The notes: generated by a model not told the origin, from the sequence alone. A DNA stretch of 64,000 nt from Maridesulfovibrio sp. (GCF_963677005.1 NZ_OY781616.1:2040766-2104765), one strand, 5' to 3'; shown: positions 1-64,000, counted from the stretch's first letter. A program made the numbers and translations.

Positions 1-189
1 AAGCCCGGAGACTGCGGCAGCGGATTTTTCCCTGCCCAGAAAACAACCGTGCACGGCCAGCACATCCGCCCCGCTCTCCTTGAGCAGAACAAGGGAAAGC
101 AGGCTGTCCGCCCCGCCGCTCACGGCCATGGCGACCTTTCGCCCTGCCGCGACTTCTCTCAATTCAGGATAAATGAGACCTGATCCCAT
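1..189 (-). CDS. PP-loop ATPase, MnmA-like tRNA 2-thiouridylase (N-terminal 63 codons; the gene runs off the window)
   Basis: My own translation of the minus strand from the ATG at 189 gives MGSGLIYPELREVAAGRKVAMAVSGGADSLLSLVLLKESGADVLAVHG. It contains the SGGxDS PP-loop motif. The frame stays open to position 1. The ORF is too short to appear in the ORF track. Confidence 0.5.
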   Translation of the reverse strand, partial: MGSGLIYPELREVAAGRKVAMAVSGGADSLLSLVLLKESGADVLAVHGCFLGREKSAAAVSGL

Positions 190-312
190 CCGGATCTCCG
201 CCTGCCGACTCCTGCGGGATACAGGCTTTACCGACAGGTTGGCTGAAGTTTCACGGCCCCCAGCCGGACGCCCCGAAAGGCAGCCGGAGGCCGATTTTAA
301 TTGAATAAACTA

Positions 313-450
313 TTTTTTGATGCGCTTCGCGCTTTTGATAATTTGATTTCGCCTCTGGCAGCCAAAGGCCCACTAGCCCTTAGGCGAGAAGCTATGCTTC
401 GAGTCTTAGGGATATGGAGAGCAGAGATGGATAATCCCCTTTGGAATCCC
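313..450. repeat. Intergenic repeat, copy A (long form with nested insert)
   Basis: The core TTGATGCGCTTCGCGCTTTTGATAATTTGATTTCGCC lies at 317-353. It is followed by CTGGCAGCCAAAGG, a roughly 60-nt insert, and CCTTTGGAATCCC. Near-identical copies lie at 5945-6078, 60982-61055 and 62104-62140. Confidence 0.8.
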
Positions 451-566
451 TAGTTGTTTAAAGTTATAGTTGTAAAAACAACCTGTTAAACCAACTATTT
501 TTGTTAAGCGAAAGCAATCATCATAATAACAATATGGCTTTAATCAATGCTTCCTAAAAAACCGAT

Positions 567-3185
567 TTAAACAGCAGAAAAAACAAGTCCTTCGTCGCTC
601 ACATCAATATTGACCGTCTGACCTTCACGCAGTTCTCCGCCGATGATCTTCTTGGCCAGCGGGGTTTCCACATGCGCCTGAATGTAGCGGCGCAGCGGTC
701 TTGCCCCGTAGACCGGGTCGTAGGCGGCATGGGCGATAAAGGCCTTGGCCGCATCGGAGACTTCCATGAACATCTTCTGTTCTTCCAGACGGCCGCGCAG
801 CCCGGCCAGTTGCAGATCCACAATCCTGACGAGATCGGTTTCCTGCAGCGGCTTGAAAAGCACGGTTTCGTCAACACGGTTCAGGAATTCGGGTCTGAAA
901 TGTCCGCGCAGGACGTTCATGACACTTTCCTGAACACCGGACCGGAACTCCCCGGCCTTGTCGATTCCTTCCAGCATGAGCTGGGAACCGAGGTTCGAGG
1001 TCATGATGATGATCGTGTTCTTGCAGTCCACGGTACGACCCTGCGAATCCGTTATCCTGCCGTCATCCAGAATCTGGAGCAGCACGTTGAACACATCGCT
1101 GTGGGCCTTCTCGATTTCATCAAAGAGCACTACCGAATACGGCTTGCGCCTGATGGCCTCGGTGAGCTGTCCGCCTTCGTCATAACCGATGTACCCCGGA
1201 GGGGCTCCGATGAGTCTGGCTACCGCATGTTTTTCCATGTACTCGGACATGTCCATGCGCACGATGTTTTCTTCGCTGTCGAAGAGAGCTTCCGCAAGGG
1301 CCTTGCACAGCTCGGTCTTGCCCACCCCGGTGGGGCCGAGGAAGATGAACGAACCGATGGGCCTCGACGGGTCTTTCAGCCCGGCACGCGCACGCAGCAC
1401 GGCTTCGGAAACAGCGCGGACCGCATCGTCCTGACCGATAACCCTGCCGTGCAGGATCTCTTCGAGGCGCAGCAGCTTTTCGCGCTCGCCCTCGACCAGC
1501 CTCTTGACCGGGATACCGGTCCAGCGGGCGATGATTCCGGCAATGTCGTCAGGCCCCACAAACTCCTTGAGCAGCCGCACGCTGTCGGCAGCGGTTTCGG
1601 GGTCACCTTCTATGTCTTGCTCGATGGCGGCCAGCTGTTTTTCAAGCCCCGGCATGGTGGAATACTTCAATTCCGCAGCGCGGTTGAGATCCCCGTGCCT
1701 CTGGGCCTCGTCAATGTCGATCCTAGTCTTTTCGATCTGCGCCTTGAGGTCGCGGATGGTGTCGATGGACCCTTTTTCCTTTTCCCACTGCTCCATAAGC
1801 TCGGACTGCCTGATCTTCAACTCGGTCAGGGAGTCCTCCAGCTTGGAGAGACGTTCGCGGGAAGCTGAATCCTCTTCACGCCTGAGGGCCTCGCGTTCAA
1901 TTTCCATCTGCAGGATCTGGCGGTTGATCTTGTCCAGCTCGTAAGGCTGGGAATCAATCTCGGTCCTGATCATGGCCGCAGCTTCATCGATAAGGTCGAT
2001 GGCCTTGTCAGGAAGCTGGCGGTCGGTGATGTACCTGTTGGAAAGAGTCGCAGCTTCCACCAGAGCAGCATCGCTGATGCGAACCCCGTGATGGACCTCG
2101 AACCGTTCCTTGAGACCACGCAGAATGGAAATGGTATCCTCAACCGTGGGCTCTTCCACCAGAATGGTCTGGAAACGCCTTTCAAGAGCCGGGTCCTTTT
2201 CAATATATTTACGGTACTCGTCGGTGGTCGTGGCACCTATGCAGTGCAGTTCACCACGGGCCAGCATGGGCTTGAGCAGGTTACCGGCATCCATTGCGCC
2301 GTCGGTCTTGCCTGCGCCCACGATGGTGTGGATTTCATCAATGAAAATGATGATCCGCCCTTCTGATTCCTGAACTTCCTTGAGTACGGCCTTGAGCCTT
2401 TCCTCGAATTCACCACGGTACTTAGCACCGGCAATAAGGGCGCCCATGTCCAGCATGAACACGGTCTTGTCCTTCAGACCTTCAGGCACGTCCTGCTTGA
2501 CTATGCGCTGGGCCAGCCCTTCGATGATCGCGGTCTTGCCGACCCCGGCCTCACCGATGAGAATAGGGTTGTTTTTGGTCCGGCGCGAAAGTATACGGAT
2601 GACCCTGCGTATTTCGGAATCACGGCCGATGACCGGGTCCACCTTGCCCTTGCGGGCCTCTTCCACAAGGTCACGACCGTATTTCTTGAGCGCATCGTAG
2701 GTTGCTTCCGGGTTATCGGTGGTCACGCGCTGGTTGCCACGGATAGAGGTCATGGCTTCCAGCACCTTGTCCTTGGTGAGGTTGAAGGACTTGTTGACCC
2801 GCCCGGCACCGGTGGAACCGTGCTCATCCATAATAGCGAGGAACAGGTGTTCCACGCTGATGAACTCGTCCTGCATGCGCTTGGCCACGGACTCGGCCTC
2901 GACCATCACCCGGTTGAGCCGCTGGGTGACGAAGACCTGCCCCGGCTGCGCACCGGGTCCGCTTACGCTGGGCAGCCTGTCTATCTCCCTTTCCACAGCT
3001 GATTTGTAGGCTGCGGGATCAATGGAGCTTTTTTCGAGAATTTTTGCGACGATGCCGTTCTCCTGCTCCACCAGAGCAAGAAGAAGGTGTTCCACGTCTA
3101 TCTGCTGCTGTCCGTTTTTGACAGCAATGGATTGTGCTTCGGCAATAGCGTCGTTGGTTTTCTTTGTGAATTTGTTCGGATCCAT
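567..3185 (-). CDS. clpB: ATP-dependent chaperone/disaggregase ClpB
   Basis: 872-aa ORF with two AAA+ modules (Walker A GEAGVGKT and GPTGVGKT) separated by a long coiled-coil middle domain. It has an N-terminal Clp repeat region. AGGAG lies 8 nt upstream of the ATG. Confidence 0.97.
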
Positions 3186-3435
3186 ATAGAGTCTCCTTTT
3201 ATTTTATGTAGTTGACTCGCATTCAAGATTCACAACTCACATTCAGGCCGCTTCGGCTCTGAAATCCGGACGCACTGCTACTGATCTTCAAAGAGGAGGG
3301 CTGATCCTCCACCTGAAATATTCCGGCACACGGGGCAGGAGTCTGAATCCTGTTATGGGTTCGCAAGTCATTGCGTTTAACCTTGCGGCAATGCTTTATA
3401 AAAACATTTGTTGTCTGTTTATATGTCAAATGGCC

Positions 3436-3532
3436 TTCGGCGACCCTGCCGGGGGCCTTAAACCCTTTGAAAAGGGTTTAAGAATCCTAAACTTTTTCAG
3501 CGAGGCTTCGCCGCCTTGAATAATAAATCGTC
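3436..3532. repeat. Possible diverged relative of the intergenic repeat (copy E)
   Basis: Positions 3494-3532 (CTTTTTCAGCGAGGCTTCGCCGCCTTGAATAATAAATCG) align with gaps to the 37-nt core. The perfect hairpin TTAAACCCTTTGAAAAGGGTTTAA at 3458-3481 and GCGACCCT at 3440-3447 recall the hairpin module of copies B and C, but here they sit upstream of the core. Confidence 0.3.
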
Positions 3533-3658
3533 ATAAATTTATTCAAGAGTTCAGGCTTATTTGTATTTTCAACACTACAGACGAACGGCACCTCATATAA
3601 CCGACCGGAGATTGCCTTTTCCGGCAGATCAGGCGGGGAAATCCCCGACCTGTTCAGA

Positions 3659-3973
3659 TCATATCAGCTTGCGCATCTCCTCGATGCGGGCTTCGAGTTT
3701 TTCCACCCGTTCCAGCAGGTCCACAATGATGGACCCTCCGGTGGTGGTGATTTCAAGATCCTTGCAGAGTCTTGAAAGCTTACCCAGTCTGTAAAGATCA
3801 CGGGTTTCAAAAAGAAACTGTCCGTCTCCGGTGGTTCCGGGGCGGACCCACTCCATGCTGATAAGCTCCAGCACGGCGGTCTCCTCCAGCCCGGTCATTT
3901 CCACCACCTGCTCTATGACCAGCCGTTTGGAACTGCTGGGAGGCTGTGCTTCGGATCTCTTCTTAATTTCCAT
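3659..3973 (-). CDS. cbpM: CbpM/HspR-like MerR-type chaperone modulatory protein
   Basis: 104-aa ORF lying 12 nt downstream of the DnaJ-like gene on the same strand. It has an HTH-like N-terminus (LVIEQVVEMTGLEETAVLELISMEWV) and a coiled C-terminus. The gene order matches cbpA-cbpM. Confidence 0.65.
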   Translation of the reverse strand: MEIKKRSEAQPPSSSKRLVIEQVVEMTGLEETAVLELISMEWVRPGTTGDGQFLFETRDLYRLGKLSRLCKDLEITTTGGSIIVDLLERVEKLEARIEEMRKLI

Positions 3974-3985
3974 GTCGGGCCTCCC

Positions 3986-4987
3986 TTAGAACGGCCTGGG
4001 GTTGAAGTCGGACTTTGCGGCCATTTCCTGCCAGAGTCTGGTCATTTCCTCGGAATCGCCCTTGGGAACCTGTATCATGATGCGCACGAACTGGTCTCCC
4101 TTTCTGGCTCCGGAACCCATGCCGCGTCCTTTTACACGCAGTTTCTTTCCGCTCCCGATTCCTGCGGGAATGTTCATCTCGATCATTCCTTCCAGGGTGG
4201 GCAGTTTTACTCTGGTGCCCAGAGCGGCTTCCCACGGGGTCAGGTCCAGATCAAGGATGACGTTGTTGTCTTCCACCTTGAAATACTGGTGCGGTGCCAG
4301 CCGGATCTTCAGGTACAGGTCGCCGCGCGGCCCGTCATTGGGGCCCGGTGAGCCCTGTCCGGCAAGACGGATCTTCTGGCCGTCCTTGATGCCCGCCGGA
4401 ATGTTCACATCCAGCGTCTTGGACTGGACCATGGGATGCCCGCCGGGACCGGTGGCCCTTTCCTGCACGGTAATGGACTTGGAACCGCCCTTGTAAGCTT
4501 CTTCCAGAGTCAGTTGCAGTGTTGTTTCGGAATCAGTTCCCTTGCGGGGACGCTGCTGAAAACCGGCACCGCCGAAACTCTGTCCTCCGAAGCCCTGGCC
4601 TCCGAATCCCGATGCTCCGCCGAAGCTTGCTCCGCTGAAACCTCCGCCACCGCCGAATATGGTTTCAAAGAAGTCGCTGAAATCACCTCCGCCAGCACCG
4701 CCGAAGCCGCCGAAATGCGCGTTCTCATAGCCCGGAGGCGGACGGAAATTCTGTCCGTGCTCCCAATCCGAACCGAACTGGTCGTACATCTTGCGCTTTT
4801 CGGGGTCCTTGAGGACTTCGTAAGCTTCGTTGATTTCCTTGAACTTCTGTTCCGCATCGGCATTGTCCGGATTCAGGTCCGGATGATATTTCCTGGCCAG
4901 CTTTTTGAAAGCCTTGGAAATTTCTTCCTTTTCAGCTGTACGGGAAACTCCCAGAAGTTTATAATAATCCTTATATTTCACGCTCAT
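3986..4987 (-). CDS. cbpA: DnaJ-class co-chaperone of the CbpA type (curved-DNA-binding protein)
   Basis: The J domain carries the HPD motif (KYHPDLNP). It is followed by a long Gly/Phe-rich region and a C-terminal substrate-binding domain. There is no CxxCxGxG zinc finger, so it is CbpA-like rather than DnaJ. Confidence 0.85.
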   Translation of the reverse strand: MSVKYKDYYKLLGVSRTAEKEEISKAFKKLARKYHPDLNPDNADAEQKFKEINEAYEVLKDPEKRKMYDQFGSDWEHGQNFRPPPGYENAHFGGFGGAGGGDFSDFFETIFGGGGGFSGASFGGASGFGGQGFGGQSFGGAGFQQRPRKGTDSETTLQLTLEEAYKGGSKSITVQERATGPGGHPMVQSKTLDVNIPAGIKDGQKIRLAGQGSPGPNDGPRGDLYLKIRLAPHQYFKVEDNNVILDLDLTPWEAALGTRVKLPTLEGMIEMNIPAGIGSGKKLRVKGRGMGSGARKGDQFVRIMIQVPKGDSEEMTRLWQEMAAKSDFNPRPF

Positions 4988-5178
4988 ATTAAGAACAACT
5001 CCTTAAGTGATTGGACGATCAGTCTTTGTCCGTCACTCTACCAAAATAATTCACGGATGAATCAAGTCAAGCGTAATGATTGAATTTAGATTGCTGCAGC
5101 AGGGATTATCCTGCCCGAATCGTCTGAAAAGCAGACAATAATCCTACTGTTTGAAGGGATATGATTCATGAAATATTT

Positions 5179-5910
5179 TCAGAAATCCTCTGGCAGTTCA
5201 TAATCCTTCTTGTCCCGGACGTAACAGTAAACGCAGCGATCCTTGCGCACGAACAGCTTGATCATCAGCATACCCGCGATGAAACCACCGGCATGGGCCG
5301 CCCAGGCTATTTTTTCGGCAGCCCCAGCAAAGTGGTCCGTAATTCCGGAAACAACCTGTATGGCAAACCACAGCAGCAAAAACAGCCATGCCGGTATCTT
5401 GAAAAAAAACGGAATGATCACCACCGGAAAAAGTGTCAGCACCTTGCCGTGCGGGTAAAGCAACAGATAACCGCCCATTATCCCCGCCACTGCTCCAGAG
5501 GCCCCGATAACCGGTGCGCTGGCCGCCGGGTCTATCGCCATCTGGGTCGCAATAGCCGCAAGCCCGCAGGCCAGATAAAATATTACAAACCGGACATGCC
5601 CCACCGCGTCTTCAATGTTGTCTGCAAATATCCAGAGCATCCACATGTTTAAAATGATGTGCAGCCAGTTGCTGTGCAGAAACATGTAGGTGAAAAGCGG
5701 CAGGGTCCCGGCATCCGGATAACCTGCGGCAACCGCCCATTCATGGTTGAAGAACCTTGCCGGGACCACACCCAGCAGGTGAAACAGAACAAGCCGCCCG
5801 GACGGAGTAAGCGTCTGCTCAAAAATAAAAATCGCTATATTGATGATCATGATTGCGCGAAGCACGTACGGAGTAGTCAGGCAGGGGACATTGTCGCGGA
5901 TTGGAATCAT
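5179..5910 (-). CDS. Rhomboid-family intramembrane serine protease
   Basis: 243-aa polytopic protein with the HxxxN motif (HIILNMW), the catalytic GASGAV motif (IGASGAVAGIMGG) and the downstream AHAGG motif. Confidence 0.9.
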   Translation of the reverse strand: MIPIRDNVPCLTTPYVLRAIMIINIAIFIFEQTLTPSGRLVLFHLLGVVPARFFNHEWAVAAGYPDAGTLPLFTYMFLHSNWLHIILNMWMLWIFADNIEDAVGHVRFVIFYLACGLAAIATQMAIDPAASAPVIGASGAVAGIMGGYLLLYPHGKVLTLFPVVIIPFFFKIPAWLFLLLWFAIQVVSGITDHFAGAAEKIAWAAHAGGFIAGMLMIKLFVRKDRCVYCYVRDKKDYELPEDF

Positions 5911-5942
5911 GTGGTCGCGTTCTCCGATTTTCCTGTATGAAA

Positions 5943-6078
5943 TTTTGATGCGCTGCGCGCTTTTGACAATCTGATTTCGCCGCTGGCGGCCAAAGGCCCA
6001 TTAGCCCTTAGGCGAGAAGCTATGCTTCAAGTCTTAGGGATATGGAGAGCAGAGATGTCCGCGACCCTTTGGAATACC
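5943..6078. repeat. Intergenic repeat, copy B (long form with nested insert)
   Basis: The core at 5945-5981 has 3 mismatches in 37 against copy A. GCCAAAGG is followed by a 61-nt insert and then TCCGCGACCCTTTGGAATACC. Confidence 0.8.
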
Positions 6079-6266
6079 TGACGGTTTAGCTGGAATCCTG
6101 CAATCCGTCACGCTGCCCGAAATTTCGCGACAATAAGGCAACGCTATCAAAAAAATTGTTGCACTGATAGTAAATCGTTATTTGATAAGACCGGATAGGG
6201 GGACTGCTAATCAGTGTCTTGATCTCTAGAGTAACCGGACATCTATCGCCGAAGCCATACCAAGGC

Positions 6267-6298
6267 TAATAAAAATCCCCGCCGCATATGCGGCGGGG
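6267..6298 (-). terminator. Rho-independent terminator (minus strand)
   Basis: A perfect 22-nt palindrome, CCCCGCCGCATATGCGGCGGGG, lies at 6277-6298. On the minus strand it is followed by ATTTTTATTA. There is no T-run on the plus strand. Confidence 0.65.
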
Positions 6299-6480
6299 AA
6301 ATGACGAGATTGAGCTGGTAGGTAAACCGGAAGGACTCACTCCCAAAACACTGAGCCTCAAACCTGAAGCGGGGTTGGACCTTGCGTAGAATTCTCTTAT
6401 GTAAAATGGACTTTCGCCCTTACTACTAATATGTGTTCATTCTTCCGTCTACGGTCCTGACCATCGCTCCGGGTCACACT
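6299..6480 (-). ncRNA. Candidate structured sRNA or long 3' UTR ending at the 6267-6298 terminator
   Basis: This non-coding stretch lies between the rluD-coaE stop (6529) and the terminator. Its arms at 6307-6352 and 6436-6473 can pair as interrupted helices (GAGC, UGGU, AGG, CGGAAG, ACAC). There is an internal hairpin GCUUCA-GGUU-UGAGGC. I did not recognise any known RNA family. Confidence 0.25.
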
Positions 6481-6528
6481 TAAATAATAATGACTGCTCA
6501 CAACATGTCAATGCCCACTCGAAAAAGA

Positions 6529-8250
6529 TCAGCCTTCTTTTTCACTGAACAGCCTGTGCAGCAAGGCCGAAAAATCATCTTCCTTCTGCTCGCGCAGCGC
6601 CGCAAGCTCACCAAGCACCCGCATTGTTTCGGACTTAAGCTTATCAAGTCCGGCATCGTTTTCTATTACAGCAGAACAGCAGGCCAGCTTGGATTTTTCA
6701 TCCCACTGCCAGGAATCGAACACAGCCAGTGTTTCTGCGGGCAGACTGCGCTTTTCACGCAACTCACCGGTGCGCCTGCTCTCAGGGCAATGCACGCCGA
6801 CCACCACGTCCACCAGTTTCTCGGTGTGCCACCCGCCTTCAAGCAGCAGCGGAACTTCGGCTACGGCCAGCGGACTGGAGACATTTTCGACAAAAAACTC
6901 CTCCGCCTCGTGCCGGACGATGGGGTGGATTATATCCATGATCTCGCGGCGGACAGATTCGTCTTCGCACATGGAGCTGAACAGGGCCGGTTTGTCAATG
7001 TTCCCAGTTTCCGCGTCAATAAAACGATTACCGAAACGCTGACGGATAAGCTCCCAGCCGGGAGCGTCCTTTTCATATGCCTGAGCTACAGAGACATCCG
7101 CGCTGAACACGGGTATGCCCTGCTCCCAAAACTCCCTGAGCACGGCGGATTTTCCGCTGCACGGCATACCGATCAGCCCGACCCGCTGAACGGACCGGTT
7201 CAGTTCCTTCAGCAGGGTAACGAAATCATCGGGCGGTGGAAGCAGAAAATCAAGCCGTTCACCGGTTCCGGGATGCGTAAAGGAAAGGCTGTGGGCATGC
7301 AGCATCTGCCGCCCGGCGAACTCCGCCAGCTTCGGATTTTCCCGGACCATGAGCGCATGTTCCCTGGCCCCGTAGACCTGATCTCCCAGAAGAGGATGGC
7401 CGATATGGGCCATATGAACCCTGATCTGGTGGGTTCGCCCGGTATGTATCCTGACCCGGACCAGACTTGCCCGACCGGCAGGATCGCTCCAGAGAACCGT
7501 GTAGCTTGACCGGGCTTCACGCCCGCCCTTCATCAGCACGGACATTCTGGTCTTGTGTACCGGGTGCCGCCCGATGGGCTCGTCTATGTCTCCGAATTCG
7601 CGTTCCGGGACTCCGTGCACGATTGCCAGATAGGTCTTTTTCACTTCCCGATCGGCAAAAGCCGCGGACATTGCCAGCCGGTCATGCTCGTTGAGCGCAA
7701 CGGAGATCAGTCCGGACGTGAACTTGTCCAGTCGGTGTACAATTCCGGGTCGCCACGGGTCCATGTCCACAATCTGCGGGAAATGATGGATCAGCCGATG
7801 CACCAGAGTATCCGTGGGACAACTCGGCGCTGGATGAGTGGTCAGCCCGGCAGGCTTGTTCACCACTGCAATGCTGCCGTCGTTGAAAAGTATTTCAAGA
7901 GGCTTGTCTTCAGGAATCAGGGTCCCGGATGCGCTCTCCCCTTCAAGAGTAAGCCTTTCCCCCCCGGAAAGCTTCAGGTTGGCCTTGGTGCAGACCTTCC
8001 CGTCGACAGTAGCCCCGCCGGACTTTATCCAGTCCTGCACTTTGCCGCGTGAAACGCCATCCTCTTCAAGGGCTGTACCCCAGAATTTATCCAGCCGCAC
8101 ATTACGGTCGAAAGCAGAGGCAGTCCGCTCCCAGGCCTGGGTGGTTTCATCTTCTAAAAGCTCTTCATTTTCCGGAAACGCTTCATTATCACACATGCAG
8201 TTTATCCCGTTTTCAAATTCAGTCAGCCGGCGGCTGACAAAGCAGATCAA
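6529..8250 (-). CDS. Fusion protein: RluD-type 23S rRNA pseudouridine synthase (S4 plus catalytic domain) joined to dephospho-CoA kinase
   Basis: The N-terminal part has an S4-like segment and the RluA-family catalytic motif HRLDKFTSGL together with GRTHQIRVH. The C-terminal roughly 200 aa has the P-loop GMPCSGKS, ADVSVAQAY and EVPLLLEGG, as in CoaE. The start is uncertain (8250, or the ATG at 8196). Confidence 0.85.
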   Translation of the reverse strand: MICFVSRRLTEFENGINCMCDNEAFPENEELLEDETTQAWERTASAFDRNVRLDKFWGTALEEDGVSRGKVQDWIKSGGATVDGKVCTKANLKLSGGERLTLEGESASGTLIPEDKPLEILFNDGSIAVVNKPAGLTTHPAPSCPTDTLVHRLIHHFPQIVDMDPWRPGIVHRLDKFTSGLISVALNEHDRLAMSAAFADREVKKTYLAIVHGVPEREFGDIDEPIGRHPVHKTRMSVLMKGGREARSSYTVLWSDPAGRASLVRVRIHTGRTHQIRVHMAHIGHPLLGDQVYGAREHALMVRENPKLAEFAGRQMLHAHSLSFTHPGTGERLDFLLPPPDDFVTLLKELNRSVQRVGLIGMPCSGKSAVLREFWEQGIPVFSADVSVAQAYEKDAPGWELIRQRFGNRFIDAETGNIDKPALFSSMCEDESVRREIMDIIHPIVRHEAEEFFVENVSSPLAVAEVPLLLEGGWHTEKLVDVVVGVHCPESRRTGELREKRSLPAETLAVFDSWQWDEKSKLACCSAVIENDAGLDKLKSETMRVLGELAALREQKEDDFSALLHRLFSEKEG

Positions 8251-8441
8251 GCAAAGATTAATCAGTATCTTTTTATATAATAAGGTACAACAGCCGCAGT
8301 GCAGTCCACGAAAACTTTCCGTATTCTGCAGGATGCTGTCTGACCGGACAGCAGACCTGTCCGTTTACTTCTGTGATTATCGGCGGTTGCTTATATAAAC
8401 CATGCCGAAGGCTCGTTAGCCAAACTATATACAAAAATGTT

Positions 8442-8470
8442 TTGACGGCACGACCAGTGCTGAGTATAAA
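8442..8470 (+). promoter_or_regulatory. Sigma70-type promoter candidate for upp
   Basis: TTGACG (8442-8447), a 17-nt spacer, then TATAAA (8465-8470). It lies 56 nt upstream of the upp GTG start. Confidence 0.4.
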
Positions 8471-8525
8471 TATAAAGTTTTAGCTTTTTGGACTTATAAC
8501 AACAATATGGCATACAGGAGGCACC

Positions 8526-9152
8526 GTGGCGGTTCATGTGGTAGACCATCCTCTGGTAAGACACAAGCTCGGCATTCTCCGTGAAGACGGCATCAGTACC
8601 AGCCGCTTTCGCGCACTGGCTCAGGAAATATCAAGACTCCTCACCTACGAGGCCACCAAGGACCTTGTAACGGAAAAGAAAACCATCAAAGGCTGGGCCG
8701 GAGATGTTGAAGTAGAGGAGATCAAAGGCAAAAAAATCACCGTGGTTCCCATTCTCCGGGCCGGGCTCGGCATGATGGACGGTGTCCTTGACATGGTTCC
8801 CGGAGCCCGTGTGAGCGTTGTAGGATTCTACCGGAACGAGGAAACTCTGCAGCCGGTTGAATATTACGTCAAGCTCGCAAGCAACATCGATGAACGCATC
8901 GCGCTCATACTTGATCCGATGCTGGCAACCGGCGGAACACTGATGGCTACAATAGACCTGCTCAAGAAGTCGGGCTGCACAAACATCAAGGGACTTTTCC
9001 TTGTGGCAGCTCCCGAGGGCATTGAAAAAATTGTGACCGCTCATCCGGATGTAGACATATATGTCGCGGCAATCGATGAAAAACTCAACGATGTAGGATA
9101 CATCCTCCCGGGTCTCGGAGACGCGGGAGACAAGATATTCGGCACCAAATAG
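8526..9152 (+). CDS. upp: Uracil phosphoribosyltransferase
   Basis: 208-aa [22 protein letters not shown]..., with the PRPP-binding loop [12 protein letters not shown] and the C-terminal [20 protein letters not shown] start with AGGAGG upstream. Confidence 0.95.
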
Positions 9153-9160
9153 TTTTTTCC

Positions 9161-9185
9161 AGGCACCGGAAGGTGCCTTTTTTTT
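9161..9185 (+). terminator. Intrinsic terminator or attenuator between upp and uraA
   Basis: AGGCACC-GGAA-GGTGCCT hairpin followed by a T8 run. Confidence 0.6.
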
Positions 9186-9276
9186 GGCCGTTCACCCCCG
9201 TTGCGCCCGGTCATGGAGGCATATGGCCTGTCGCACGGGATAAAAACATTTTATAAATACAGTTAGGGAGATAGTA

Positions 9277-10530
9277 ATGAGTACGAGCAGTACAGACTAC
9301 AACTTCAGGGCAAGAGATTTTGTTCTGGGCGCACAGATGCTTTTCGTGGCTTTCGGAGCGCTTGTCCTTGTCCCGCTTCTTACCGGTCTGGATACCAACG
9401 TTGCGTTGTTCACCGCCGGAGCCGGTACGCTGCTGTTCCAGATTGTAACCAAAGGAAGGGTTCCCGTCTTTCTGGCATCTTCCTTTGCTTTCATCGCCCC
9501 CATCATCTACGGAGTGCAGACCTGGGGGATTCCTTCCACCCTCTGCGGGCTGGCCGCTGCCGGTCTGTTCTACGTAATCCTGAGTTTTCTGATCCGTCTG
9601 AAAGGGACTGAAATGCTCAGCAGAATTCTTCCCCCTGTCGTCACGGGACCGGTCATCATGGTCATCGGGTTGATACTTGCTCCGGTAGCGGTATTCATGG
9701 CCACCGGGAAAACAGGTGACGGCTCGGCCATACTTGTTCCCGAAAAAACAGCATTAATCCTCTCCATGACCTCTCTGGCCGTTACTGTTGCCGCATCCCT
9801 GTTCGGCAAGGGCTGGCTGAAACTTATACCTATTTTATGCGGTATCGGGGCCGGATATCTTGTATCCATCTTCCTCGGCCTTGTAAGCTTTGAAGCTGTG
9901 GCCGCCGCTCCGTGGATCGCCATGCCCAACTTCACCTTTCCTGAATGGAACCTTCAGGCTGTTCTGTTCATTGTTCCGGTAGCAATTGCTCCGGCCATTG
10001 AACACTTCGGGGATATTCTGGCTATCAGCTCTGTCGCCGGGAAAAATTACGTGGAAGATCCGGGGATACAGAACACCATGCTCGGAGACGGTCTGGCCAC
10101 CTCTCTTGCCGCCTGCCTTGGCGGACCGCCGAACACAACCTACTCTGAAGTAACCGGCGCTGTAGCACTGGTAAAGGCATTCAACCCCGCAATCATGACC
10201 TGGGCCTCGATAGTGGCCATAGTGCTCGCATTCTGCGGCAAGGTCGGAGCCTTTCTGGCAACCATCCCCGTACCGGTCATGGGCGGCATCATGGTCCTTC
10301 TGTTCGGCGCCATCATGGTTGTGGGAATGAACACTCTTGTGCGTTCCGGTGAAGACCTCATGGAACCGCGCAACCTCGCTATCGTGGCCCTCATCGTCAT
10401 TTTCGGAGTCGGAGGCATGTCCGTACCTACCCCGTTCAGCGATGAATTCCGTCTCGGCGGAATCGGGCTGGCAGGCATACTCGGGGTTGTTCTCAACCTC
10501 ATCCTGCCCAGACCGGCCAAATCAGAATAA
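9277..10530 (+). CDS. uraA: Uracil permease (NCS2 family)
   Basis: 417-aa protein with about 12-14 TM segments and NCS2-type segments (FQIVTKGRVPVFLASSFAF, PNTTYSEVTGAV). It is adjacent to upp. Confidence 0.88.
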   Translation: MSTSSTDYNFRARDFVLGAQMLFVAFGALVLVPLLTGLDTNVALFTAGAGTLLFQIVTKGRVPVFLASSFAFIAPIIYGVQTWGIPSTLCGLAAAGLFYVILSFLIRLKGTEMLSRILPPVVTGPVIMVIGLILAPVAVFMATGKTGDGSAILVPEKTALILSMTSLAVTVAASLFGKGWLKLIPILCGIGAGYLVSIFLGLVSFEAVAAAPWIAMPNFTFPEWNLQAVLFIVPVAIAPAIEHFGDILAISSVAGKNYVEDPGIQNTMLGDGLATSLAACLGGPPNTTYSEVTGAVALVKAFNPAIMTWASIVAIVLAFCGKVGAFLATIPVPVMGGIMVLLFGAIMVVGMNTLVRSGEDLMEPRNLAIVALIVIFGVGGMSVPTPFSDEFRLGGIGLAGILGVVLNLILPRPAKSE

Positions 10531-10589
10531 TAACGAAGTCCGATCAACCGGATTGTCCGGTTGATTTATATAGAGGCTTGTGAAGAGAT

Positions 10590-10627
10590 ATACCCGGACG
10601 GTGAAAGCTGTCCGGGTATGTTTTTTT
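10590..10627 (+). terminator. Rho-independent terminator after uraA
   Basis: ATACCCGGAC...GTCCGGGTAT stem followed by a T7 run. A second hairpin, GATCAACCGG...CCGGTTGATT, lies at 10542-10566. Confidence 0.6.
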
Positions 10628-10633
10628 AACTGG

Positions 10634-11566
10634 CTAACGTACGTTCTGAACTCTCAAATAAAGCACAAGCCCGGTCATGGTCAGAAGAATTCCGCCCCAG
10701 CCAAGGGGGCCGGGCAGGGCTCCGCCCAGAAACAGAACTTCTCCGAGCAGTGAAAAGACCACTTCCATGGATTGAGTGCAGTCTGCTGCGGCAAGTTCGG
10801 CCGCAGACCTTGCTTTGTGGCGTGCATAGAGAAAAAGGCTGGTCGCCGCCACCCCGGAGAAAACAGCCACAAGAGCCGTGTTCAGCAACTGATTTGTTGA
10901 GGGAACCGGAGGTTCAACCGCCACGATAAGCACTGCCCACAACGGCAGCGAACCGAGGGTAAGCAGCAGCACCCGGCAGAAGGGATCATCCATGGCAGGA
11001 GAATCCAGCCGGGGGATAAGCTTTCCTCCGCCGTTGCGGGCCTCCCATACCAACTGATTCCCCAGGGGATAGGCAAAGGCCGCAACCAGAACAGGCAGCG
11101 CACCGAGCAGCACGGCGTTCCATGAACTTTGCTCCACACTTTCAATATTCACCAGCAGGACCCCGGCAAAGATTATCAGGGTAAGCAGCATGGCCCGCAA
11201 AGGAATCTTCCGCCCGAAACCGAGAAGAACTATCGGGGTCGCCAGTATGGTTGTCTGCCATGTGGCGGCAACGACCCAGCCCGGAGCGTAAGAGGCGCTG
11301 AATGACAGGAGGGCGTAAAAAACGCCGAAACCGATTCCCCCGGCAATGGTCCAGAAAACGAAATGACGTCGGTACAGATCAAACGATTCAACCAGCAGCT
11401 TACGGCGCAGGACAAGAAGACCGGCACAAAGCAGTACGAGCATCCAGACGTATCTGAGGCTGGCCGACCAGACCCAGTGGCCGCCTTCAAGGCTCATGGC
11501 ACGATTGAGAATGAATGTGGAACTGAAAAACAGGGCTGCCAGAATTCCGGTCAGGATAATCTTCAT
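10634..11566 (-). CDS. DMT-superfamily (EamA/multidrug-efflux-like) 10-TM transporter
   Basis: The protein is hydrophobic throughout. I chose the ATG at 11566 (MKIILTGILAALFF...) rather than the longer ORF-track start, whose first 22 residues are non-membrane junk. Confidence 0.65.
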   Translation of the reverse strand: MKIILTGILAALFFSSTFILNRAMSLEGGHWVWSASLRYVWMLVLLCAGLLVLRRKLLVESFDLYRRHFVFWTIAGGIGFGVFYALLSFSASYAPGWVVAATWQTTILATPIVLLGFGRKIPLRAMLLTLIIFAGVLLVNIESVEQSSWNAVLLGALPVLVAAFAYPLGNQLVWEARNGGGKLIPRLDSPAMDDPFCRVLLLTLGSLPLWAVLIVAVEPPVPSTNQLLNTALVAVFSGVAATSLFLYARHKARSAAELAAADCTQSMEVVFSLLGEVLFLGGALPGPLGWGGILLTMTGLVLYLRVQNVR

Positions 11567-11710
11567 GGCTTTTCTCCGGAATATTTTGATAATGAATCTG
11601 AATGAGTATCCAATAGGCAATGGAAAGTCCACCGAACAGATAAAGGAAACAGGATATATAGCGAAAAATCAGACCGAAGACTTTCTGTATTTTTTACTTG
11701 GGCTCAATAC

Positions 11711-11760
11711 GAAAAGGCTGAAACCGAACGTAACCGAAGTACGCGAGTTTCAGCCTTTTT
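11711..11760 (-). terminator. Hairpin terminator downstream of the amidohydrolase operon
   Basis: AAAGGCTGAAAC (11713-11724) pairs with GTTTCAGCCTTT (11747-11758). U-rich flanks are present on both strands. Confidence 0.45.
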
Positions 11761-11820
11761 CCTATATAACGAAACCGGAAGCGCTTTATAGGCAGCATAC
11801 GGGATCAAACCCGCACACCG

Positions 11821-12966
11821 TCACAAAAGCTCTTCTATAACAGCCAGGAAGAAACTTGCCGCAACCGGCAGGATTTCGTCGTTGAAGTCGAAGCGGCTGT
11901 TATGCAGCGGAGCTGAATCTCGGCCGTTTCCTATCCAGACATAACACCCCTTGGTGTGCTGCATGAAGAAGGCATAATCCTCGGCGGCCATGGAGGATTC
12001 CAGACCTGTGAGGACATTTTCTTCGCCGACAACTTTCGCAGCCGCCCGAACAGCGATATCCGGGGTAGTGTTCACCAGCACCGGATGCTTGCGCACGTAA
12101 TCAAGTTCAGTCTCCACGCCGTACATAATTGCGACGCCATCGGCCACCTGCCCTACGGAATCCTCTATGAGATCCCTGATTTCCTCACTGCAGGTACGCA
12201 CATTGCCCTGAACCAGAACTCTGTCCGGGATGCCGTTACGCAGGCTGCCGCCGTGGACCTGGGTTATCGAGACAACACCGCGTTCATGGGAAGGGACCTT
12301 GCGCGGAACAATGGTCTGCACTCCCTTGATGATGTCGGCCACAGCCGCAAAGGGCTCGTTACAGACGTGCGGCATGGATGCGTGCCCGCTCTTGCCGGTA
12401 ACGTGAATTTCAAAACGGTCTTCGGAGGCCATGCAGGCGCCGCTGTGCACGGCGATCTTTCCGGGCTCAACACCCGGCCAGGCATGAAAGCCGAACATAT
12501 AATCGACCTTGTATTTCTCGAAGAAGCCGTCTTCTATTACCCGCAGGGCTCCCTCATACCCTTCTTCTCCGGACTGAAAAAGCAGCAGAACGGTTCCGTT
12601 GAAATCACGGTGCTCGGAAAGGTATGCGGCCAGAGTGATAAGCGAAGTACAGTGGCCGTCATGCCCGCAGGCATGCATCTTTCCGGCAGTCTGCGATCTG
12701 TGGGGGAAATCGTTCTCCTCGTCCATCGCAAGGGCATCCATATCCACACGGAAGGCCACTGTCGTATCTCCCTCACCGCCCTTTATCTCGGCAACAAGGG
12801 AATTCACACCGATATCGGAATACGAAATCCCGTATCCGTCCAGTCTGGACTTGATCAGCCTGACGGTTTCCACCGTATCCAGTCCAACTTCCGGGTTCTG
12901 GTGGATTTGGCGGCGCACGGCCTTCATTTCATCAAACAGCGCAAGTACTTCGGGATTAATCCCCAT
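11821..12966 (-). CDS. M20-family amidohydrolase (N-acyl-amino acid / hippurate hydrolase type)
   Basis: 381-aa ORF with the metal-binding signature MHACGHDGH, the GEEG motif (FQSGEEGYEGA) and an HNSRFDF C-terminal motif. Confidence 0.9.
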   Translation of the reverse strand: MGINPEVLALFDEMKAVRRQIHQNPEVGLDTVETVRLIKSRLDGYGISYSDIGVNSLVAEIKGGEGDTTVAFRVDMDALAMDEENDFPHRSQTAGKMHACGHDGHCTSLITLAAYLSEHRDFNGTVLLLFQSGEEGYEGALRVIEDGFFEKYKVDYMFGFHAWPGVEPGKIAVHSGACMASEDRFEIHVTGKSGHASMPHVCNEPFAAVADIIKGVQTIVPRKVPSHERGVVSITQVHGGSLRNGIPDRVLVQGNVRTCSEEIRDLIEDSVGQVADGVAIMYGVETELDYVRKHPVLVNTTPDIAVRAAAKVVGEENVLTGLESSMAAEDYAFFMQHTKGCYVWIGNGRDSAPLHNSRFDFNDEILPVAASFFLAVIEELL

Positions 12967-13425
12967 TTAGATGTCTCCCATGTACTTGAGCACACCCTGG
13001 GCGATGGCCGCGGATGCAATATAAGTGGAAATCATAACAAAAAGGCTGACCACAACGATACGCCAACCGCTTTTCTTGAACGCATCAAGATCCTTACCGA
13101 TAGCCACACCGGCATAGGCAAGAATGGGTGTGGTCAAAGCCAGAAAGTGGACCTTGGCTACGTATGCGTTGACGGTTTCAGAAAGGGGAACTCCGGGCAG
13201 GGTGACAATAACCCCGTAGGTGATGACGAAAAGTACGGAAGGTATTTTCCTGAACACGAACATATTTGTAGCCACACCGGCAATACAGATCAGGAGCAGG
13301 ATGCCCATACCGGGCAGGGCCTCGACCATATTGTTGCTGAAACCGGCCTGGTTGCCGATCAGGACCATTATGCTCACGATGATGAGCACGATTAACGATT
13401 CTAAAAGATTCTGTGCTTTAGTCAT
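12967..13425 (-). CDS. Small polytopic membrane protein, likely the partner subunit of the upstream membrane protein
   Basis: 152-aa ORF with 4-5 TM segments. Its stop abuts the start of the M20 gene, and its start overlaps the stop of the upstream gene, which suggests translational coupling. Confidence 0.65.
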   Translation of the reverse strand: MTKAQNLLESLIVLIIVSIMVLIGNQAGFSNNMVEALPGMGILLLICIAGVATNMFVFRKIPSVLFVITYGVIVTLPGVPLSETVNAYVAKVHFLALTTPILAYAGVAIGKDLDAFKKSGWRIVVVSLFVMISTYIASAAIAQGVLKYMGDI

Positions 13426-14225
13426 TACGCGGCCTCCGAAGAAGTCTTGAATTTGAGTTTGTACAGGTAGGCATACAATTTGTTGGACAGGGGCAGGGCA
13501 ATAATCAGAGACATGTAGACACCGTCAATACCGGACAGGGTGTTGCTGGCCACGCCGAAAGCCTGAATCTGCTCGGCCATGGCAGGATAGGCGGCACTGA
13601 GACTCCCGATAGAAGCGGTCATCATGCTCGCGCTGCCCACACCGGAGGCCATGGCCAGTGCATAGGGATGGAAAATGTTGAAGGCGGCAAGAAGGGAAGC
13701 CATCAATCCGAAAAAGATGGTTCCGAAAACGGTTCCGCAGATGTAAACGCCCATAACTCCGCGCCCTTCGGCGGAATCAAGGCCGTAAATATCACCGATG
13801 AGAGCGACATTGGGCTCACGGGCAATGGAATGTGCGGCACCTACAGCTTCGCGCCTGAGCCCGAGATACATGGCGATGGGGATACCTATGAACAGGGTGG
13901 CGATGTTACCGAATTCCTGCAGGACAAGAGCCGGACCGGCCTTGAGGATATCATAGAATTTCGGACCAACAAGGGTTCCGTAACGGGCCATAAGCAGAAG
14001 CAGGGTCAGGCCGACCAGTGTGCTGGCCTGAAACATTTCCTTTTCCTTGACGACTTTCAGAAATTTGGGCCCGAGAAAAATACCCATGAACATTGCATAC
14101 AGCATGGGCAGCAGAACAAGCTTACCGGGGCCGACCTTGAAAGTAATGATTCCGATCAGTTCCGAAACCACCACCAGCACGAGTACCACCAGGTGCAGTT
14201 TCACGTTCTTCACAGCATCGTTCAT
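13425..14225 (-). CDS. Polytopic membrane protein (possibly DUF3100-type), putative transporter
   Basis: The protein is hydrophobic throughout. I chose the ATG at 14225 (MNDAVKNVKLH...), which has GGAG 8 nt upstream. The family name is from memory and is tentative. Confidence 0.65.
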   Translation of the reverse strand: MNDAVKNVKLHLVVLVLVVVSELIGIITFKVGPGKLVLLPMLYAMFMGIFLGPKFLKVVKEKEMFQASTLVGLTLLLLMARYGTLVGPKFYDILKAGPALVLQEFGNIATLFIGIPIAMYLGLRREAVGAAHSIAREPNVALIGDIYGLDSAEGRGVMGVYICGTVFGTIFFGLMASLLAAFNIFHPYALAMASGVGSASMMTASIGSLSAAYPAMAEQIQAFGVASNTLSGIDGVYMSLIIALPLSNKLYAYLYKLKFKTSSEAA

Positions 14226-14350
14226 AAAAACACTCCACTGTTGCGGCCGCACAAGCGGCCTTTTGATTTAGTGCAATACTGTCCGCAGCGGACAGGTCCT
14301 CCAGCACACCCCCGGCCCCGTTGTCCGGGGTTCGTTTAAGGGGACAGACA

Positions 14351-14385
14351 TATTTTCGGACACGACATAAATATGTCCGAAAATG
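14351..14385. promoter_or_regulatory. Operator-like inverted repeat, site 1 (upstream of the transporter/amidohydrolase operon)
   Basis: TATTTTCGGACA-N11-TGTCCGAAAATG. The arms TTTTCGGACA and TGTCCGAAAA are perfect reverse complements. The layout is the same as site 2. Confidence 0.5.
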
Positions 14386-14404
14386 CGCCTAAAAAAATCC
14401 TGAC

Positions 14405-15688
14405 TTATATGAGAAGCCGAACCATCTTTTTGGGACGGCCGACCTTGCGGGCAGCCTCGCTGCCGTTGAATTCGGCATACCCGCTGTCCAGAAATTTCTT
14501 GAGCACCCTGCGGGCGCTCCGCTCACCTATGCCGAGACAGGCAGCAAGATCCGAGGAATCAAAAGTATCCTTGCGCGTCTTTTCCATCAGGGCCTTGATT
14601 CTGGCCAGATAACTGGGGCTGATGCCGATCTTTCCGGACATGTCCAAAAGCCTGTCATCCACCACATGAGTGGAATATTCAAGCTCGTCCGCTTCCCCTA
14701 TGGGTCCTCTGATCCGGGCGCCTTCAACAACAAACAAGCCTCCTCTGGAAAGCTGAGAAGCGTTGTCCAGCGCCTTGCGAGCCGATTTTTCCGCCTCAAA
14801 GGCCGTGGCGCCGATCCCTATCCCGGAAGAAAAAATAATGTTGCGTTCCCTGCCCCAGGCAAGAAGCCTCAGGAAATGCGCCCGGTGCAGTTCACTTTCA
14901 ATAAGTCCCCGCGTGGCGAATATGACGTGTTCCTCGGTTCCGAAATTGAACAGACTGCCCTGAATTGCCCTGACATATTCGAGCAGTTCAAGATAAAACC
15001 GCCCGCCGTTCTTCATATCGTCATACTGGTTGATGGAACTGCGGGAGATTGAGTTCAACCGGACGAGCTGTATGGCTATGCCTGCCGAACGCAGGCTGCG
15101 GGTACGTATGCGGCTGACAAGCCGGGTGACCGTATCGTGAATCTGCAGATTGCTTGCATACAGCCGGAAGACAGGCAAACCCAGTTTCTTCAGTTCATTA
15201 AAGACGTAGCCGAAACCGGTGGCAATGGCCTCCACCTGACCGGATTCATAAAGTTCCACGTGACGGTCAAAATAATCCTGTTCGTTGAGATAAATGGCAA
15301 AAGGCATGGAATGGATACTCTCAAGCTCGACTCCGAACTCCTTGACCACTTCCACAAGGATGTCGTCACTGACCACGTCAATGGAAAGTTTACCGGACAT
15401 GATACCGCTGCGGTGCATTTCGGACAGCACCCGCAACAGGCTGTATCCACCACGAGGGATGTGCTCGTAGGGTTTGGAAACGGTGCCCCTGGCCTTGGCT
15501 CCCTCCTGCACGGCAATACCGGTGAATAGAGTCCCTTGAGTCTCCCGCTGGCACTGTTCCAGAACTTCCCACGAATCTTCCGCCCGTTCACGTACGTAAG
15601 TACGCAACTCGACATCCGGACAACGCCGGGAAACAACCTCCTCCACGAGGTGAACGGAGTCCGAAGGACCTATGCAGCCAATTTTCAT
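14405..15688 (-). CDS. Transcriptional regulator with a C-terminal HTH; family unassigned (PucR/CdaR-like middle domain?)
   Basis: 427-aa ORF with a C-terminal HTH-like segment (SSDLAACLGIGERSARRVLKKFL). The middle segment, SSGIGIGATAFEAEKSARKALDNA, resembles GGDEF-like regulator domains. Confidence 0.6.
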   Translation of the reverse strand: MKIGCIGPSDSVHLVEEVVSRRCPDVELRTYVRERAEDSWEVLEQCQRETQGTLFTGIAVQEGAKARGTVSKPYEHIPRGGYSLLRVLSEMHRSGIMSGKLSIDVVSDDILVEVVKEFGVELESIHSMPFAIYLNEQDYFDRHVELYESGQVEAIATGFGYVFNELKKLGLPVFRLYASNLQIHDTVTRLVSRIRTRSLRSAGIAIQLVRLNSISRSSINQYDDMKNGGRFYLELLEYVRAIQGSLFNFGTEEHVIFATRGLIESELHRAHFLRLLAWGRERNIIFSSGIGIGATAFEAEKSARKALDNASQLSRGGLFVVEGARIRGPIGEADELEYSTHVVDDRLLDMSGKIGISPSYLARIKALMEKTRKDTFDSSDLAACLGIGERSARRVLKKFLDSGYAEFNGSEAARKVGRPKKMVRLLI

Positions 15689-15746
15689 TAATCAACCTGT
15701 GTGCTGAGGGATCAGGGGCAATCCGGAGAGACAGCTTGTATTTCGA

Positions 15747-15779
15747 TATTTTCGGAAATGTCACTAATATGTCCAAAAT
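15747..15779. promoter_or_regulatory. Operator-like inverted repeat, site 2 (upstream of the regulator gene)
   Basis: ATATTTTCGGAAATGTCACTAATATGTCCAAAAT aligns without gaps to site 1 (ATATTTTCGGACACGACATAAATATGTCCGAAAAT). It lies 59-91 nt upstream of the ATG at 15688. Confidence 0.5.
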
Positions 15780-16014
15780 TTGTAAAATTGTGCACATGCA
15801 GACTGATCGTGTCAAGAGGGGGTAAATAATTGGGGCTGGAGAGCACCTAATTATAAAAGTGGTTTAATTCTATATGCGAAATTAAAAGCGGAAATAATTC
15901 TAAATAAGAAAATTAATATCAGATAAAATCTCAAAAAATAAATATCACCCTAACACGTACAAAATTACATCTATTACAATAACACTATACTGCCAATTGA
16001 ATACATAACTACAT

Positions 16015-16827
16015 CTATTCAAATAATTTCAATACCTTCACAACATCTTCAGGTGAGGGTATGCGCCCGCGGCTGAAAGCAGGTGCGTACGGCCTGCCGC
16101 GAAAAAAATCATGTGCCCAGCACACGACCGTCGGATGAAAGAATTCAGGGTTGTTCAGCACTATCTGTGCCTTTGCACGCCCGTCTTCCTGCTCCGCCAG
16201 GCCGGTAAAACCGGCTTCATGCCTTTCGTAAGTATACCGGACCCCGGAAATATGCCGAAACCGGAATCCGCCCAGGACACATTGAATCCAGAAATCCCAA
16301 TCCTCGTAGGCGGTATTCGCGGGATACCTTGCTCCGCTGTCCCAGACCTTGCGGTGAAAGACTGTTGCCGAGGGTATGACATTCTGGGTTCTGAGATAGA
16401 CAGGCTTGAATTCGGGAAGAAAAACTTCACGGGAATTTTCGGACGATTTCTCCAAGTAGTCGGTATACACGATGTGTCCGCCGGAATTACGGCGAAGTAC
16501 GTCAAGGCAGGATTCCAAAAACTCGGGGTGGAATGTATCATCCGGGTCCAGGCAGCAAAGATATTCGCCACGCGCCCTTTCCAGTCCGTAATTTCTGACC
16601 GGCCCCGGACGTCCGCTGCGCGCAGGGGTCAGAATTTCGAAACTCGCGCACTCCAGCCTCCCGGACCACTTTACGGCCTGCTCCATGGAATCATCAGTGC
16701 TTCCATCATCCACAAACAGGATCTGAACATCAGCAAGAGAAAAGGTCTGCGCCGCCAGCGAACTGAAAAAACGGTCGGCAAACCTGCCGTAATTATAATT
16801 CGGGATGACAATGGAAATCAGGCACAT
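16015..16827 (-). CDS. Family 2 glycosyltransferase
   Basis: The ATG at 16827 gives MCLISIVIPNYNYGRF...FVDDGSTDDS...CLDPDD, the classic GT-A motifs. The gene is flanked on both sides by AT-rich non-coding DNA. Confidence 0.85.
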   Translation of the reverse strand: MCLISIVIPNYNYGRFADRFFSSLAAQTFSLADVQILFVDDGSTDDSMEQAVKWSGRLECASFEILTPARSGRPGPVRNYGLERARGEYLCCLDPDDTFHPEFLESCLDVLRRNSGGHIVYTDYLEKSSENSREVFLPEFKPVYLRTQNVIPSATVFHRKVWDSGARYPANTAYEDWDFWIQCVLGGFRFRHISGVRYTYERHEAGFTGLAEQEDGRAKAQIVLNNPEFFHPTVVCWAHDFFRGRPYAPAFSRGRIPSPEDVVKVLKLFE

Positions 16828-17012
16828 GAATCCGTCCCGGTCTGCAAGATTTAAAAACACTATAGAAGCATTACGGAGCAACTACTCGGATATTCCGACA
16901 GAATGGCTCTACATCATCCACTCCAGCACCGCAGAATACACAACTATTCACCTGTTTAGAATGTTTTTATTCCATACTGGATATATGGCACAATGACTTC
17001 TGCCTTCCCGAT

Positions 17013-17042
17013 AAAAAAACTGAGGCCGCCCGAAGGCGGCCC
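17013..17042 (-). terminator. Rho-independent terminator after msrAB
   Basis: On the minus strand, GGCCGCC-TTCG-GGCGGCC is followed by CAGTTTTTTT. Confidence 0.65.
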
Positions 17043-17065
17043 GGCAAGCATCAACGTATCAATTC

Positions 17066-18169
17066 CTACTCAAAGAGGTGCAGATAATCTCCATACCCGT
17101 TACGGTCCATCTCTTCCCGGGGGATAAACCTCAAAGACGCTGAATTTATGCAGTATCTCAGCCCGGTTGGCCGTGGGCCGTCATCAAACACATGGCCAAG
17201 ATGCGAATCGGCTCTCCGCGAACGGACTTCGGTCCTTTTCATAAAAAAGGAATCATCCACCCGCTCGACAATGCCCTCGGGATCAATGGGACGGGTAAAA
17301 CTGGGCCATCCGGTTCCGGAGTCGAACTTATCAGCAGAACTGAACAAAGGTTCACCGGAAACGATATCCACGTATATTCCTTCACGCTTGTTGTCCCAAT
17401 ATTCATTATTGAAAGCAGGTTCTGTAGCATCGTTCCTGACAACATCGAACTGCAGCGGAGTCAGCCGTTGCTGCAGATTATTATCTCCGTTATCTTCAAC
17501 CTCCCCGTTTTCTATGGCAAAACCCTTCTCCGGATTGGAACCTCCCCAATGCTCCATTATGAATGAATTCCTGCCGGACAGAAAACGATACCAGGTATAC
17601 CGCGCCGGATTCTTCCTGTGGTAGTCCTGATGATATTCTTCAGCCGGATAAAACCTGCTGAATGGAAGTATTCCGGTCACTACCGGCCGGGAAAACACCC
17701 CGGAAGAATCAAGATCGGCAACGGCCTTTTCCGCAAGGGCCTTCTGGCCTTCATCGTGATAGAAAATCGCGGAACGGTACTGGCTGCCTCTGTCATTGAA
17801 CGAACCTCCCGGATCGGTGGGATCATGATGTTTGAAAAAGACCTCAAGGATCGTTTCATAACCGACTTTCGCCGTGTCAAATCGAACCTGTACAGCTTCA
17901 AGATGCCCTGTAGTGCCTGTGCCGACCTGCTCATAACTCGGGTTTTCAACGTCCCCGCCGGTATATCCGGAAACAACGTCAATCACGCCGTCAATCTTTT
18001 CCATATCCGCCTCGACACACCAGAAACAACCTCCGGCCAGTGTCGCTGTTGCAATTTCGCCAGCTTTTACCATCTCAGCCTCCTTTATTACCGAGTAAAA
18101 TCCCAGAGCAAATGCGACTCCAAGCAAACCCGCTGTGATCAGCTTCAAATACGAACCTGCATGTTTCAT
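17066..18169 (-). CDS. msrAB: Bifunctional methionine sulfoxide reductase MsrA-MsrB with an N-terminal signal/anchor
   Basis: The N-terminal hydrophobic segment is [15 protein letters not shown]. The MsrA active site GGCFWC is present, and the MsrB C-terminal half has [11 protein letters not shown]. Confidence 0.9.
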
Positions 18170-18584
18170 GGCATTCTCATTTATTAGTAATAGTAATTTA
18201 TATTAAATTAAGATGATAAATCTCCATGTCAAGTATGACACTGAAAATGATCGGAATTGCACAACATATAAGCATGAGCGATACCCGACATGCAGATTGA
18301 GAGATAAGGTTGATCTAATAGCGGATGAAAACTACGGGACTGCTGTATATTTCAAATTACATTGCATGGGACCGAAAAACACGTATATTAGCAAGAAACA
18401 TATTTGTAAGAGCGGCACTATTACAATCTACACAGATAACAGCAAAGACGAACAGTTCGGAACATAAGATGCTCCATAATAATTGAACTTGTTCAATGTC
18501 ACCAATAAATTAAAACGGCACGACATGCGGATTGCTGAATCAACTCAACAGCCATGCATAGCCTTAAATCACAATAAGTTACAT

Positions 18585-19577
18585 ATGTTTCAACGGTTGA
18601 AAACAAAAATATTACTTTTCCTTATTACAGCATTCCTGCTTTGTCCCTTTCCCTGCCTTGCCGGGGAAGAGCAGGTAATTGTGTTCATCCCGAAAGCGAC
18701 ACTTCCGCATTTCTGGAGGACTGTGTGCATGGGGGCGCACACAGCGGTAAGCGACAGCAATACAAGGATTATATGGCGTGGCCCCAGAGTGGAGAACAAA
18801 TCCGATGCCCAGAAACACCTGATTGAATTCTATACAGCGAAACATGTGGACGCTATGGTGATCGCTCCGGCCCACAAAAACAGACTCAACGAAAGTATCG
18901 ACAAAGCCATCAAGGCCGGCATCAAAGTCGTAATAGTAGACTCCAGAACATCAGCCAACCGTCAAGACAGCCTTATTGCCACGGACAATTATCAGGCGGG
19001 AAGAATAGGTGCAAAAATTCTGCTGGAAAAGACGAAAGGGAAAGGATCGCTTCTGCTTATGGGCAATGTTCCGGACAATGGTTCCATATCCGACAGGGAG
19101 CAGGGATTCATAGATGCCGTCCACGAATTATCGCCGGGCACCACGGTTATAAAGCTGAACACTCAGGAAGGAACCAGAATGGAGGCCCAGCTTGCTGCGG
19201 AGGAAATACTGCAAAGCAGTATTCCGCTGTCCGGAATATTTTCCGACAGCGAAGTTTCCTCGGAAGGAGTCCTGTACGCGCTGAAAAAACTCGGCATCAC
19301 GGGCATACCGTTTGTTGCCTTCGATTACACCGAGGAACTGCTTTCGGCCCTGAAGACCGGGCTTGTAGACGTTGTAATCGCCCAGACTCCATTTGCCATG
19401 GGTTATATGGGCGTACGCACGGCAATGGAACTGCTGGAGGGAAAAGAGGTGCCCGCCACAATGAAATGCCCGATAAAAATACTTACCAGAGAAAATATAG
19501 ACCGCAATGAAATCCTGCGCTGCCTGCGCAAAGCCGATGAGGAGGAAAAAGCGGCCTGCCCTATCTGCTTCAACTGA
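18585..19577 (+). CDS. Periplasmic sugar-binding-type (RbsB/LacI-fold) solute-binding protein, orphan
   Basis: The ATG at 18585 gives the signal peptide MFQRLKTKILLFLITAFLLCPFPCLA. Type I PBP-like segments follow (VVIVDSR, GFIDAV, VAFDY). There are no ABC permease or ATPase genes nearby. Confidence 0.65.
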   Translation: MFQRLKTKILLFLITAFLLCPFPCLAGEEQVIVFIPKATLPHFWRTVCMGAHTAVSDSNTRIIWRGPRVENKSDAQKHLIEFYTAKHVDAMVIAPAHKNRLNESIDKAIKAGIKVVIVDSRTSANRQDSLIATDNYQAGRIGAKILLEKTKGKGSLLLMGNVPDNGSISDREQGFIDAVHELSPGTTVIKLNTQEGTRMEAQLAAEEILQSSIPLSGIFSDSEVSSEGVLYALKKLGITGIPFVAFDYTEELLSALKTGLVDVVIAQTPFAMGYMGVRTAMELLEGKEVPATMKCPIKILTRENIDRNEILRCLRKADEEEKAACPICFN

Positions 19578-19578
19578 T

Positions 19579-20919
19579 TCAAGCCCCCCACCGTTCAATA
19601 TACCGGTCCACATCAAATTTTCTGCGACAGCCCTTCTCATTCATATATCTTACGGAACCGAATACCGGACGTTTCTTCCACGGCCGGTCATGCAATCCCG
19701 CAATGGACCACAGCGCGCCGACGTATCCGTTGGGATCACGCCCGTCCAGAGCATAACGGTCATTAAGCATATTAACGGTATCAAGCGCCGCTTCCGGCGA
19801 TGCCGACCATTCAAGCACTTTCTTGGCCCAGTACATACGCATGTATCCGTGCATGCTTCCACTGCGCAGGAGTTGATTCTGCGCGGCATTCCAAAGGGCG
19901 GAATGTGTTGCCGCGCGCTCGAATTCGTCCTGCGAATAAACATAGCTGCGTGAATCTCCGGTGCATTCTCCGAGAGTCTTCAGTGCCCATTCCGGGGCGG
20001 CTTCCAGAGAATCATATGCCGGCGAGTGCAGGCAGAAATTATCCGAAAGTTCCCTGCGCACAACAAGCTCCTCCAGATACGCTTCCTGATTCATACCCAC
20101 CCCGCTGTGCGCAACTTCAAATGCCGCACGCTGCGGAGCAAGCTGCCCGAAATGGAAATAAGGAGACAACCCTGAAACAGCATCTGCATTAGGGTCGTTA
20201 CGCTGCTCCGCATAATAAGAAAGCTGCTTCGAAATAAATCCTTCCAGCCGGTTACGCGCGGCACTCTCCCCCGGAACCAGCGATACAGGGCCAACGCCCC
20301 GATCCACATCAATATAATCCCGCGCCGCCCCCCAATCAGTTCTGGCGATCGGTAAAGACTCTCCCCGCATGGGAAGAAGATCGGGAAAATCTGTCAGAAA
20401 TTCCGGCAGAAGTTTTTGAACCTTCGGCCGGAATGTCCGGGCCGCATATTCACGTTTATCACTTACAAATCTGGCCGGGACCACGTTATGCCCGTCCACC
20501 TCCAGAAGCGAAATTTCCAGCTGTTTCGCAATACGTCCCTGCCATTGCCGTTTTATACGCAGGGGGTCGAAGTCGGTAACGATCAACCCGGCTCCGATTT
20601 CGCCTGCCAGTGCCGGGATTTCCGATTCAGGATTACCCGTTCGCAACAGAAACGGTATTCCCAGTTCAGCCAGGGAGGATTCCACTTCCTCAAGGCCGCG
20701 GAGCATGAAGTCGTAATGCCGCAGAGCGGCTCCGGGATATGATTTCATAAGGCAGAACACGACCGCAAGCTGACGGGATTCACCGGCCGCAAACCGGGCA
20801 TGCAGCAGTCCCCAGTTGTCACGCACGCGCTGTTCCCGGCTCATCCAGTACACAACAGGACCGACGGTATCACCTGCACGATTCAGGGCATATATTCTGC
20901 GACTGTCTATATGTTTCAT
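19579..20919 (-). CDS. phr: Class II CPD deoxyribodipyrimidine photolyase
   Basis: 446-aa ORF with an N-terminal photolyase alpha/beta domain. The C-terminal FAD-binding region has MHGYMRMYWAKKVLEW and GYVGALWSIAGLHDRPW. Confidence 0.9.
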   Translation of the reverse strand: MKHIDSRRIYALNRAGDTVGPVVYWMSREQRVRDNWGLLHARFAAGESRQLAVVFCLMKSYPGAALRHYDFMLRGLEEVESSLAELGIPFLLRTGNPESEIPALAGEIGAGLIVTDFDPLRIKRQWQGRIAKQLEISLLEVDGHNVVPARFVSDKREYAARTFRPKVQKLLPEFLTDFPDLLPMRGESLPIARTDWGAARDYIDVDRGVGPVSLVPGESAARNRLEGFISKQLSYYAEQRNDPNADAVSGLSPYFHFGQLAPQRAAFEVAHSGVGMNQEAYLEELVVRRELSDNFCLHSPAYDSLEAAPEWALKTLGECTGDSRSYVYSQDEFERAATHSALWNAAQNQLLRSGSMHGYMRMYWAKKVLEWSASPEAALDTVNMLNDRYALDGRDPNGYVGALWSIAGLHDRPWKKRPVFGSVRYMNEKGCRRKFDVDRYIERWGA

Positions 20920-20963
20920 TCTCAGCCTCGAAATAAACAGTATTACGGATAAGCTTTACCCGA

Positions 20964-21956
20964 TCAAACGTGGTTGCGCAGCATCAGTTCAACGGGAAAC
21001 GGATTGAGATAATACTGTTTTTTCAGATAATCCTTGCCATGTTTCCGCACATGATGGTTGAGCAGGGCAATTGGTACAATAAGTGGAACAAGCCCGCAAC
21101 GATACTGCTCTATCACTTCTTTCAGCTCCGCCTTTTCATCGGAACTGATATCCTTTTTGAAATATCCCATAGCATGATCCAGAACATTTACATGCTTCTT
21201 TGCCGTGGGCATAAAATTCAACGCCTTTAAAAGCAGTTCCAGATACTGTGCTTCCATAACCTCAGGCGCCATTGTTCCGGTGGACGCGACAAGCCGGCCC
21301 ATTTCCCGGTATATTTTCTCGTTATGAGCCAGAACCAGCATTTTGTGCCGCGTATGAAAATCCACGACCGCGCCTCTTTTAACTCCTTTATCAACTTCTA
21401 CGGTCACATCTCCGGCAACGGCATCCTTCCAGCGCTTGAGGGTGAAGATTCGCGTTATGAAATTTTCCCTTATGCGAGCATCATGCAGCCTGCCGTCATC
21501 CTCGCAGGGCATCCATGGAAAACGCTCCATGACCATGGCAGCCCATATGCCCCGGCCAGTATACAGAACCCTTCCGTTTTCCTGAAAGACCTTCATCCGC
21601 CCCATTGCATTTGAGGGAGACCCGTGTTTGAAAATATATCCGCAAAGCCCCTCTTTTTCCAATGCATCCAGCCGCGTCCAGCCCCATTCAGTCATACGCT
21701 CGGTCCAATCCTCACCGGATCTGCGCCCGACCAGCCTCGGGGCCGAGACATCACCTGCAAGGCGCAGAGCCTCCCTAGGAACAGTCATTCCGCATTCAAC
21801 TTCAGGACAGACAGGAACCCACTCCACATACTGTCCTAAAACGTCCCGCAGATATGTATCAAGCTTGTGTCCGCCATCATAGCGGACATTTTCCCCAAGA
21901 AGGCATCTGGCTATTCCCAGTTTTATTCTGGCGTCTCCGCTGCTGTTTTCTCCCAT
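20964..21956 (-). CDS. DUF523 (TudS-like 2-thiouracil desulfurase fold) fused to DUF1722 (YbgA-like)
   Basis: The start is at 21956 (MGENSSGD...). The N-terminal half has CLLGENVRYDGGHK and VPVCPEVECGMTVPRE, which are DUF523 Cys motifs. The C-terminal half is helical and YbgA-like. It lies directly upstream of phr on the same strand. Confidence 0.75.
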   Translation of the reverse strand: MGENSSGDARIKLGIARCLLGENVRYDGGHKLDTYLRDVLGQYVEWVPVCPEVECGMTVPREALRLAGDVSAPRLVGRRSGEDWTERMTEWGWTRLDALEKEGLCGYIFKHGSPSNAMGRMKVFQENGRVLYTGRGIWAAMVMERFPWMPCEDDGRLHDARIRENFITRIFTLKRWKDAVAGDVTVEVDKGVKRGAVVDFHTRHKMLVLAHNEKIYREMGRLVASTGTMAPEVMEAQYLELLLKALNFMPTAKKHVNVLDHAMGYFKKDISSDEKAELKEVIEQYRCGLVPLIVPIALLNHHVRKHGKDYLKKQYYLNPFPVELMLRNHV

Positions 21957-22132
21957 ACCTGCTCCTTTAGATATTAAAAACAATTCGGGATAATGTAACA
22001 CTTTTCCCCGGCCATAAACAACTGTTCACTGATCGACAGAGCAGCCTTTTTAGAAATTACGATGACAAAATACCCCGCATCGGTATACAATGAATCAATC
22101 CCTCAACACGAAGCTAAAGCACCGGACGCTCT

Positions 22133-25066
22133 ATGCAGGACTCTGAAACACTAAAATCCCAATTATCGCAAAGCGAAATTAAATTTCGTACTCTTTTTGA
22201 TTCTCTGGAAGATTCCGTAATCATGTACGAAGTACTCCCGGACGGCAGCAGAGGACTGATCAGGGATGTGAACAAGGCCGCCTGCAACAGGCTGGGGTAT
22301 TCACGGGATGAACTGCTCGGCATGACGGTAATGGATCTTGACACTCCGGAATCCGAGACGTGGAAAACCCCGGTCGAAGTCAGATATGCCGCCGGACCGG
22401 CTCTTTTTGAGGCCTCTCACCATGCCAAAAACGGCACCCTCATTCCGGTGGAAATCAACGCAAGAAAATTCATGTATGAAGGTCAGGAGATGATCCTGGC
22501 CATCTGCCGTGACATAAGAGCACGCAAGGAAGCGGAAAAAGTTAAGGAAAGACATCTTGCCACTCTGGAAGCGGAGGTGGAAAAAAGAACTGCAGCCCTG
22601 AGGACAATAAACAACACTCTAAGAACTCAGGCAAAAGAAAGAAAAATAGCAGAGCGTAAGGCAGTACAGGCGGAGAATAATCTCCGGGGGCTTATTGATG
22701 CCAGCCACCAGTCCATTTTCATGGTCGATCCGGACGGAGTTGTTTTATACGTAAACAAAACAGTCGCCGACAATCTGGGCTCAACTCCGGAACAGATGGT
22801 GGGAACAAACATTTATGACTATATTGCACCGGATCTTGCCGCCGCCAGAAAACAGAAACTCACTCAGGCTGTAAGAAGTGGAGAAATTATCAAATTCAAC
22901 GACAAACGGAATGAAAGTCATATTTTCCACACCATCTACCCGATAATTGAAAAAAACAGCGTAACAAGAGCTGCTGTCTATGCCGAAGACCTGAGTGAAA
23001 AACTTAGCACGGAACTGAAACTGGAACAGTCCAGACATATCCGCTCTGTTCTATACGATATCCTGAGCCACTCCCAATCTACCGACAATCTGGAGGAACT
23101 CCTCGCTTCCATCCATCAGATCATGATTAAGGAACTGCGGGCCGATAATTTCCATGTCGCTCTCATTGACGAAAATCGCCGGCAACTGACTTTCGAATAC
23201 TGCTTTGACAAAATTTCAGTCTCCTGCCCGTCCATCCGAGACATAGACGATCCGGACAACAGGCAACTTCCCCTTCTTCCCCTCCGGAAAAACAGGATAA
23301 CCCAATTGGAAAAGGCTGAAATCCTGGCTATGCAGGAAGAAAGGGTAATCGATGTTCCCACCACGGAAATTCCGGAAGTATGGCTCGGCGTTCCCATGAA
23401 AATACGCGGAACCACGATAGGGACTCTGATCGTCCAGCATTATGACCGCTGCGACAAATATACGGATGAGGACCTAAAACTGTTTGAGGCCTGCTCGGAC
23501 CAGATAGCCATAGCAATTGAAAGAAAAAAATACGACTCGGCCATAAAGGAAAGCGAACAGCAGTTCAGGGCTCTTTACGAAGAAAACAACTCCGTAATGT
23601 TCATAATAGACCCGACCGACGGACAAATACTGGCAGCAAACAGTGCTGCCGAAAAAATGTACGGAATGCCGCGGACGGAACTATGCAGCAAATTCATCTA
23701 CGAACTTAACACCATGAGCAGGGCTGAAGTAAATGCGGCCATGACCAGAGCCAGGGAAAAAAACCAGCGGAGCTTCATTTTCAAACACCGTATCTCCGGT
23801 GGAGAGGTACGGGACGTGGAGGTGTTCTCCGGTCCTTTCCAGTTCAAAGGGGAAACCAGACTCATTTCCATTGTGCTGGACATTACGGACCGGCTTAAAA
23901 ACGAAAGGGAGTTGTCCAGAGCAAAGGAAAATGCAATTGCCGCCAACAAGACCAAAGATGAATTTCTGGCCAACATCAGCCATGAGATAAGAACTCCCCT
24001 GAACGGAGTGATGGGCATGCTTCAGCTGCTGCAGCGTGCCGCCATGCCTGAAGATCAGGCAAACAGTATTAATATCGCCCTGCAATCCTCACGCAACCTG
24101 CTGCGGGTGCTGGACGACATCCTTGACCTCTCCAAGATGGAAGCCGGCACACTGATTCTCATCAAATCCGCATTCTCGCTTAAAGGACTGCTGGACGAAT
24201 GCGTGAACCTTTTCGATTTCCAGGCCAGAGACAAAGGCATCGCCCTGACCTGCGAGATGAAGATAGATGAGGATATGGATTACGTTGGTGACGAGGGAAG
24301 ACTCAGGCAGGTGATCTTCAATATTCTGGGAAACGCACTCAAATTTACCGAGACCGGTTCTGTCCGCATTGAAGTTGAGACTCTTCCGGAAATGACCCCG
24401 GACAAAAGGATGCTTCATTTCCGCATAACCGATACCGGGATAGGGATTCCGGACGACAAGCTGGATACGATTTTCGAATCCTTCACTCAGGTCGACGGTT
24501 CTCTTTCCAGACGTTACAAAGGTGCAGGGCTGGGGCTTTCCATTGTAAAAAGGCTTGTAGGACTCATGGACGGCTCCATAAACATCACAAGTGAACTGGG
24601 CCGCGGAACATCCATCAGCGTAAAAATCCCGGTCGGAACTGCTCCCGGCAAAAAGGAAAAACAGACAGAGGGCTCCGTTTCACCGGCAGCTCCGATGAAA
24701 ATAATGCTGGTGGAGGACGAAATGGTAAACAGGATGATGGCCCGGCGCATACTGGAACAGATGGGACACGAAATAGTCTGTGCGGAAAACGGGCAGGAGT
24801 GCCTGAGAATGCTGGCAGAGAACAAAGTGGATGTAATCCTGATGGACATTCAGATGCCGGTAATGAACGGACTTGAAGCCGCCAGAAAAATCCGGCAGGA
24901 AGAAGCCTACCGAGTTTTCAGTGATATTCCGATCGTGGCCCTGTCCGCGCACGCCAACGCCGAAAGCCGCCGGAAAGCGGAGAAAAGCGGAATGAACGGT
25001 TATATCTGCAAACCCTTTGAGTGGGATGAACTCGAAAGAGCCCTGCGGGACGTAGATCCCCGCTGA
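22133..25066 (+). CDS. Hybrid sensor histidine kinase (PAS-PAS-GAF-PAS-HisKA-HATPase-REC)
   Basis: The H-box is FLANISHEIRTPLNGVMGML, the N-box is NILGNALKFT, and the G-boxes are DTGIGIP and GAGLGLSIV. The receiver has ILMDIQMPVMNG. No TM segments are present. Confidence 0.9.
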   Translation: MQDSETLKSQLSQSEIKFRTLFDSLEDSVIMYEVLPDGSRGLIRDVNKAACNRLGYSRDELLGMTVMDLDTPESETWKTPVEVRYAAGPALFEASHHAKNGTLIPVEINARKFMYEGQEMILAICRDIRARKEAEKVKERHLATLEAEVEKRTAALRTINNTLRTQAKERKIAERKAVQAENNLRGLIDASHQSIFMVDPDGVVLYVNKTVADNLGSTPEQMVGTNIYDYIAPDLAAARKQKLTQAVRSGEIIKFNDKRNESHIFHTIYPIIEKNSVTRAAVYAEDLSEKLSTELKLEQSRHIRSVLYDILSHSQSTDNLEELLASIHQIMIKELRADNFHVALIDENRRQLTFEYCFDKISVSCPSIRDIDDPDNRQLPLLPLRKNRITQLEKAEILAMQEERVIDVPTTEIPEVWLGVPMKIRGTTIGTLIVQHYDRCDKYTDEDLKLFEACSDQIAIAIERKKYDSAIKESEQQFRALYEENNSVMFIIDPTDGQILAANSAAEKMYGMPRTELCSKFIYELNTMSRAEVNAAMTRAREKNQRSFIFKHRISGGEVRDVEVFSGPFQFKGETRLISIVLDITDRLKNERELSRAKENAIAANKTKDEFLANISHEIRTPLNGVMGMLQLLQRAAMPEDQANSINIALQSSRNLLRVLDDILDLSKMEAGTLILIKSAFSLKGLLDECVNLFDFQARDKGIALTCEMKIDEDMDYVGDEGRLRQVIFNILGNALKFTETGSVRIEVETLPEMTPDKRMLHFRITDTGIGIPDDKLDTIFESFTQVDGSLSRRYKGAGLGLSIVKRLVGLMDGSINITSELGRGTSISVKIPVGTAPGKKEKQTEGSVSPAAPMKIMLVEDEMVNRMMARRILEQMGHEIVCAENGQECLRMLAENKVDVILMDIQMPVMNGLEAARKIRQEEAYRVFSDIPIVALSAHANAESRRKAEKSGMNGYICKPFEWDELERALRDVDPR

Positions 25067-25163
25067 ATCAGTTGTTGTATTGACATAAACTCGGTTTCAA
25101 AGGCATTTATCCTGTCTGGCGGATGATAAAATAACAGGATAAACCAAGAATGGAGCGGGATAG

Positions 25164-25547
25164 ATGCCTAACTACGCAGATATTTTCAACCGGGAGATGC
25201 TGGATGAACTTTTTCCGGCAACCAGAACAGACGAATTCTTTGAAGCTCTTTTCGGTGACGCCGAGGACGGAAGCTACGATATTTCGCTAAGCTACAAAGG
25301 AGAATCCGAAAACGGGGTTGACTTTGAGCTTCAACTCAGACAGCGCCCGGGCTGCTGCCTGGCCTGCAATCTGACCTACGGGCTGCCGCAGGTCTTTTCG
25401 CGCCACCCTATCATTAATATTCAGGGAATGGCTCAAAAGATCGGCGAAGCTCTGGGAAGGCCGGAAAACGTTTCCTGGCAGTTGGGTGCTACCAGAGAAA
25501 TGAGCAGAGAGTTGCATGTAATACCTCTTTCGGTAAGACTGGACTGA
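25164..25547 (+). CDS. Conserved-looking hypothetical protein (127 aa)
   Basis: The ORF is compact and has a GGAG-type RBS. I recognised no domain. It contains a CCLAC motif and is followed by a terminator. Confidence 0.55.
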   Translation: MPNYADIFNREMLDELFPATRTDEFFEALFGDAEDGSYDISLSYKGESENGVDFELQLRQRPGCCLACNLTYGLPQVFSRHPIINIQGMAQKIGEALGRPENVSWQLGATREMSRELHVIPLSVRLD

Positions 25548-25589
25548 GCAACGTACCGGAATCTATTTCCGTGGAAGACGAAATGTTAC

Positions 25590-25627
25590 GGCCGGACTTC
25601 TGCACTCGTGGAGTCCGGCCTGATTTT
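25590..25627 (+). terminator. Rho-independent terminator
   Basis: GGCCGGACT (25590-25598) pairs with AGTCCGGCC (25612-25620), followed by TGATTTT. Confidence 0.5.
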
Positions 25628-25741
25628 CACCCGGCAACAGTTATAATTGAAAATTCAGTAGGAACAGGGCTGAATAAGGTTGAATCATACCCTCTGAGCC
25701 TGTAGTATTGGTAGGGCTGTTTGTTTTTTCAGGAGCGGGGA

Positions 25742-26833
25742 ATGTTTGAAAATTTAAGATACGGTATATTTTCCAACAATTCAAAACATGTCTCAAATGA
25801 CAGATTGGCGCTGGTCGGTCTTGGAGCGACCGAGATCAGCGTGTATTCTTCTTGGGAAAAAGCCTCCGCCGGCCTGAAGGAAAATGCCATCGATGTGGCT
25901 CTGGTGGATGAGGATCTGCATGATATAAACGGCTTCGCCTGCCTGAAAAACCTGAAGCGCCAGGCTTCAAGGTCACTCCCTGTAATCATGGTAACTACCG
26001 ACCAGCGCAAGGATTCGGTTCTGAATGCGATTTCCGGAGGCTGCGGAGGATACGTTCTGCGTCCATACAGCATGGAAACAATGAAACGGCATCTCTATGC
26101 AGCTTACATGAGCGCTACGCCGGATGAAATTGAACGTGAACTGCTGAGCGCATCATGGGAAATGGTTTCGAACGGAAGTTTTGACGAGGCCATAACCGGA
26201 TTCGAAGAAATTGTAGAGGAACTCGCCGAAGCCCAAAAGAACCCGGCAGAAGAATATTTCGAAAAAGGCCTGAACTATCTCTCGCAGGAAAAATACGGCA
26301 AGGCCATCATCGCCTTCAACAAAGCCATAGCTCTGAACGAAATGTACGCCGAAGCGTATAAGGGCATGGCCGACGCCTATAAAGGCAAAGGCGATATGGA
26401 CAACTATCAGGAGTTCCTGACCAGAGCTGCCGACATTTACGCAATTCAGGACAATCTGGATAATGTGAAGGAACTTTTCATCGAAATTCTGCAGAACGAG
26501 CCGGAAGCGGTAAACCCGTTCAACCGTCTGGGGGTGAAGCTGCGGAAAGAGGGCGACTACAACGGCGCCATCAGGGCCTACCATCAGGCCTGCACCTTCA
26601 CTCCAAATGATGCCAACCTCTATTACAACATGGCCAGAGCCTATACGTACTCCAAGGATTATGAAAGCGCCCTGAACTATACGGAACTTTCATTGCGCCT
26701 TGATTCGTCGCTTGAACCGGCCAAGGCCCTGCACAGCCAGATCATCAGGATAATGGAAAAAGAGCAGAGCAAACCCGGACCTTCCACTCCGGCTTCCGGC
26801 AGCGAAAAGGTAATTATCGACAACGGAGACTGA
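25742..26833 (+). CDS. Atypical receiver domain fused to TPR repeats
   Basis: The ATG at 25742 is preceded by AGGAG. The receiver-like N-terminus keeps the Asp of ALVDEDL and the Thr of IMVTTD. TPR repeats fill the C-terminal half (YAEAYKGMADAYKGKGD, AIRAYHQACTFTPNDANLYYNMARAY). Confidence 0.8.
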   Translation: MFENLRYGIFSNNSKHVSNDRLALVGLGATEISVYSSWEKASAGLKENAIDVALVDEDLHDINGFACLKNLKRQASRSLPVIMVTTDQRKDSVLNAISGGCGGYVLRPYSMETMKRHLYAAYMSATPDEIERELLSASWEMVSNGSFDEAITGFEEIVEELAEAQKNPAEEYFEKGLNYLSQEKYGKAIIAFNKAIALNEMYAEAYKGMADAYKGKGDMDNYQEFLTRAADIYAIQDNLDNVKELFIEILQNEPEAVNPFNRLGVKLRKEGDYNGAIRAYHQACTFTPNDANLYYNMARAYTYSKDYESALNYTELSLRLDSSLEPAKALHSQIIRIMEKEQSKPGPSTPASGSEKVIIDNGD

Positions 26834-26845
26834 TCGGGCAGCAGG

Positions 26846-27340
26846 TCAGGACGGGCAGACAATTCCTTCCAGTTCAAGCAGTTTCCGCTTAAGATCCAGT
26901 CCCATAGCGAATCCGGTAAGACTTCCGTTTGAGCCCACCACGCGGTGACACGGTATTATCAGGGGCAACGGATTCTTCGAATTAGCAGCCCCCACAGCCC
27001 TGAAGGCCTTCGCCTTGCCTATATTTTCCGCCACTTCCCTGTACGTCCTTGTTTCTCCCCATGGAATGCGGCACAACTCCGCCCAGACCATTTTCTGGAA
27101 ATCAGTCCCCTCCGGGGCAATTTCAAGATCAAAATTCCTGCGTTCACCGGCAAGATACTCGTTTATCTGGCGCACGGCCTCCTTGAACATGGAGTCGTCT
27201 CTGATCCAATGGTCGGGAATTTCGATCGGTCCGGCCCCGCTGCCGGTATTCAAGTGCAGGGAAGTCAGACTTTCTCCGTTTCCGGAAACGACAACTTCAC
27301 ATAGAGAAGTAGTGAACCTGCTGTAATATATATTCTTCAT
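26846..27340 (-). CDS. ogt: Methylated-DNA-protein-cysteine methyltransferase
   Basis: The active site IIPCHRVV is present. The ATG at 27340 is preceded by AGGAG. Confidence 0.9.
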   Translation of the reverse strand: MKNIYYSRFTTSLCEVVVSGNGESLTSLHLNTGSGAGPIEIPDHWIRDDSMFKEAVRQINEYLAGERRNFDLEIAPEGTDFQKMVWAELCRIPWGETRTYREVAENIGKAKAFRAVGAANSKNPLPLIIPCHRVVGSNGSLTGFAMGLDLKRKLLELEGIVCPS

Positions 27341-27481
27341 CAAAATCTCCTGCAATGACATACCGCCGGTTTTCATTTAAGCTATCGCACCGTACGGCTT
27401 ACACAATTTTTATAACCTGCAGCAAAAAAGCACTGCTGTTGCTCCACGCGCAGCAACTTAAAACAAAATACGGAGAACACC

Positions 27482-27790
27482 ATGATAATTCTCACCGCGA
27501 CAGTTCAGGCTGCGCAAGGAAAAGAAAAAGACCTTGAGGATATCCTGAGGGAACTGGTCAGAAAAACGGCCAGCGAAAAAGGCGCTGTTGAATACCGGCT
27601 GCACAAGGTTGCCGGAGTTACCGGGAAATACCGCTTCATTGAAAAATTCAAGGATCAGGCCGCGTTTGACTTACATTCGGGTTCGGATCACTTCAAAAAA
27701 CTGGGAGCCGCAATGGAACCGTTTGTGATCGAGAATGAACTTGAGATGCTGGAACTGCTGGACTCCATTCCAGAAAACCAATCGAAATAA
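27482..27790 (+). CDS. ABM-domain (antibiotic biosynthesis monooxygenase-like) protein
   Basis: 102-aa ORF with the typical ferredoxin-like ABM layout (EPGCxxY-type segment GAVEYRLHK; FIEKFKDQAAFDLH). Confidence 0.7.
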   Translation: MIILTATVQAAQGKEKDLEDILRELVRKTASEKGAVEYRLHKVAGVTGKYRFIEKFKDQAAFDLHSGSDHFKKLGAAMEPFVIENELEMLELLDSIPENQSK

Positions 27791-27835
27791 TGTAAGAACA
27801 TATTACATTTTCCGGTACGCGTTCGCTGAAAAATT

Positions 27836-29008
27836 CTACCGCTCTGCAGCACGCGTGCCGTTTTTCCCGCTACCCCTGGATAAAACAAAAAGTGAAATCA
27901 GGGGAACCAATCCCCCCACGATGCCCATTCTGCCTATCATTTCAATCTTGGATCCCCAGTCAAACGAGATGATTTCCATGGCTGCGGCAGCGAATATGAA
28001 ACTGCTGAACGTGATCAGGGCAGATGCAGCACCGATGTCCCGGTCTACGGTTTCGAGGATCATATGGTTGCTTATCGGTCTGCTTAAACCGATGAAAAAA
28101 GTCATCAGAATCATGGTAATAAAAAACATCACCTTGTCACCGCCCAGAAAATATATCCCTGTTGCAGCACAAAGCACCCCGATAAGGGAAAATTTCAATA
28201 TGGCCATGGATGAGTAACCCACGCAAAGTCGGGAACAGGCAAATGATCCGGCCATGAATCCAAAGGCGTTCAAGCCGAAAAACATGGCATACTGCTGCTC
28301 GCTGAGTCCGAACCCCGAAATGTAAATATCCGCTGAGCCGGCCAGAAAACCGAAAAAACCTATACTCACAAAGGCAAAAGCAAAGCAGTAGACAGTAAAA
28401 CGCAGGTTTCTAAACACAACCGGATAACGGGCCAGCATTTCCAGTACTCCGCCGCTGGTCTTCTCAAAGTCCGGTTCACGGAAGGCCAGCGCGCCCAAAA
28501 AAGCCACCGAAGCCAGCAACGCCTGACAGGCGAATATCCATTCCCAACTCAAATACCTGGTAGTAATACTCCCAAGCATGGGAGCTACCATCGGACAGAG
28601 GGGAATAATAACGCCGATATATGCCAGCACCTTCTGCCGCTCAGTGCCTGAATAAAGATCCTTTGCCAGAGCCATGGACAAAGCGGAGGCGGAGGCAGCA
28701 CCTGCAGCCTGAATTATGCGGGACACAACAAGCATCCAGATATTGACGGACAAGGCACAGAGCAGACACCCGGCCACATAGATGCCCACACCGACCACAA
28801 GCACCGGCTTGCGCCCGAACCTGTCTGAAAGCGGGCCGTATATCAGCATAAAAAAACTGAATGCAAGAAAGAATGCCACCAGCGACAGATTGACCGAGGA
28901 CAACGGTATGCCCCACTCAGCCTGTATCGTCGGCAGGGCGGGGAGGTACATGTCGGTGGAGATGGCCGGGAAAGCGGCGAGCATGGTAATAAAAAGAAAA
29001 TTGGGCAT
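27836..29008 (-). CDS. MFS transporter, Bcr/CflA drug-resistance subfamily
   Basis: 390-aa, 12-TM protein with MFS motif A (GPLSDRFGRKPV). Confidence 0.85.
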   Translation of the reverse strand: MPNFLFITMLAAFPAISTDMYLPALPTIQAEWGIPLSSVNLSLVAFFLAFSFFMLIYGPLSDRFGRKPVLVVGVGIYVAGCLLCALSVNIWMLVVSRIIQAAGAASASALSMALAKDLYSGTERQKVLAYIGVIIPLCPMVAPMLGSITTRYLSWEWIFACQALLASVAFLGALAFREPDFEKTSGGVLEMLARYPVVFRNLRFTVYCFAFAFVSIGFFGFLAGSADIYISGFGLSEQQYAMFFGLNAFGFMAGSFACSRLCVGYSSMAILKFSLIGVLCAATGIYFLGGDKVMFFITMILMTFFIGLSRPISNHMILETVDRDIGAASALITFSSFIFAAAAMEIISFDWGSKIEMIGRMGIVGGLVPLISLFVLSRGSGKNGTRAAER

Positions 29009-29227
29009 GAAAACACACCTTTCAAAATCACCCGTAACGCGGGTTGGCTGTCAGAGGAAAAAGATATCTGCTGATGCAAAAATAGACTGAAAGTGCTGAG
29101 TTCGGAGTAGAAGGTATAAGGTACAGCCGCACCGAAGGTCAACCGCAATTATACTTATTCTCCCCGGAGCTGGAATGAAGCACAGCAAAAAATACGGCTG
29201 AACCGGAAGAAAAATCGCAACGCCCTG

Positions 29228-31156
29228 TCAGGTTCTGAGCGGCAGGGAAATAACAAATACAGCCCCTTTTTTCTCATAACTTTCGGCAGAAATACTGCCG
29301 TGGTGCTCGCTCATTATTCTGCCGGCCACAGCTAGCCCCTGGCCGGTACCCTTTCCTTGTTTCTTGGTGGAAAAGAAGGGCTCGAATATCCTGCCCAGAT
29401 TCTCCCTGGGAATACCTATGCCATTGTCCGAGATAACGATTCTGACATCTGAACCGACCCTGCCGCTGGCAATTCTTATGGTTCCCCTGACGATGTCACT
29501 ACCGGAATGTCTTATGGTTATAGCTTCCACGGCATTAATTATCACTGTTATCAAGACATGGATTATGTCCCGTGAAATACAGCTGACAGCCGGAAGGTTC
29601 GGAGCAAGATCAAGATCCATTACCGCAATACCGTCCCAGGTGCTGTGGGTAATGTCCACGCACTGGCGGATCAGACTGTTTATATCCTCCGGTTCAGAAA
29701 CAGCAGGCCCGGTGGTTGCGAGTTCGCTTATTGAAGCAACAATGTCTGAAATATGCATTATGCTGCTGTCGTTCTCATCCAGAACCCCCGGCACTTCCTG
29801 CATGATTGCAGAAAGATCACTCTCCTCCAGCCCGGCTTCGGGGAGACCGGACTCAGCCCCTCCATGCCCCTCCTGTTTCATATTGCCAACCAAATTATTC
29901 AGGGCGGCAAACGCCCGACGCAGAAAGGCCGAGTTGACTTCGAGATACTTCAGCGGAGCGCTTATTTCATGGGCAATCCCCCCGGCAAGCATTCCGACGG
30001 AACTCAACCGCTGCTGCCGCAGCATCTCATGCTCCATCTTCTTCAGTCTTGAAATATCGGTCGTGACCGCCAGAAGACCGGTAGATTCATTCAATTCGCT
30101 ACGGAGAATACGCGGGGAGAACAGCACGGTCACTTCACCCCCGTTCTTTCTGCGGAGTGGAAGCTCAAACGAATCCAGTTTGCCGTTCGGTAATCCGTCA
30201 ACCTTGCTTGAATATTCCTCGAAACCGTCTTCATTCAGCAGACGGTGAAAAGGCATGCTGCGAAGTTCGTCCGGATCATAACCGAGCATGCGGGCAAAAG
30301 GAAAATTACAGAAAAGGACAAAACCGCCCTGATCCAGATAAACGATGCCCTCACCCATTGTTTCGACAAGGGTCCGGTATTTTTTCTCATTCAGGCGGGA
30401 GCCGAGTTCAGCTTTCTTGAGTCCGGCCGCACTGTAGATCATCAGGCCGCCCAACGCCCAGGCCAGCAGAGTCACCCCCACAAAGCCCCTTCGCCCGGCC
30501 AGAGCGGCGGACATTACCTGCCCGAGGGGAACCGAAACACTAATTCCTCCCCTCACATCGCCTGCCTTGTATCCCTGTGCGGCATGACATTTCAGGCAGC
30601 TTTCTTCCGTAACCAGAGGGATCATCAGCCGCATATATTCCTTTCCGTCCATCGTCCGGACACCGCTCACTTCTTTCGCTCCATGCCTTTCAATCCGGTC
30701 AAGAGCTTCCCGTTCCCAGTCGTCAGCCTTATTTTCCGGTCGGATGGGGTTAAGGCTGGTTATATGGCCGATCAACCCCGAAGCGGTTTCCCCTAGTTCA
30801 TGGACCTGTCTGGTCATATACGCAGGATTGATTTTAGTGAGCCTCAAACCGTTGCCGGCATCAAGATCACGGTTTTTCAGGTCAAGGTAGGGGTTGGGGA
30901 GAAGCTTTTCACCAAGCGGAGCGTAAACACCGCCGAACATTGAATTCCAGCGGCGGTAGATGATATCTTTTTCAATGGATGTTCGAGCCTGAATCCTGGC
31001 AGACTCCAGGGCATGCCCGTACAAACGGTTCAGACTGATCTGCAGAAAAGCTCCTGCCGCAACTGTCCAGACAGCAAAAATCAGCCAGAAAAAAGCCCTG
31101 TACCCGTGTAACGAACCACGGGCACTGAATATTCTGTTTTCCTGCCTGCTGAACAT
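29228..31156 (-). CDS. Sensor histidine kinase with a periplasmic DUF3365 (heme-c, CxxCH) domain and a cytoplasmic PAS domain
   Basis: Two TM segments flank NPIRPENKADDWEREAL...EESCLKCHAAQGYKAGDVRGGISVSVPL. A PAS domain follows, then the H-box GIAHEISAPL and HATPase motifs (DNGIGIP, GTGQGLAV). Confidence 0.85.
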   Translation of the reverse strand: MFSRQENRIFSARGSLHGYRAFFWLIFAVWTVAAGAFLQISLNRLYGHALESARIQARTSIEKDIIYRRWNSMFGGVYAPLGEKLLPNPYLDLKNRDLDAGNGLRLTKINPAYMTRQVHELGETASGLIGHITSLNPIRPENKADDWEREALDRIERHGAKEVSGVRTMDGKEYMRLMIPLVTEESCLKCHAAQGYKAGDVRGGISVSVPLGQVMSAALAGRRGFVGVTLLAWALGGLMIYSAAGLKKAELGSRLNEKKYRTLVETMGEGIVYLDQGGFVLFCNFPFARMLGYDPDELRSMPFHRLLNEDGFEEYSSKVDGLPNGKLDSFELPLRRKNGGEVTVLFSPRILRSELNESTGLLAVTTDISRLKKMEHEMLRQQRLSSVGMLAGGIAHEISAPLKYLEVNSAFLRRAFAALNNLVGNMKQEGHGGAESGLPEAGLEESDLSAIMQEVPGVLDENDSSIMHISDIVASISELATTGPAVSEPEDINSLIRQCVDITHSTWDGIAVMDLDLAPNLPAVSCISRDIIHVLITVIINAVEAITIRHSGSDIVRGTIRIASGRVGSDVRIVISDNGIGIPRENLGRIFEPFFSTKKQGKGTGQGLAVAGRIMSEHHGSISAESYEKKGAVFVISLPLRT

Positions 31157-31381
31157 TTCCGCAAATCCCTCTAAGTCAGAATATGCCGGGACTGGAACAG
31201 TCCACGATTGACAATAACCGACAAATGGAAATTATGTCCAACAGAAACGAATAAGTTTTTTCGGGCTATGGCATACAGACAAAGTCTGAAATTTTACCTG
31301 CACGGAAATAGAGAGTTAAGGACCGAAAGAAGCATCTGGAACAAGATATATTCCATTTCGCAAAAAGGAGCTTACAGGTGA

Positions 31382-32431
31382 CTATGTGTAATAAATACCT
31401 TCGGAACAACCGAACAGCCGGTTAAGACTTTCCACGGACCGCCCTGAAGTGAGAACAATGAGGTAGTCCCCGGCAACTACCTCGAATCCGGGGGAAGGCA
31501 GTTTATTGAGGTCCTGATCCCCACCGGTTCCACGACTTACCCCGATGGCCAGGACATTGAATCTTTCCTTCAGCTCATCAAAGATATCACCGTAGCGCAT
31601 CCCGGAAAAGCGGCTCCCCTCTTTCACATAATACTGCTGAACATCATAGTCGCCGTTACCGGTGGCGGAAGAAAGGATATCCTCATTGAACCTGGCAACG
31701 CTCGGCTCAAAGATATAACTGGCAACGATCTTGGACGAAATATCATTGCGGCAGATGGTGAAACTCACCCCGGCGCTGGTGAAGGTTTCCTTCAGCTCGG
31801 AATTATCAATTGTCACCACGCAGGAAAGATGCGGATAAAATTTTTTGGCATTGAGTACAAAAACAAGGTTCCGGGTGTCGTCTCCCAGATTGGGCATGAG
31901 TGAAACCGCTTCCGAGGCATTGGCCTTTTTGAGACACTCCCGGCAGTTCATATCGGTATAAATGACGAACACCTTGTCCCGATTAAAACTTTCATAGATA
32001 AAATCGATATGGTCCTTGTTGTCGGTCGCAATGCATACTCTTTTTCCGGCATGGACCAGCTGGCTTACGACATCCTCGGAAAATTCATTCCAGCCCGCTA
32101 TGATCACATGATTGGTAAATTCCGTTCCGTCAAAACCCATCTTTCTTCTCTCCGCCAACCCTTGAATGTGGTCTGTCAAATTACCTATGAAATACCCCAG
32201 AATACCGATACTTCCGAGCACCATGGTCATGGAGACAATCTTTCCGGCACTGGATGTCGGATAGAAATCACCGTACCCGACAGTCGTAAGGGTCACCAGC
32301 GAATACCAGAACGCATCAAAAACAGTCTTGATGTTCGAGTTGTCACCGGATGACTCGAAATAATAAATCAGCAGGATAACAGCCGCATACGCAGCCAGCC
32401 CCGCCCACAGGCACAGGAAGCTCTTTTTCAT
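31382..32431 (-). CDS. Two-TM potassium channel with a cytoplasmic RCK/TrkA-N domain
   Basis: The selectivity filter TTVGYGD is present, followed by the Rossmann-like segment HVIIAGWNEFSEDVV. Confidence 0.85.
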   Translation of the reverse strand: MKKSFLCLWAGLAAYAAVILLIYYFESSGDNSNIKTVFDAFWYSLVTLTTVGYGDFYPTSSAGKIVSMTMVLGSIGILGYFIGNLTDHIQGLAERRKMGFDGTEFTNHVIIAGWNEFSEDVVSQLVHAGKRVCIATDNKDHIDFIYESFNRDKVFVIYTDMNCRECLKKANASEAVSLMPNLGDDTRNLVFVLNAKKFYPHLSCVVTIDNSELKETFTSAGVSFTICRNDISSKIVASYIFEPSVARFNEDILSSATGNGDYDVQQYYVKEGSRFSGMRYGDIFDELKERFNVLAIGVSRGTGGDQDLNKLPSPGFEVVAGDYLIVLTSGRSVESLNRLFGCSEGIYYT

Positions 32432-32611
32432 GATTGCCGGGCATCTGTTAAGTTTGGTTGCGTCAACAATTGACAGCAGTTTCTATTTTAGCAGGACCGG
32501 ACGGGGTATGACAACTCGGGACAGGCAATATTGCGGACAATTTAACACAAACGTCTGCATTGAGTATGAACGGGTGTGTTAAAGAAGCAGTGCGTTTATT
32601 TCCAAGCAGGT

Positions 32612-32971
32612 TTATCCGGGGATCAGAAATCGCTCCGATTCTTTTGCCCCGTCACTCTTCATGCAGAGCACAATCAGGTAAAGCAGCCCGACAACCGGTA
32701 CAAGAGCGGTAAAAACAAGTCTGCGATCCTTGCCAAGAGCATTGAGTCTGCGAACAATCAGCGCCGCACAAGGAAGTATGGAAGAAACAATGAAAAGCCC
32801 GCCCAAAGTCCCTATTACTTTGGAGGCAAACGGATGCTCAACCCCGTAGCCCAGAAGGATCAGCAGACATATTATTGCCCCGTGGATCAACGCAAAATAA
32901 CTGAACTCGTTCCTTGTTGCAGTCGAATAAAAATTATTAAAATTTTTCCATATATTAAAATATTTTTTCAT
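32612..32971 (-). CDS. DUF805-family small membrane protein
   Basis: 119-aa ORF with the N-terminal segment TRNEFSYFALI, three TM segments and an RRLNALGKDRR loop typical of DUF805. Confidence 0.65.
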   Translation of the reverse strand: MKKYFNIWKNFNNFYSTATRNEFSYFALIHGAIICLLILLGYGVEHPFASKVIGTLGGLFIVSSILPCAALIVRRLNALGKDRRLVFTALVPVVGLLYLIVLCMKSDGAKESERFLIPG

Positions 32972-33316
32972 CTACAGTTCCTCCGCGAAAGGCGCCGTAA
33001 CACCCTCCCCTTTCAAAATCAAAAAGCAACCCGCCATGCCCGGATACAGGCATCAATCAACGATTATTTACGTCCGCCAACTTTTCGGTTCTATTTCAGT
33101 ATGTGTCAAGGCTTTTCACTTTAGATTTTTTTTGAAAAATCAACTGCACATGTCGGTACGACATACACGGAAAGGAAAAATCGGGCCTAAATCCCAAACC
33201 ATCATTAATCCTTTTCATAATTGACATTCGACAGTGTATAAAGTCAGAAAGTATAAGATAAGGACTTGGTATGATACCACTATCCTTTACCCTGCAATCA
33301 ACTTAAAGGCAGCACA

Positions 33317-34006
33317 ATGCCCACATCATCCAAGACAACTAAGGACGGAGAGCAACCGGTTCTGGAATTCAGAGAAGTCGGTTTTCACTGGCCCGGCGGA
33401 AAAGGTTTTGACAACGTATCATTTGCCGTTCCTGCCGGAGGGTTCGCACTCATCACCGGTCCGTCCGGTGCAGGAAAATCAACCCTGCTGCGGCTGGCGG
33501 TCAGGCTGGAAGAAGCCTGTACCGGGAGCATTCTGCTTGAAGGAACCCAGCTTAAATCAATCTATCCACCGCTGATGCGCTCCCGCATAGGACTGGTCCA
33601 GCAGACCCCGACGCTCCTTCCCGGAACAATCAGAGAAAACCTTTTGATGCCCTTCAACCTGCGTATAAGAAAAGGAAAACCGAAACCTGATGACCCGGAA
33701 ATGACAGAATGGCTGGAAAGGCTGGGACTTGGAGAAATAGGTCTGCAAACAAATGTCGCAGGTCTTTCGGTAGGACAACGCCAGCGGTTGTGCCTTATCC
33801 GTTCTGCGCTCACACACCCGGCGGTTCTATGTTTTGATGAACCTACAAGTGCACTGGACAGTAAAAGCCGGGAGCTGGTGGAAAAAACCGCTGAGCATCT
33901 TTCGGAAGAAGGAATTGCCGTGCTCATGGTCAATCATACAAACTATCGACCGGCTTGCGAACATATGCTTCTGACCGTGGATAACGGTCGTGTGGAGGTT
34001 GCGTAA
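33317..34006 (+). CDS. fetA: ABC ATPase of the FetA/YbbL type (putative iron export)
   Basis: Walker A GPSGAGKST, signature LSVGQRQR and Walker B LCFDEPTSALD are present. It abuts the UPF0014 permease gene. Confidence 0.75.
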   Translation: MPTSSKTTKDGEQPVLEFREVGFHWPGGKGFDNVSFAVPAGGFALITGPSGAGKSTLLRLAVRLEEACTGSILLEGTQLKSIYPPLMRSRIGLVQQTPTLLPGTIRENLLMPFNLRIRKGKPKPDDPEMTEWLERLGLGEIGLQTNVAGLSVGQRQRLCLIRSALTHPAVLCFDEPTSALDSKSRELVEKTAEHLSEEGIAVLMVNHTNYRPACEHMLLTVDNGRVEVA

Positions 34007-34795
34007 ATGGGAGCTGAATTCATCCATATTTCATGGGGGCAGCTGGTTGCCGCGGCCAGCATGGTCACGGTTTCCGCCGCACTTTCCATTTTTTACCGGC
34101 TGAAACTGGAAAAGGACCTTGCCATAGGTGTGGTCAGGGCATTTGTTCAGTTGCTGACCATGGGCTACCTGCTGAAAATAATTTTCGGTTTGCAGGCAGC
34201 ACTACCCGTAATAGCTCTCTATGCCCTGATGACGGTATTCGCTGTCCACATCATCAGGGGACGGGTTCGGGAAAAAAGCATCTCCTACATAATACCGACC
34301 GGCATGGCGGTAATGGTCAGCTTTACACTGGTTACCGTGATCGTCACCCGTTTCGTCATCGGAGCCACGCCCTGGTGGGAACCGCAATATTTCATCCCCA
34401 TCGGCGGTATGATTGCCGGTAACGCCATGAATGCCCTGTCGCTTTCCCTTGAACGCTTTTTTTCTGAACTCAGAAACAGGCGCGAGGAAGTTGAAATGCA
34501 GCTTTGCCACGGAGCAGACTACAGGGAGGCTACGGAAGAAATTTTCCGCAACGCGCTGCGGGCGGGCATGATTCCATCCATAAATGCGCTTATGGGGGTC
34601 GGACTTGTTGCCCTGCCCGGAATGATGACCGGCCAGATTCTGGCCGGGGCAGACCCGGAAGAGGCTGTCCGTTACCAGATTGTTGTCATGTTCATGATGG
34701 TGGCCTCCACAGCCCTTTCTTCCATCATTGTTCTGCTGCTTGTAAGACGCAGGTGCTTTTCTTCTTCAATGTCTTTACTGGTCAGAACAGAATAG
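34007..34795 (+). CDS. fetB: FetB/YbbM-type (UPF0014) ABC permease
   Basis: 262-aa polytopic protein. Its start lies immediately after the fetA stop. Confidence 0.75.
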   Translation: MGAEFIHISWGQLVAAASMVTVSAALSIFYRLKLEKDLAIGVVRAFVQLLTMGYLLKIIFGLQAALPVIALYALMTVFAVHIIRGRVREKSISYIIPTGMAVMVSFTLVTVIVTRFVIGATPWWEPQYFIPIGGMIAGNAMNALSLSLERFFSELRNRREEVEMQLCHGADYREATEEIFRNALRAGMIPSINALMGVGLVALPGMMTGQILAGADPEEAVRYQIVVMFMMVASTALSSIIVLLLVRRRCFSSSMSLLVRTE

Positions 34796-34941
34796 CGGGC
34801 ATGTAAGGAGACAAAAACGGAGTTATGATTATGCAGTGAGAGGATGGCGTTTCCATCGGTTTCATGGTATGTTCTATACAGTAATAGTAGTTTTTCTCAA
34901 TCTTGTAATTTAATTCAATCATCCTGAAAAAGGCTTTCTAT

Positions 34942-37900
34942 TTGGACAAAGTGAAGACTCTTTTCGAAACAAACGAGGTATGCAGGAAATTCATGGATGC
35001 CTCGCCCGATGCCATAGTAATAACGGCTCCAAACGGGGATCTTCTGGCTTACAACGACAATGCGAAAGAATTGTTCGGATACGGCAGTGAAGATTCTGTG
35101 CCGAGTAACGTTCTTGAATACTACGAAGAGCCCGACAAAAGAGGGGATCTGCTGTCCATTCTGGAAGATTCAGGCAAGGTAAGTGGTTTTGAAACTGTTC
35201 TCCACACCCGCAATGGGAAAAACATAATTGCCTGTGTCAATGTCTCCGTATTTGAACAATCCGGACACAAAGTCCACATAGCCATCATTCGTGATATCTC
35301 GGCCCGCAGGAAAGCGGAAGAACAACTGATGGCAAGCGAAAAGAAATTCTCCAGCCTTTTCGACTCATCTTCAGACGCGATACTCCTGCTGGATGAAGAC
35401 GGAAGAATCACGGAATGCAATAAGCAGGCGGAAAAACTATTTTTCAGTTCCAAAGGCAGGTTGCTGAACACCTGTTTCATGGATTTGTCTCCCAGACTGC
35501 AGCCCGGAGGTTGCGTTTCCAGCGAACTTTTTTTCTCCTCCATGGCTGATGTTCTTGAAGGAAAAGGCCAAAGGTTCCTCTGGCAGTTCCGACTGAAGGG
35601 GGGCACTCTGGTTGATTGCAATGTATCCCTGACCTCCGTTGAAGTCGGGAATTCAAAAATAGTCATGTGCGTTGCCGCCGATCTGAGCGAACAGCAGAAC
35701 CTGATGATGAAAGGACGGCTTGACGAGATCAGATTCGAAGCTCTGTCCTCTATTTCACGGATGGTGGATGCTTCCCTTCCATCAATATATGACTACGCGC
35801 TTGAAGCGGCGGTAAGTGTTACCGAAAGCGAGATAGGATACATTTACTTTGTGAACGATGATGAAACGGAACTGACCATTCATGCGTGGTCGGAAGGAGT
35901 GATGCCGCAATGTTCTGTAAATAATCCTCAATACACCTATCGTGTCGAGGATACGGGAATATGGGGCGATGCCATAAGACTGCGCCAGCCCGTAATCACC
36001 AACGACTACGAAAATTGCGCAGGCAAAAAAGGGCTGCCGAAAGGCCATATTCAAATCAAGAGGCACATGAATGTGCCCCTTTTCGATGGGGACAGCATTG
36101 TGCTGCTTGCCGGAGTAGGCAACAAGGAAAACGACTATACTAATGAAGACGTGCGCCAGTTGACCATGCTTATGGAAGGTATGTGGAACGTGGTACGCCG
36201 CAAGCAGGCCGATGAAGCCCTCCGCGAAGCATATGCAGGAATGGAAATTGAGGTTTTCGAACGCACCGAAAAACTCAGTGAGGCTCTGGCCGGTCTGAAA
36301 AGAAAAAATGAAGAGATAAGCCGCGAAATCAAATCCCGTCGAGCAGCGGAAAAACAGCTGAGAATAAATGCCGGGAGACTGGCGCTTGCAACCCGTTCCG
36401 GAAAACTCGGCGTATGGGAATGGGAAATTGCATCCGGAAAACTTATCTGGAACGAGCGCATGTTCGAAATATACCGGTGCAGGCGAGACCGGTTTTCCGG
36501 AACATATACCGCATGGATGAAAATGATTCATCCGGACGACCTGGCCGGACTGGAGATAGCTCTGAGCGATGCAATTGAAAATAACGGACATTTTGAATGG
36601 GAATTTCGCATTATCCGGCCGGAAGGGAAAACCCGCTATCTGAAAGCAAGCGGGCTTACCATGGAAGACCCGGGCGGTCGCCCGCAATCCGTAATCGGCA
36701 TAACACAGGATATCACGGATCAAAGAGAGCTTGAGGAACAGCTGCGCAGATATGAAAGGGTCATAGCCGTAACCCCGGATCTGATATTCCTTGTAAATGC
36801 CGATTATGAATATGTTATGGTCAATGATTCATATGCCAAAGCCTTCGGGTATTCTCCGGATTATTTCATCGGAAGGCACGTGCAGGAGTTCATCGGCCAT
36901 GATCTGTTCAAGGAATGCTTCAGTCCCCGCATTGACATGGCATTTGCAGGCAGACCGCAATCACATGAGACCTGGATCAATCTACCGGCCGCGGGCAGAC
37001 GTTTTTTTTCCCTCACATATCAGATGATAGATTCAATAGACAAAAAGGGACGACTCATAGCCGTAGCCGCTCATGATATCACTGCGGTCAAGCTGGCAGA
37101 GGAAGACCGCAAAAACATATTCGAGGTCTCTCTTGATCTGCTCAGCATCGCAGACTTCAAAGGCCGCTTTCTGGAACTGAATCCCTCCTGGCACAAAACA
37201 CTGGGCTGGTCTGAAGATGACCTGAAAGGCAGAAGCTGGATAGACTTCACCCACCCTGACGACCGTGAACGTTCACTGATATCAATGGAAAGCCTCATGG
37301 AGGGAATCGAGGTCCGCGACTCTGAAAGCCGGTTCCGGGACAAAGACGGAAACTGGCGCTGGATTTCGTGGAGTCTCCACCCGGACAAGGAGCGCGGAAA
37401 AATCACAGCAGTGGCCCGCGATGTCTCCGAGCAGAAATCAATGGTCGAAGAATTGAAAAGGCTGGCCAGCACAGACCCGCTTACCGGGGCAAGCAACCGA
37501 AGATTTTTCCTGGAGCGCGCACGGGAAGAAATAGACCGCTTCAAGCGCTACGGCGGAAGCCTGTTCTTCATGATGCTTGATATCGATCATTTCAAACTTA
37601 TCAACGACACCTACGGTCACGAAGTGGGTGACCGCGTACTGCAGGAGCTTGTGAAATGTTCGCGTAAGACCCTGCGGACTTCGGACGTTTTCGGCAGAAT
37701 AGGCGGAGAAGAATTCGCAGCCGTGCTGGTTCAGGGCGATATGGATTCGGCCCGGCAGGTTGCTGAGCGACTGCGGACAACTCTGGGCGACATGAAAATT
37801 CGCTGTGGGAAAAATATTGTGAAATTTACCGTAAGCATAGGCCTGACCTGCATACCCAGTGAGAGCCCCACCATAGAAGAAGCCATGAAGCAGGCTGACC

Positions 37901-37959
37901 GTTGCCTGTACCAGGCCAAAAACGAAGGCCGTAACAGAGTGGTCAGCAGGTGCGATTGA
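34942..37959 (+). CDS. Cytoplasmic multi-sensor diguanylate cyclase (PAS-PAS-GAF-PAS-PAS-PAS-GGDEF)
   Basis: The GGDEF active site is RIGGEEFAAV, with the RxxD-type region upstream. The GAF segment is NVPLFDGDSIVLLAGVGNK. There are several PAS/PAC repeats. The ORF has a TTG start, and a GTG at 34951 is an alternative. Confidence 0.9.
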   Translation: MDKVKTLFETNEVCRKFMDASPDAIVITAPNGDLLAYNDNAKELFGYGSEDSVPSNVLEYYEEPDKRGDLLSILEDSGKVSGFETVLHTRNGKNIIACVNVSVFEQSGHKVHIAIIRDISARRKAEEQLMASEKKFSSLFDSSSDAILLLDEDGRITECNKQAEKLFFSSKGRLLNTCFMDLSPRLQPGGCVSSELFFSSMADVLEGKGQRFLWQFRLKGGTLVDCNVSLTSVEVGNSKIVMCVAADLSEQQNLMMKGRLDEIRFEALSSISRMVDASLPSIYDYALEAAVSVTESEIGYIYFVNDDETELTIHAWSEGVMPQCSVNNPQYTYRVEDTGIWGDAIRLRQPVITNDYENCAGKKGLPKGHIQIKRHMNVPLFDGDSIVLLAGVGNKENDYTNEDVRQLTMLMEGMWNVVRRKQADEALREAYAGMEIEVFERTEKLSEALAGLKRKNEEISREIKSRRAAEKQLRINAGRLALATRSGKLGVWEWEIASGKLIWNERMFEIYRCRRDRFSGTYTAWMKMIHPDDLAGLEIALSDAIENNGHFEWEFRIIRPEGKTRYLKASGLTMEDPGGRPQSVIGITQDITDQRELEEQLRRYERVIAVTPDLIFLVNADYEYVMVNDSYAKAFGYSPDYFIGRHVQEFIGHDLFKECFSPRIDMAFAGRPQSHETWINLPAAGRRFFSLTYQMIDSIDKKGRLIAVAAHDITAVKLAEEDRKNIFEVSLDLLSIADFKGRFLELNPSWHKTLGWSEDDLKGRSWIDFTHPDDRERSLISMESLMEGIEVRDSESRFRDKDGNWRWISWSLHPDKERGKITAVARDVSEQKSMVEELKRLASTDPLTGASNRRFFLERAREEIDRFKRYGGSLFFMMLDIDHFKLINDTYGHEVGDRVLQELVKCSRKTLRTSDVFGRIGGEEFAAVLVQGDMDSARQVAERLRTTLGDMKIRCGKNIVKFTVSIGLTCIPSESPTIEEAMKQADRCLYQAKNEGRNRVVSRCD

Positions 37960-38203
37960 TTTCCTGTTGCCAGTGACAGTGCAGCACGTTCAATAAGATC
38001 TCCCGTAAATCCCTCCGCCTGCCTATTGCAGTCGGTCCTCACACCACGCGCCCGGTGGACGGCAATTCCGCTACAAGCCACCGGCAGATTGCGACTGTCC
38101 GAAAAACAGGACTCCCCCTATTGAGCCTCGACATCGCCTGAAACAGTACCATTGCAGCCTTGTGACGGTTGTCCGTTTTTACGGAGTCCTTTTTTTCAGA
38201 ATA

Positions 38204-38221
38204 TTGTGCAAAAAAGCACAA
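38204..38221. promoter_or_regulatory. 18-bp palindrome TTGTGC-N6-GCACAA (CRP/FNR-, Rex- or enhancer-binding-protein-type site)
   Basis: TTGTGCAAAAAAGCACAA, with perfect 6-bp arms. It lies about 145 nt upstream of the sigma54-like element and 566 nt upstream of the cytochrome c start. Confidence 0.3.
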
Positions 38222-38353
38222 ACATGCTCACGCGAATCTATAAAAATTTTTACCCCGCCTCTGACACAAGCACTCACTCGATTTTATTTTTCTCCATATT
38301 TACAGGCAATTAAACACCAAAAACAAGCGCTAAAAAACAGCCTTCGAATGGGC

Positions 38354-38369
38354 TGGTATGTATATTGCT
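38354..38369 (+). promoter_or_regulatory. Sigma54-type -24/-12 promoter candidate for the cytochrome c-rnf operon
   Basis: TGGTAT-GTATA-TTGCT compared with the consensus TGGCAC-N5-TTGCW. The GG and GC dinucleotides are exactly 10 nt apart. Confidence 0.35.
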
Positions 38370-38381
38370 GTCTATCATTGT

Positions 38382-38397
38382 ATGATTGACCAATCAT
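38382..38397. promoter_or_regulatory. Palindromic box ATGATTG-AC-CAATCAT (copy 1)
   Basis: The arms are 7 bp and perfect. The core GATTGACCAATC recurs at 38517-38528. Confidence 0.3.
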
Positions 38398-38514
38398 AAT
38401 CATTGATATAGCTTCCAACCGTCGCAACAGGTCGACTGACATCAAGATTGCTCAGGCTCTTTGGAGAAATAACGGCCCGGGTAAATAAGCAACGCAGAGA
38501 GAATATCTGCTTGA

Positions 38515-38530
38515 CTGATTGACCAATCTA
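38515..38530. promoter_or_regulatory. Palindromic box CTGATTGACCAATCTA (copy 2)
   Basis: The 12-nt core GATTGACCAATC is the same as copy 1. It lies 133 nt downstream of copy 1, inside the rnf leader. Confidence 0.3.
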
Positions 38531-38786
38531 AGATGCCGACCGTTGTTACCGTCCAAGCGGTAAGGGCCTTCCCCCAAGAAGGCCCCGCAACAGGATGAAA
38601 AAGAGGGATATACCGGAAATTTTCGTGGATTCGGAGATTCCGGCGGCTGAGGTTACGGGTTCCACATACCATTTAAGTTTTCACGGAGGACGAAACTGCA
38701 CTGAAACAGCACATCCAGTTTCTACCGGTAGTTTCCAGGCCATAAGGCCAGTTCAAGAATCATTCTAAGTTTTAAGGATTGATCCG

Positions 38787-39263
38787 TTGAAGAACAGATA
38801 TATACCCATAACACTTATCGTCGCTGTATGCCTCATTGCTGCTGCGGCCGGATTTCTCTTCCCGCCATCAGAACCGGAAACCCCGGTTCGAGTTGTGTTG
38901 GACAACAGCGGCGGAAGAGTAATCTTCACCCACGTTACCCACACAGAAGATTTCGGCTACGAATGCTCCGACTGTCACCATGACGAGATCGGACAGGACA
39001 AGCCTCTTCCGTGCGGCTCATGTCACCCCAAGGCGTTTGATGAAAAATTCCGCAAGGCACACCAGAAGAACTTCGCGAACACCGAAGCCTGCCTTCGCTG
39101 CCATGAAAATGTTCCCACCGGTCCCCTTGCCGAAGAGGACAGGCCGGATACCGAAAATATTCCTTTACGGTCTGAGGCCTTCCACACCCAGTGCATGAGC
39201 TGTCATGAAAACGATGGCGGTCCCTACGGCGAAAACTCCTGTTACACGTGCCACGCGAGGTAG
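38787..39263 (+). CDS. Membrane-anchored or periplasmic multiheme cytochrome c (five CxxCH motifs), first gene of the rnf cluster
   Basis: The signal/anchor segment is IPITLIVAVCLIAAAAGFLF. The heme motifs are CSDCH, CGSCH, CLRCH, CMSCH and CYTCH. TTG start with AAGGA upstream. Confidence 0.85.
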   Translation: MKNRYIPITLIVAVCLIAAAAGFLFPPSEPETPVRVVLDNSGGRVIFTHVTHTEDFGYECSDCHHDEIGQDKPLPCGSCHPKAFDEKFRKAHQKNFANTEACLRCHENVPTGPLAEEDRPDTENIPLRSEAFHTQCMSCHENDGGPYGENSCYTCHAR

Positions 39264-39268
39264 TTTAG

Positions 39269-40408
39269 ATGCTCAAGATTCATTATTCATTGGAATCAGA
39301 TGCCAGAGACGCCATCAGCGAAATATCCGCGCCGGCAGAACTGAACATCCGGGTGCGCAACCTCGTCCTGAACACCAAAAAGGGACAGAGCCTTGCCCGT
39401 GGCGACATGATCGCCGAGCACCCTTCAAAATACGGTGGAGCCTACCATGCGTCAGCGTCCGGCAAGGTTTCCAAAATAAATTATCATAACATGACCATCC
39501 AGTGCGATGCGGCCGGAACCGCTGTCGAGCCTCTGGATGTGCAGTCCATGGGCCCGGGCAAGGATCTGCTGCGCACACTGCAGGGACTGGGGATTGATAC
39601 GGCTCCCCTGGCCTCAAGCAGCGAAAGGCTGGTCATCAACGGTCTCAATCCCGAACCGGGAATCACTGTGGCCGAGGTTCTCCTTGAAACTGAAAAAGAT
39701 GTGATCGAGACAGGTCTGCGCATAGCCCAGTCCATGATCACCCCTGTGCAGACGGTGCTGGCGGTAGCTTCCGGAACATCCTATTCCCTTACCGGTGCGG
39801 AAACATTCTTCATAAAACCGAAATATCCGCGTTCTCTGGACGCATTGGTTGTGAAAAAAATAACAGGGAAGGAATTCCCGGCCGACACCAAAGTGATCAG
39901 CGTGATGGACCTCTACAACATCGGTCTCGCCGCAGAAAGCGGACTTCCGGTGACCGATACGCTGATGACCGTCAACAAGCGCAATTACCGCGTCCCGCTC
40001 GGAACACCGATCAGCCACCTGCTTAACGAACTGGATCTGCCCGTAAAGTCAGGAGACAAGGTTGTACTGGGCGGCCCCTTCCGCGGGGAAGCTGTCTACA
40101 GTCTGGATGAAGGTGTAAAAAAGGGAGACTACGGCCTGTTTGTCATCACAGCCGGAGCGTTTCCATCCATTGAGGATGCCACCTGCATAAACTGCGGAGA
40201 GTGTGTGCTCAGCTGTCCCGGCCGCCTGCAGCCGAATTTGCTCAGCCGTTACGCAGAATATGAAATGTTCGACAAGGCCGAGCAGCACCATCTGAACAGC
40301 TGTTTCGAGTGCGGGCTGTGTTCCTTCAACTGTACGGTTCGAAGACCTATTCTGCAGTACATCCGCTTTGCAAAGGATCAGCTCCGGGCCAGCGGACATT
40401 CAGAGTAG
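39269..40408 (+). CDS. rnfC: RnfC-like subunit (short form; 2x[4Fe-4S] retained, flavin/NADH motifs not visible)
   Basis: The two ferredoxin motifs CINCGECVLSCP and CFECGLCSFNCT are present, and the overall layout is collinear with RsxC. GLGIDTAPL replaces GLGGAGFP, and INGLNPEP replaces INAAECEP. Confidence 0.8.
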   Translation: MLKIHYSLESDARDAISEISAPAELNIRVRNLVLNTKKGQSLARGDMIAEHPSKYGGAYHASASGKVSKINYHNMTIQCDAAGTAVEPLDVQSMGPGKDLLRTLQGLGIDTAPLASSSERLVINGLNPEPGITVAEVLLETEKDVIETGLRIAQSMITPVQTVLAVASGTSYSLTGAETFFIKPKYPRSLDALVVKKITGKEFPADTKVISVMDLYNIGLAAESGLPVTDTLMTVNKRNYRVPLGTPISHLLNELDLPVKSGDKVVLGGPFRGEAVYSLDEGVKKGDYGLFVITAGAFPSIEDATCINCGECVLSCPGRLQPNLLSRYAEYEMFDKAEQHHLNSCFECGLCSFNCTVRRPILQYIRFAKDQLRASGHSE

Positions 40409-40592
40409 GCTCAAGACAGCCTGCCGGGCATGAAAATGCCTCACAGGCACTTTCGTTGACGGCCACGGGGAAAGCCCCATGGATATCCCTGAATAGAGGG
40501 ACGCCGGAATACCAGGCCTCCGCTATTGATTGGACAATCATACAGGGACAAACCGGACGAACAATAAAAACCAAAGTTTCAAGGGTTTACAT

Positions 40593-41564
40593 ATGACTCC
40601 TCCAGTAATCAAAGCAATGTCCGACATTTCGGTCAGACTTACGGTCTCGCCCGCTCCGCACTGGCGCAGCAGACGAACCGTAACGAAGATGATGCAGTAC
40701 CATCTTCTGGCGCTGCTCCCCGCTCTGCTAGCGGCATTCAACATGTACGGCCTGCCGGCTCTTGCCACGGCAGGAACTGCCGGTGCCGTTGCAGTACTTA
40801 CAGAGATCCTCTGTCTGAAAATGCAGGATCGGGACATAAACGTTGATAACTTCACCGCCCTATACGAAGGGCTGCTCTTCGCCTTTCTGCTGCCTGCCAC
40901 CGCGCCGTGGTGGATGGTGGCCTGCGGAGCGGCAATCACCATCGTACTCGGCCGCACAGTCTTCGGCGGGTTCGGAACCAATCCGGTCTGTGCCCCGCTT
41001 GTGGCATGGGCTTTCTGCCGCGTCTCCTGGCCTGCCGCCATGGACATAGACCTCAACCTGGCAACATTCGCCATCAACGCTCCGCTTGACCAGCTTAAGC
41101 ACTTCGGAATCGATTCGCTCGGACAGTTCGACTATACGGACCTGTTCCTCGGCCGTCAGCTCGGAGGGTTCGGAGCTTCGCAGATCATAGCCGTGCTGGC
41201 CGGGGGAATTTTCCTCGTAGCCACCGGATGGGTTCGCATATTCATTCCTGCTGCGTTTCTGATCGGTGTTGCCGCTACAGCATCTATCTTCTGGATGATC
41301 AATCCCGAAATGTACGCCGACCCGCTCTTCCACCTGCTGACCGGTTCGGTCATGTTCGGGGCCTTCTTCCTGGCGCCGGACGTGGCATCGTGCCCGGTAG
41401 GCATCATTCCGCAGGTCCTTTACGGGCTCATCGCCGGGATCATGGTCATCATCATCAGGGTCTACGGCATCTACCCCGACGGCGTTCCCTTTGCCATCAT
41501 GGTGGCAAACATCCTGACTCCCCTGCTCGACCGGGTGCGTCCCAAACCTTTCGGAGGCAGATAA
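40593..41564 (+). CDS. rnfD: RnfD membrane subunit
   Basis: The start is at 40593 (MTPPVIKAM...SPAPHW). NqrB/RnfD-type segments are present (GFGTNPVCAPL, YPDGVPFAIMVANILTPLLD). Confidence 0.9.
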   Translation: MTPPVIKAMSDISVRLTVSPAPHWRSRRTVTKMMQYHLLALLPALLAAFNMYGLPALATAGTAGAVAVLTEILCLKMQDRDINVDNFTALYEGLLFAFLLPATAPWWMVACGAAITIVLGRTVFGGFGTNPVCAPLVAWAFCRVSWPAAMDIDLNLATFAINAPLDQLKHFGIDSLGQFDYTDLFLGRQLGGFGASQIIAVLAGGIFLVATGWVRIFIPAAFLIGVAATASIFWMINPEMYADPLFHLLTGSVMFGAFFLAPDVASCPVGIIPQVLYGLIAGIMVIIIRVYGIYPDGVPFAIMVANILTPLLDRVRPKPFGGR

Positions 41565-41567
41565 ACC

Positions 41568-42137
41568 ATGCGCGAAATAATTCATATGATCGTGGTTCTC
41601 TCCATCATCTGCGCCACATCCGGAGCAGTACTGGTCAACCTCAAGCAGGCGACCAAAGGACAGATAGAACAGCAGGTTCTGACCTATGTACAGGGCCCGG
41701 CTCTTCTTTCGGTTCTTGAAAACCGCGACAACGACCCCATCAAGGAACGCATGACCATCAAAGACGTCACCGTATTTCCGGCCATGAAAGACGGAAAACT
41801 GGTCGGCGTGGCTCTTGAATCCTTTGCCCCCGGTTATTCCGGAGATATCGGAGTCATGGTCGGATTCGATGTGAACAAGGATGAGCTTCTCGGAATAGGG
41901 ATCACCACCCAGACGGAGACTCCCGGACTTGGAACCCGCGTTACCGAACCGTCATTCACTGGCAGGTTCAAAGGACACGGACTGGGCTCCATGCAGCTGG
42001 TAGCCAAGGGCGGTGACATAGACTCGGTTGCCGGAGCCACCTACTCCTCCACCGGTACAGTGGACGCGGTACGCAAGGCTATTGAAATCTACCAGTCCAT
42101 CAAGCCGGAAATCAACCTGATCTGGAAGAAATCCTAA
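41568..42137 (+). CDS. rnfG: RnfG (periplasmic FMN-binding subunit)
   Basis: It has an N-terminal TM anchor, an FMN_bind-type segment TETPGLGTRV, and the flavinylation motif DSVAGATYSS. Confidence 0.9.
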   Translation: MREIIHMIVVLSIICATSGAVLVNLKQATKGQIEQQVLTYVQGPALLSVLENRDNDPIKERMTIKDVTVFPAMKDGKLVGVALESFAPGYSGDIGVMVGFDVNKDELLGIGITTQTETPGLGTRVTEPSFTGRFKGHGLGSMQLVAKGGDIDSVAGATYSSTGTVDAVRKAIEIYQSIKPEINLIWKKS

Positions 42138-42146
42138 GGAGATACC

Positions 42147-42833
42147 ATGAGCCGCTTAGTAAAAGAATTTGCAAAAGGACTCTGGGCCGAACTTCCTCCG
42201 TTCAGGGTTCTGCTGGGGCTCTGCCCCACGCTGGCCGTAACTTCCACTGCCGAAAACGGTCTTGGAATGGGCCTTGCGGTCGTATTCGTTCTGACCATGT
42301 CCAACCTGATCATCTCGGCGATCAGGAAAATCATACCTGCCAAGGTTCGCATAGCCTGCTTCATCGTTATCACGGCCTCGCTGGTCGTTGCCGTTGAACT
42401 GCTCATGCAGGCATATGTCTACCCGCTCTATCAGCGCCTCGGCATCTTTGTTCCACTGATCGTTGTAAACTGTCTGATACTGGGACGCGCGGAAGCCTTC
42501 GCTTCCAAAAACGGTGTGCTGCTGTCCATTGCCGATGCTCTGGGAATGGGACTCGGCTTCACCGCCTCGCTGACCTTTCTCGGTGCCATACGCGAAATCC
42601 TCGGAAGCGGAACGGTCTTCGGAGCGCAGGTCATGTGGTCCTCTTTCCAGCCGGCAGAGCTTATGGTCAAGGCACCGGGCGCTTTCGTAGCCCTGGGGGT
42701 CATCCTTGCCGGCATGAACGCCTTCAACAGGTACCAGAGCCGCAGAAAGGGCGAAACTCCGCCCGATGTGATGAATTCATCCTGCGCCGGCTGCGGAGCC
42801 TGCGGGGCAATCCAGAATCTCAAGGACAAGTAG
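42147..42833 (+). CDS. rnfE: RnfE membrane subunit with a Cys-rich C-terminal tail
   Basis: The N-terminus GLWAELPPFRVLLGLCPTLAVTSTAENGLGMG is typical of RnfE/NqrD. The tail is SSCAGCGACGAIQNLKDK. Confidence 0.9.
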   Translation: MSRLVKEFAKGLWAELPPFRVLLGLCPTLAVTSTAENGLGMGLAVVFVLTMSNLIISAIRKIIPAKVRIACFIVITASLVVAVELLMQAYVYPLYQRLGIFVPLIVVNCLILGRAEAFASKNGVLLSIADALGMGLGFTASLTFLGAIREILGSGTVFGAQVMWSSFQPAELMVKAPGAFVALGVILAGMNAFNRYQSRRKGETPPDVMNSSCAGCGACGAIQNLKDK

Positions 42834-42848
42834 GGGAGGACGCAGGAA

Positions 42849-43424
42849 ATGGAATACTTCATGCTTTTTATCTCCGCCATTTTTATCAACAACATCGTGT
42901 TGGTGCAGTACCTCGGGTCCTGTCCCTTCATGGGTACCTCCAAATCCACCGATGTTGCCATGGGAATGGGCGGAGCGGTCATATTCGTCATAATCATGGC
43001 TACCGCCATCACCTGGCCCCTGCAGCAGTATGTGCTGGTGCCTTTCGGCATCGAATACCTGCAGACCATCGTCTTCATTCTGGTCATTGCCTCGCTTGTC
43101 CAGTTTGTCGAGATGTTCCTCAAAAAGGCCATACCGCCACTGTATAAATCCCTGGGCCTGTTCCTCCCGCTGATCACCACCAACTGTGCGGTGCTCGGCG
43201 TGGCTATCATGGTCCAGCGCAACGGCTACTCCTTCATCAAGTCGGTCATGTTCGGACTCGCTTCGGGCATAGGCTTCCTGATCGCTCTGGTCATTATTTC
43301 GTCAATCCGCGAACGACTGGATATCGCGCCGGTTCCGACTGTTTTCAGAGGCGTTCCCATCGCCCTGGTAACGGCAGGAATCATGTCCCTGGTGTTCTTC
43401 GCCTTCAAGGGCATGGCAGCTTAA
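42849..43424 (+). CDS. rnfA: RnfA membrane subunit
   Basis: 191-aa, 6-TM protein. FINNIVLVQYLGSCPFMG and PLITTNCAVLG are typical of RnfA/NqrE. Confidence 0.9.
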   Translation: MEYFMLFISAIFINNIVLVQYLGSCPFMGTSKSTDVAMGMGGAVIFVIIMATAITWPLQQYVLVPFGIEYLQTIVFILVIASLVQFVEMFLKKAIPPLYKSLGLFLPLITTNCAVLGVAIMVQRNGYSFIKSVMFGLASGIGFLIALVIISSIRERLDIAPVPTVFRGVPIALVTAGIMSLVFFAFKGMAA

Positions 43425-43449
43425 CCGGACAGTCAAGGAGAGAGATAAA

Positions 43450-45564
43450 ATGGTTACATCTTCTATTGTTATTCTGTTTCTGCTGGGATTCACAGCAGCA
43501 GGCATACTTGCGGCAGCATCCAAGGTTCTGCATGTCGAAGAAGACCCCCGCATAGCCAAAGTGGAAGGCTGCTTTCCGGGCGCCAACTGCGGAGGCTGCG
43601 GTTTCCCCGGTTGCTCAGCCGCTGCAGCGGCAGTGGTCAAGGGTGACGCCGAACCGGAAATCTGCGTTGCGGGCGGACCTGAAATAGCCCAGAACATAGC
43701 CGCCATCATGGGGGTTGAGGCAGCATTCAAGGAGCCCAAAGTTGCGGGTAACATCTGCACCGGCGGTTCCAGAGCCAACCTGCTCTTTGAATACGAAGGG
43801 GTGGAAGACTGCCGCGCGGAGGCCCTGCTTTACGGGGGGGAGAAAATATGCGGACTGGGCTGCATCGGAATGGGGTCCTGCGTCAAAGTGTGCTCTTTCG
43901 ACGCAATCCGCCTCAACGACGACGGCATCCCGGTCGTAGACATGAACGCCTGCCGCTCCTGCGGCAAATGCGCGGAAGTATGCCCCACCGGAGCCATCCG
44001 CATCAGCGGCATGACCATGGACCTGCTGCACCTCAACCAGATAGACGACTGCCTGGCTCCCTGCATGCAGAAATGTCCGGCCCAGATAGACGTCCGCACA
44101 TATATAAACCAGATGAAAAACGGCAACATGCGCGGTGCTCTTTTAACCATGAAAGAACGCAACCCGCTTCCGCTGGCAGTAGGCCGTCTCTGCCCTGCTC
44201 CCTGCGAAACAATCTGCCGCCGCAATATCGCCGATGACGGTGTTGCCATCCATACCCTGCACCGCTTTGTGGCCGACTGGGAAATGAACTCCGGTTCACG
44301 TATCAAGCTGGACTGCAACCCTCCGAGCGGACATAAGGTTGCGATCATCGGTTCCGGTCCTGCGGGACTTTCCTGCGCATACTTCCTGCGCCGCATAGGT
44401 CACGAGCCCTGCCTGTTCGAAAAGCGTGAGGCAATCGGCGGCATGATGAAAGGGATCATACCGGAATACCGTCTTCCGTCCAAAGTCGTGGACTGGGAAA
44501 TCCAGTCTATCCTTGATCTTGGTGTAGATGTAAAAACCGGCGTGGAATTCGGTAAGGACATCACGCTCAAGTCTCTGGAAGAGCAGGGATACGAAGCTGT
44601 TTTCATCGCCACCGGTGCATGGAAGGTTCCTGCACTGGGCATTGAAAACGATGATGCTGAAAATGTTTTAGACGCAATCTCGTTCCTGGAAAAAGTCGGC
44701 AGGGACATCACCGACCTCAAGGGTAAAAAACTTGTTGTTGTGGGTGAAACCAATACCGCAATGGATGTAGTGCGCAGTGCCGCACGCCTCGGCTGCGATG
44801 TAACCGCACTTATCGGATGCATTCAGCGCAAGATGTCCGCCAACAAGAACGAAGTTAAACGTGCTGCCGAACTCGGCGCAGACCTCATGTACCTTACCAG
44901 CCCGACCCGCGTTATTGCGGAAGACGGAAAGGTTACCGGGATTGAATTCTGCGAAGTTCAGTATGATGACCCCAAAAAGGCGGCAGGAACACCCAAGCCG
45001 GTCAGCGGCACTGAACGCATCATTGATGCGGACATAATCGTCACCGCAACCGACCGCACGGTGGACACCGCTCCGTTCAAGGATGAAAACGGCGATCCGC
45101 TTTTCAACCTGAATAAGAAGACAGGCGGAATCAAGGCAGACGGTTCTTCACTGCGTACCGACATACCAAACGTATTTGTCGGCGGTGAAGCGTACACAGG
45201 CCGCAGTATATTGATCCAGGCCGTGGCTGACGGAAGAAGAGCCGCACGGGCCATCCATCACTACGTGACCGAAGGCGACATTCCGGACCCGCAGAATCCG
45301 CAGCTCAGGGTTATTCCCGAGTCCATTCTCAAAAACATGGAAGTCACCTACACAATCCCAAGAATCAAGGTTCCCGAAATATCCGTAGAGGAACGCCGGA
45401 ACACATTCAAGGAAGAGGTCAAGGGATCCATTGTGTACGAAGCGGCCCGCAAGGAAGGAAGCCGTTGCCTGCGCTGCGGTCTGACCTGCTACGATGCCGA
45501 AGCCGGATCGGAATATGCCGCTGACGCAGACGTTCATAAATTCAGCGAACTTCATAATGATTAA
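43450..45564 (+). CDS. rnfB: RnfB fused to a GltD/NfnB/DsrL-like Fe-S flavoprotein module (704 aa)
   Basis: Residues 1 to about 195 form the RnfB part: a TM helix, NCGGCGFPGC, CGLGCIGMGSCVKVC and CRSCGKCAEVCP. Residues about 200-704 form the flavoprotein part: CLAPCMQKCP, RLCPAPCETICRR, the FAD fingerprint VAIIGSGPAGLSCAYFL, GGMMKGIIPEYRLP, VVVGETNTAMD, and the C-terminal CLRCGLTC. Confidence 0.85.
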   Translation: MVTSSIVILFLLGFTAAGILAAASKVLHVEEDPRIAKVEGCFPGANCGGCGFPGCSAAAAAVVKGDAEPEICVAGGPEIAQNIAAIMGVEAAFKEPKVAGNICTGGSRANLLFEYEGVEDCRAEALLYGGEKICGLGCIGMGSCVKVCSFDAIRLNDDGIPVVDMNACRSCGKCAEVCPTGAIRISGMTMDLLHLNQIDDCLAPCMQKCPAQIDVRTYINQMKNGNMRGALLTMKERNPLPLAVGRLCPAPCETICRRNIADDGVAIHTLHRFVADWEMNSGSRIKLDCNPPSGHKVAIIGSGPAGLSCAYFLRRIGHEPCLFEKREAIGGMMKGIIPEYRLPSKVVDWEIQSILDLGVDVKTGVEFGKDITLKSLEEQGYEAVFIATGAWKVPALGIENDDAENVLDAISFLEKVGRDITDLKGKKLVVVGETNTAMDVVRSAARLGCDVTALIGCIQRKMSANKNEVKRAAELGADLMYLTSPTRVIAEDGKVTGIEFCEVQYDDPKKAAGTPKPVSGTERIIDADIIVTATDRTVDTAPFKDENGDPLFNLNKKTGGIKADGSSLRTDIPNVFVGGEAYTGRSILIQAVADGRRAARAIHHYVTEGDIPDPQNPQLRVIPESILKNMEVTYTIPRIKVPEISVEERRNTFKEEVKGSIVYEAARKEGSRCLRCGLTCYDAEAGSEYAADADVHKFSELHND

Positions 45565-46531
45565 TCCACTTAATGCGACCTTCAATAGACGTTTATTCGT
45601 CAAGGCGATAAGTGCCACGGGATTCGGGGCGGCCCTTGCGGCCACCCCGGTCTCCGCGGCCATGCGCATAGCCGATATCTTACGCATCGGAGGCCGCAGC
45701 AGCGAGATCAGCCGGACCCGTTTCATAATGGGTACGGACGTCACCATATCAGCCGTACATGAATCGGCCGAGGAAGCCGCCAAGGGAATTCAGGCCGCCT
45801 TTGACGAAATGGAAAGGCTGGCCGCTCTGTTTGACCGTCGCAATACCGATTCCGAGATATCAAGGCTCAACAGGACCGGCAGGCTGGACAACCCCTCTCC
45901 GGAATTTGTCGAATTGATTGACCATGCCAGATCCCACTATCTGCGCTCCAACGGAGTATTTGATCCTACCGTCCCCGCAGAACAGGTGACACAGGAAACA
46001 CAACCCGACAGGTCTGCTCATTTTTCCGCAGCCATCAGGAAAAACGGAAATGAAATGCGACTTGAAAGCAAAGACGTGCAGATCAATCTGGACGGCATAG
46101 GAAGAGGATACATTGTTGACCGGGCATCGGAAATGCTGTCGTCCCTGGGCATTGAAAACCATCTGGTCAACGCAGGCAGCGACATCCGCGCAAAAGGCGA
46201 AAGGACTCCCGGACAGCCATGGATAGTTGCCATAACCGGACCGTGGAAAAAGGAATATTTTCAGGCTGTCATAACGCTCAAGGACGCGGCTGTATCCACT
46301 TCGGGAGGGAAAACCTTCGTAAACGAAAAATCCGCTCAGCCCTGGGCAAGCGTATCTGTAACCGCCCCCACATCAGCCGAAGCGGACGCGCTTTCGACCG
46401 CAGCTTTCCTAATGGATACCCGCAAGGCGGAACTTTTCATCAACGGCCAGAAAAACTGCGGCGGCCTCATGCTAGCGCAGGACGGCAAAAAAACATTTTC
46501 GCGCAGCTGGCAGAAGCTGGTAGGCATTTAG
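45557..46531 (+). CDS. apbE: ApbE-type FAD:protein FMN transferase with a Tat-like signal
   Basis: The ATG at 45557 overlaps the rnfB stop. The signal segment is RRLFVKAISATGFGAALAATPVSA. ApbE segments are present: FDPTV, LDGIGRGYIVD, VNAGSD, VSTSGG and AEADALSTAAF. Confidence 0.85.
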   Translation: MINPLNATFNRRLFVKAISATGFGAALAATPVSAAMRIADILRIGGRSSEISRTRFIMGTDVTISAVHESAEEAAKGIQAAFDEMERLAALFDRRNTDSEISRLNRTGRLDNPSPEFVELIDHARSHYLRSNGVFDPTVPAEQVTQETQPDRSAHFSAAIRKNGNEMRLESKDVQINLDGIGRGYIVDRASEMLSSLGIENHLVNAGSDIRAKGERTPGQPWIVAITGPWKKEYFQAVITLKDAAVSTSGGKTFVNEKSAQPWASVSVTAPTSAEADALSTAAFLMDTRKAELFINGQKNCGGLMLAQDGKKTFSRSWQKLVGI

Positions 46532-46749
46532 TCCCGCCGAGTTGTGTCAGTAAAATTTCATAATAACAAGTTGTTCCAAACCGCAGAAGCTGCCGTGAAA
46601 AACCTCCTATCCCAAATAACGGCACACACCTGTTAAACCGGGCCCCTGTACCGCCCGGTTTAGGGCATCAACAGGCACTGCGGTTCTGGAGTCAACATAC
46701 ATACGGGAAAACCAACCTCACTCCCATGAAAGCTAAGCGGCCAGGAAGC

Positions 46750-48435
46750 TCACTCTTCCTGGCCGCTTACGTTTTCACTGTCGCTGCACAGAACCAGTTT
46801 TTCGGCTTCATTTCCGGGCATCGGCCGGCCCAGATAAAATCCCTGTACCGTGTCGCAGCCCAGCTCGCGAAGTATGGCAAGCTGGTTTCCGGTTTCCACT
46901 CCTTCCGCAACCGCTTTCATTCCCAATCCGTGGGCCAGCGATATTATGGAGTCCACAAGCTGCTTTCCATCGCCGCCGGATTCCAGTCCGTCAATAAAAC
47001 TCTTGTCGATCTTCAGGCTTCTTGCCGGGAAAGTACTCAGATATGCCAGCGAAGAATAGCCGGTACCGAAATCATCTATGGAACAATGCACCCCAAGAGC
47101 CAGAAGAGACCTGAGCTTGGCTGCGGCCAACCCCGGATCAGCCACAAAAGCGGACTCCGTCAGCTCTATGTATAGACTTCCCGGAGGTATCCCGTTTCTC
47201 TCTATGGTCTCGGAGACATACTTCACAAGCGCCGGTTCCGTAATGTTCTTCGCGCTCATGTTGACGGAAAGATGCAGTCCCCGACAAACTCCGCTTACAC
47301 TCATGCACGCGGACCACATGGAGCAGGCCTTTTCCATTACATGACGATCCAGTCTGACGATAAGTCCGGTCTCTTCCGCCATGGGAATGAATTCCGCAGG
47401 ACTGACCAATCCTCTCTCAGGATGGTGCCAACGCACCAGAGCCTCGAATCCGATGAGGAAAATCCCGCCCTGTATATCATACTGCGGCTGATACACCACC
47501 TCGAACTGATCATGCTGCAAAGCCGCGTTGAAGTCGCTTTCAAACTGAATGATATCCAAAGAGGACGCATACATGGACCTGGTGAACACCGAAAGGATAT
47601 TCTTACCGCGCTGTTTCGATCTGCGCATGGCTATATTGGCGCGGTTGATGATTTCATCCGGCCCCAGTTCCTCATCATTTCCCCGGTGAATGTACATGCC
47701 GTAACTGACATCCAGCTTGAACTCGACACCGCCTATTTCATAAGGTCTGCTTAATTTTTCCCTGATTTCAGTCAGCCTTGCCAGACTCCGGCATGAATCA
47801 ATATCCCGAAGCAGGATTACGAAATCATCACCGCCGATCCTGCAGACAACGGAATTCCTGCCTGCCGCCTCGGAGAGTCTGGACGATATATCCACGAGCA
47901 CATTGTCCCCGGTATAGTGGCCGAAGCTGTCATTGACCCGTTTGAAATTAAGCATATCCAGAAAAACAACGCTGTAGCGCCGGGAAGGATCTTCCTTGCA
48001 GCAGTCCATGGCCGACTGTATCTGTTCAGTCAGCATTCGCCGGTTGGGAAGGCCGGTCATGTAATCACGGTATGCCATACGTTTGAGGGCTTCGCGTGAT
48101 TTCAAAAGATTCCCGAAGACACGGACAGTGAGATAGGCGGTGGCAAAGACGAAAATACTGCCAAGGCAGAGTATGGGCCCGAAAATTGAATTGAAATCAA
48201 AACGGTAGTGGAAAGTCTCACCCATCAGGACTATCGAATACCCGGCCACGAAGGAGGCGATCAGCCCGATGAGAAGGAAAAAACTCTTACGTACCCGGCG
48301 GTACAGTAAAGGCTCTTTTGTGCGCAGCATGCCGATCTGGCGGATATAAACCCATATTCCGCTCAAAAGCAGGATCAGTCCGCTGGAAAGGCAGGCAAAA
48401 AAAATCGCATGGTCAGGTTCATTCAAATTATGCAT
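46750..48435 (-). CDS. Membrane-bound GGDEF-EAL protein (c-di-GMP turnover)
   Basis: There are about four N-terminal TM segments. The GGDEF motif is [10 protein letters not shown]. The EAL domain has FEALVRW and [10 protein letters not shown]. Confidence 0.9.
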
Positions 48436-48490
48436 ACGGTATTATTAAACTCAATACAAAATGCTGTAAACAATTCAAAGGAAGGCGGAA

Positions 48491-49084
48491 TCATTTCAGT
48501 TTTCCAAGTTCCCGAACAAGTACCCCGAGATCAGGACGGCTGTTGATGTCATGTACATCCACATAACGCACAATCCCCTGTTTATCTATTATGAATACGG
48601 CCCGCTCGGCGATTCCTCCAGCCCGCAGCACGCCGTATTTCGCAGCGGTCTTCCCATGCGGCCAGAAATCCGAAAGGACCGGAAACCAGACTCCGTTATC
48701 ACCCATCTGTCTGGTCCAGGCATAAAGCGAAGGGACATTATCGGCAGTGATGCCCAGCAGCACGGCGTCATTCTTCTCAAAAAGTTCCCGTGCAATGTTG
48801 TATCCCGGCCACTGGCCGGAACAAACCGGAGTGAACGCCGCAGGGACAAAAGAAATAACCACATTCCTGCGCCCTCTGAAGGACGAAAGTCTGATTTTGT
48901 CCCCATTGATTGACGGGAGCGTGAAATCAGGAGCCATATCGCCAACGCGGACCTTCAAGGAACTGTCCACGGGCTTGAGTTTTCCGGGATCAAAAATCTG
49001 CTCCGCTGAAACATCCGCCTGTGCAACAGCAGACAGGAGAATTGAAAGAGCCGCGAACATACATATTATCCATTTTTTTTTCAT
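48491..49084 (-). CDS. Secreted peroxiredoxin (AhpC/TSA-Bcp type)
   Basis: The signal peptide is MKKKWIICMFAALSILLSAVAQA. The Prx active site is PAAFTPVC. Confidence 0.85.
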   Translation of the reverse strand: MKKKWIICMFAALSILLSAVAQADVSAEQIFDPGKLKPVDSSLKVRVGDMAPDFTLPSINGDKIRLSSFRGRRNVVISFVPAAFTPVCSGQWPGYNIARELFEKNDAVLLGITADNVPSLYAWTRQMGDNGVWFPVLSDFWPHGKTAAKYGVLRAGGIAERAVFIIDKQGIVRYVDVHDINSRPDLGVLVRELGKLK

Positions 49085-49632
49085 TTCCCGATGACCTTCT
49101 TCAACTTATCAAGAAAAGTTTCCATACCGCCCATACGCCCTTCATGAGAAAATACGGTTCGCAACTCTGCCCCATCTTTTTCAACCAGATAGAAGCACGG
49201 CGTTCCCGGACCGCCAACATCGGCATGTATCTTCAACTCCGGGTCGGGGAACAGAGGAAACTGCACCGCATACTTATCCCGGAAAAAATCAGTTTCGAAC
49301 TGCGAATTTCCTACTCCGACACCGATCATGACAATTTTACCGGATTTTCCGGCCTTAAGAAGCTTTGTGTAAAGAAGGTTAGTCTCCGGCGCTTCCTTCT
49401 GACAATGCGGACAATACATGCTGAAAATCTCAACCAGCACATAACCTGCGTCAATGTCCGAAATTTTCCAGGGCCCGTCACCCTTCAGGCCGAGATACCT
49501 GCGCTGACCGTCTGTCAAATCACCATTGAGTTCCGCATCGGGAAAATTTGCCCCCGGATCAAGATGTCCGGCATAGGCCGCACCGGCCATGGCAAGAAGT
49601 AACAATATCAAAAATTTTATTCGTAGCAGCAT
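49081..49632 (-). CDS. Secreted thioredoxin-fold protein (TlpA/ResA-like, CPHC)
   Basis: The signal peptide is LLRIKFLILLLLAMAGAAYA and the redox motif is YCPHCQ. There is a 4-nt ATGA overlap with the peroxiredoxin gene. Confidence 0.75.
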   Translation of the reverse strand: MLLRIKFLILLLLAMAGAAYAGHLDPGANFPDAELNGDLTDGQRRYLGLKGDGPWKISDIDAGYVLVEIFSMYCPHCQKEAPETNLLYTKLLKAGKSGKIVMIGVGVGNSQFETDFFRDKYAVQFPLFPDPELKIHADVGGPGTPCFYLVEKDGAELRTVFSHEGRMGGMETFLDKLKKVIGK

Positions 49633-49964
49633 GATTAGATTCCTCTTTTGTTTTCATGAAACTGTATGTCCTGCGACACGGATGTCCAGCCATAATTCTT
49701 TGCCCATACTTTGACACAGATTAATGTCTGCTCAGAAGCCTTTAAAACATAATACAATCGGCAGCCAATGCTTGTGGATAAATTAAATCAATTACGATCT
49801 GTGTTGAATGCGCGCTGTTCTCATGCTATTATAGTAACACTCAAAAACGGTTTAGGCCGTTAATTCATCATGGAGGATTTGGTCCAGCTAAGGCATAATT
49901 CATTATAATTATTGCTTTCACCGCATTCCGGTTTTTAATTTTGTAACAGGGGAGCTTTACCGCT

Positions 49965-52646
49965 ATGAAATTCAGGATATTTCATGGTTCAGTAAGAAAG
50001 AAACTGGTCTTTCTGGTACTGCTGGCAACTCTCCCCGCGTTCATGCTCAATTTCGGCACGGAATGGGAAAAGCGCCAAAAAACACTTGATACTCTCAAAC
50101 TTGATACAACAATTTATTTGAACAGCTTCAGTCATGTCCAGCAGAGAATCACCGATTCCACCAAAACGCTGCTCCAGACAGTAGCAGCCATGCCTGCAGT
50201 AAAAAAAATGGAACGGGATACAATCCATGAAATCCTGACAACCATTCTGCAGGAAAATCCGATGTTCACAAACGTCATCCTGGTAGATACCAAGGGAGAT
50301 GTAGTAACAGCGGGCAGGGACACCGACGAGGCCAGACAGTTTAATTTTTCAGACCGCAAACAGTTCAGGGAAGCACTGCAGACAGGCTCATTTTCTGCAG
50401 GACAGTTCATGGTGGGAAAACAGACCAGAATGTCCATTTTTCCATTTGCCATGCCTATCACAACATATGAAGGCACCTATGCAGGAGTCATGCTTATAGG
50501 TGTAAGTCTTGATGACTACAGCAGACTTTTCGATGAATGCTCTTTCCAGTCAGGACTTTTCTTCGGGGCCTGTGATGCATATGGAATAAGAATTTTCAGG
50601 CACCCCATGCCGAAAGGCCTTTCCATAGGACAACCCATTCAAAAAACAATTTTCGATCAGGCCCGGGCGGCGAAGGGCAGTTCTACCATGGAACTGAAAG
50701 ATTCGTCCGGAGTGGACAGGATAATCGCTTCGACCCCGTTACGGCTGACACCTGACAGCGAGCCGTACATGTACATGTTCATGGGACGGGATTCTTCTGC
50801 TGCGCTGAGCAATACCGACTCAGTGCTGATACGCGGGCTGCTCACAACTTTTGCATCTCTCACACTGGCACTGCTGATAGCATGGTTTGTAGGAGGGCGG
50901 GGAATTGCCGGAAATCTGGAACGAATGGCTGTTATAGCCCATAATCTAGGCAGCGATAAACCTATCCCCCCAAGCAATATAGATTATGACGACGGTGAAA
51001 TAGGATACCTTGCCCGAACATGGGACAATATGATCGCCATGCTCAATAAAAGGGAAAAAGAAAAAAACGAAGCCCTTGCCCAACTCTCCGAAAGCGAAGA
51101 AAGGCACAGAATCATACTTGAGCACAATCCCGGAGGGATAGCGCTCATAAATCCAGACACACTGGAAATACTGTTCGCCAATCCGGCTTTTATGACTCTT
51201 TTCGAGATAGCGACAACCTCTCTGTCCACAGTAACGCTATGCGATCTGCACCCGAGTAAAGACTGTCCACGAGTACGCGAAGAGTTGAACAGGCACCTGC
51301 GTTCCGGGGGCGGAACAACGCAGGAAATGGCATTCAGGACCTTGAACGGAAAAATTGTGCTGACGGATTTCAGTACCGCAGTGCTCACACTCATCGGCAA
51401 AACATATCTGGCCGGATTTTTCACCGACATAACGGAACGCAAAAATTCCGAACACGAACTGCTGACGGCAAAGGAAATGGCGGAGCGGGCCAATGTGGTC
51501 AAGGATGATTTTCTGGCCAATATAAGCCACGAACTGCGGACTCCCCTGAACGGAGTAATGGGCATGCTGCAACTGCTGGAACTTTCCGACCTGAGTGAAG
51601 GCCAGGCCGGCTATGTGGATATCGCCCTTAAGTCGTCAAACAGCCTGCGCAGAGTTATTGACGATCTGCTCGATTTTACCAAGATAGAAGCCGGCATGCT
51701 TGATATCCGGGAGGAACCTTTCGACCTTGAAAACCTCCTGCGCCAATGCGTGGATCTCCTTCGTGTTCAGGCAGATGAAAAAGGATTGCAGCTTACATGG
51801 AATGTGCATCCGGGTACGAATAAAAAATTTCTCGGCGATACCGGCAGGCTGCGGCAGATTCTCTTTAACCTGCTCGGCAATGCCATAAAATTCACTGAAA
51901 CGGGCTTGATTTCAATTGAATCGTTTACACTCCCATCTCCTGAAGAATCACGTGAAAGGCTGTTCCTTTCCGTAACGGATACAGGGGTAGGTATCCCCGA
52001 CGACAGAATAAAAGACATTTTCGAGTCCTTCACACAGGTGGACGGGTCCAGAACGCGCAAATATCAGGGAGTCGGTCTCGGGCTATCCATAGTCAAAAGA
52101 CTGGTGTCCCTGATGAACGGGAGTATGACAATTGAAAGTGAACCGGGCATGGGAACCAGAGTACAGTTCTGCGTATCCGTGGGTAGCTGTATACAGGTTG
52201 AAGACACAGATGAAGAAGAGCCCTTGTCCGGCCATTTAGACAGAAAGCTGAAACTGCTGCTGGTGGAAGATGAGAAGGTAAACATGTTCATGGCCAAACA
52301 TATTCTGGAAAAAATGGGTCATGATGTAGACTGCGCTGAAAACGGCAGACAGTGTCTGGCCCAGATCGCCAGACAGCCGTATGATGCCGTGCTTATGGAT
52401 ATCCAGATGCCGGAAATGACCGGCATAGAAGCCACCAGACGCATACGTTTCGCTTCGGAATTTGAAAGCGTTTCCTCCATCCCTATCATAGCATTATCCG
52501 CTCATGCGACCAGTTCGGATGTTGAGGCTGCAATGCGAGCCGGGGTAAATGAATATATTACCAAACCCTTCGAACGCGCACGGCTGGAAGAAGCCCTTCA
52601 GAAAATTGGAAGCAACCTCAACTTTTCCAGAACCGACAACGGATAA
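49965..52646 (+). CDS. Hybrid sensor histidine kinase (periplasmic Cache-like domain, HAMP, PAS, HisKA-HATPase, REC)
   Basis: Two TM segments flank a periplasmic domain of about 270 aa. The H-box is FLANISHELRTPLNGVMGML, the G-boxes are DTGVGIP and GVGLGLSIV, and the receiver has LMDIQMPEMTG. Confidence 0.9.
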   Translation: MKFRIFHGSVRKKLVFLVLLATLPAFMLNFGTEWEKRQKTLDTLKLDTTIYLNSFSHVQQRITDSTKTLLQTVAAMPAVKKMERDTIHEILTTILQENPMFTNVILVDTKGDVVTAGRDTDEARQFNFSDRKQFREALQTGSFSAGQFMVGKQTRMSIFPFAMPITTYEGTYAGVMLIGVSLDDYSRLFDECSFQSGLFFGACDAYGIRIFRHPMPKGLSIGQPIQKTIFDQARAAKGSSTMELKDSSGVDRIIASTPLRLTPDSEPYMYMFMGRDSSAALSNTDSVLIRGLLTTFASLTLALLIAWFVGGRGIAGNLERMAVIAHNLGSDKPIPPSNIDYDDGEIGYLARTWDNMIAMLNKREKEKNEALAQLSESEERHRIILEHNPGGIALINPDTLEILFANPAFMTLFEIATTSLSTVTLCDLHPSKDCPRVREELNRHLRSGGGTTQEMAFRTLNGKIVLTDFSTAVLTLIGKTYLAGFFTDITERKNSEHELLTAKEMAERANVVKDDFLANISHELRTPLNGVMGMLQLLELSDLSEGQAGYVDIALKSSNSLRRVIDDLLDFTKIEAGMLDIREEPFDLENLLRQCVDLLRVQADEKGLQLTWNVHPGTNKKFLGDTGRLRQILFNLLGNAIKFTETGLISIESFTLPSPEESRERLFLSVTDTGVGIPDDRIKDIFESFTQVDGSRTRKYQGVGLGLSIVKRLVSLMNGSMTIESEPGMGTRVQFCVSVGSCIQVEDTDEEEPLSGHLDRKLKLLLVEDEKVNMFMAKHILEKMGHDVDCAENGRQCLAQIARQPYDAVLMDIQMPEMTGIEATRRIRFASEFESVSSIPIIALSAHATSSDVEAAMRAGVNEYITKPFERARLEEALQKIGSNLNFSRTDNG

Positions 52647-52872
52647 GCCCGGGTTGGTTATAAAGTTGTAAAGACCTGCAATGCAACTGGCAGACCGAAA
52701 TTAAAAAGCTGGCATTCTAATTTTTTCAGTGTTAGTAATGCTTATCATTAGTAACAAGAAGATGCTTATTTTGCCCGTGACCAGAACAGCGCAGTCATGT
52801 TATCAATAGCATACTCTGTAAGATTTCTGCACGTATACAATACCATACCCAACCAAACTCAATGGAAATTTT

Positions 52873-54603
52873 ATGAATATTTCAGACCGTCTCAAATTTT
52901 CCGTAGTCCTGCTCGGACTCATCCCTGTTATATTGGCCCTGGTTCTGTGGCTGCTCTGCCCTGAAATCATAACAGGCACCGCGGCAACCGTACTTGTCAG
53001 CGGAACCATCCTGAGCGTTGCGGTCTCCACGCTGGTATACATCAGCATCCGCCGGGACCTGCGCAAACCCCTGAGACAGCTTCATAATTATGCAGTAGAA
53101 ATCGCGAAGGGTCAGAAGCTCAGCGACTGCGAAGGAGTTTTCAAATACGAACTTCTCGATCTTAAAGAAGCTATCTGCTCAATGATCAACGGTCTTGAAG
53201 AGGCCGGTAAAAAGGCCACGGAATTACGCCGTGCAGCCCAGCAGAAAGCGGAAGAAAGCGAACAGGCTCTGGCGCTTAGCAAAGAGAAGGAAGAAGAAAC
53301 AACCAGACTGCTGGACTCCATGCGCAAAGTAGCAGACAAAGCCAAAAGTTCATCCGTAACTATATTCTCCAACATCAATGAACTGATAGAACGCATTGAA
53401 GCCGTGGGCGAGGGTGTTCAGATTCAGCGTGACCGTATGACCGAAACAGCCACGGCAATGGAAGAAATGAACTCCACGGTCTTTGAGGTTGCCAAAAACG
53501 CATCACTTGCGGCTGGAAACGCCGAAGAATCCAGAGCCAATGCCGCAACCGGCGCGGAAGGAGTCGACTCCGCAGTTACCGCCATACGCAAAGTTGAGCA
53601 GGAGGTCCTTTCTCTCAAGGAAACAATGGCCCAGCTCGGTCGCGGCGCTGAAAGCATCGGACAGGTAATAAACGTCATCAACGATATTGCCGACCAGACC
53701 AACCTGCTTGCCCTCAACGCCGCCATTGAAGCGGCCAGAGCAGGGGAAGCCGGACGCGGATTCGCCGTAGTTGCGGACGAAGTGCGTAAACTGGCCGAAA
53801 AAACCATGGTCGCCACAAAAGAGGTCGGAGACGCCATAACCGACATCCAGCAGCACGCACAGACCAACGTTGTCTCGGTTGAACGGGCCGCAGCGGATAT
53901 TGTATCCGGAGCGGAGATCGCCGCTGAATCAGGACGGCATATGGAGGTCATCGTAAATATCATCGAATCCACTTCGGTACAGGTGGACTCGATAGCTACT
54001 GCGTCCGAAGAACAGTCCGCCACCAGTGAAGAGATCAACAGCGCTGTCTCGGAAGTAACAAGGGTGGCTCAGGAAACAGCGGACGGAATGGACGAAGCCA
54101 GAGAAGTGCTCATAGCCGTTTCCGGGCTGGTTCAGGAACTGGATACCCTCATCCACGGAATGGCAACAGGCGAGCTTGAATCCGCAACAGGAAGTGAGCT
54201 AATTACCTGGAGCGACTCCGCCTATTCTGTTGGAATCAGGGCCATAGACATACAGCACAAAAAACTGGTGGATATGATCAACGGACTGCACAAGGCCATG
54301 CGTGACCGGGCTTCCGAACGGGTCATGAAAAAACTGGTCGAAGAATTGAAAAACTACACGGTTGAGCACTTCAATTGCGAAGAAAAACTTTTTGACAAGT
54401 ACGGTTACCCTGCAACCAAGGGCCACAAGAAACTCCACGAGAAATTTGTAAGCCAGGTACAGGACTTTGACGAAGAATTGAAAAGCGGCAAGGCCAAAGT
54501 GACCATGGAAGTCATGCAGTTTCTTACCGACTGGCTCATACAGCACATTCAGGGTGACGACAGAAAGTACACCGCGTTCCTCAACAGCCACGGAGTTAGA
54601 TAG
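52873..54603 (+). CDS. Methyl-accepting chemotaxis protein with a C-terminal hemerythrin domain (DcrH-like)
   Basis: Two adjacent TM segments have almost no periplasmic loop. A HAMP domain follows, then the MCP signalling core [33 protein letters not shown]. The C-terminal hemerythrin motifs are [25 protein letters not shown] and HIQGDDRKY. Confidence 0.9.
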
Positions 54604-54817
54604 GAAGCTACAACTCAATCTTTTCAGATAATTACACAACATTACATCCGGCAACCCGGACAGGCGAAGACGTATCCGTCCGCCTCATGAATATGGGGAG
54701 GATGGAATAACGCCCTTATGCTGCCCGGATTGCCGGAATCGATATCCAATAGAACTGAACATTCTGCTTGTTTTTGAGAAGCTCTCCCCTGCGTAATCCG
54801 CACATATCCGGCAGTAC

Positions 54818-55483
54818 TCAGTTATCACCGATACGCAGGAATTCCCCCGGAGGGCCCAGACGGATGGAATATATAATGGCCAGACTTCTGATCACCAGAG
54901 TGATGAAGAATCCGCAGATGGATGGCATAGGTCCGGGAACGCCTGTAGACACAAGGAGAACGTAAGTGGCTGCTCCTGCGAGCACGGCCACAGCGTAAAG
55001 CTCTCCGCGCAGGATCATGGGACGGCGAGTGGTAAGCACGTCACGGATTACTCCGCCGCCGATGCAGGTTATCATGCCCATAAGCACGGCGATGACGGGA
55101 TGGGCTCCGGTTTGCAGAGCAATACTGCTGCCCACCACGCAAAAGGCGCTCACGCCGATGGCATCGGACCACACAAGTGCGACAGCGCCGCCCTTACGCG
55201 CCTGGCCGGGCCAGAAAAAGGTCAGGAGCGCGGCAAACACGCAGACCAGCATCTCGCTGGGGTCTTTGACCCACCACACAGTGCGCCCCAGAAGCAGGTC
55301 CCGGATAGTACCTCCGCCGATACCGGTGATAACACCGATAAAAACGTAGCCGACAATATCCAGCCGCTCGCGCCCGGCAGCAAGCGCTCCGCTGATTGCG
55401 AAAATTGCGTCACCCATATAATTGAAGACGTGAATCGCGGTATTGATGAAAGCGGAATTATCCCCTGTCATATGTCCTTCCAT
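54818..55483 (-). CDS. TRIC/UPF0126-family membrane protein (YadS/YicG-like)
   Basis: Two internal repeats each carry a GGGxIRD motif (GIGGGTIRDLL and CIGGGVIRDVL). The protein has seven TM segments. Confidence 0.8.
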   Translation of the reverse strand: MEGHMTGDNSAFINTAIHVFNYMGDAIFAISGALAAGRERLDIVGYVFIGVITGIGGGTIRDLLLGRTVWWVKDPSEMLVCVFAALLTFFWPGQARKGGAVALVWSDAIGVSAFCVVGSSIALQTGAHPVIAVLMGMITCIGGGVIRDVLTTRRPMILRGELYAVAVLAGAATYVLLVSTGVPGPMPSICGFFITLVIRSLAIIYSIRLGPPGEFLRIGDN

Positions 55484-55720
55484 GTTCAGTGTTGTTCCGA
55501 TAGCGATCTGTACCTGAAGGCTGAGGCTTAATCAATGCCCTGCACGGTTTCCGCAGATACATTTCGCTCAGCACCGGAGAGATATTTTTCAACATAATCG
55601 ACAGTTAGATTATATTACCACGCAAATAATCATACTACAATACTACACTGACCGTTATGCGTCTCCCAGGCTTCCCGGCAAAGCTGTTATGAAAACATTG
55701 CGGATTCCCTTCCGGCCAGC

Positions 55721-55736
55721 TTTTGTGTACACAAAA
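55721..55736. promoter_or_regulatory. Perfect 16-bp palindrome upstream of the LysE-family gene
   Basis: TTTTGTGTACACAAAA. It ends 20 nt upstream of the RBS-supported ATG at 55757. Confidence 0.35.
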
Positions 55737-55756
55737 TGACTGCCAAGGAGACTCTG

Positions 55757-56401
55757 ATGCTTGAATCCGTTCTGACTTTACTGACCGTCTGCTTTCTGGC
55801 CCGCATGAGTCCGGGACCGGATATGATGCTTCTCATTCACCACTCCGGGAGCGGGAATTCTACATCCGGCAGTTTTTTTTCAGGATCACGCAGTGCCTAC
55901 GGATGTGTACTTGGAGTATGCACAGGGCTGGCTTTCCATGTCAGTCTTTCCATTCTAGGTCTGGCTCTGCTCCTTAAAAGCAACCACCTGCTTTTCGAAG
56001 TCCTGCGGTATGCAGGAGCGATGTACCTGATTTATATCGGCTGCCGCTGCCTTATGGACAAAAGCACAACCGTTTTGACGGACGGGGAAGTATGTGCACC
56101 GGCGGCGACTTTCGGTCAGGGGTTCAGAGACGGACTGTTCTGCAACCTGCTGAATCCGAAAGTGACCCTTTTCATCCTCAGTGTATTCATGCAGCTTACC
56201 GGCCCTGATTCCGGGTTGACGGAAAAGATTGTATACGGTTCAGTCATAGTCGGGGAAGCGCTGGTAGGCTGGGTGTTGTTTCTGCTCTTCCTGAACACAC
56301 CTTTCATGAAAAGGATCTACGGCTGCCACGCGTCCGTCCTCAACAAAGCCACCGGGACGATCCTGCTGCTTCTGGGCGGAGCAATCTTCATTTACGGATA
56401 A
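55757..56401 (+). CDS. LysE/RhtB-family amino-acid exporter
   Basis: The ATG at 55757 is preceded by AAGGAG with a 6-nt spacer. The N-terminal motif is SPGPDM, and there are six TM segments. Confidence 0.8.
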   Translation: MLESVLTLLTVCFLARMSPGPDMMLLIHHSGSGNSTSGSFFSGSRSAYGCVLGVCTGLAFHVSLSILGLALLLKSNHLLFEVLRYAGAMYLIYIGCRCLMDKSTTVLTDGEVCAPAATFGQGFRDGLFCNLLNPKVTLFILSVFMQLTGPDSGLTEKIVYGSVIVGEALVGWVLFLLFLNTPFMKRIYGCHASVLNKATGTILLLLGGAIFIYG

Positions 56402-56411
56402 CGCCCGACTT

Positions 56412-58715
56412 TCAAGTTGCCGGCAGCAGGTCCACCCGCAGGGCACGCAGACCGTGTACCCCCTGCAGGTCTTCAAGGATAAGATGCTCCACTTCGCCGC
56501 TGACATACCCTTTATCCGCCAGATATTCGAAATAGCTGAGATATTCACGCCATTCACGGTCCTGCGTGTAAATTACCGCCAGCTTGCCGGGTTGGGTCAG
56601 CCTTTCGCCCGTACCTAGAATAGTCGATTTGTCTATACGCTTTTTGATGATCTCGTAACGGATGTTATAAGTACCTTCCACCTCGAATCTTTTCTCATCC
56701 ACGCGAAACTGGATTGTCAGGGGAGCGGAATGCACCAGAATGAGCGGTGCGCAGGAAAGAGGAATCTTCATTTGATCCAGCATGGATTCGGTAAGACGGG
56801 ACATTTCGCACATCTTGGTCAGTTGCCAGATCCGCAGATTTTTCAGTTGGACATCCTCGAAATGGAATTTTTCCGTCATGGCCCGCCCGATGTAGATATT
56901 ATACTCCACTCCGTCTGTGCGGTATTTTTCAAAATAATGGGGAAAGATGTCCTGAGCCTTCCTTTCCGCATCTTCAAGGAATTCGGAAAGGACCGTGTTG
57001 AGCATGGACACGGATTCCTCATAATCCCTGCGCTGGCGGTATATGATTCCCATGCCGGGACTCATCATTTCAAAATATTCATCAATCCTTGCCGAATGAG
57101 CTTCGGAGTTATCCCTGAGGTAACGGAAAAAGGGTTCCACGCGCTGTTGCAGAAATTCAATAACGGAAATTTCATCACCGGAATCAAGGCCTGACGCAAC
57201 CTTATCCCTGAAGCGGCCAAGAGTGGAAATAAAATAATCGGCTATGGGGATACTTCTGTTTTTATAGATGTCTTCCAGTGTTTCCGATGCCAGTTCCAAC
57301 TGCTCCAGCAGATCGTTCTGGATGGCCAGATTGCGCTGTTCCGAAGAGCTTCGGATGTCCATGCTCCCGTAAAGCGGATAGATGTCCTTGAAAACAATAT
57401 TTTCAAAATCAGCGCTGCCGTCTTTTTCCAGTCTGTTGAGGTAGCGGAAGGCCGCCTCTTCGAACCGCCAGGCGACACTTGGATGAATGGCTGTGCAAAA
57501 CTCCTTTATAACGCTGTCCACCCTTGATTCCAGGTAGTTCATTTCCCGGCGCACAGCCACGCTAAGGCCCGGCAGAAGTTCCGATATTTTGCGGACACCA
57601 CTGCTGCTGATCATCTCCGAAGAACCGGAAGCCAGTTCCAGAACAGCAATTACTTCACCATTTTCCTTGAGCGGGATCAGGCCGATGCTTCGAATCCCCG
57701 AATCGTGAAGAAACGTTCCGACTCCCTCATCACCGCATTCCAGAACTTCCGGCACAAAATACGCTTCGCCTGTATCAAGAAGCTGGCCGTAAACGAAATC
57801 CAGCAGTTCCGAAACATCGCCAGGATACTCTCTGAACACGCTGCGCAGAGTGCAGTCCGTATTTCCTTCAACCACTCTGTAACGGAAAAAGAAGCCCGCA
57901 CGCAGGTCCTCAACCCGGAGGATGGAACCCAGCCTGTGGGCAACGGACTCCACTGCCTGCGGATTGCGCAGAGCCCCGCTGTTCATCAGGTCCGACTTCA
58001 GCCGGGAAATATTCTCCTTTTCGGTAACTTCCACATACCGGACCGTGATGATTCCCCTGAAGACAAGGCCGTCCAGGGGCATCAGCTTTTCAAGAGTCTT
58101 GCGGTCCCTCATTATCAAAAGGCGCGAGAACTGTTCGCGGGGCAGTATTTCAAGTCCGGCTGCGTCCACTTCCACAAAACGAAAAGAATATTCTGTCAGG
58201 AAATACCGGTCGATTGAGCTTCCGGGGTCGACCATTTTCATGACCGCTTCCATCATCTCGTGGTCCAGATCATAATAGATATCGAAAAGCATGGTGTATG
58301 CGAAAAGCAGGTTCTCCCCGGCGAGATCGGTCAGAATCTGCATTTCCAGACTCTCGCTGAGAACCAGTTCTCCCCCGCGGTCCTCGAAGAGCTCCCTGTA
58401 TCTGGCCGAACTGAAAAAATGTTTCCGTGTAAACGGACGCATGGCCCGGCACAGGACATTGCCGTCGTCCAGTTCAGGAAAAACAAACCCCATCAGAAAG
58501 CGTATTTCATCGGCAAATATGCCGGGATCGTCTTCGGAAAATGAATCAAGAAGGCCGCCGGGCTTTTCCATGGATTCCAGAATCCGGCCCACTTCCCGAC
58601 CATAATAATTTTCCGATCGTTCGTAGATATCTCTGGCCTTGCGGTATAGCGGCGCAAAGCTGAGTTCAGTACCGAAAGGCAAATTCTCATAAACCCGGTC
58701 CACAGAATCACGCAT
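56412..58715 (-). CDS. Large cytoplasmic protein of unknown function with at least one GAF-like domain
   Basis: 767-aa ORF with no TM segments. The GAF-like segment is SIGLIPLKENGEVIAVLELASGS. The rest is helical with no catalytic motif that I recognise. Confidence 0.6.
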   Translation of the reverse strand: MRDSVDRVYENLPFGTELSFAPLYRKARDIYERSENYYGREVGRILESMEKPGGLLDSFSEDDPGIFADEIRFLMGFVFPELDDGNVLCRAMRPFTRKHFFSSARYRELFEDRGGELVLSESLEMQILTDLAGENLLFAYTMLFDIYYDLDHEMMEAVMKMVDPGSSIDRYFLTEYSFRFVEVDAAGLEILPREQFSRLLIMRDRKTLEKLMPLDGLVFRGIITVRYVEVTEKENISRLKSDLMNSGALRNPQAVESVAHRLGSILRVEDLRAGFFFRYRVVEGNTDCTLRSVFREYPGDVSELLDFVYGQLLDTGEAYFVPEVLECGDEGVGTFLHDSGIRSIGLIPLKENGEVIAVLELASGSSEMISSSGVRKISELLPGLSVAVRREMNYLESRVDSVIKEFCTAIHPSVAWRFEEAAFRYLNRLEKDGSADFENIVFKDIYPLYGSMDIRSSSEQRNLAIQNDLLEQLELASETLEDIYKNRSIPIADYFISTLGRFRDKVASGLDSGDEISVIEFLQQRVEPFFRYLRDNSEAHSARIDEYFEMMSPGMGIIYRQRRDYEESVSMLNTVLSEFLEDAERKAQDIFPHYFEKYRTDGVEYNIYIGRAMTEKFHFEDVQLKNLRIWQLTKMCEMSRLTESMLDQMKIPLSCAPLILVHSAPLTIQFRVDEKRFEVEGTYNIRYEIIKKRIDKSTILGTGERLTQPGKLAVIYTQDREWREYLSYFEYLADKGYVSGEVEHLILEDLQGVHGLRALRVDLLPAT

Positions 58716-58854
58716 GTTTCGACTCCACCTTTGAGATTATCTCTAATATGATTATTACGCGAATCCGTGCATGTCCAGCATAACGGACGAAACAGGCCAC
58801 ATTGCAAATTCAGTTCGGCGTGTATATATTTATGACAAAATCCGTGGAGGAACG

Positions 58855-60171
58855 ATGGTAAGAAACAGGATAATTTCCCGCAGGACAGCGCTGAAACTCA
58901 CTGCAGGGGGAACCCTCGGGCTGCTGGCAGGCTGCGCAATAAATCCCGTCACCGGACAACAGCAACTGATGCTGATATCCCCGCAGCAGGAAATTGATAT
59001 GGACCACCAGAATTCCCCGCATCAATTTTCAGCCGACTACGGTGCGGTGCAGAACAAAACGGTCAACAGCTACATCAGTGAAGTGGGTTCTTCACTGGCC
59101 GCGACCAGCCACCGCCCGGACATGCCCTACACTTTCCGCTGCGTAAACGCGGTTTACGTCAACGCCTACGCCTTCCCGGGCGGAAGCATCGCCTGCACCA
59201 GAGGAATTCTGCTCACTCTGGACAATGAAGCCGAACTGGCTGCCCTGCTCGGCCACGAAATAGGCCACGTATGCGCCCGGCATACAGCGTCCCGAATGAG
59301 TTCATCCATGGCGATACAGGGGGTAATAGCTATCGGGACAGGGGTGGTGGCCACCCAGAACAGGGACCTGATTCCGCTGGCCGCTGGCCTCGGAGGGATA
59401 GGTGCCGGCCTGCTGCTGGCCAGCTATTCTCGTTCCGATGAACGGCAGGCGGACAGTCTGGGAATGGAATATATGGATAACGCAGGCTACGACCCGGAAG
59501 GAATGGTCGGGCTGATGGAGGAATTGAACAGACTGAACGAAAGCCAGCCGTCTTTTGTACAGCAGATGTTCGCATCCCATCCCATGAGTTCCGAACGTCT
59601 GGCAACCGCCATTGAAAAACGCGATACAACCTATTCCGACAGACGTGGAAAACTCCTTCATGAGCGCTACATGGACAACATCGCCCCGGTATTGAAAATC
59701 AAACCGGCCATAGAGGAAATGCAGAAAGGAGAAGCGCAGATGCGCCGGAAGGCATTCACCGAAGCGGAAAAACATTTTTCCCGGGCTCTGAGCATTGCCC
59801 CCGGAGATTACGCAGGACTGCTGCTCATGTCCAAGTGCATGATGGCAATGGGCAAGAATAATGAAGGGCTGGCCTATGCCCGCAAAGCGGAAGAAAAGAA
59901 TCCCGAAGAAGCGCAGGCACTGCATATGCTGGGCATGCTTAACCTCAAGACAGGACGGGTTGAACAGGCCCTGAACAACTTCACCGCCTATGAAAAAGTC
60001 CTGCCCGGAAACCCCATGACCAATTTCTATACGGGTTTCTCATACGAAGCCATCGGCAACAAAGCCATGGCAGCCCAACAATACAGCCTGTTCCTGAGGG
60101 CTTCCGGTCAGGGAGATTATGCAAAACATGCCTACAGCAGACTGCTCTCATGGGGATATGTGCGCCAGTAA
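58855..60171 (+). CDS. M48-family Zn metalloprotease with C-terminal TPR repeats (BepA/YfgC-like), lipoprotein or Tat-type signal
   Basis: The ATG at 58855 is preceded by GGAGG. The signal segment is RRTALKLTAGGTLGLLAGC. The zinc motif is HEIGHV, with the downstream segment ERQAD. TPR-like repeats lie at the C-terminus. Confidence 0.85.
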   Translation: MVRNRIISRRTALKLTAGGTLGLLAGCAINPVTGQQQLMLISPQQEIDMDHQNSPHQFSADYGAVQNKTVNSYISEVGSSLAATSHRPDMPYTFRCVNAVYVNAYAFPGGSIACTRGILLTLDNEAELAALLGHEIGHVCARHTASRMSSSMAIQGVIAIGTGVVATQNRDLIPLAAGLGGIGAGLLLASYSRSDERQADSLGMEYMDNAGYDPEGMVGLMEELNRLNESQPSFVQQMFASHPMSSERLATAIEKRDTTYSDRRGKLLHERYMDNIAPVLKIKPAIEEMQKGEAQMRRKAFTEAEKHFSRALSIAPGDYAGLLLMSKCMMAMGKNNEGLAYARKAEEKNPEEAQALHMLGMLNLKTGRVEQALNNFTAYEKVLPGNPMTNFYTGFSYEAIGNKAMAAQQYSLFLRASGQGDYAKHAYSRLLSWGYVRQ

Positions 60172-60260
60172 CGGCCACCGGCCTCAGAAACCGTCTTTTC
60201 TAATGGATATGCTTTCCATTTTTAAGTATTATCGGGAAAAAATTAATTCGGAGCAAAACA

Positions 60261-60923
60261 ATGAAACAAAACTCTTCCATACTGACTCTTAGCGTATTTT
60301 TTTTCGCAGCGTACCTGCTGTTACCGCTTGCTGCGGCACAGGCATTCAGCCTGAGTGATCTTTCCTCTACTGCTGAAAGTGCGCAAAGCGCTGCGGAAGG
60401 AACAAGCCTGCTCAGCAGGGCCAAAGACGTCTACAGCGGATTTTCCGACTGCACTGAAAATCTGGTAAGCGCCCAGACCGCGACCATGAGCCTGGTCAAC
60501 CCGGATTCGACTTCCGGACTCACCTCCAAACTCGGATCAATCGAATCGGAATCAGGAATCACCAAACTCATCAAGATGGTTGCCTTTTCCGAAAGCATGG
60601 ACTCGACAACAACCAGTTCCTCGCTGTCCGACAAGCTGACCGGCATCCTCACCAATCCGGAAAGTTTAACCAAAGCAAAGGAAGCATACACACATGCGTC
60701 TTCCGCCTATACTTCCGGAAACAGTTCCGTGAGTGAGGCCAAGACCCTGTACACAGAAATCAAGGAATTCATATCCTCCCCCTCGTCCAAGGGGCTCAGC
60801 GAATCACTGCTTTCCGGCCTTAGCGATTATTCGGACAAAATTCTGCCTTTCATAATCGAAAACGGTCCGGCACGGGTAAAAACCGCTGCAAGCATCGCAG
60901 ACACCCTGAAAGGCTTCTTCTAG
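60261..60923 (+). CDS. Secreted Ser/Thr-rich hypothetical protein
   Basis: The signal peptide is LTLSVFFFAAYLLLPLAAAQA. The mature part is low-complexity and S/T/E/K-rich. A strong terminator follows. Confidence 0.5.
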   Translation: MKQNSSILTLSVFFFAAYLLLPLAAAQAFSLSDLSSTAESAQSAAEGTSLLSRAKDVYSGFSDCTENLVSAQTATMSLVNPDSTSGLTSKLGSIESESGITKLIKMVAFSESMDSTTTSSSLSDKLTGILTNPESLTKAKEAYTHASSAYTSGNSSVSEAKTLYTEIKEFISSPSSKGLSESLLSGLSDYSDKILPFIIENGPARVKTAASIADTLKGFF

Positions 60924-60943
60924 ACCGCCCCCTTTTAACGGCA

Positions 60944-60983
60944 CAATCCCCCCGGCCCTAAAGCTGGGGGGATTGTTTTTTTT
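60944..60983 (+). terminator. Rho-independent terminator
   Basis: A perfect 10-bp stem, CAATCCCCCC (60944-60953) pairing with GGGGGGATTG (60966-60975), is followed by a T8 run. The T-run merges into repeat copy C. Confidence 0.75.
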
Positions 60984-61055
60984 GATGCGCTTCGCGCTTT
61001 TGATAATTTAATTTCGCCTCTGGCAGCCAAAGGGTCCGCGACCCTTTGGAACCCC
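60976..61055. repeat. Intergenic repeat, copy C (short form, no insert)
   Basis: The core at 60982-61018 has 1 mismatch in 37 against copy A. It is followed by CTGGCAG and the tight hairpin CCAAAGGG-TCCGCGA-CCCTTTGG. Confidence 0.8.
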
Positions 61056-61145
61056 TATTAGATTAGGGAAGTTGCTTTGAAAACCGTTAATCTAAACTCA
61101 AGCCTTGCGGAGCTAAGGCAATAACTATGTTTTTCCAAGTCCGCA

Positions 61146-62036
61146 TCAGCTGAAATATCCGTCATCTTTCAGGCTTCCTATCAGCCTTTCACAAAGGTCC
61201 GCCTGATTCAGGGTGTAGATATGCACGCCGGGCGCGCCCTTATCCAACAGGTCGGCTATCTGCCTGCGGGCAAAATCGAATCCGAACTCCATGACTGCCT
61301 CGTCACCGCCCTGCCCAAACGCCTTTTCCACCCCGCAATACAGATCACCGGGAATGGCCGCCCCGCACAGGGACATAATCCGGCGCAGAGAGGCAAGCGA
61401 CCGGATGGGCAGAACTCCGGGGATGACCGGGGCATGCGCCCCCAGCCCGGACAGCCTGTCCGCATAATCGAAATAACGGCGGTTATCGAAAAAAAGCTGG
61501 GTCACGGTAAAATCAGCACCTTTGGCAAGCTTGCCGCAATGCCAGTTCAAATCCTGCTCCACAGATGGAGATTCCGGGTGTGCGCCGGGATAACCGGCCA
61601 CGCCGAGTCCGATGGACGGAAATTTTTCATTCACATACTCAACAAGGTCGCAGGCGTGAGAAAAACGGCTGCTCGCGTCTTCCTCCGCCCTTCCGTCTCC
61701 TCCTAGCGCCAGAATATCGCTTACACCGCACTCCCCCAACCGGTCGATAAACCGGTCTATGGATTTTTCACCCGCCCCGACACAAGTAAGATGGGCCAGA
61801 ATATCTATTCCCATTTCCCCCTTGAGAATACCGCAGATTTCAAGAGAGTTGTCGTGGGACGATCCTCCGGCTCCGTACGTAACGGAAACGAACAGAGGAC
61901 CAAGATCGGCCAGACGACCGGCTTTTTCCATAAATGCAGGCCATGTTTCCTTGTCCTTGGGGGGAAAAAACTCGAACGAGAAAAAACGGTCGGTCTCCTG
62001 AATATTCCTTACCACTTGCATTGTCTGGTTCTCCAT
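61146..62036 (-). CDS. metF: Methylenetetrahydrofolate reductase
   Basis: The start is at 62036 (MENQTMQVV...). The ORF has FSFEFFPPK, SVTYGAGGS and the rest of the MetF TIM-barrel pattern. The ORF-track extension to 62294 would run through the repeat and into metE. Confidence 0.85.
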   Translation of the reverse strand: MENQTMQVVRNIQETDRFFSFEFFPPKDKETWPAFMEKAGRLADLGPLFVSVTYGAGGSSHDNSLEICGILKGEMGIDILAHLTCVGAGEKSIDRFIDRLGECGVSDILALGGDGRAEEDASSRFSHACDLVEYVNEKFPSIGLGVAGYPGAHPESPSVEQDLNWHCGKLAKGADFTVTQLFFDNRRYFDYADRLSGLGAHAPVIPGVLPIRSLASLRRIMSLCGAAIPGDLYCGVEKAFGQGGDEAVMEFGFDFARRQIADLLDKGAPGVHIYTLNQADLCERLIGSLKDDGYFS

Positions 62037-62054
62037 TATGTTTTGTCTCCCCTG

Positions 62055-62082
62055 ACCGAAGACCGCATAGAAGCGGCCTTCG
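62055..62082 (-). other. Stable stem-loop in the metE-metF spacer
   Basis: The minus-strand RNA forms CCGAAGGCCGC-UUCUAU-GCGGUCUUCGG, an 11-bp stem with one G-U pair. No U-run follows. It lies just upstream of the metF RBS. Confidence 0.4.
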
Positions 62083-62102
62083 GAAAGAAGATAGGGACTG
62101 GG

Positions 62103-62147
62103 TTTGATGTGCTTCGCGCTTTTGATAATCTTATTTCGCCGTCTGAG
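62103..62147. repeat. Intergenic repeat, copy D (core only)
   Basis: The core at 62104-62140 is TTGATGTGCTTCGCGCTTTTGATAATCTTATTTCGCC, with 3 mismatches in 37 against copy A. The hairpin module is absent. Confidence 0.75.
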
Positions 62148-62151
62148 GCAT

Positions 62152-64000
62152 TCAGATTTTCTCCCGGACATTGCGGGCTGCGCGGACCATGTTTTCAAGC
62201 GCTGGTTCCACTTCTTCCCAGCGTCGGGTCTTGAGGCCGCAATCCGGGTTGACCCACAAACGCTCTGCGGGGATGACTTCAAGGGCTTTTTCAAGCAGCT
62301 CTTCTATCCCTTCAACTGAAGGGACCGCCGGACTGTGGATATCATAGACGCCGGGACCGACCTCGTTGGGATAGTTGAATTCCCGGAAGCTGCCGAGCAG
62401 CTCCATGCGGCTGCGGCTGGCCTCTATGCTGATCACATCGGCATCAAGCCCGGCAATTGCCGCCATGATGTCGCCGAATTCGCAATAGCACATATGGGTA
62501 TGAATCTGGGTCCGGTCTGCAACGCCGGATGATGCCAGCCGGAAGGATTCCCCGGCCCAGCGGAGATATTCATCCTGTTCCGACCGGCGCAGGGGAAGTC
62601 CCTCGCGCAGGGCTGGTTCATCAATCTGAATGATCGAAACACCGCCCTTTTCAAGGTCGGAAACTTCATCACGCACGGCCAGAGCTATCTGCCTGCATAC
62701 CTCGCTGCGATGGCAGTCATCCCGCACAAAACTCCAGCAGAGGATCGTGACCGGTCCGGTCAGCATGCCTTTGACCTCACGATCGGAAACGGAACGGGCG
62801 TAATTTATCCAGTCCACGGTAACCGGCTGCGGCCTTGAGACATCTCCGTAAATCACCGGCGGTTTAACGCATCTGGAGCCGTAGCTCTGCACCCACCCGT
62901 TGGAAGTGAAGCAGAACCCTTCGAAATGCTCACCGAAATATTCAACCATGTCGTTGCGCTCCGGCTCTCCGTGAACCAGCACGTCCAGACCGGCCTCTTC
63001 CTGACGGTGCACGCAGTCTTCAATATAAGCACGCATGAAACGCACATATTCATCCCGGTCGATCTCACCGGTCTTGAATTTTCTTCTGGTCGCACGGACT
63101 TCGGGAGTCTGGGGAAAGGAACCGATCGTTGTCGTGGGCAGCAATGGCAGCCCAAGGGCCTTGCGCTGCACTCCGGAACGGACGGCATAAGTAGATTGAC
63201 GCTTGAAGGCCTCGGCACCTAGAGATTTCAGCCGGGCGGAAACATCGGGATTATTCACCCGGACACTTTTGCGGCGACCGTCCAGTATACGGCGGTTCTC
63301 GGTCAGAATATCATCAACATCGCCTCCCGTTGCCGCCGCAGCAATGCAGCCGACTTCAACGCATTTCTGCCGGGCGAAAGAAAGCCAGGACTTAATTTCA
63401 TCATCAAGCCCGGTTTCAAGCTCAAGATCAAAAGGAACATGCAGCAGCGAGCAGGATGGACCGACCATGACCCGTTCCGAGCCAAGCTTTTTCGCCGCCT
63501 TTTTGACAAGCTCCACCGCCCTGTCGAGATCGGCACGCCAGATGTTGCGCCCGTCTACCACCCCAAGCGAAAGCGAAAGTCCCGGCCGCAAGGATTCAAG
63601 AAGCGGGGCCAGATCCTGTCCGCCGCGGACAAGGTCCACATGCAGGGCATCCACGGGAAGACCGGCTGCGGTTTCCAGGTTATCCCCCAATCCTCCGAAA
63701 TAAACTGCCACCATAACTTTAAGCTTCAGCGCAGCTTCCCTGAAGGTCCGATAGACCGGCCCGAACAGCCCGCGCACTTCCGGGTCAAGGTCAAGGGCCA
63801 GCACGGGTTCATCCAGCTGCACCCATTCGCATACGGTCGATATCTTTTCCAGCAGTTCACAATAGGCGGGGATGAGGTTCTCCAGCAGCGACAGCCTGTC
63901 GAACGGACGATCCGCGCATTTGCCGAGTAGCAGGAAAGTGAAAGGTCCCGGCAGAACGGCCTTGACCTTGTGGCCTGCCGCAACAGCTTCCGCGGCCTGC
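62152..64000 (-). CDS. metE: Cobalamin-independent methionine synthase (5' end lies beyond the window)
   Basis: The C-terminal catalytic motifs are HTHMCYCEFGDIM and IQIDEPALREGLPLR. I checked by hand that the frame stays open from 63823 to 64000 (...GPFTFLLLGK...CEWVQLDEP), so the GTG start in the ORF track is internal. Confidence 0.9.
   Translation of the reverse strand, partial: QAAEAVAAGHKVKAVLPGPFTFLLLGKCADRPFDRLSLLENLIPAYCELLEKISTVCEWVQLDEPVLALDLDPEVRGLFGPVYRTFREAALKLKVMVAVYFGGLGDNLETAAGLPVDALHVDLVRGGQDLAPLLESLRPGLSLSLGVVDGRNIWRADLDRAVELVKKAAKKLGSERVMVGPSCSLLHVPFDLELETGLDDEIKSWLSFARQKCVEVGCIAAAATGGDVDDILTENRRILDGRRKSVRVNNPDVSARLKSLGAEAFKRQSTYAVRSGVQRKALGLPLLPTTTIGSFPQTPEVRATRRKFKTGEIDRDEYVRFMRAYIEDCVHRQEEAGLDVLVHGEPERNDMVEYFGEHFEGFCFTSNGWVQSYGSRCVKPPVIYGDVSRPQPVTVDWINYARSVSDREVKGMLTGPVTILCWSFVRDDCHRSEVCRQIALAVRDEVSDLEKGGVSIIQIDEPALREGLPLRRSEQDEYLRWAGESFRLASSGVADRTQIHTHMCYCEFGDIMAAIAGLDADVISIEASRSRMELLGSFREFNYPNEVGPGVYDIHSPAVPSVEGIEELLEKALEVIPAERLWVNPDCGLKTRRWEEVEPALENMVRAARNVREKI

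Follow-up and report, generated by a model that had tools for sequence, protein, structure and literature searches.

The RnfB subunits of canonical Rnf complexes, as represented by A. woodii (9eri_B), C. tetanomorphum (7zc6_B) and E. coli (RsxB), carry an N-terminal transmembrane helix, a PF04060 cluster and two [4Fe-4S] clusters. Ordinary RnfB proteins either end at about 190 aa or, as in sister Desulfovibrionales operons, continue with ferredoxin-like domains to 270-340 aa, and Rnf complexes with an extension-free RnfB of the E. coli type are functional. In Methanosarcina acetivorans, a cytochrome c is co-transcribed with rnf, the complex works without NAD(P), and RnfG-FMN has been proposed as the cytochrome donor (PMC4023990). 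Na+-NQR arose by replacement of RnfB with an FAD/NADH subunit, while its RnfC homologue (NqrA) lost the NAD/FMN sites (PMC4014512). The NfnL-like domain of NfnA/StnC, in turn, contains an FAD that serves as a non-bifurcating NADPH entry site (PMC10482914, PMC12018979). A protein joining RnfB to a flavoprotein module has been noticed in print, where it was read as loss of rnfB and its replacement by an FAD-dependent oxidoreductase (PMC11434368).

In the 64,000-nucleotide stretch of DNA analysed here (the window), which belongs to a marine sulfate reducer (Maridesulfovibrio sp.), such a protein is encoded by a single 704-aa ORF at 43450..45564 (+ strand), which starts with an ATG a few bases 3' of a Shine-Dalgarno-like AAGGAGAGAG and contains no internal stop. 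The in-frame RnfB-GltD-like fusion proposed by the first-pass annotation, which was made from the sequence alone, is borne out by Pfam, NCBIfam, homologues, structure matches and an AlphaFold2 model. The domains were delimited as PF04060 FeS (residues 43-73, 42.7 bits, cutoff 23), a Fer4 dicluster (138-184), PF14691 Fer4_20 (202-281, 68.5 bits, cutoff 25.8) and PF07992 Pyr_redox_2 (296-584, 85.6 bits), and TIGR01944 rnfB scored 73.7 bits, above its cutoff of 68.7. The best NCBIfam match, NF009410 (PRK12771, NAD(P)-binding protein subfamily; residues 201-700), did not reach its curated cutoff (439.4 vs 516 bits). According to the model, which is confident (mean pLDDT 87.2, pTM 0.85), and the alignments, the RnfB core is followed by two [4Fe-4S] clusters, an FAD domain, a degenerate NADPH Rossmann domain and a Cys-bearing C-terminal extension. 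A protein identical to the window fusion is present in public data, and of the best 120 matches at least 116 are homologues that measure about 700 aa (695-715 aa) at full length; they originate from independent Desulfovibrionales isolates and MAGs, with several of the genomes being complete or closed. Residue conservation is continuous across the junction of the two parts, representative proteins align without a break over residues 1-300, and neither a separate gene start nor an RBS was found at the junction. The fusion is thus genuine and not an assembly artefact. It is the standard form in marine Desulfovibrionaceae, as the first-pass annotation had allowed for; the published reading of it is mistaken, as rnfB is not lost from these genomes.

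The RnfB core (residues 1-185, 43450..44004, +) was assigned by its invariant Cys and by alignment to solved RnfB, namely 9eri_B (query 8-184, E 2.8e-44) and 7zc6_B (query 12-190, E 1.5e-42). As in canonical RnfB, a transmembrane helix is found at the N-terminus (residues 2-26 in the AlphaFold2 model), and the gene is the final one after rnfA in a cytochrome-rnfCDGEAB operon. All four Cys of the [4Fe-4S] motif (C47/C50/C55/C72) are invariant, further invariant Cys occupy positions 103/121/134/138/144/148, and CxxCxxCxxxCP lies at 168-178 (116 homologues); the short RnfB of the sister operons has an identical core layout. At the junction (residues 186-200, 44005..44049, +, ...MTMDLLHLNQIDD), the short RnfBs depart into a second Fer4 domain, whereas the fusion continues with about 520 aa of flavoprotein in place of the polyferredoxin extension of ordinary RnfB. 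The junction segment LLHLN...DC is kept in both of the fusion clades described below and matches residues 85-100 of NfnA/StnC.

NfnA/StnC also gave the best sequence matches to the module as a whole (9bov_A, 9n5u_A and 8oh5_C; E 1.5e-99 to 2.1e-85, residues 183-695), and the best fold matches are likewise to the NfnL-like domain of these proteins. The initial description of a GltD/NfnB/DsrL-like module therefore stands with regard to the GltD/NfnL-type family, but the closest relative is the NfnL-like domain of NfnA/StnC and not GltD or DsrL. Bfu-type NfnA/StnC shares with the fusion two [4Fe-4S] clusters and an FAD domain, the unusual H...CxxxCxxxCP motif at the N-terminus and a C-terminal RCLxCG extension. 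In the soluble Bfu complex, the module resides inside a NuoG/FdhF-like subunit that docks on HydBC-like NfnBC/StnAB, whereas here it sits behind a membrane-anchored RnfB core, and no NuoG/FdhF-like domain was detected in the fusion protein with Pfam or NCBIfam.

The Fer4_20 domain (PF14691; 44050..44292, +) carries Cys 201/205/209 and 248/252/256, which are invariant among the fusion homologues. The FAD-proximal [4Fe-4S] cluster of StnC has a Lys ligand, K170 (K165 in Tsi NfnA) (PMC10482914); the window protein has no Lys at this fourth-ligand position, residue 271, which is a His. The N-terminal part of the FAD-binding domain (44335..44742, +) is marked by the motifs GSGPAG, FE, GG, IPEYRLP and ATGAW. 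Both clades share invariant G301, G303, G306, G330, G331, R341, G389 and A390, and the FAD fingerprint recognised at the outset (GSGPAG 301-306, FE324, GG330-331, R341) is confirmed as invariant or nearly so. R341 corresponds to R239 of StnC. The C-terminal part of the FAD domain (VFVGGEAYTGR...ADGRRAAR; 45172..45270, +) reads GE for canonical GD and TGR for TGP. It is followed by the C-terminal extension (residues 608-685, 45271..45504, +; pLDDT 81-93) that ends with RCLRCGLTC, whose C673, C676 and C680 do not vary within either clade; the translation places the CLRCGLTC reported earlier at 45466-45489. An equivalent extension is present in NfnA/StnC, as 9bov_A, 9n5u_A and 8oh5_C align through query residues ~679-695, and residues 636-677 align weakly (E 0.2) with the N-terminal leader and RCLSCG of E. 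coli GltD. Because the segment resembles the canonical GltD/NfnL N-terminal leader with its RCLxCG, the CxxCxxxC most likely constitutes an Fe-S ligand segment. The thiol/disulfide-type module considered in the first-pass annotation did not hold up, as the fusion homologues contain no conserved redox-active Cys pair.

The second Rossmann domain of the window protein lacks the GxGxxA fingerprint for NAD(P)H and reads GETNTAMD instead (44743..44766, +), in agreement with the broken fingerprint seen at first, with N435, A437, M438 and D439 being retained. Further downstream (44809..44841, +), LIGCIQRKMSA takes the place of canonical xYRR[T/S]xxEMPA, and the basic YRR pair after beta-2 is absent from the window protein (IGC at residues 455-457); this Arg pair would be expected to bind the 2'-phosphate of NADPH. 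The fusions split into two paralogous clades, each closing its own cytochrome-rnfCDGEA-rnfB operon. Clade B combines GGGNTAID, YRR, K271, GGD, AIGQ and TGP with a decaheme cytochrome; clade A, to which the window protein belongs, combines Gx[T/S]NxA, absence of RR, H/Q/E at 271, GGE, R536 and R585 with a pentaheme cytochrome, and the motif states are perfectly correlated within clades (clade A n=71, clade B n=42). Position 434, the second Gly, is T in 42, S in 28 and G in 1 of the 71 clade A proteins, and position 433 is D/E in 53/71, compared with GGG in 42/42 of clade B and in the solved relatives. RR occurs in 42/42 clade B proteins and YRR in the solved 9bov, 9n5u and 8oh5, while both Arg are lost in every clade A member, and the beta-2 end carries no conserved acidic residue of the kind expected for NADH. 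Residue 271 varies in clade A (H 29, Q 19, E 19, L 3, M 1) and is K in 42/42 of clade B. Three further positions distinguish the clades: 536 (R in 71/71 vs Q in 42/42), 580 (E in 59/71 vs D in 42/42) and 585 (R in 71/71 vs P in 41/42). Clade B fusions thus resemble StnC in having the Lys ligand and a full NADPH site, whereas the window clade deviates at the Lys ligand as well as at the NADPH fingerprint and the RR pair. Since the clade B motif states recur in the solved NADPH-binding relatives, they are ancestral, and the broken fingerprint, judged from these alignments, is a derived, clade-wide state and not a peculiarity of the window gene.

Sequence constraint differs along the protein. Mean pairwise identity of the NADPH domain is 0.48 in clade A vs 0.66 in clade B, a drop seen in clade A only, whereas the RnfB core, the Fe-S domain and the N-terminal FAD domain reach 0.65-0.70 in clade A and 0.65-0.71 in clade B. 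The C-terminal FAD part is lower in both (0.55 and 0.62), and the C-terminal extension shows the reverse order (0.60 in clade A vs 0.49 in clade B).

The operon reads cytochrome-rnfC-D-G-E-A-B-apbE (38787-46531). Its first gene (38787..39263, +) encodes a membrane-anchored periplasmic cytochrome c (Pfam Cytochrom_CIII) with an N-terminal hydrophobic segment and five CxxCH at residues 60, 76, 102, 136 and 152, matching the pentaheme cytochrome predicted beforehand; its sequence can be aligned with two parts of the sister-operon decahemes, the N-terminal one with hemes 1-3 and the C-terminal one with hemes 9-10. RnfC (39269..40408, +) retains two [4Fe-4S] motifs, CINCGECVLSCP and CFECGLCSFNC, but has no FMN/NADH site as judged from profile scores and alignment: Complex1_51K scores 21.5 bits, under the 31.2 cutoff (E. 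coli RsxC, 164 bits), a 12-aa gap removes the GLGGAGFPT loop, AECEP is changed to LNPEP and YPSGGAKQL to YPRSLDALV. RnfD (40530..41564, +; PF03116, 296.8 bits) lacks the Thr for FMN attachment, as SQAT187PLD of E. coli and TTATPL of A. woodii align to INAPLD, and the D..[ST][GSA]A[TS] motif is absent throughout the window RnfD; its true start may lie downstream of the TTG at 40530, given that residue 38 is the first one covered by the Pfam match. RnfG (41568..42137, +; NF045876 RnfG_DVU2794, 279 bits, cutoff 205) keeps an intact flavinylation motif, DSVAGAT. RnfE (42147..42833, +; PF02508 212 bits, TIGR01948 244 bits) has two Cys, in LGLCPTL and VVNCLILG, which we take to occupy the intramembrane [2Fe-2S]-binding positions of Nqr/Rnf structures, and RnfA (42849..43424, +; TIGR01943 260 bits, cutoff 229) has Cys in LGSCPFM and TTNCAVLG. 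The ApbE flavin transferase (rnfF; 45494..46531, +; PF02424, 158.7 bits) has an RR-containing, signal-like N-terminal region carrying NRRLFVKAISATGFGAALAATPVSAA, and its true start is probably an internal Met near 45557. Of 15 clade A-type operons inspected, 7 have ApbE on their 3' side. The neighbourhoods of these operons share no conserved partner gene, HydB/C-like genes included, and none of the latter kind lies in the window at ~35-52.6 kb.

The loss of the RnfC and RnfD flavin motifs was read correctly in the first-pass annotation, but the supposed correlation with the fusion was not borne out. The RnfC loop was deleted and the RnfD flavinylation motif absent in 67/67 sequences, with the RnfG motif kept, and the losses are found in each of the three Desulfovibrionales operon types, also where RnfB is of the ordinary 270-340-aa kind; as they are shared with the short-RnfB operons, they are not tied to the fusion. 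The cytochrome type tracks the operon, with 5 hemes accompanying clade A and 10 accompanying clade B as well as short RnfB. A tree from RnfC+D+G alone yields the same three operon types, and the gene order is the same in 65 further classifiable loci. Both paralogues occur together in many genomes, and this is very probably the case for the genome of the window, to which a clade B protein (P0278) is very probably assigned as the sister fusion paralogue.

Like NqrF of Na+-NQR, the fusion is a membrane-anchored Fe-S flavoprotein at the RnfB position that would feed the NqrD/E (RnfE/A) cluster, an analogy drawn loosely in PMC11434368. The flavin modules are not homologous: that of NqrF comprises an FNR/AMOr-type FAD-NADH domain and a plant-type [2Fe-2S], whereas the fusion protein gave no Pfam or NCBIfam match to a plant-type [2Fe-2S] or an FNR-like FAD/NADH domain, and the resemblance is functional and positional only. 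Moreover, quinone is the substrate that Na+-NQR reduces, and its NqrB still carries covalent FMN, while the window system keeps the RnfB Fe-S core and the RnfC Fe-S clusters, has an RnfD without flavinylation site, and has a periplasmic multiheme cytochrome as the likely partner. The rnf operon of M. acetivorans likewise includes a multiheme cytochrome c, but its RnfB is of the polyferredoxin type without a flavoprotein module, and lineage and cytochrome family are different.

We tentatively favor the explanation that the window fusion is the subunit through which electrons enter (or leave) a Desulfovibrionales-specific, cytochrome-c-linked Rnf on the cytoplasmic side, and that this fusion has lost its NAD(P)H site and exchanges electrons with a protein carrier. 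The sequences show the architecture, the paralogy and which motifs are kept or lost; cofactor content, electron path, direction, cytoplasmic partner and ion coupling are given below as we infer them. The general idea of a re-plumbed, cytochrome-linked Rnf, already put forward in the first-pass annotation, holds in view of the lost RnfC and RnfD flavin sites and the cytochrome in the operon. With RnfC lacking an FMN/NADH site and RnfD lacking covalent FMN, RnfB-RnfA/E-RnfG-cytochrome is the only intact redox path, and electrons would run from the RnfB Fe-S clusters via the intramembrane RnfA/E cluster and periplasmic RnfG-FMN to the multiheme cytochrome c encoded in the operon. Ancestrally, an NfnA/StnC-type module (FAD, NADPH site and two [4Fe-4S]) may have taken the place of the ferredoxin-like C-terminal extension of RnfB, a step that would have given RnfB an entry point for pyridine nucleotides of the kind that NqrF provides in Na+-NQR. 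Duplication of the entire operon would have followed, clade B (decaheme) retaining and clade A (pentaheme, window) losing the NADPH site. The window protein most likely binds FAD and two extra [4Fe-4S] without canonical NAD(P)H hydride uptake, and its motifs suggest that the clade A copy is probably independent of pyridine nucleotides. Our best guess is that clade A exchanges electrons with ferredoxin or flavodoxin, to or from the periplasmic cytochrome pool and with ion translocation, whereas the sister clade B complex would handle NADPH. As no partner gene is conserved beside the operon, the ferredoxin/flavodoxin proposal is reached only by elimination and analogy. Thioredoxin-reductase-like flavoenzymes of the FFTR/DDOR type have lost the GxGxxA/basic NADPH signature, keep FAD and receive electrons from a protein carrier. 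These enzymes have a TrxR fold with a CxxC active site, unlike the fusion with its lack of a conserved Cys pair, and the analogy would illustrate only that such a loss of the NADPH signature can be functional. Several observations speak against our explanation, among them the view in the literature of Desulfovibrio Rnf as a ferredoxin:NAD+ oxidoreductase. In D. alaskensis G20, a short-RnfB type, mutants in the co-transcribed decaheme cytochrome differ in phenotype from rnf mutants (PMC4215793), so that Rnf may not depend on the cytochrome as its partner; given an RnfD without covalent FMN, ion pumping itself is also uncertain.

Other objections come from the NADPH domain, which retains its Rossmann fold and is confidently modelled (pLDDT >90). 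The clade A module may still bind NAD(P)H in a non-canonical manner and operate as an NAD(P)H:cytochrome c oxidoreductase like its sister, perhaps with changed NADH/NADPH preference or affinity. N435, A437, M438 and D439 are kept, R460/K461 (RKMSANK; ~four residues downstream of the lost RR) are conserved in 56-57/71 clade A proteins and could still hold a phosphate, and one clade A member (L013) has an intact GxGxxA, GDGNSAMD. We nevertheless consider this unlikely in view of the replaced second Gly, frequently preceded by an acidic residue, the missing Arg pair with no acidic substitute for NADH, and the low conservation of the NADPH domain, the least conserved part of clade A; in addition, the new invariant Arg 536 and 585 together with acidic 433, 535 and 580 resemble remodelling or filling of the pocket. 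It is possible, though again doubtful, that this former nicotinamide pocket (R536, R585, E580, acidic 433/535) binds a substrate or protein partner other than NAD(P)H and is wired to the periplasmic cytochrome c pool. In the broadest form of this reading, every Desulfovibrionales Rnf, model strains included, would be cytochrome-linked and not a ferredoxin:NAD+ oxidoreductase, because RnfC cannot bind FMN/NADH.

The relaxed constraint on the NADPH domain and the loss of all nucleotide-binding hallmarks would also be compatible with a vestigial flavin/NADPH part, the FAD domain serving folding or stability in a plain ferredoxin:cytochrome c Rnf that relies on the RnfB core plus the additional Fe-S clusters; E. 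coli-type RnfB of ~190 aa does without any extension. Such a vestige is rather improbable, as over 70 diverged clade A lineages have kept the module at full length and its FAD motifs invariant, truncated clade A forms turned up only at contig ends, clade-specific residues (R536, R585, P394) are invariant, and the C-terminal extension is more conserved in clade A than in clade B.

Homology of the module to NfnL (4ylf_B, 5jca_L) raises the prospect that its FAD is a bifurcating or confurcating centre, as in NfnL of NfnSL, serving the RnfB chain and a second partner, e.g., the Fe-S clusters of the FMN-less RnfC, which otherwise have no obvious outlet. R341, near flavin N5, is invariant (StnC R239, NfnB R201), and Glu occupies the proximal-cluster ligand position in 19/71 clade A proteins, as in bifurcating NfnL (PMC10482914). 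We regard bifurcation as very unlikely, however: the FAD of the nearest solved relatives, NfnA/StnC, is non-bifurcating (PMC10482914, PMC12018979), an NfnS-like subunit is missing, clade A has a degenerate hydride-donor site, and position 271 is variable (H/Q/E/L/M), unlike a tuned bifurcation site. Finally, the formal possibility raised in the first-pass annotation, that a missed stop or frameshift joined rnfB to a downstream oxidoreductase gene during assembly, has practically no chance of being correct and is ruled out by the comparative data given above.

Taken together, RnfC lacks the FMN/NADH site in all of these operons, a flavoprotein is grafted on RnfB in the marine genera, and NADPH-competent and NADPH-degenerate paralogues go with different cytochromes, a pattern that offers testable assignments, i.e., NADPH:cytochrome c, ferredoxin (or other partner):cytochrome c, and ferredoxin:cytochrome c. 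It corrects the published reading of rnfB as lost from such genomes (PMC11434368) and would represent a second, independent case of the move that led from Rnf to Na+-NQR, in which the electron-entry subunit is swapped, here with the RnfB core still attached. Desulfovibrio needs Rnf to grow on H2, formate and ethanol (PMC4215793), and the wiring of the ion pump with the clade A fusion seems to depart from that of the textbook enzyme. If the remodelled pocket does bind a substrate or protein partner other than NAD(P)H, clade A would represent a new kind of respiratory enzyme that wires a cytoplasmic redox couple directly to periplasmic cytochrome c.

The gene at 43450-45564 (+) is translated as one ORF of 704 aa, a Shine-Dalgarno-like AAGGAGAGAG lies directly 5' of its ATG, and all motifs cited for it in the first-pass annotation were found at their expected positions. 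It stands seventh in a same-strand cluster headed by a cytochrome c gene (38787-39263, +) and continuing with rnfC (39269-40408, +), rnfD (40530-41564, +), rnfG (41568-42137, +), rnfE (42147-42833, +) and rnfA (42849-43424, +). Pfam places PF04060 at residues 43-73, a 4Fe-4S dicluster domain at 138-184, PF14691 (Fer4_20) at 202-281 and PF07992 at 296-584. The protein matches TIGR01944 (rnfB) above its cutoff, while the top NCBIfam match is NF009410 (PRK12771) over residues 201-700, with 439 bits below the cutoff of 516. The last gene of the cluster, apbE (45494-46531, +), shares 71 nt with the 3' end of the fusion ORF; its true start is therefore probably an internal Met near 45557, which leads into an RR-containing, signal-like segment, NRRLFVKAISATGFGAALAATPVSAA. 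Judged from the translations, large putative signalling proteins flank the operon: upstream one with a GGEEF motif (34942-37959, +, 1005 aa), and downstream a membrane protein of 561 aa that has GGDDF and an apparently EAL-like C-terminal domain (EALVRW; 46750-48435, -) and an apparent hybrid histidine kinase (49965-52646, +, 893 aa).

The in-frame junction between RnfB and flavoprotein, flagged in the first-pass annotation as a possible artefact, proved to be a shared feature. An identical protein is annotated in one Maridesulfovibrio sp. genome, and nearly all of the best 120 homologues, from Maridesulfovibrio, Pseudodesulfovibrio, Salidesulfovibrio, Desulfocurvibacter, Paucidesulfovibrio, Desulfobaculum and others, measure 695-715 aa, with conserved residues continuing across the junction in their alignment. 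Among 1.84 billion library representatives clustered at 50% identity, unbroken matches to residues 1-300 were limited to about a dozen clusters; the other best matches were ordinary RnfB proteins of 260-350 aa, aligned to residues 1-185 only. Misassembly or a frameshift is ruled out by the homologues of the same length and the continuous library matches. Because of these lengths, the conserved junction and the library matches, we regard the fusion as genuine, frequent among Desulfovibrionales and rare outside them. Short RnfB proteins share the first ~190 residues with the fusions and then carry a second ferredoxin-like domain, the place of which is taken by the flavoprotein module from about residue 186. 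RnfB may be fused to other modules elsewhere too: an RnfB-like core occurs at varied positions in the long proteins P0198 (736 aa, core at residues 464-648), P0230 (702 aa), P0176 (501 aa) and P0223 (436 aa).

The closest solved relatives of the module are 9bov_A (E 1.5e-99), 9n5u_A (NfnA of the T. sibiricus NfnABC complex, E 1.1e-93) and 8oh5_C (StnC of S. ovata, E 2.1e-85), whose alignments begin at query residue 183-188 and end at 679-695, so that the C-terminal RCLxCG is included; NfnL of NfnSL (~1e-62), DPD (1e-43) and GltD (1e-39) follow. An AlphaFold2 model of the fusion protein (mean pLDDT 87.2, pTM 0.85, low confidence only at residues 105-140) ranked the relatives in Foldseek as the sequence did, 9bov being the Caldicellulosiruptor saccharolyticus Nfn-ABC complex. 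The StnC/NfnA domain binds FAD and NADPH, its FAD is non-bifurcating, and a Lys, K170 or K165, ligates its proximal cluster (PMC10482914; PMC12018979).

A thiol/disulfide-type module had been considered in the first-pass annotation. That the C-terminal CxxCxxxC belongs to a thiol/disulfide oxidoreductase is unlikely, as the motif is common to the NADPH-dependent NfnA/StnC proteins and resembles the canonical N-terminal RCLxCG of GltD, a segment of Fe-S ligands, and no other conserved Cys pair was found in the flavin domains in an alignment of 116 fusion proteins. Residues 636-677 of this C-terminal extension bear a weak likeness to the E. coli GltD N-terminal leader with RCLSCG (E 0.2), and the N-terminal Fe-S motif of the module has three Cys only; we therefore infer that the C-terminal Cys triad serves in Fe-S ligation and not as a redox-active disulfide.

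Motif extraction from the 116 aligned full-length proteins split them cleanly into clade A (n=71, including the query) and clade B (n=42, about 47% identical to the query). The NAD(P)H fingerprint is GGGNTAID in clade B and G[D/E/G][T/S]N[T/S/A]AMD in clade A; the YRR[T/S]xxEMPA that follows beta-2 in clade B gives way in clade A to a conserved IQRKMSANK without RR. Position 271 is Lys in clade B and H/Q/E in clade A, the FAD motif reads GGD...TGP versus GGE...TGR, and the 533-536 region AIGQ versus A[T/L/V][D/E]R. Position 271 corresponds to the Lys ligand of the StnC/NfnA proximal cluster, which is thus kept in clade B and gone in clade A. As clade B shows the motif states of 9bov, 9n5u and 8oh5, the solved relatives that bind NADPH, this comparison marks clade B as keeping the ancestral state and clade A as derived. 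The FAD motifs (G301, G303, G306, GG330-331, R341, G389-A390, G579, G584) do not vary within or between the clades. In the NADPH domain, pairwise identity averages 0.48 in clade A vs 0.66 in clade B, whereas values are alike for the RnfB core, Fe-S domain and N-terminal FAD domain (0.65-0.70 in clade A, 0.65-0.71 in clade B); both clades drop over the C-terminal FAD portion (0.55 and 0.62), and the C-terminal extension is more conserved in clade A (0.60) than in clade B (0.49). These values argue that relaxation in clade A is confined to the NADPH domain.

Three proteins (P0070, P0071 and P0082, from loci L005, L020 and L032) are more degenerate still. They form a deep side branch of the fusions, with GDIHTAVD or GDSTTAFT as second Rossmann motif and with K or L at position 341, close to the flavin, where Arg is otherwise invariant. 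Besides, Pseudodesulfovibrio tunisiensis appears to hold three rnfB fusions (P0106, P0293 and P0027), a clade B pair and a single clade A copy, and further operon duplications therefore occur.

Complete cytochrome-rnfCDGEA operons end in clade B genes, and likewise in other clade A genes. A scan with an RnfG alignment, taking one genome per species, yielded 80 loci, all from Desulfovibrionales, to which operon types were assigned by script. Type I (~24 loci, among them Bilophila, D. piger, Mailhella, Oleidesulfovibrio and Halodesulfovibrio) combines a short RnfB of 273-337 aa with a decaheme cytochrome, type II (~23 loci) a clade B fusion with a decaheme cytochrome, and type III (~19 loci plus the window) a clade A fusion with a pentaheme cytochrome of ~160 aa. 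Heme number tracks the kind of RnfB strictly, with five motifs for clade A, ten for clade B and short RnfB, and six for the side branch within type III. ApbE is encoded downstream of type I and many type III operons and almost never after type II; no conserved partner gene beyond ApbE, itself present at 7/15 loci, adjoins the type III operons. Since a neighbour-joining tree of RnfC+RnfD+RnfG, with RnfB left out, recovered the same three groups, the types are whole-operon paralogues. Types II and III occur together in many genomes, and the genome of the window very probably holds P0278, a clade B protein with all canonical motifs, beside the clade A protein studied here, since each is encoded on a contig of identical length (4,258,610 bp).

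The motif losses in RnfC and RnfD that the first-pass annotation had tied to the fusion are real, but the tie does not hold: they are lineage-wide and occur in all three operon types, including those with short RnfB. With Complex1_51K, E. coli RsxC scores 164 bits over the full profile, while RnfC of types I, II and III reaches <=27 bits, under the 31.2 cutoff, with matches beginning only at profile position 17-29. In every aligned RnfC a 12-residue deletion takes out GLGGAGFPT, the FMN phosphate loop, AECEP has become LNPEP and YPSGGAKQL has become YPNSLDALV, and both [4Fe-4S] motifs are retained. The loop deletion was seen in the window (39269-40408), in L029, L065 and L067 and at 60+ further loci, including the short-RnfB operons of Oleidesulfovibrio, D. 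piger and Bilophila; the short-RnfB complexes of D. vulgaris and D. alaskensis likewise have an RnfC without this loop. Judged from these sequences, the deletion sits badly with the usual view, in which the Rnf of Desulfovibrio works through RnfC as a ferredoxin:NAD+ oxidoreductase. The D. piger RnfC (L067 5696-7039) matches PF24836, the second alpha/beta domain of NqrA, weakly (E 7e-4), which would fit the idea that these RnfCs drift towards an NqrA-like, cofactor-poor state. In RnfD, the flavinylated Thr (SQAT187PLD in E. coli, TTATPL in A. woodii) is absent, the window protein (40530-41564) reading INAPLD, and no flavinylation-type motif was found anywhere in 67/67 RnfD sequences of the lineage. 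The RnfG flavinylation motif is retained and an apbE gene is present. The pentaheme cytochrome (38787-39263) aligns to heme sites 1-3 and 9-10 of decaheme proteins (L001 4211-4948; L002 3809-4573) and thus looks like a DhcA-type decaheme protein minus the five middle heme sites.

From the pattern of kept and lost cofactor sites, we propose one continuous electron path, which would run from the cytoplasmic head through the RnfB clusters, RnfA/E and RnfG-FMN to the periplasmic cytochrome. In type II, an NADPH-competent FAD would be added at the cytoplasmic end, suggesting an NADPH:cytochrome c oxidoreductase. This would follow the logic of Na+-NQR, where RnfB gave way to an FAD/NADH subunit and the NAD/FMN sites disappeared from the RnfC homologue (PMC4014512). 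Type III, as in the window, would have retained FAD and clusters and lost the canonical NADPH site, although its module may retain residual, non-canonical NAD(P)H binding. As genomes typically hold types II and III together, without type I, we favour subfunctionalisation, whereby type II would take NADPH and type III would serve ferredoxin or flavodoxin as protein carrier, or another couple, with a different periplasmic cytochrome. Methanosarcina offers a precedent for an Rnf that is linked to a cytochrome and independent of NAD (PMC4023990); against the cytochrome link, a decaheme cytochrome mutant of D. alaskensis G20 had no rnf phenotype (PMC4215793). Ion coupling without RnfD-FMN is uncertain.

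In databases, the fused proteins carry the label FAD-dependent oxidoreductase or RnfB. Literature searches on RnfB fused to glutamate synthase/NfnB and on Pseudodesulfovibrio Rnf returned no description except a 2024 remark, in which rnfB was taken to be lost and replaced by an FAD-dependent oxidoreductase, the NQR analogy was drawn, and the retained RnfB core and the two paralogues were not recognised (PMC11434368). The literature searched, which also covered NADH binding by Desulfovibrio RnfC, yielded neither biochemical or structural work on fused RnfB nor a mention of the missing FMN loop. Through these operons, the long-standing question of the role of Rnf in sulfate reducers becomes directly testable.
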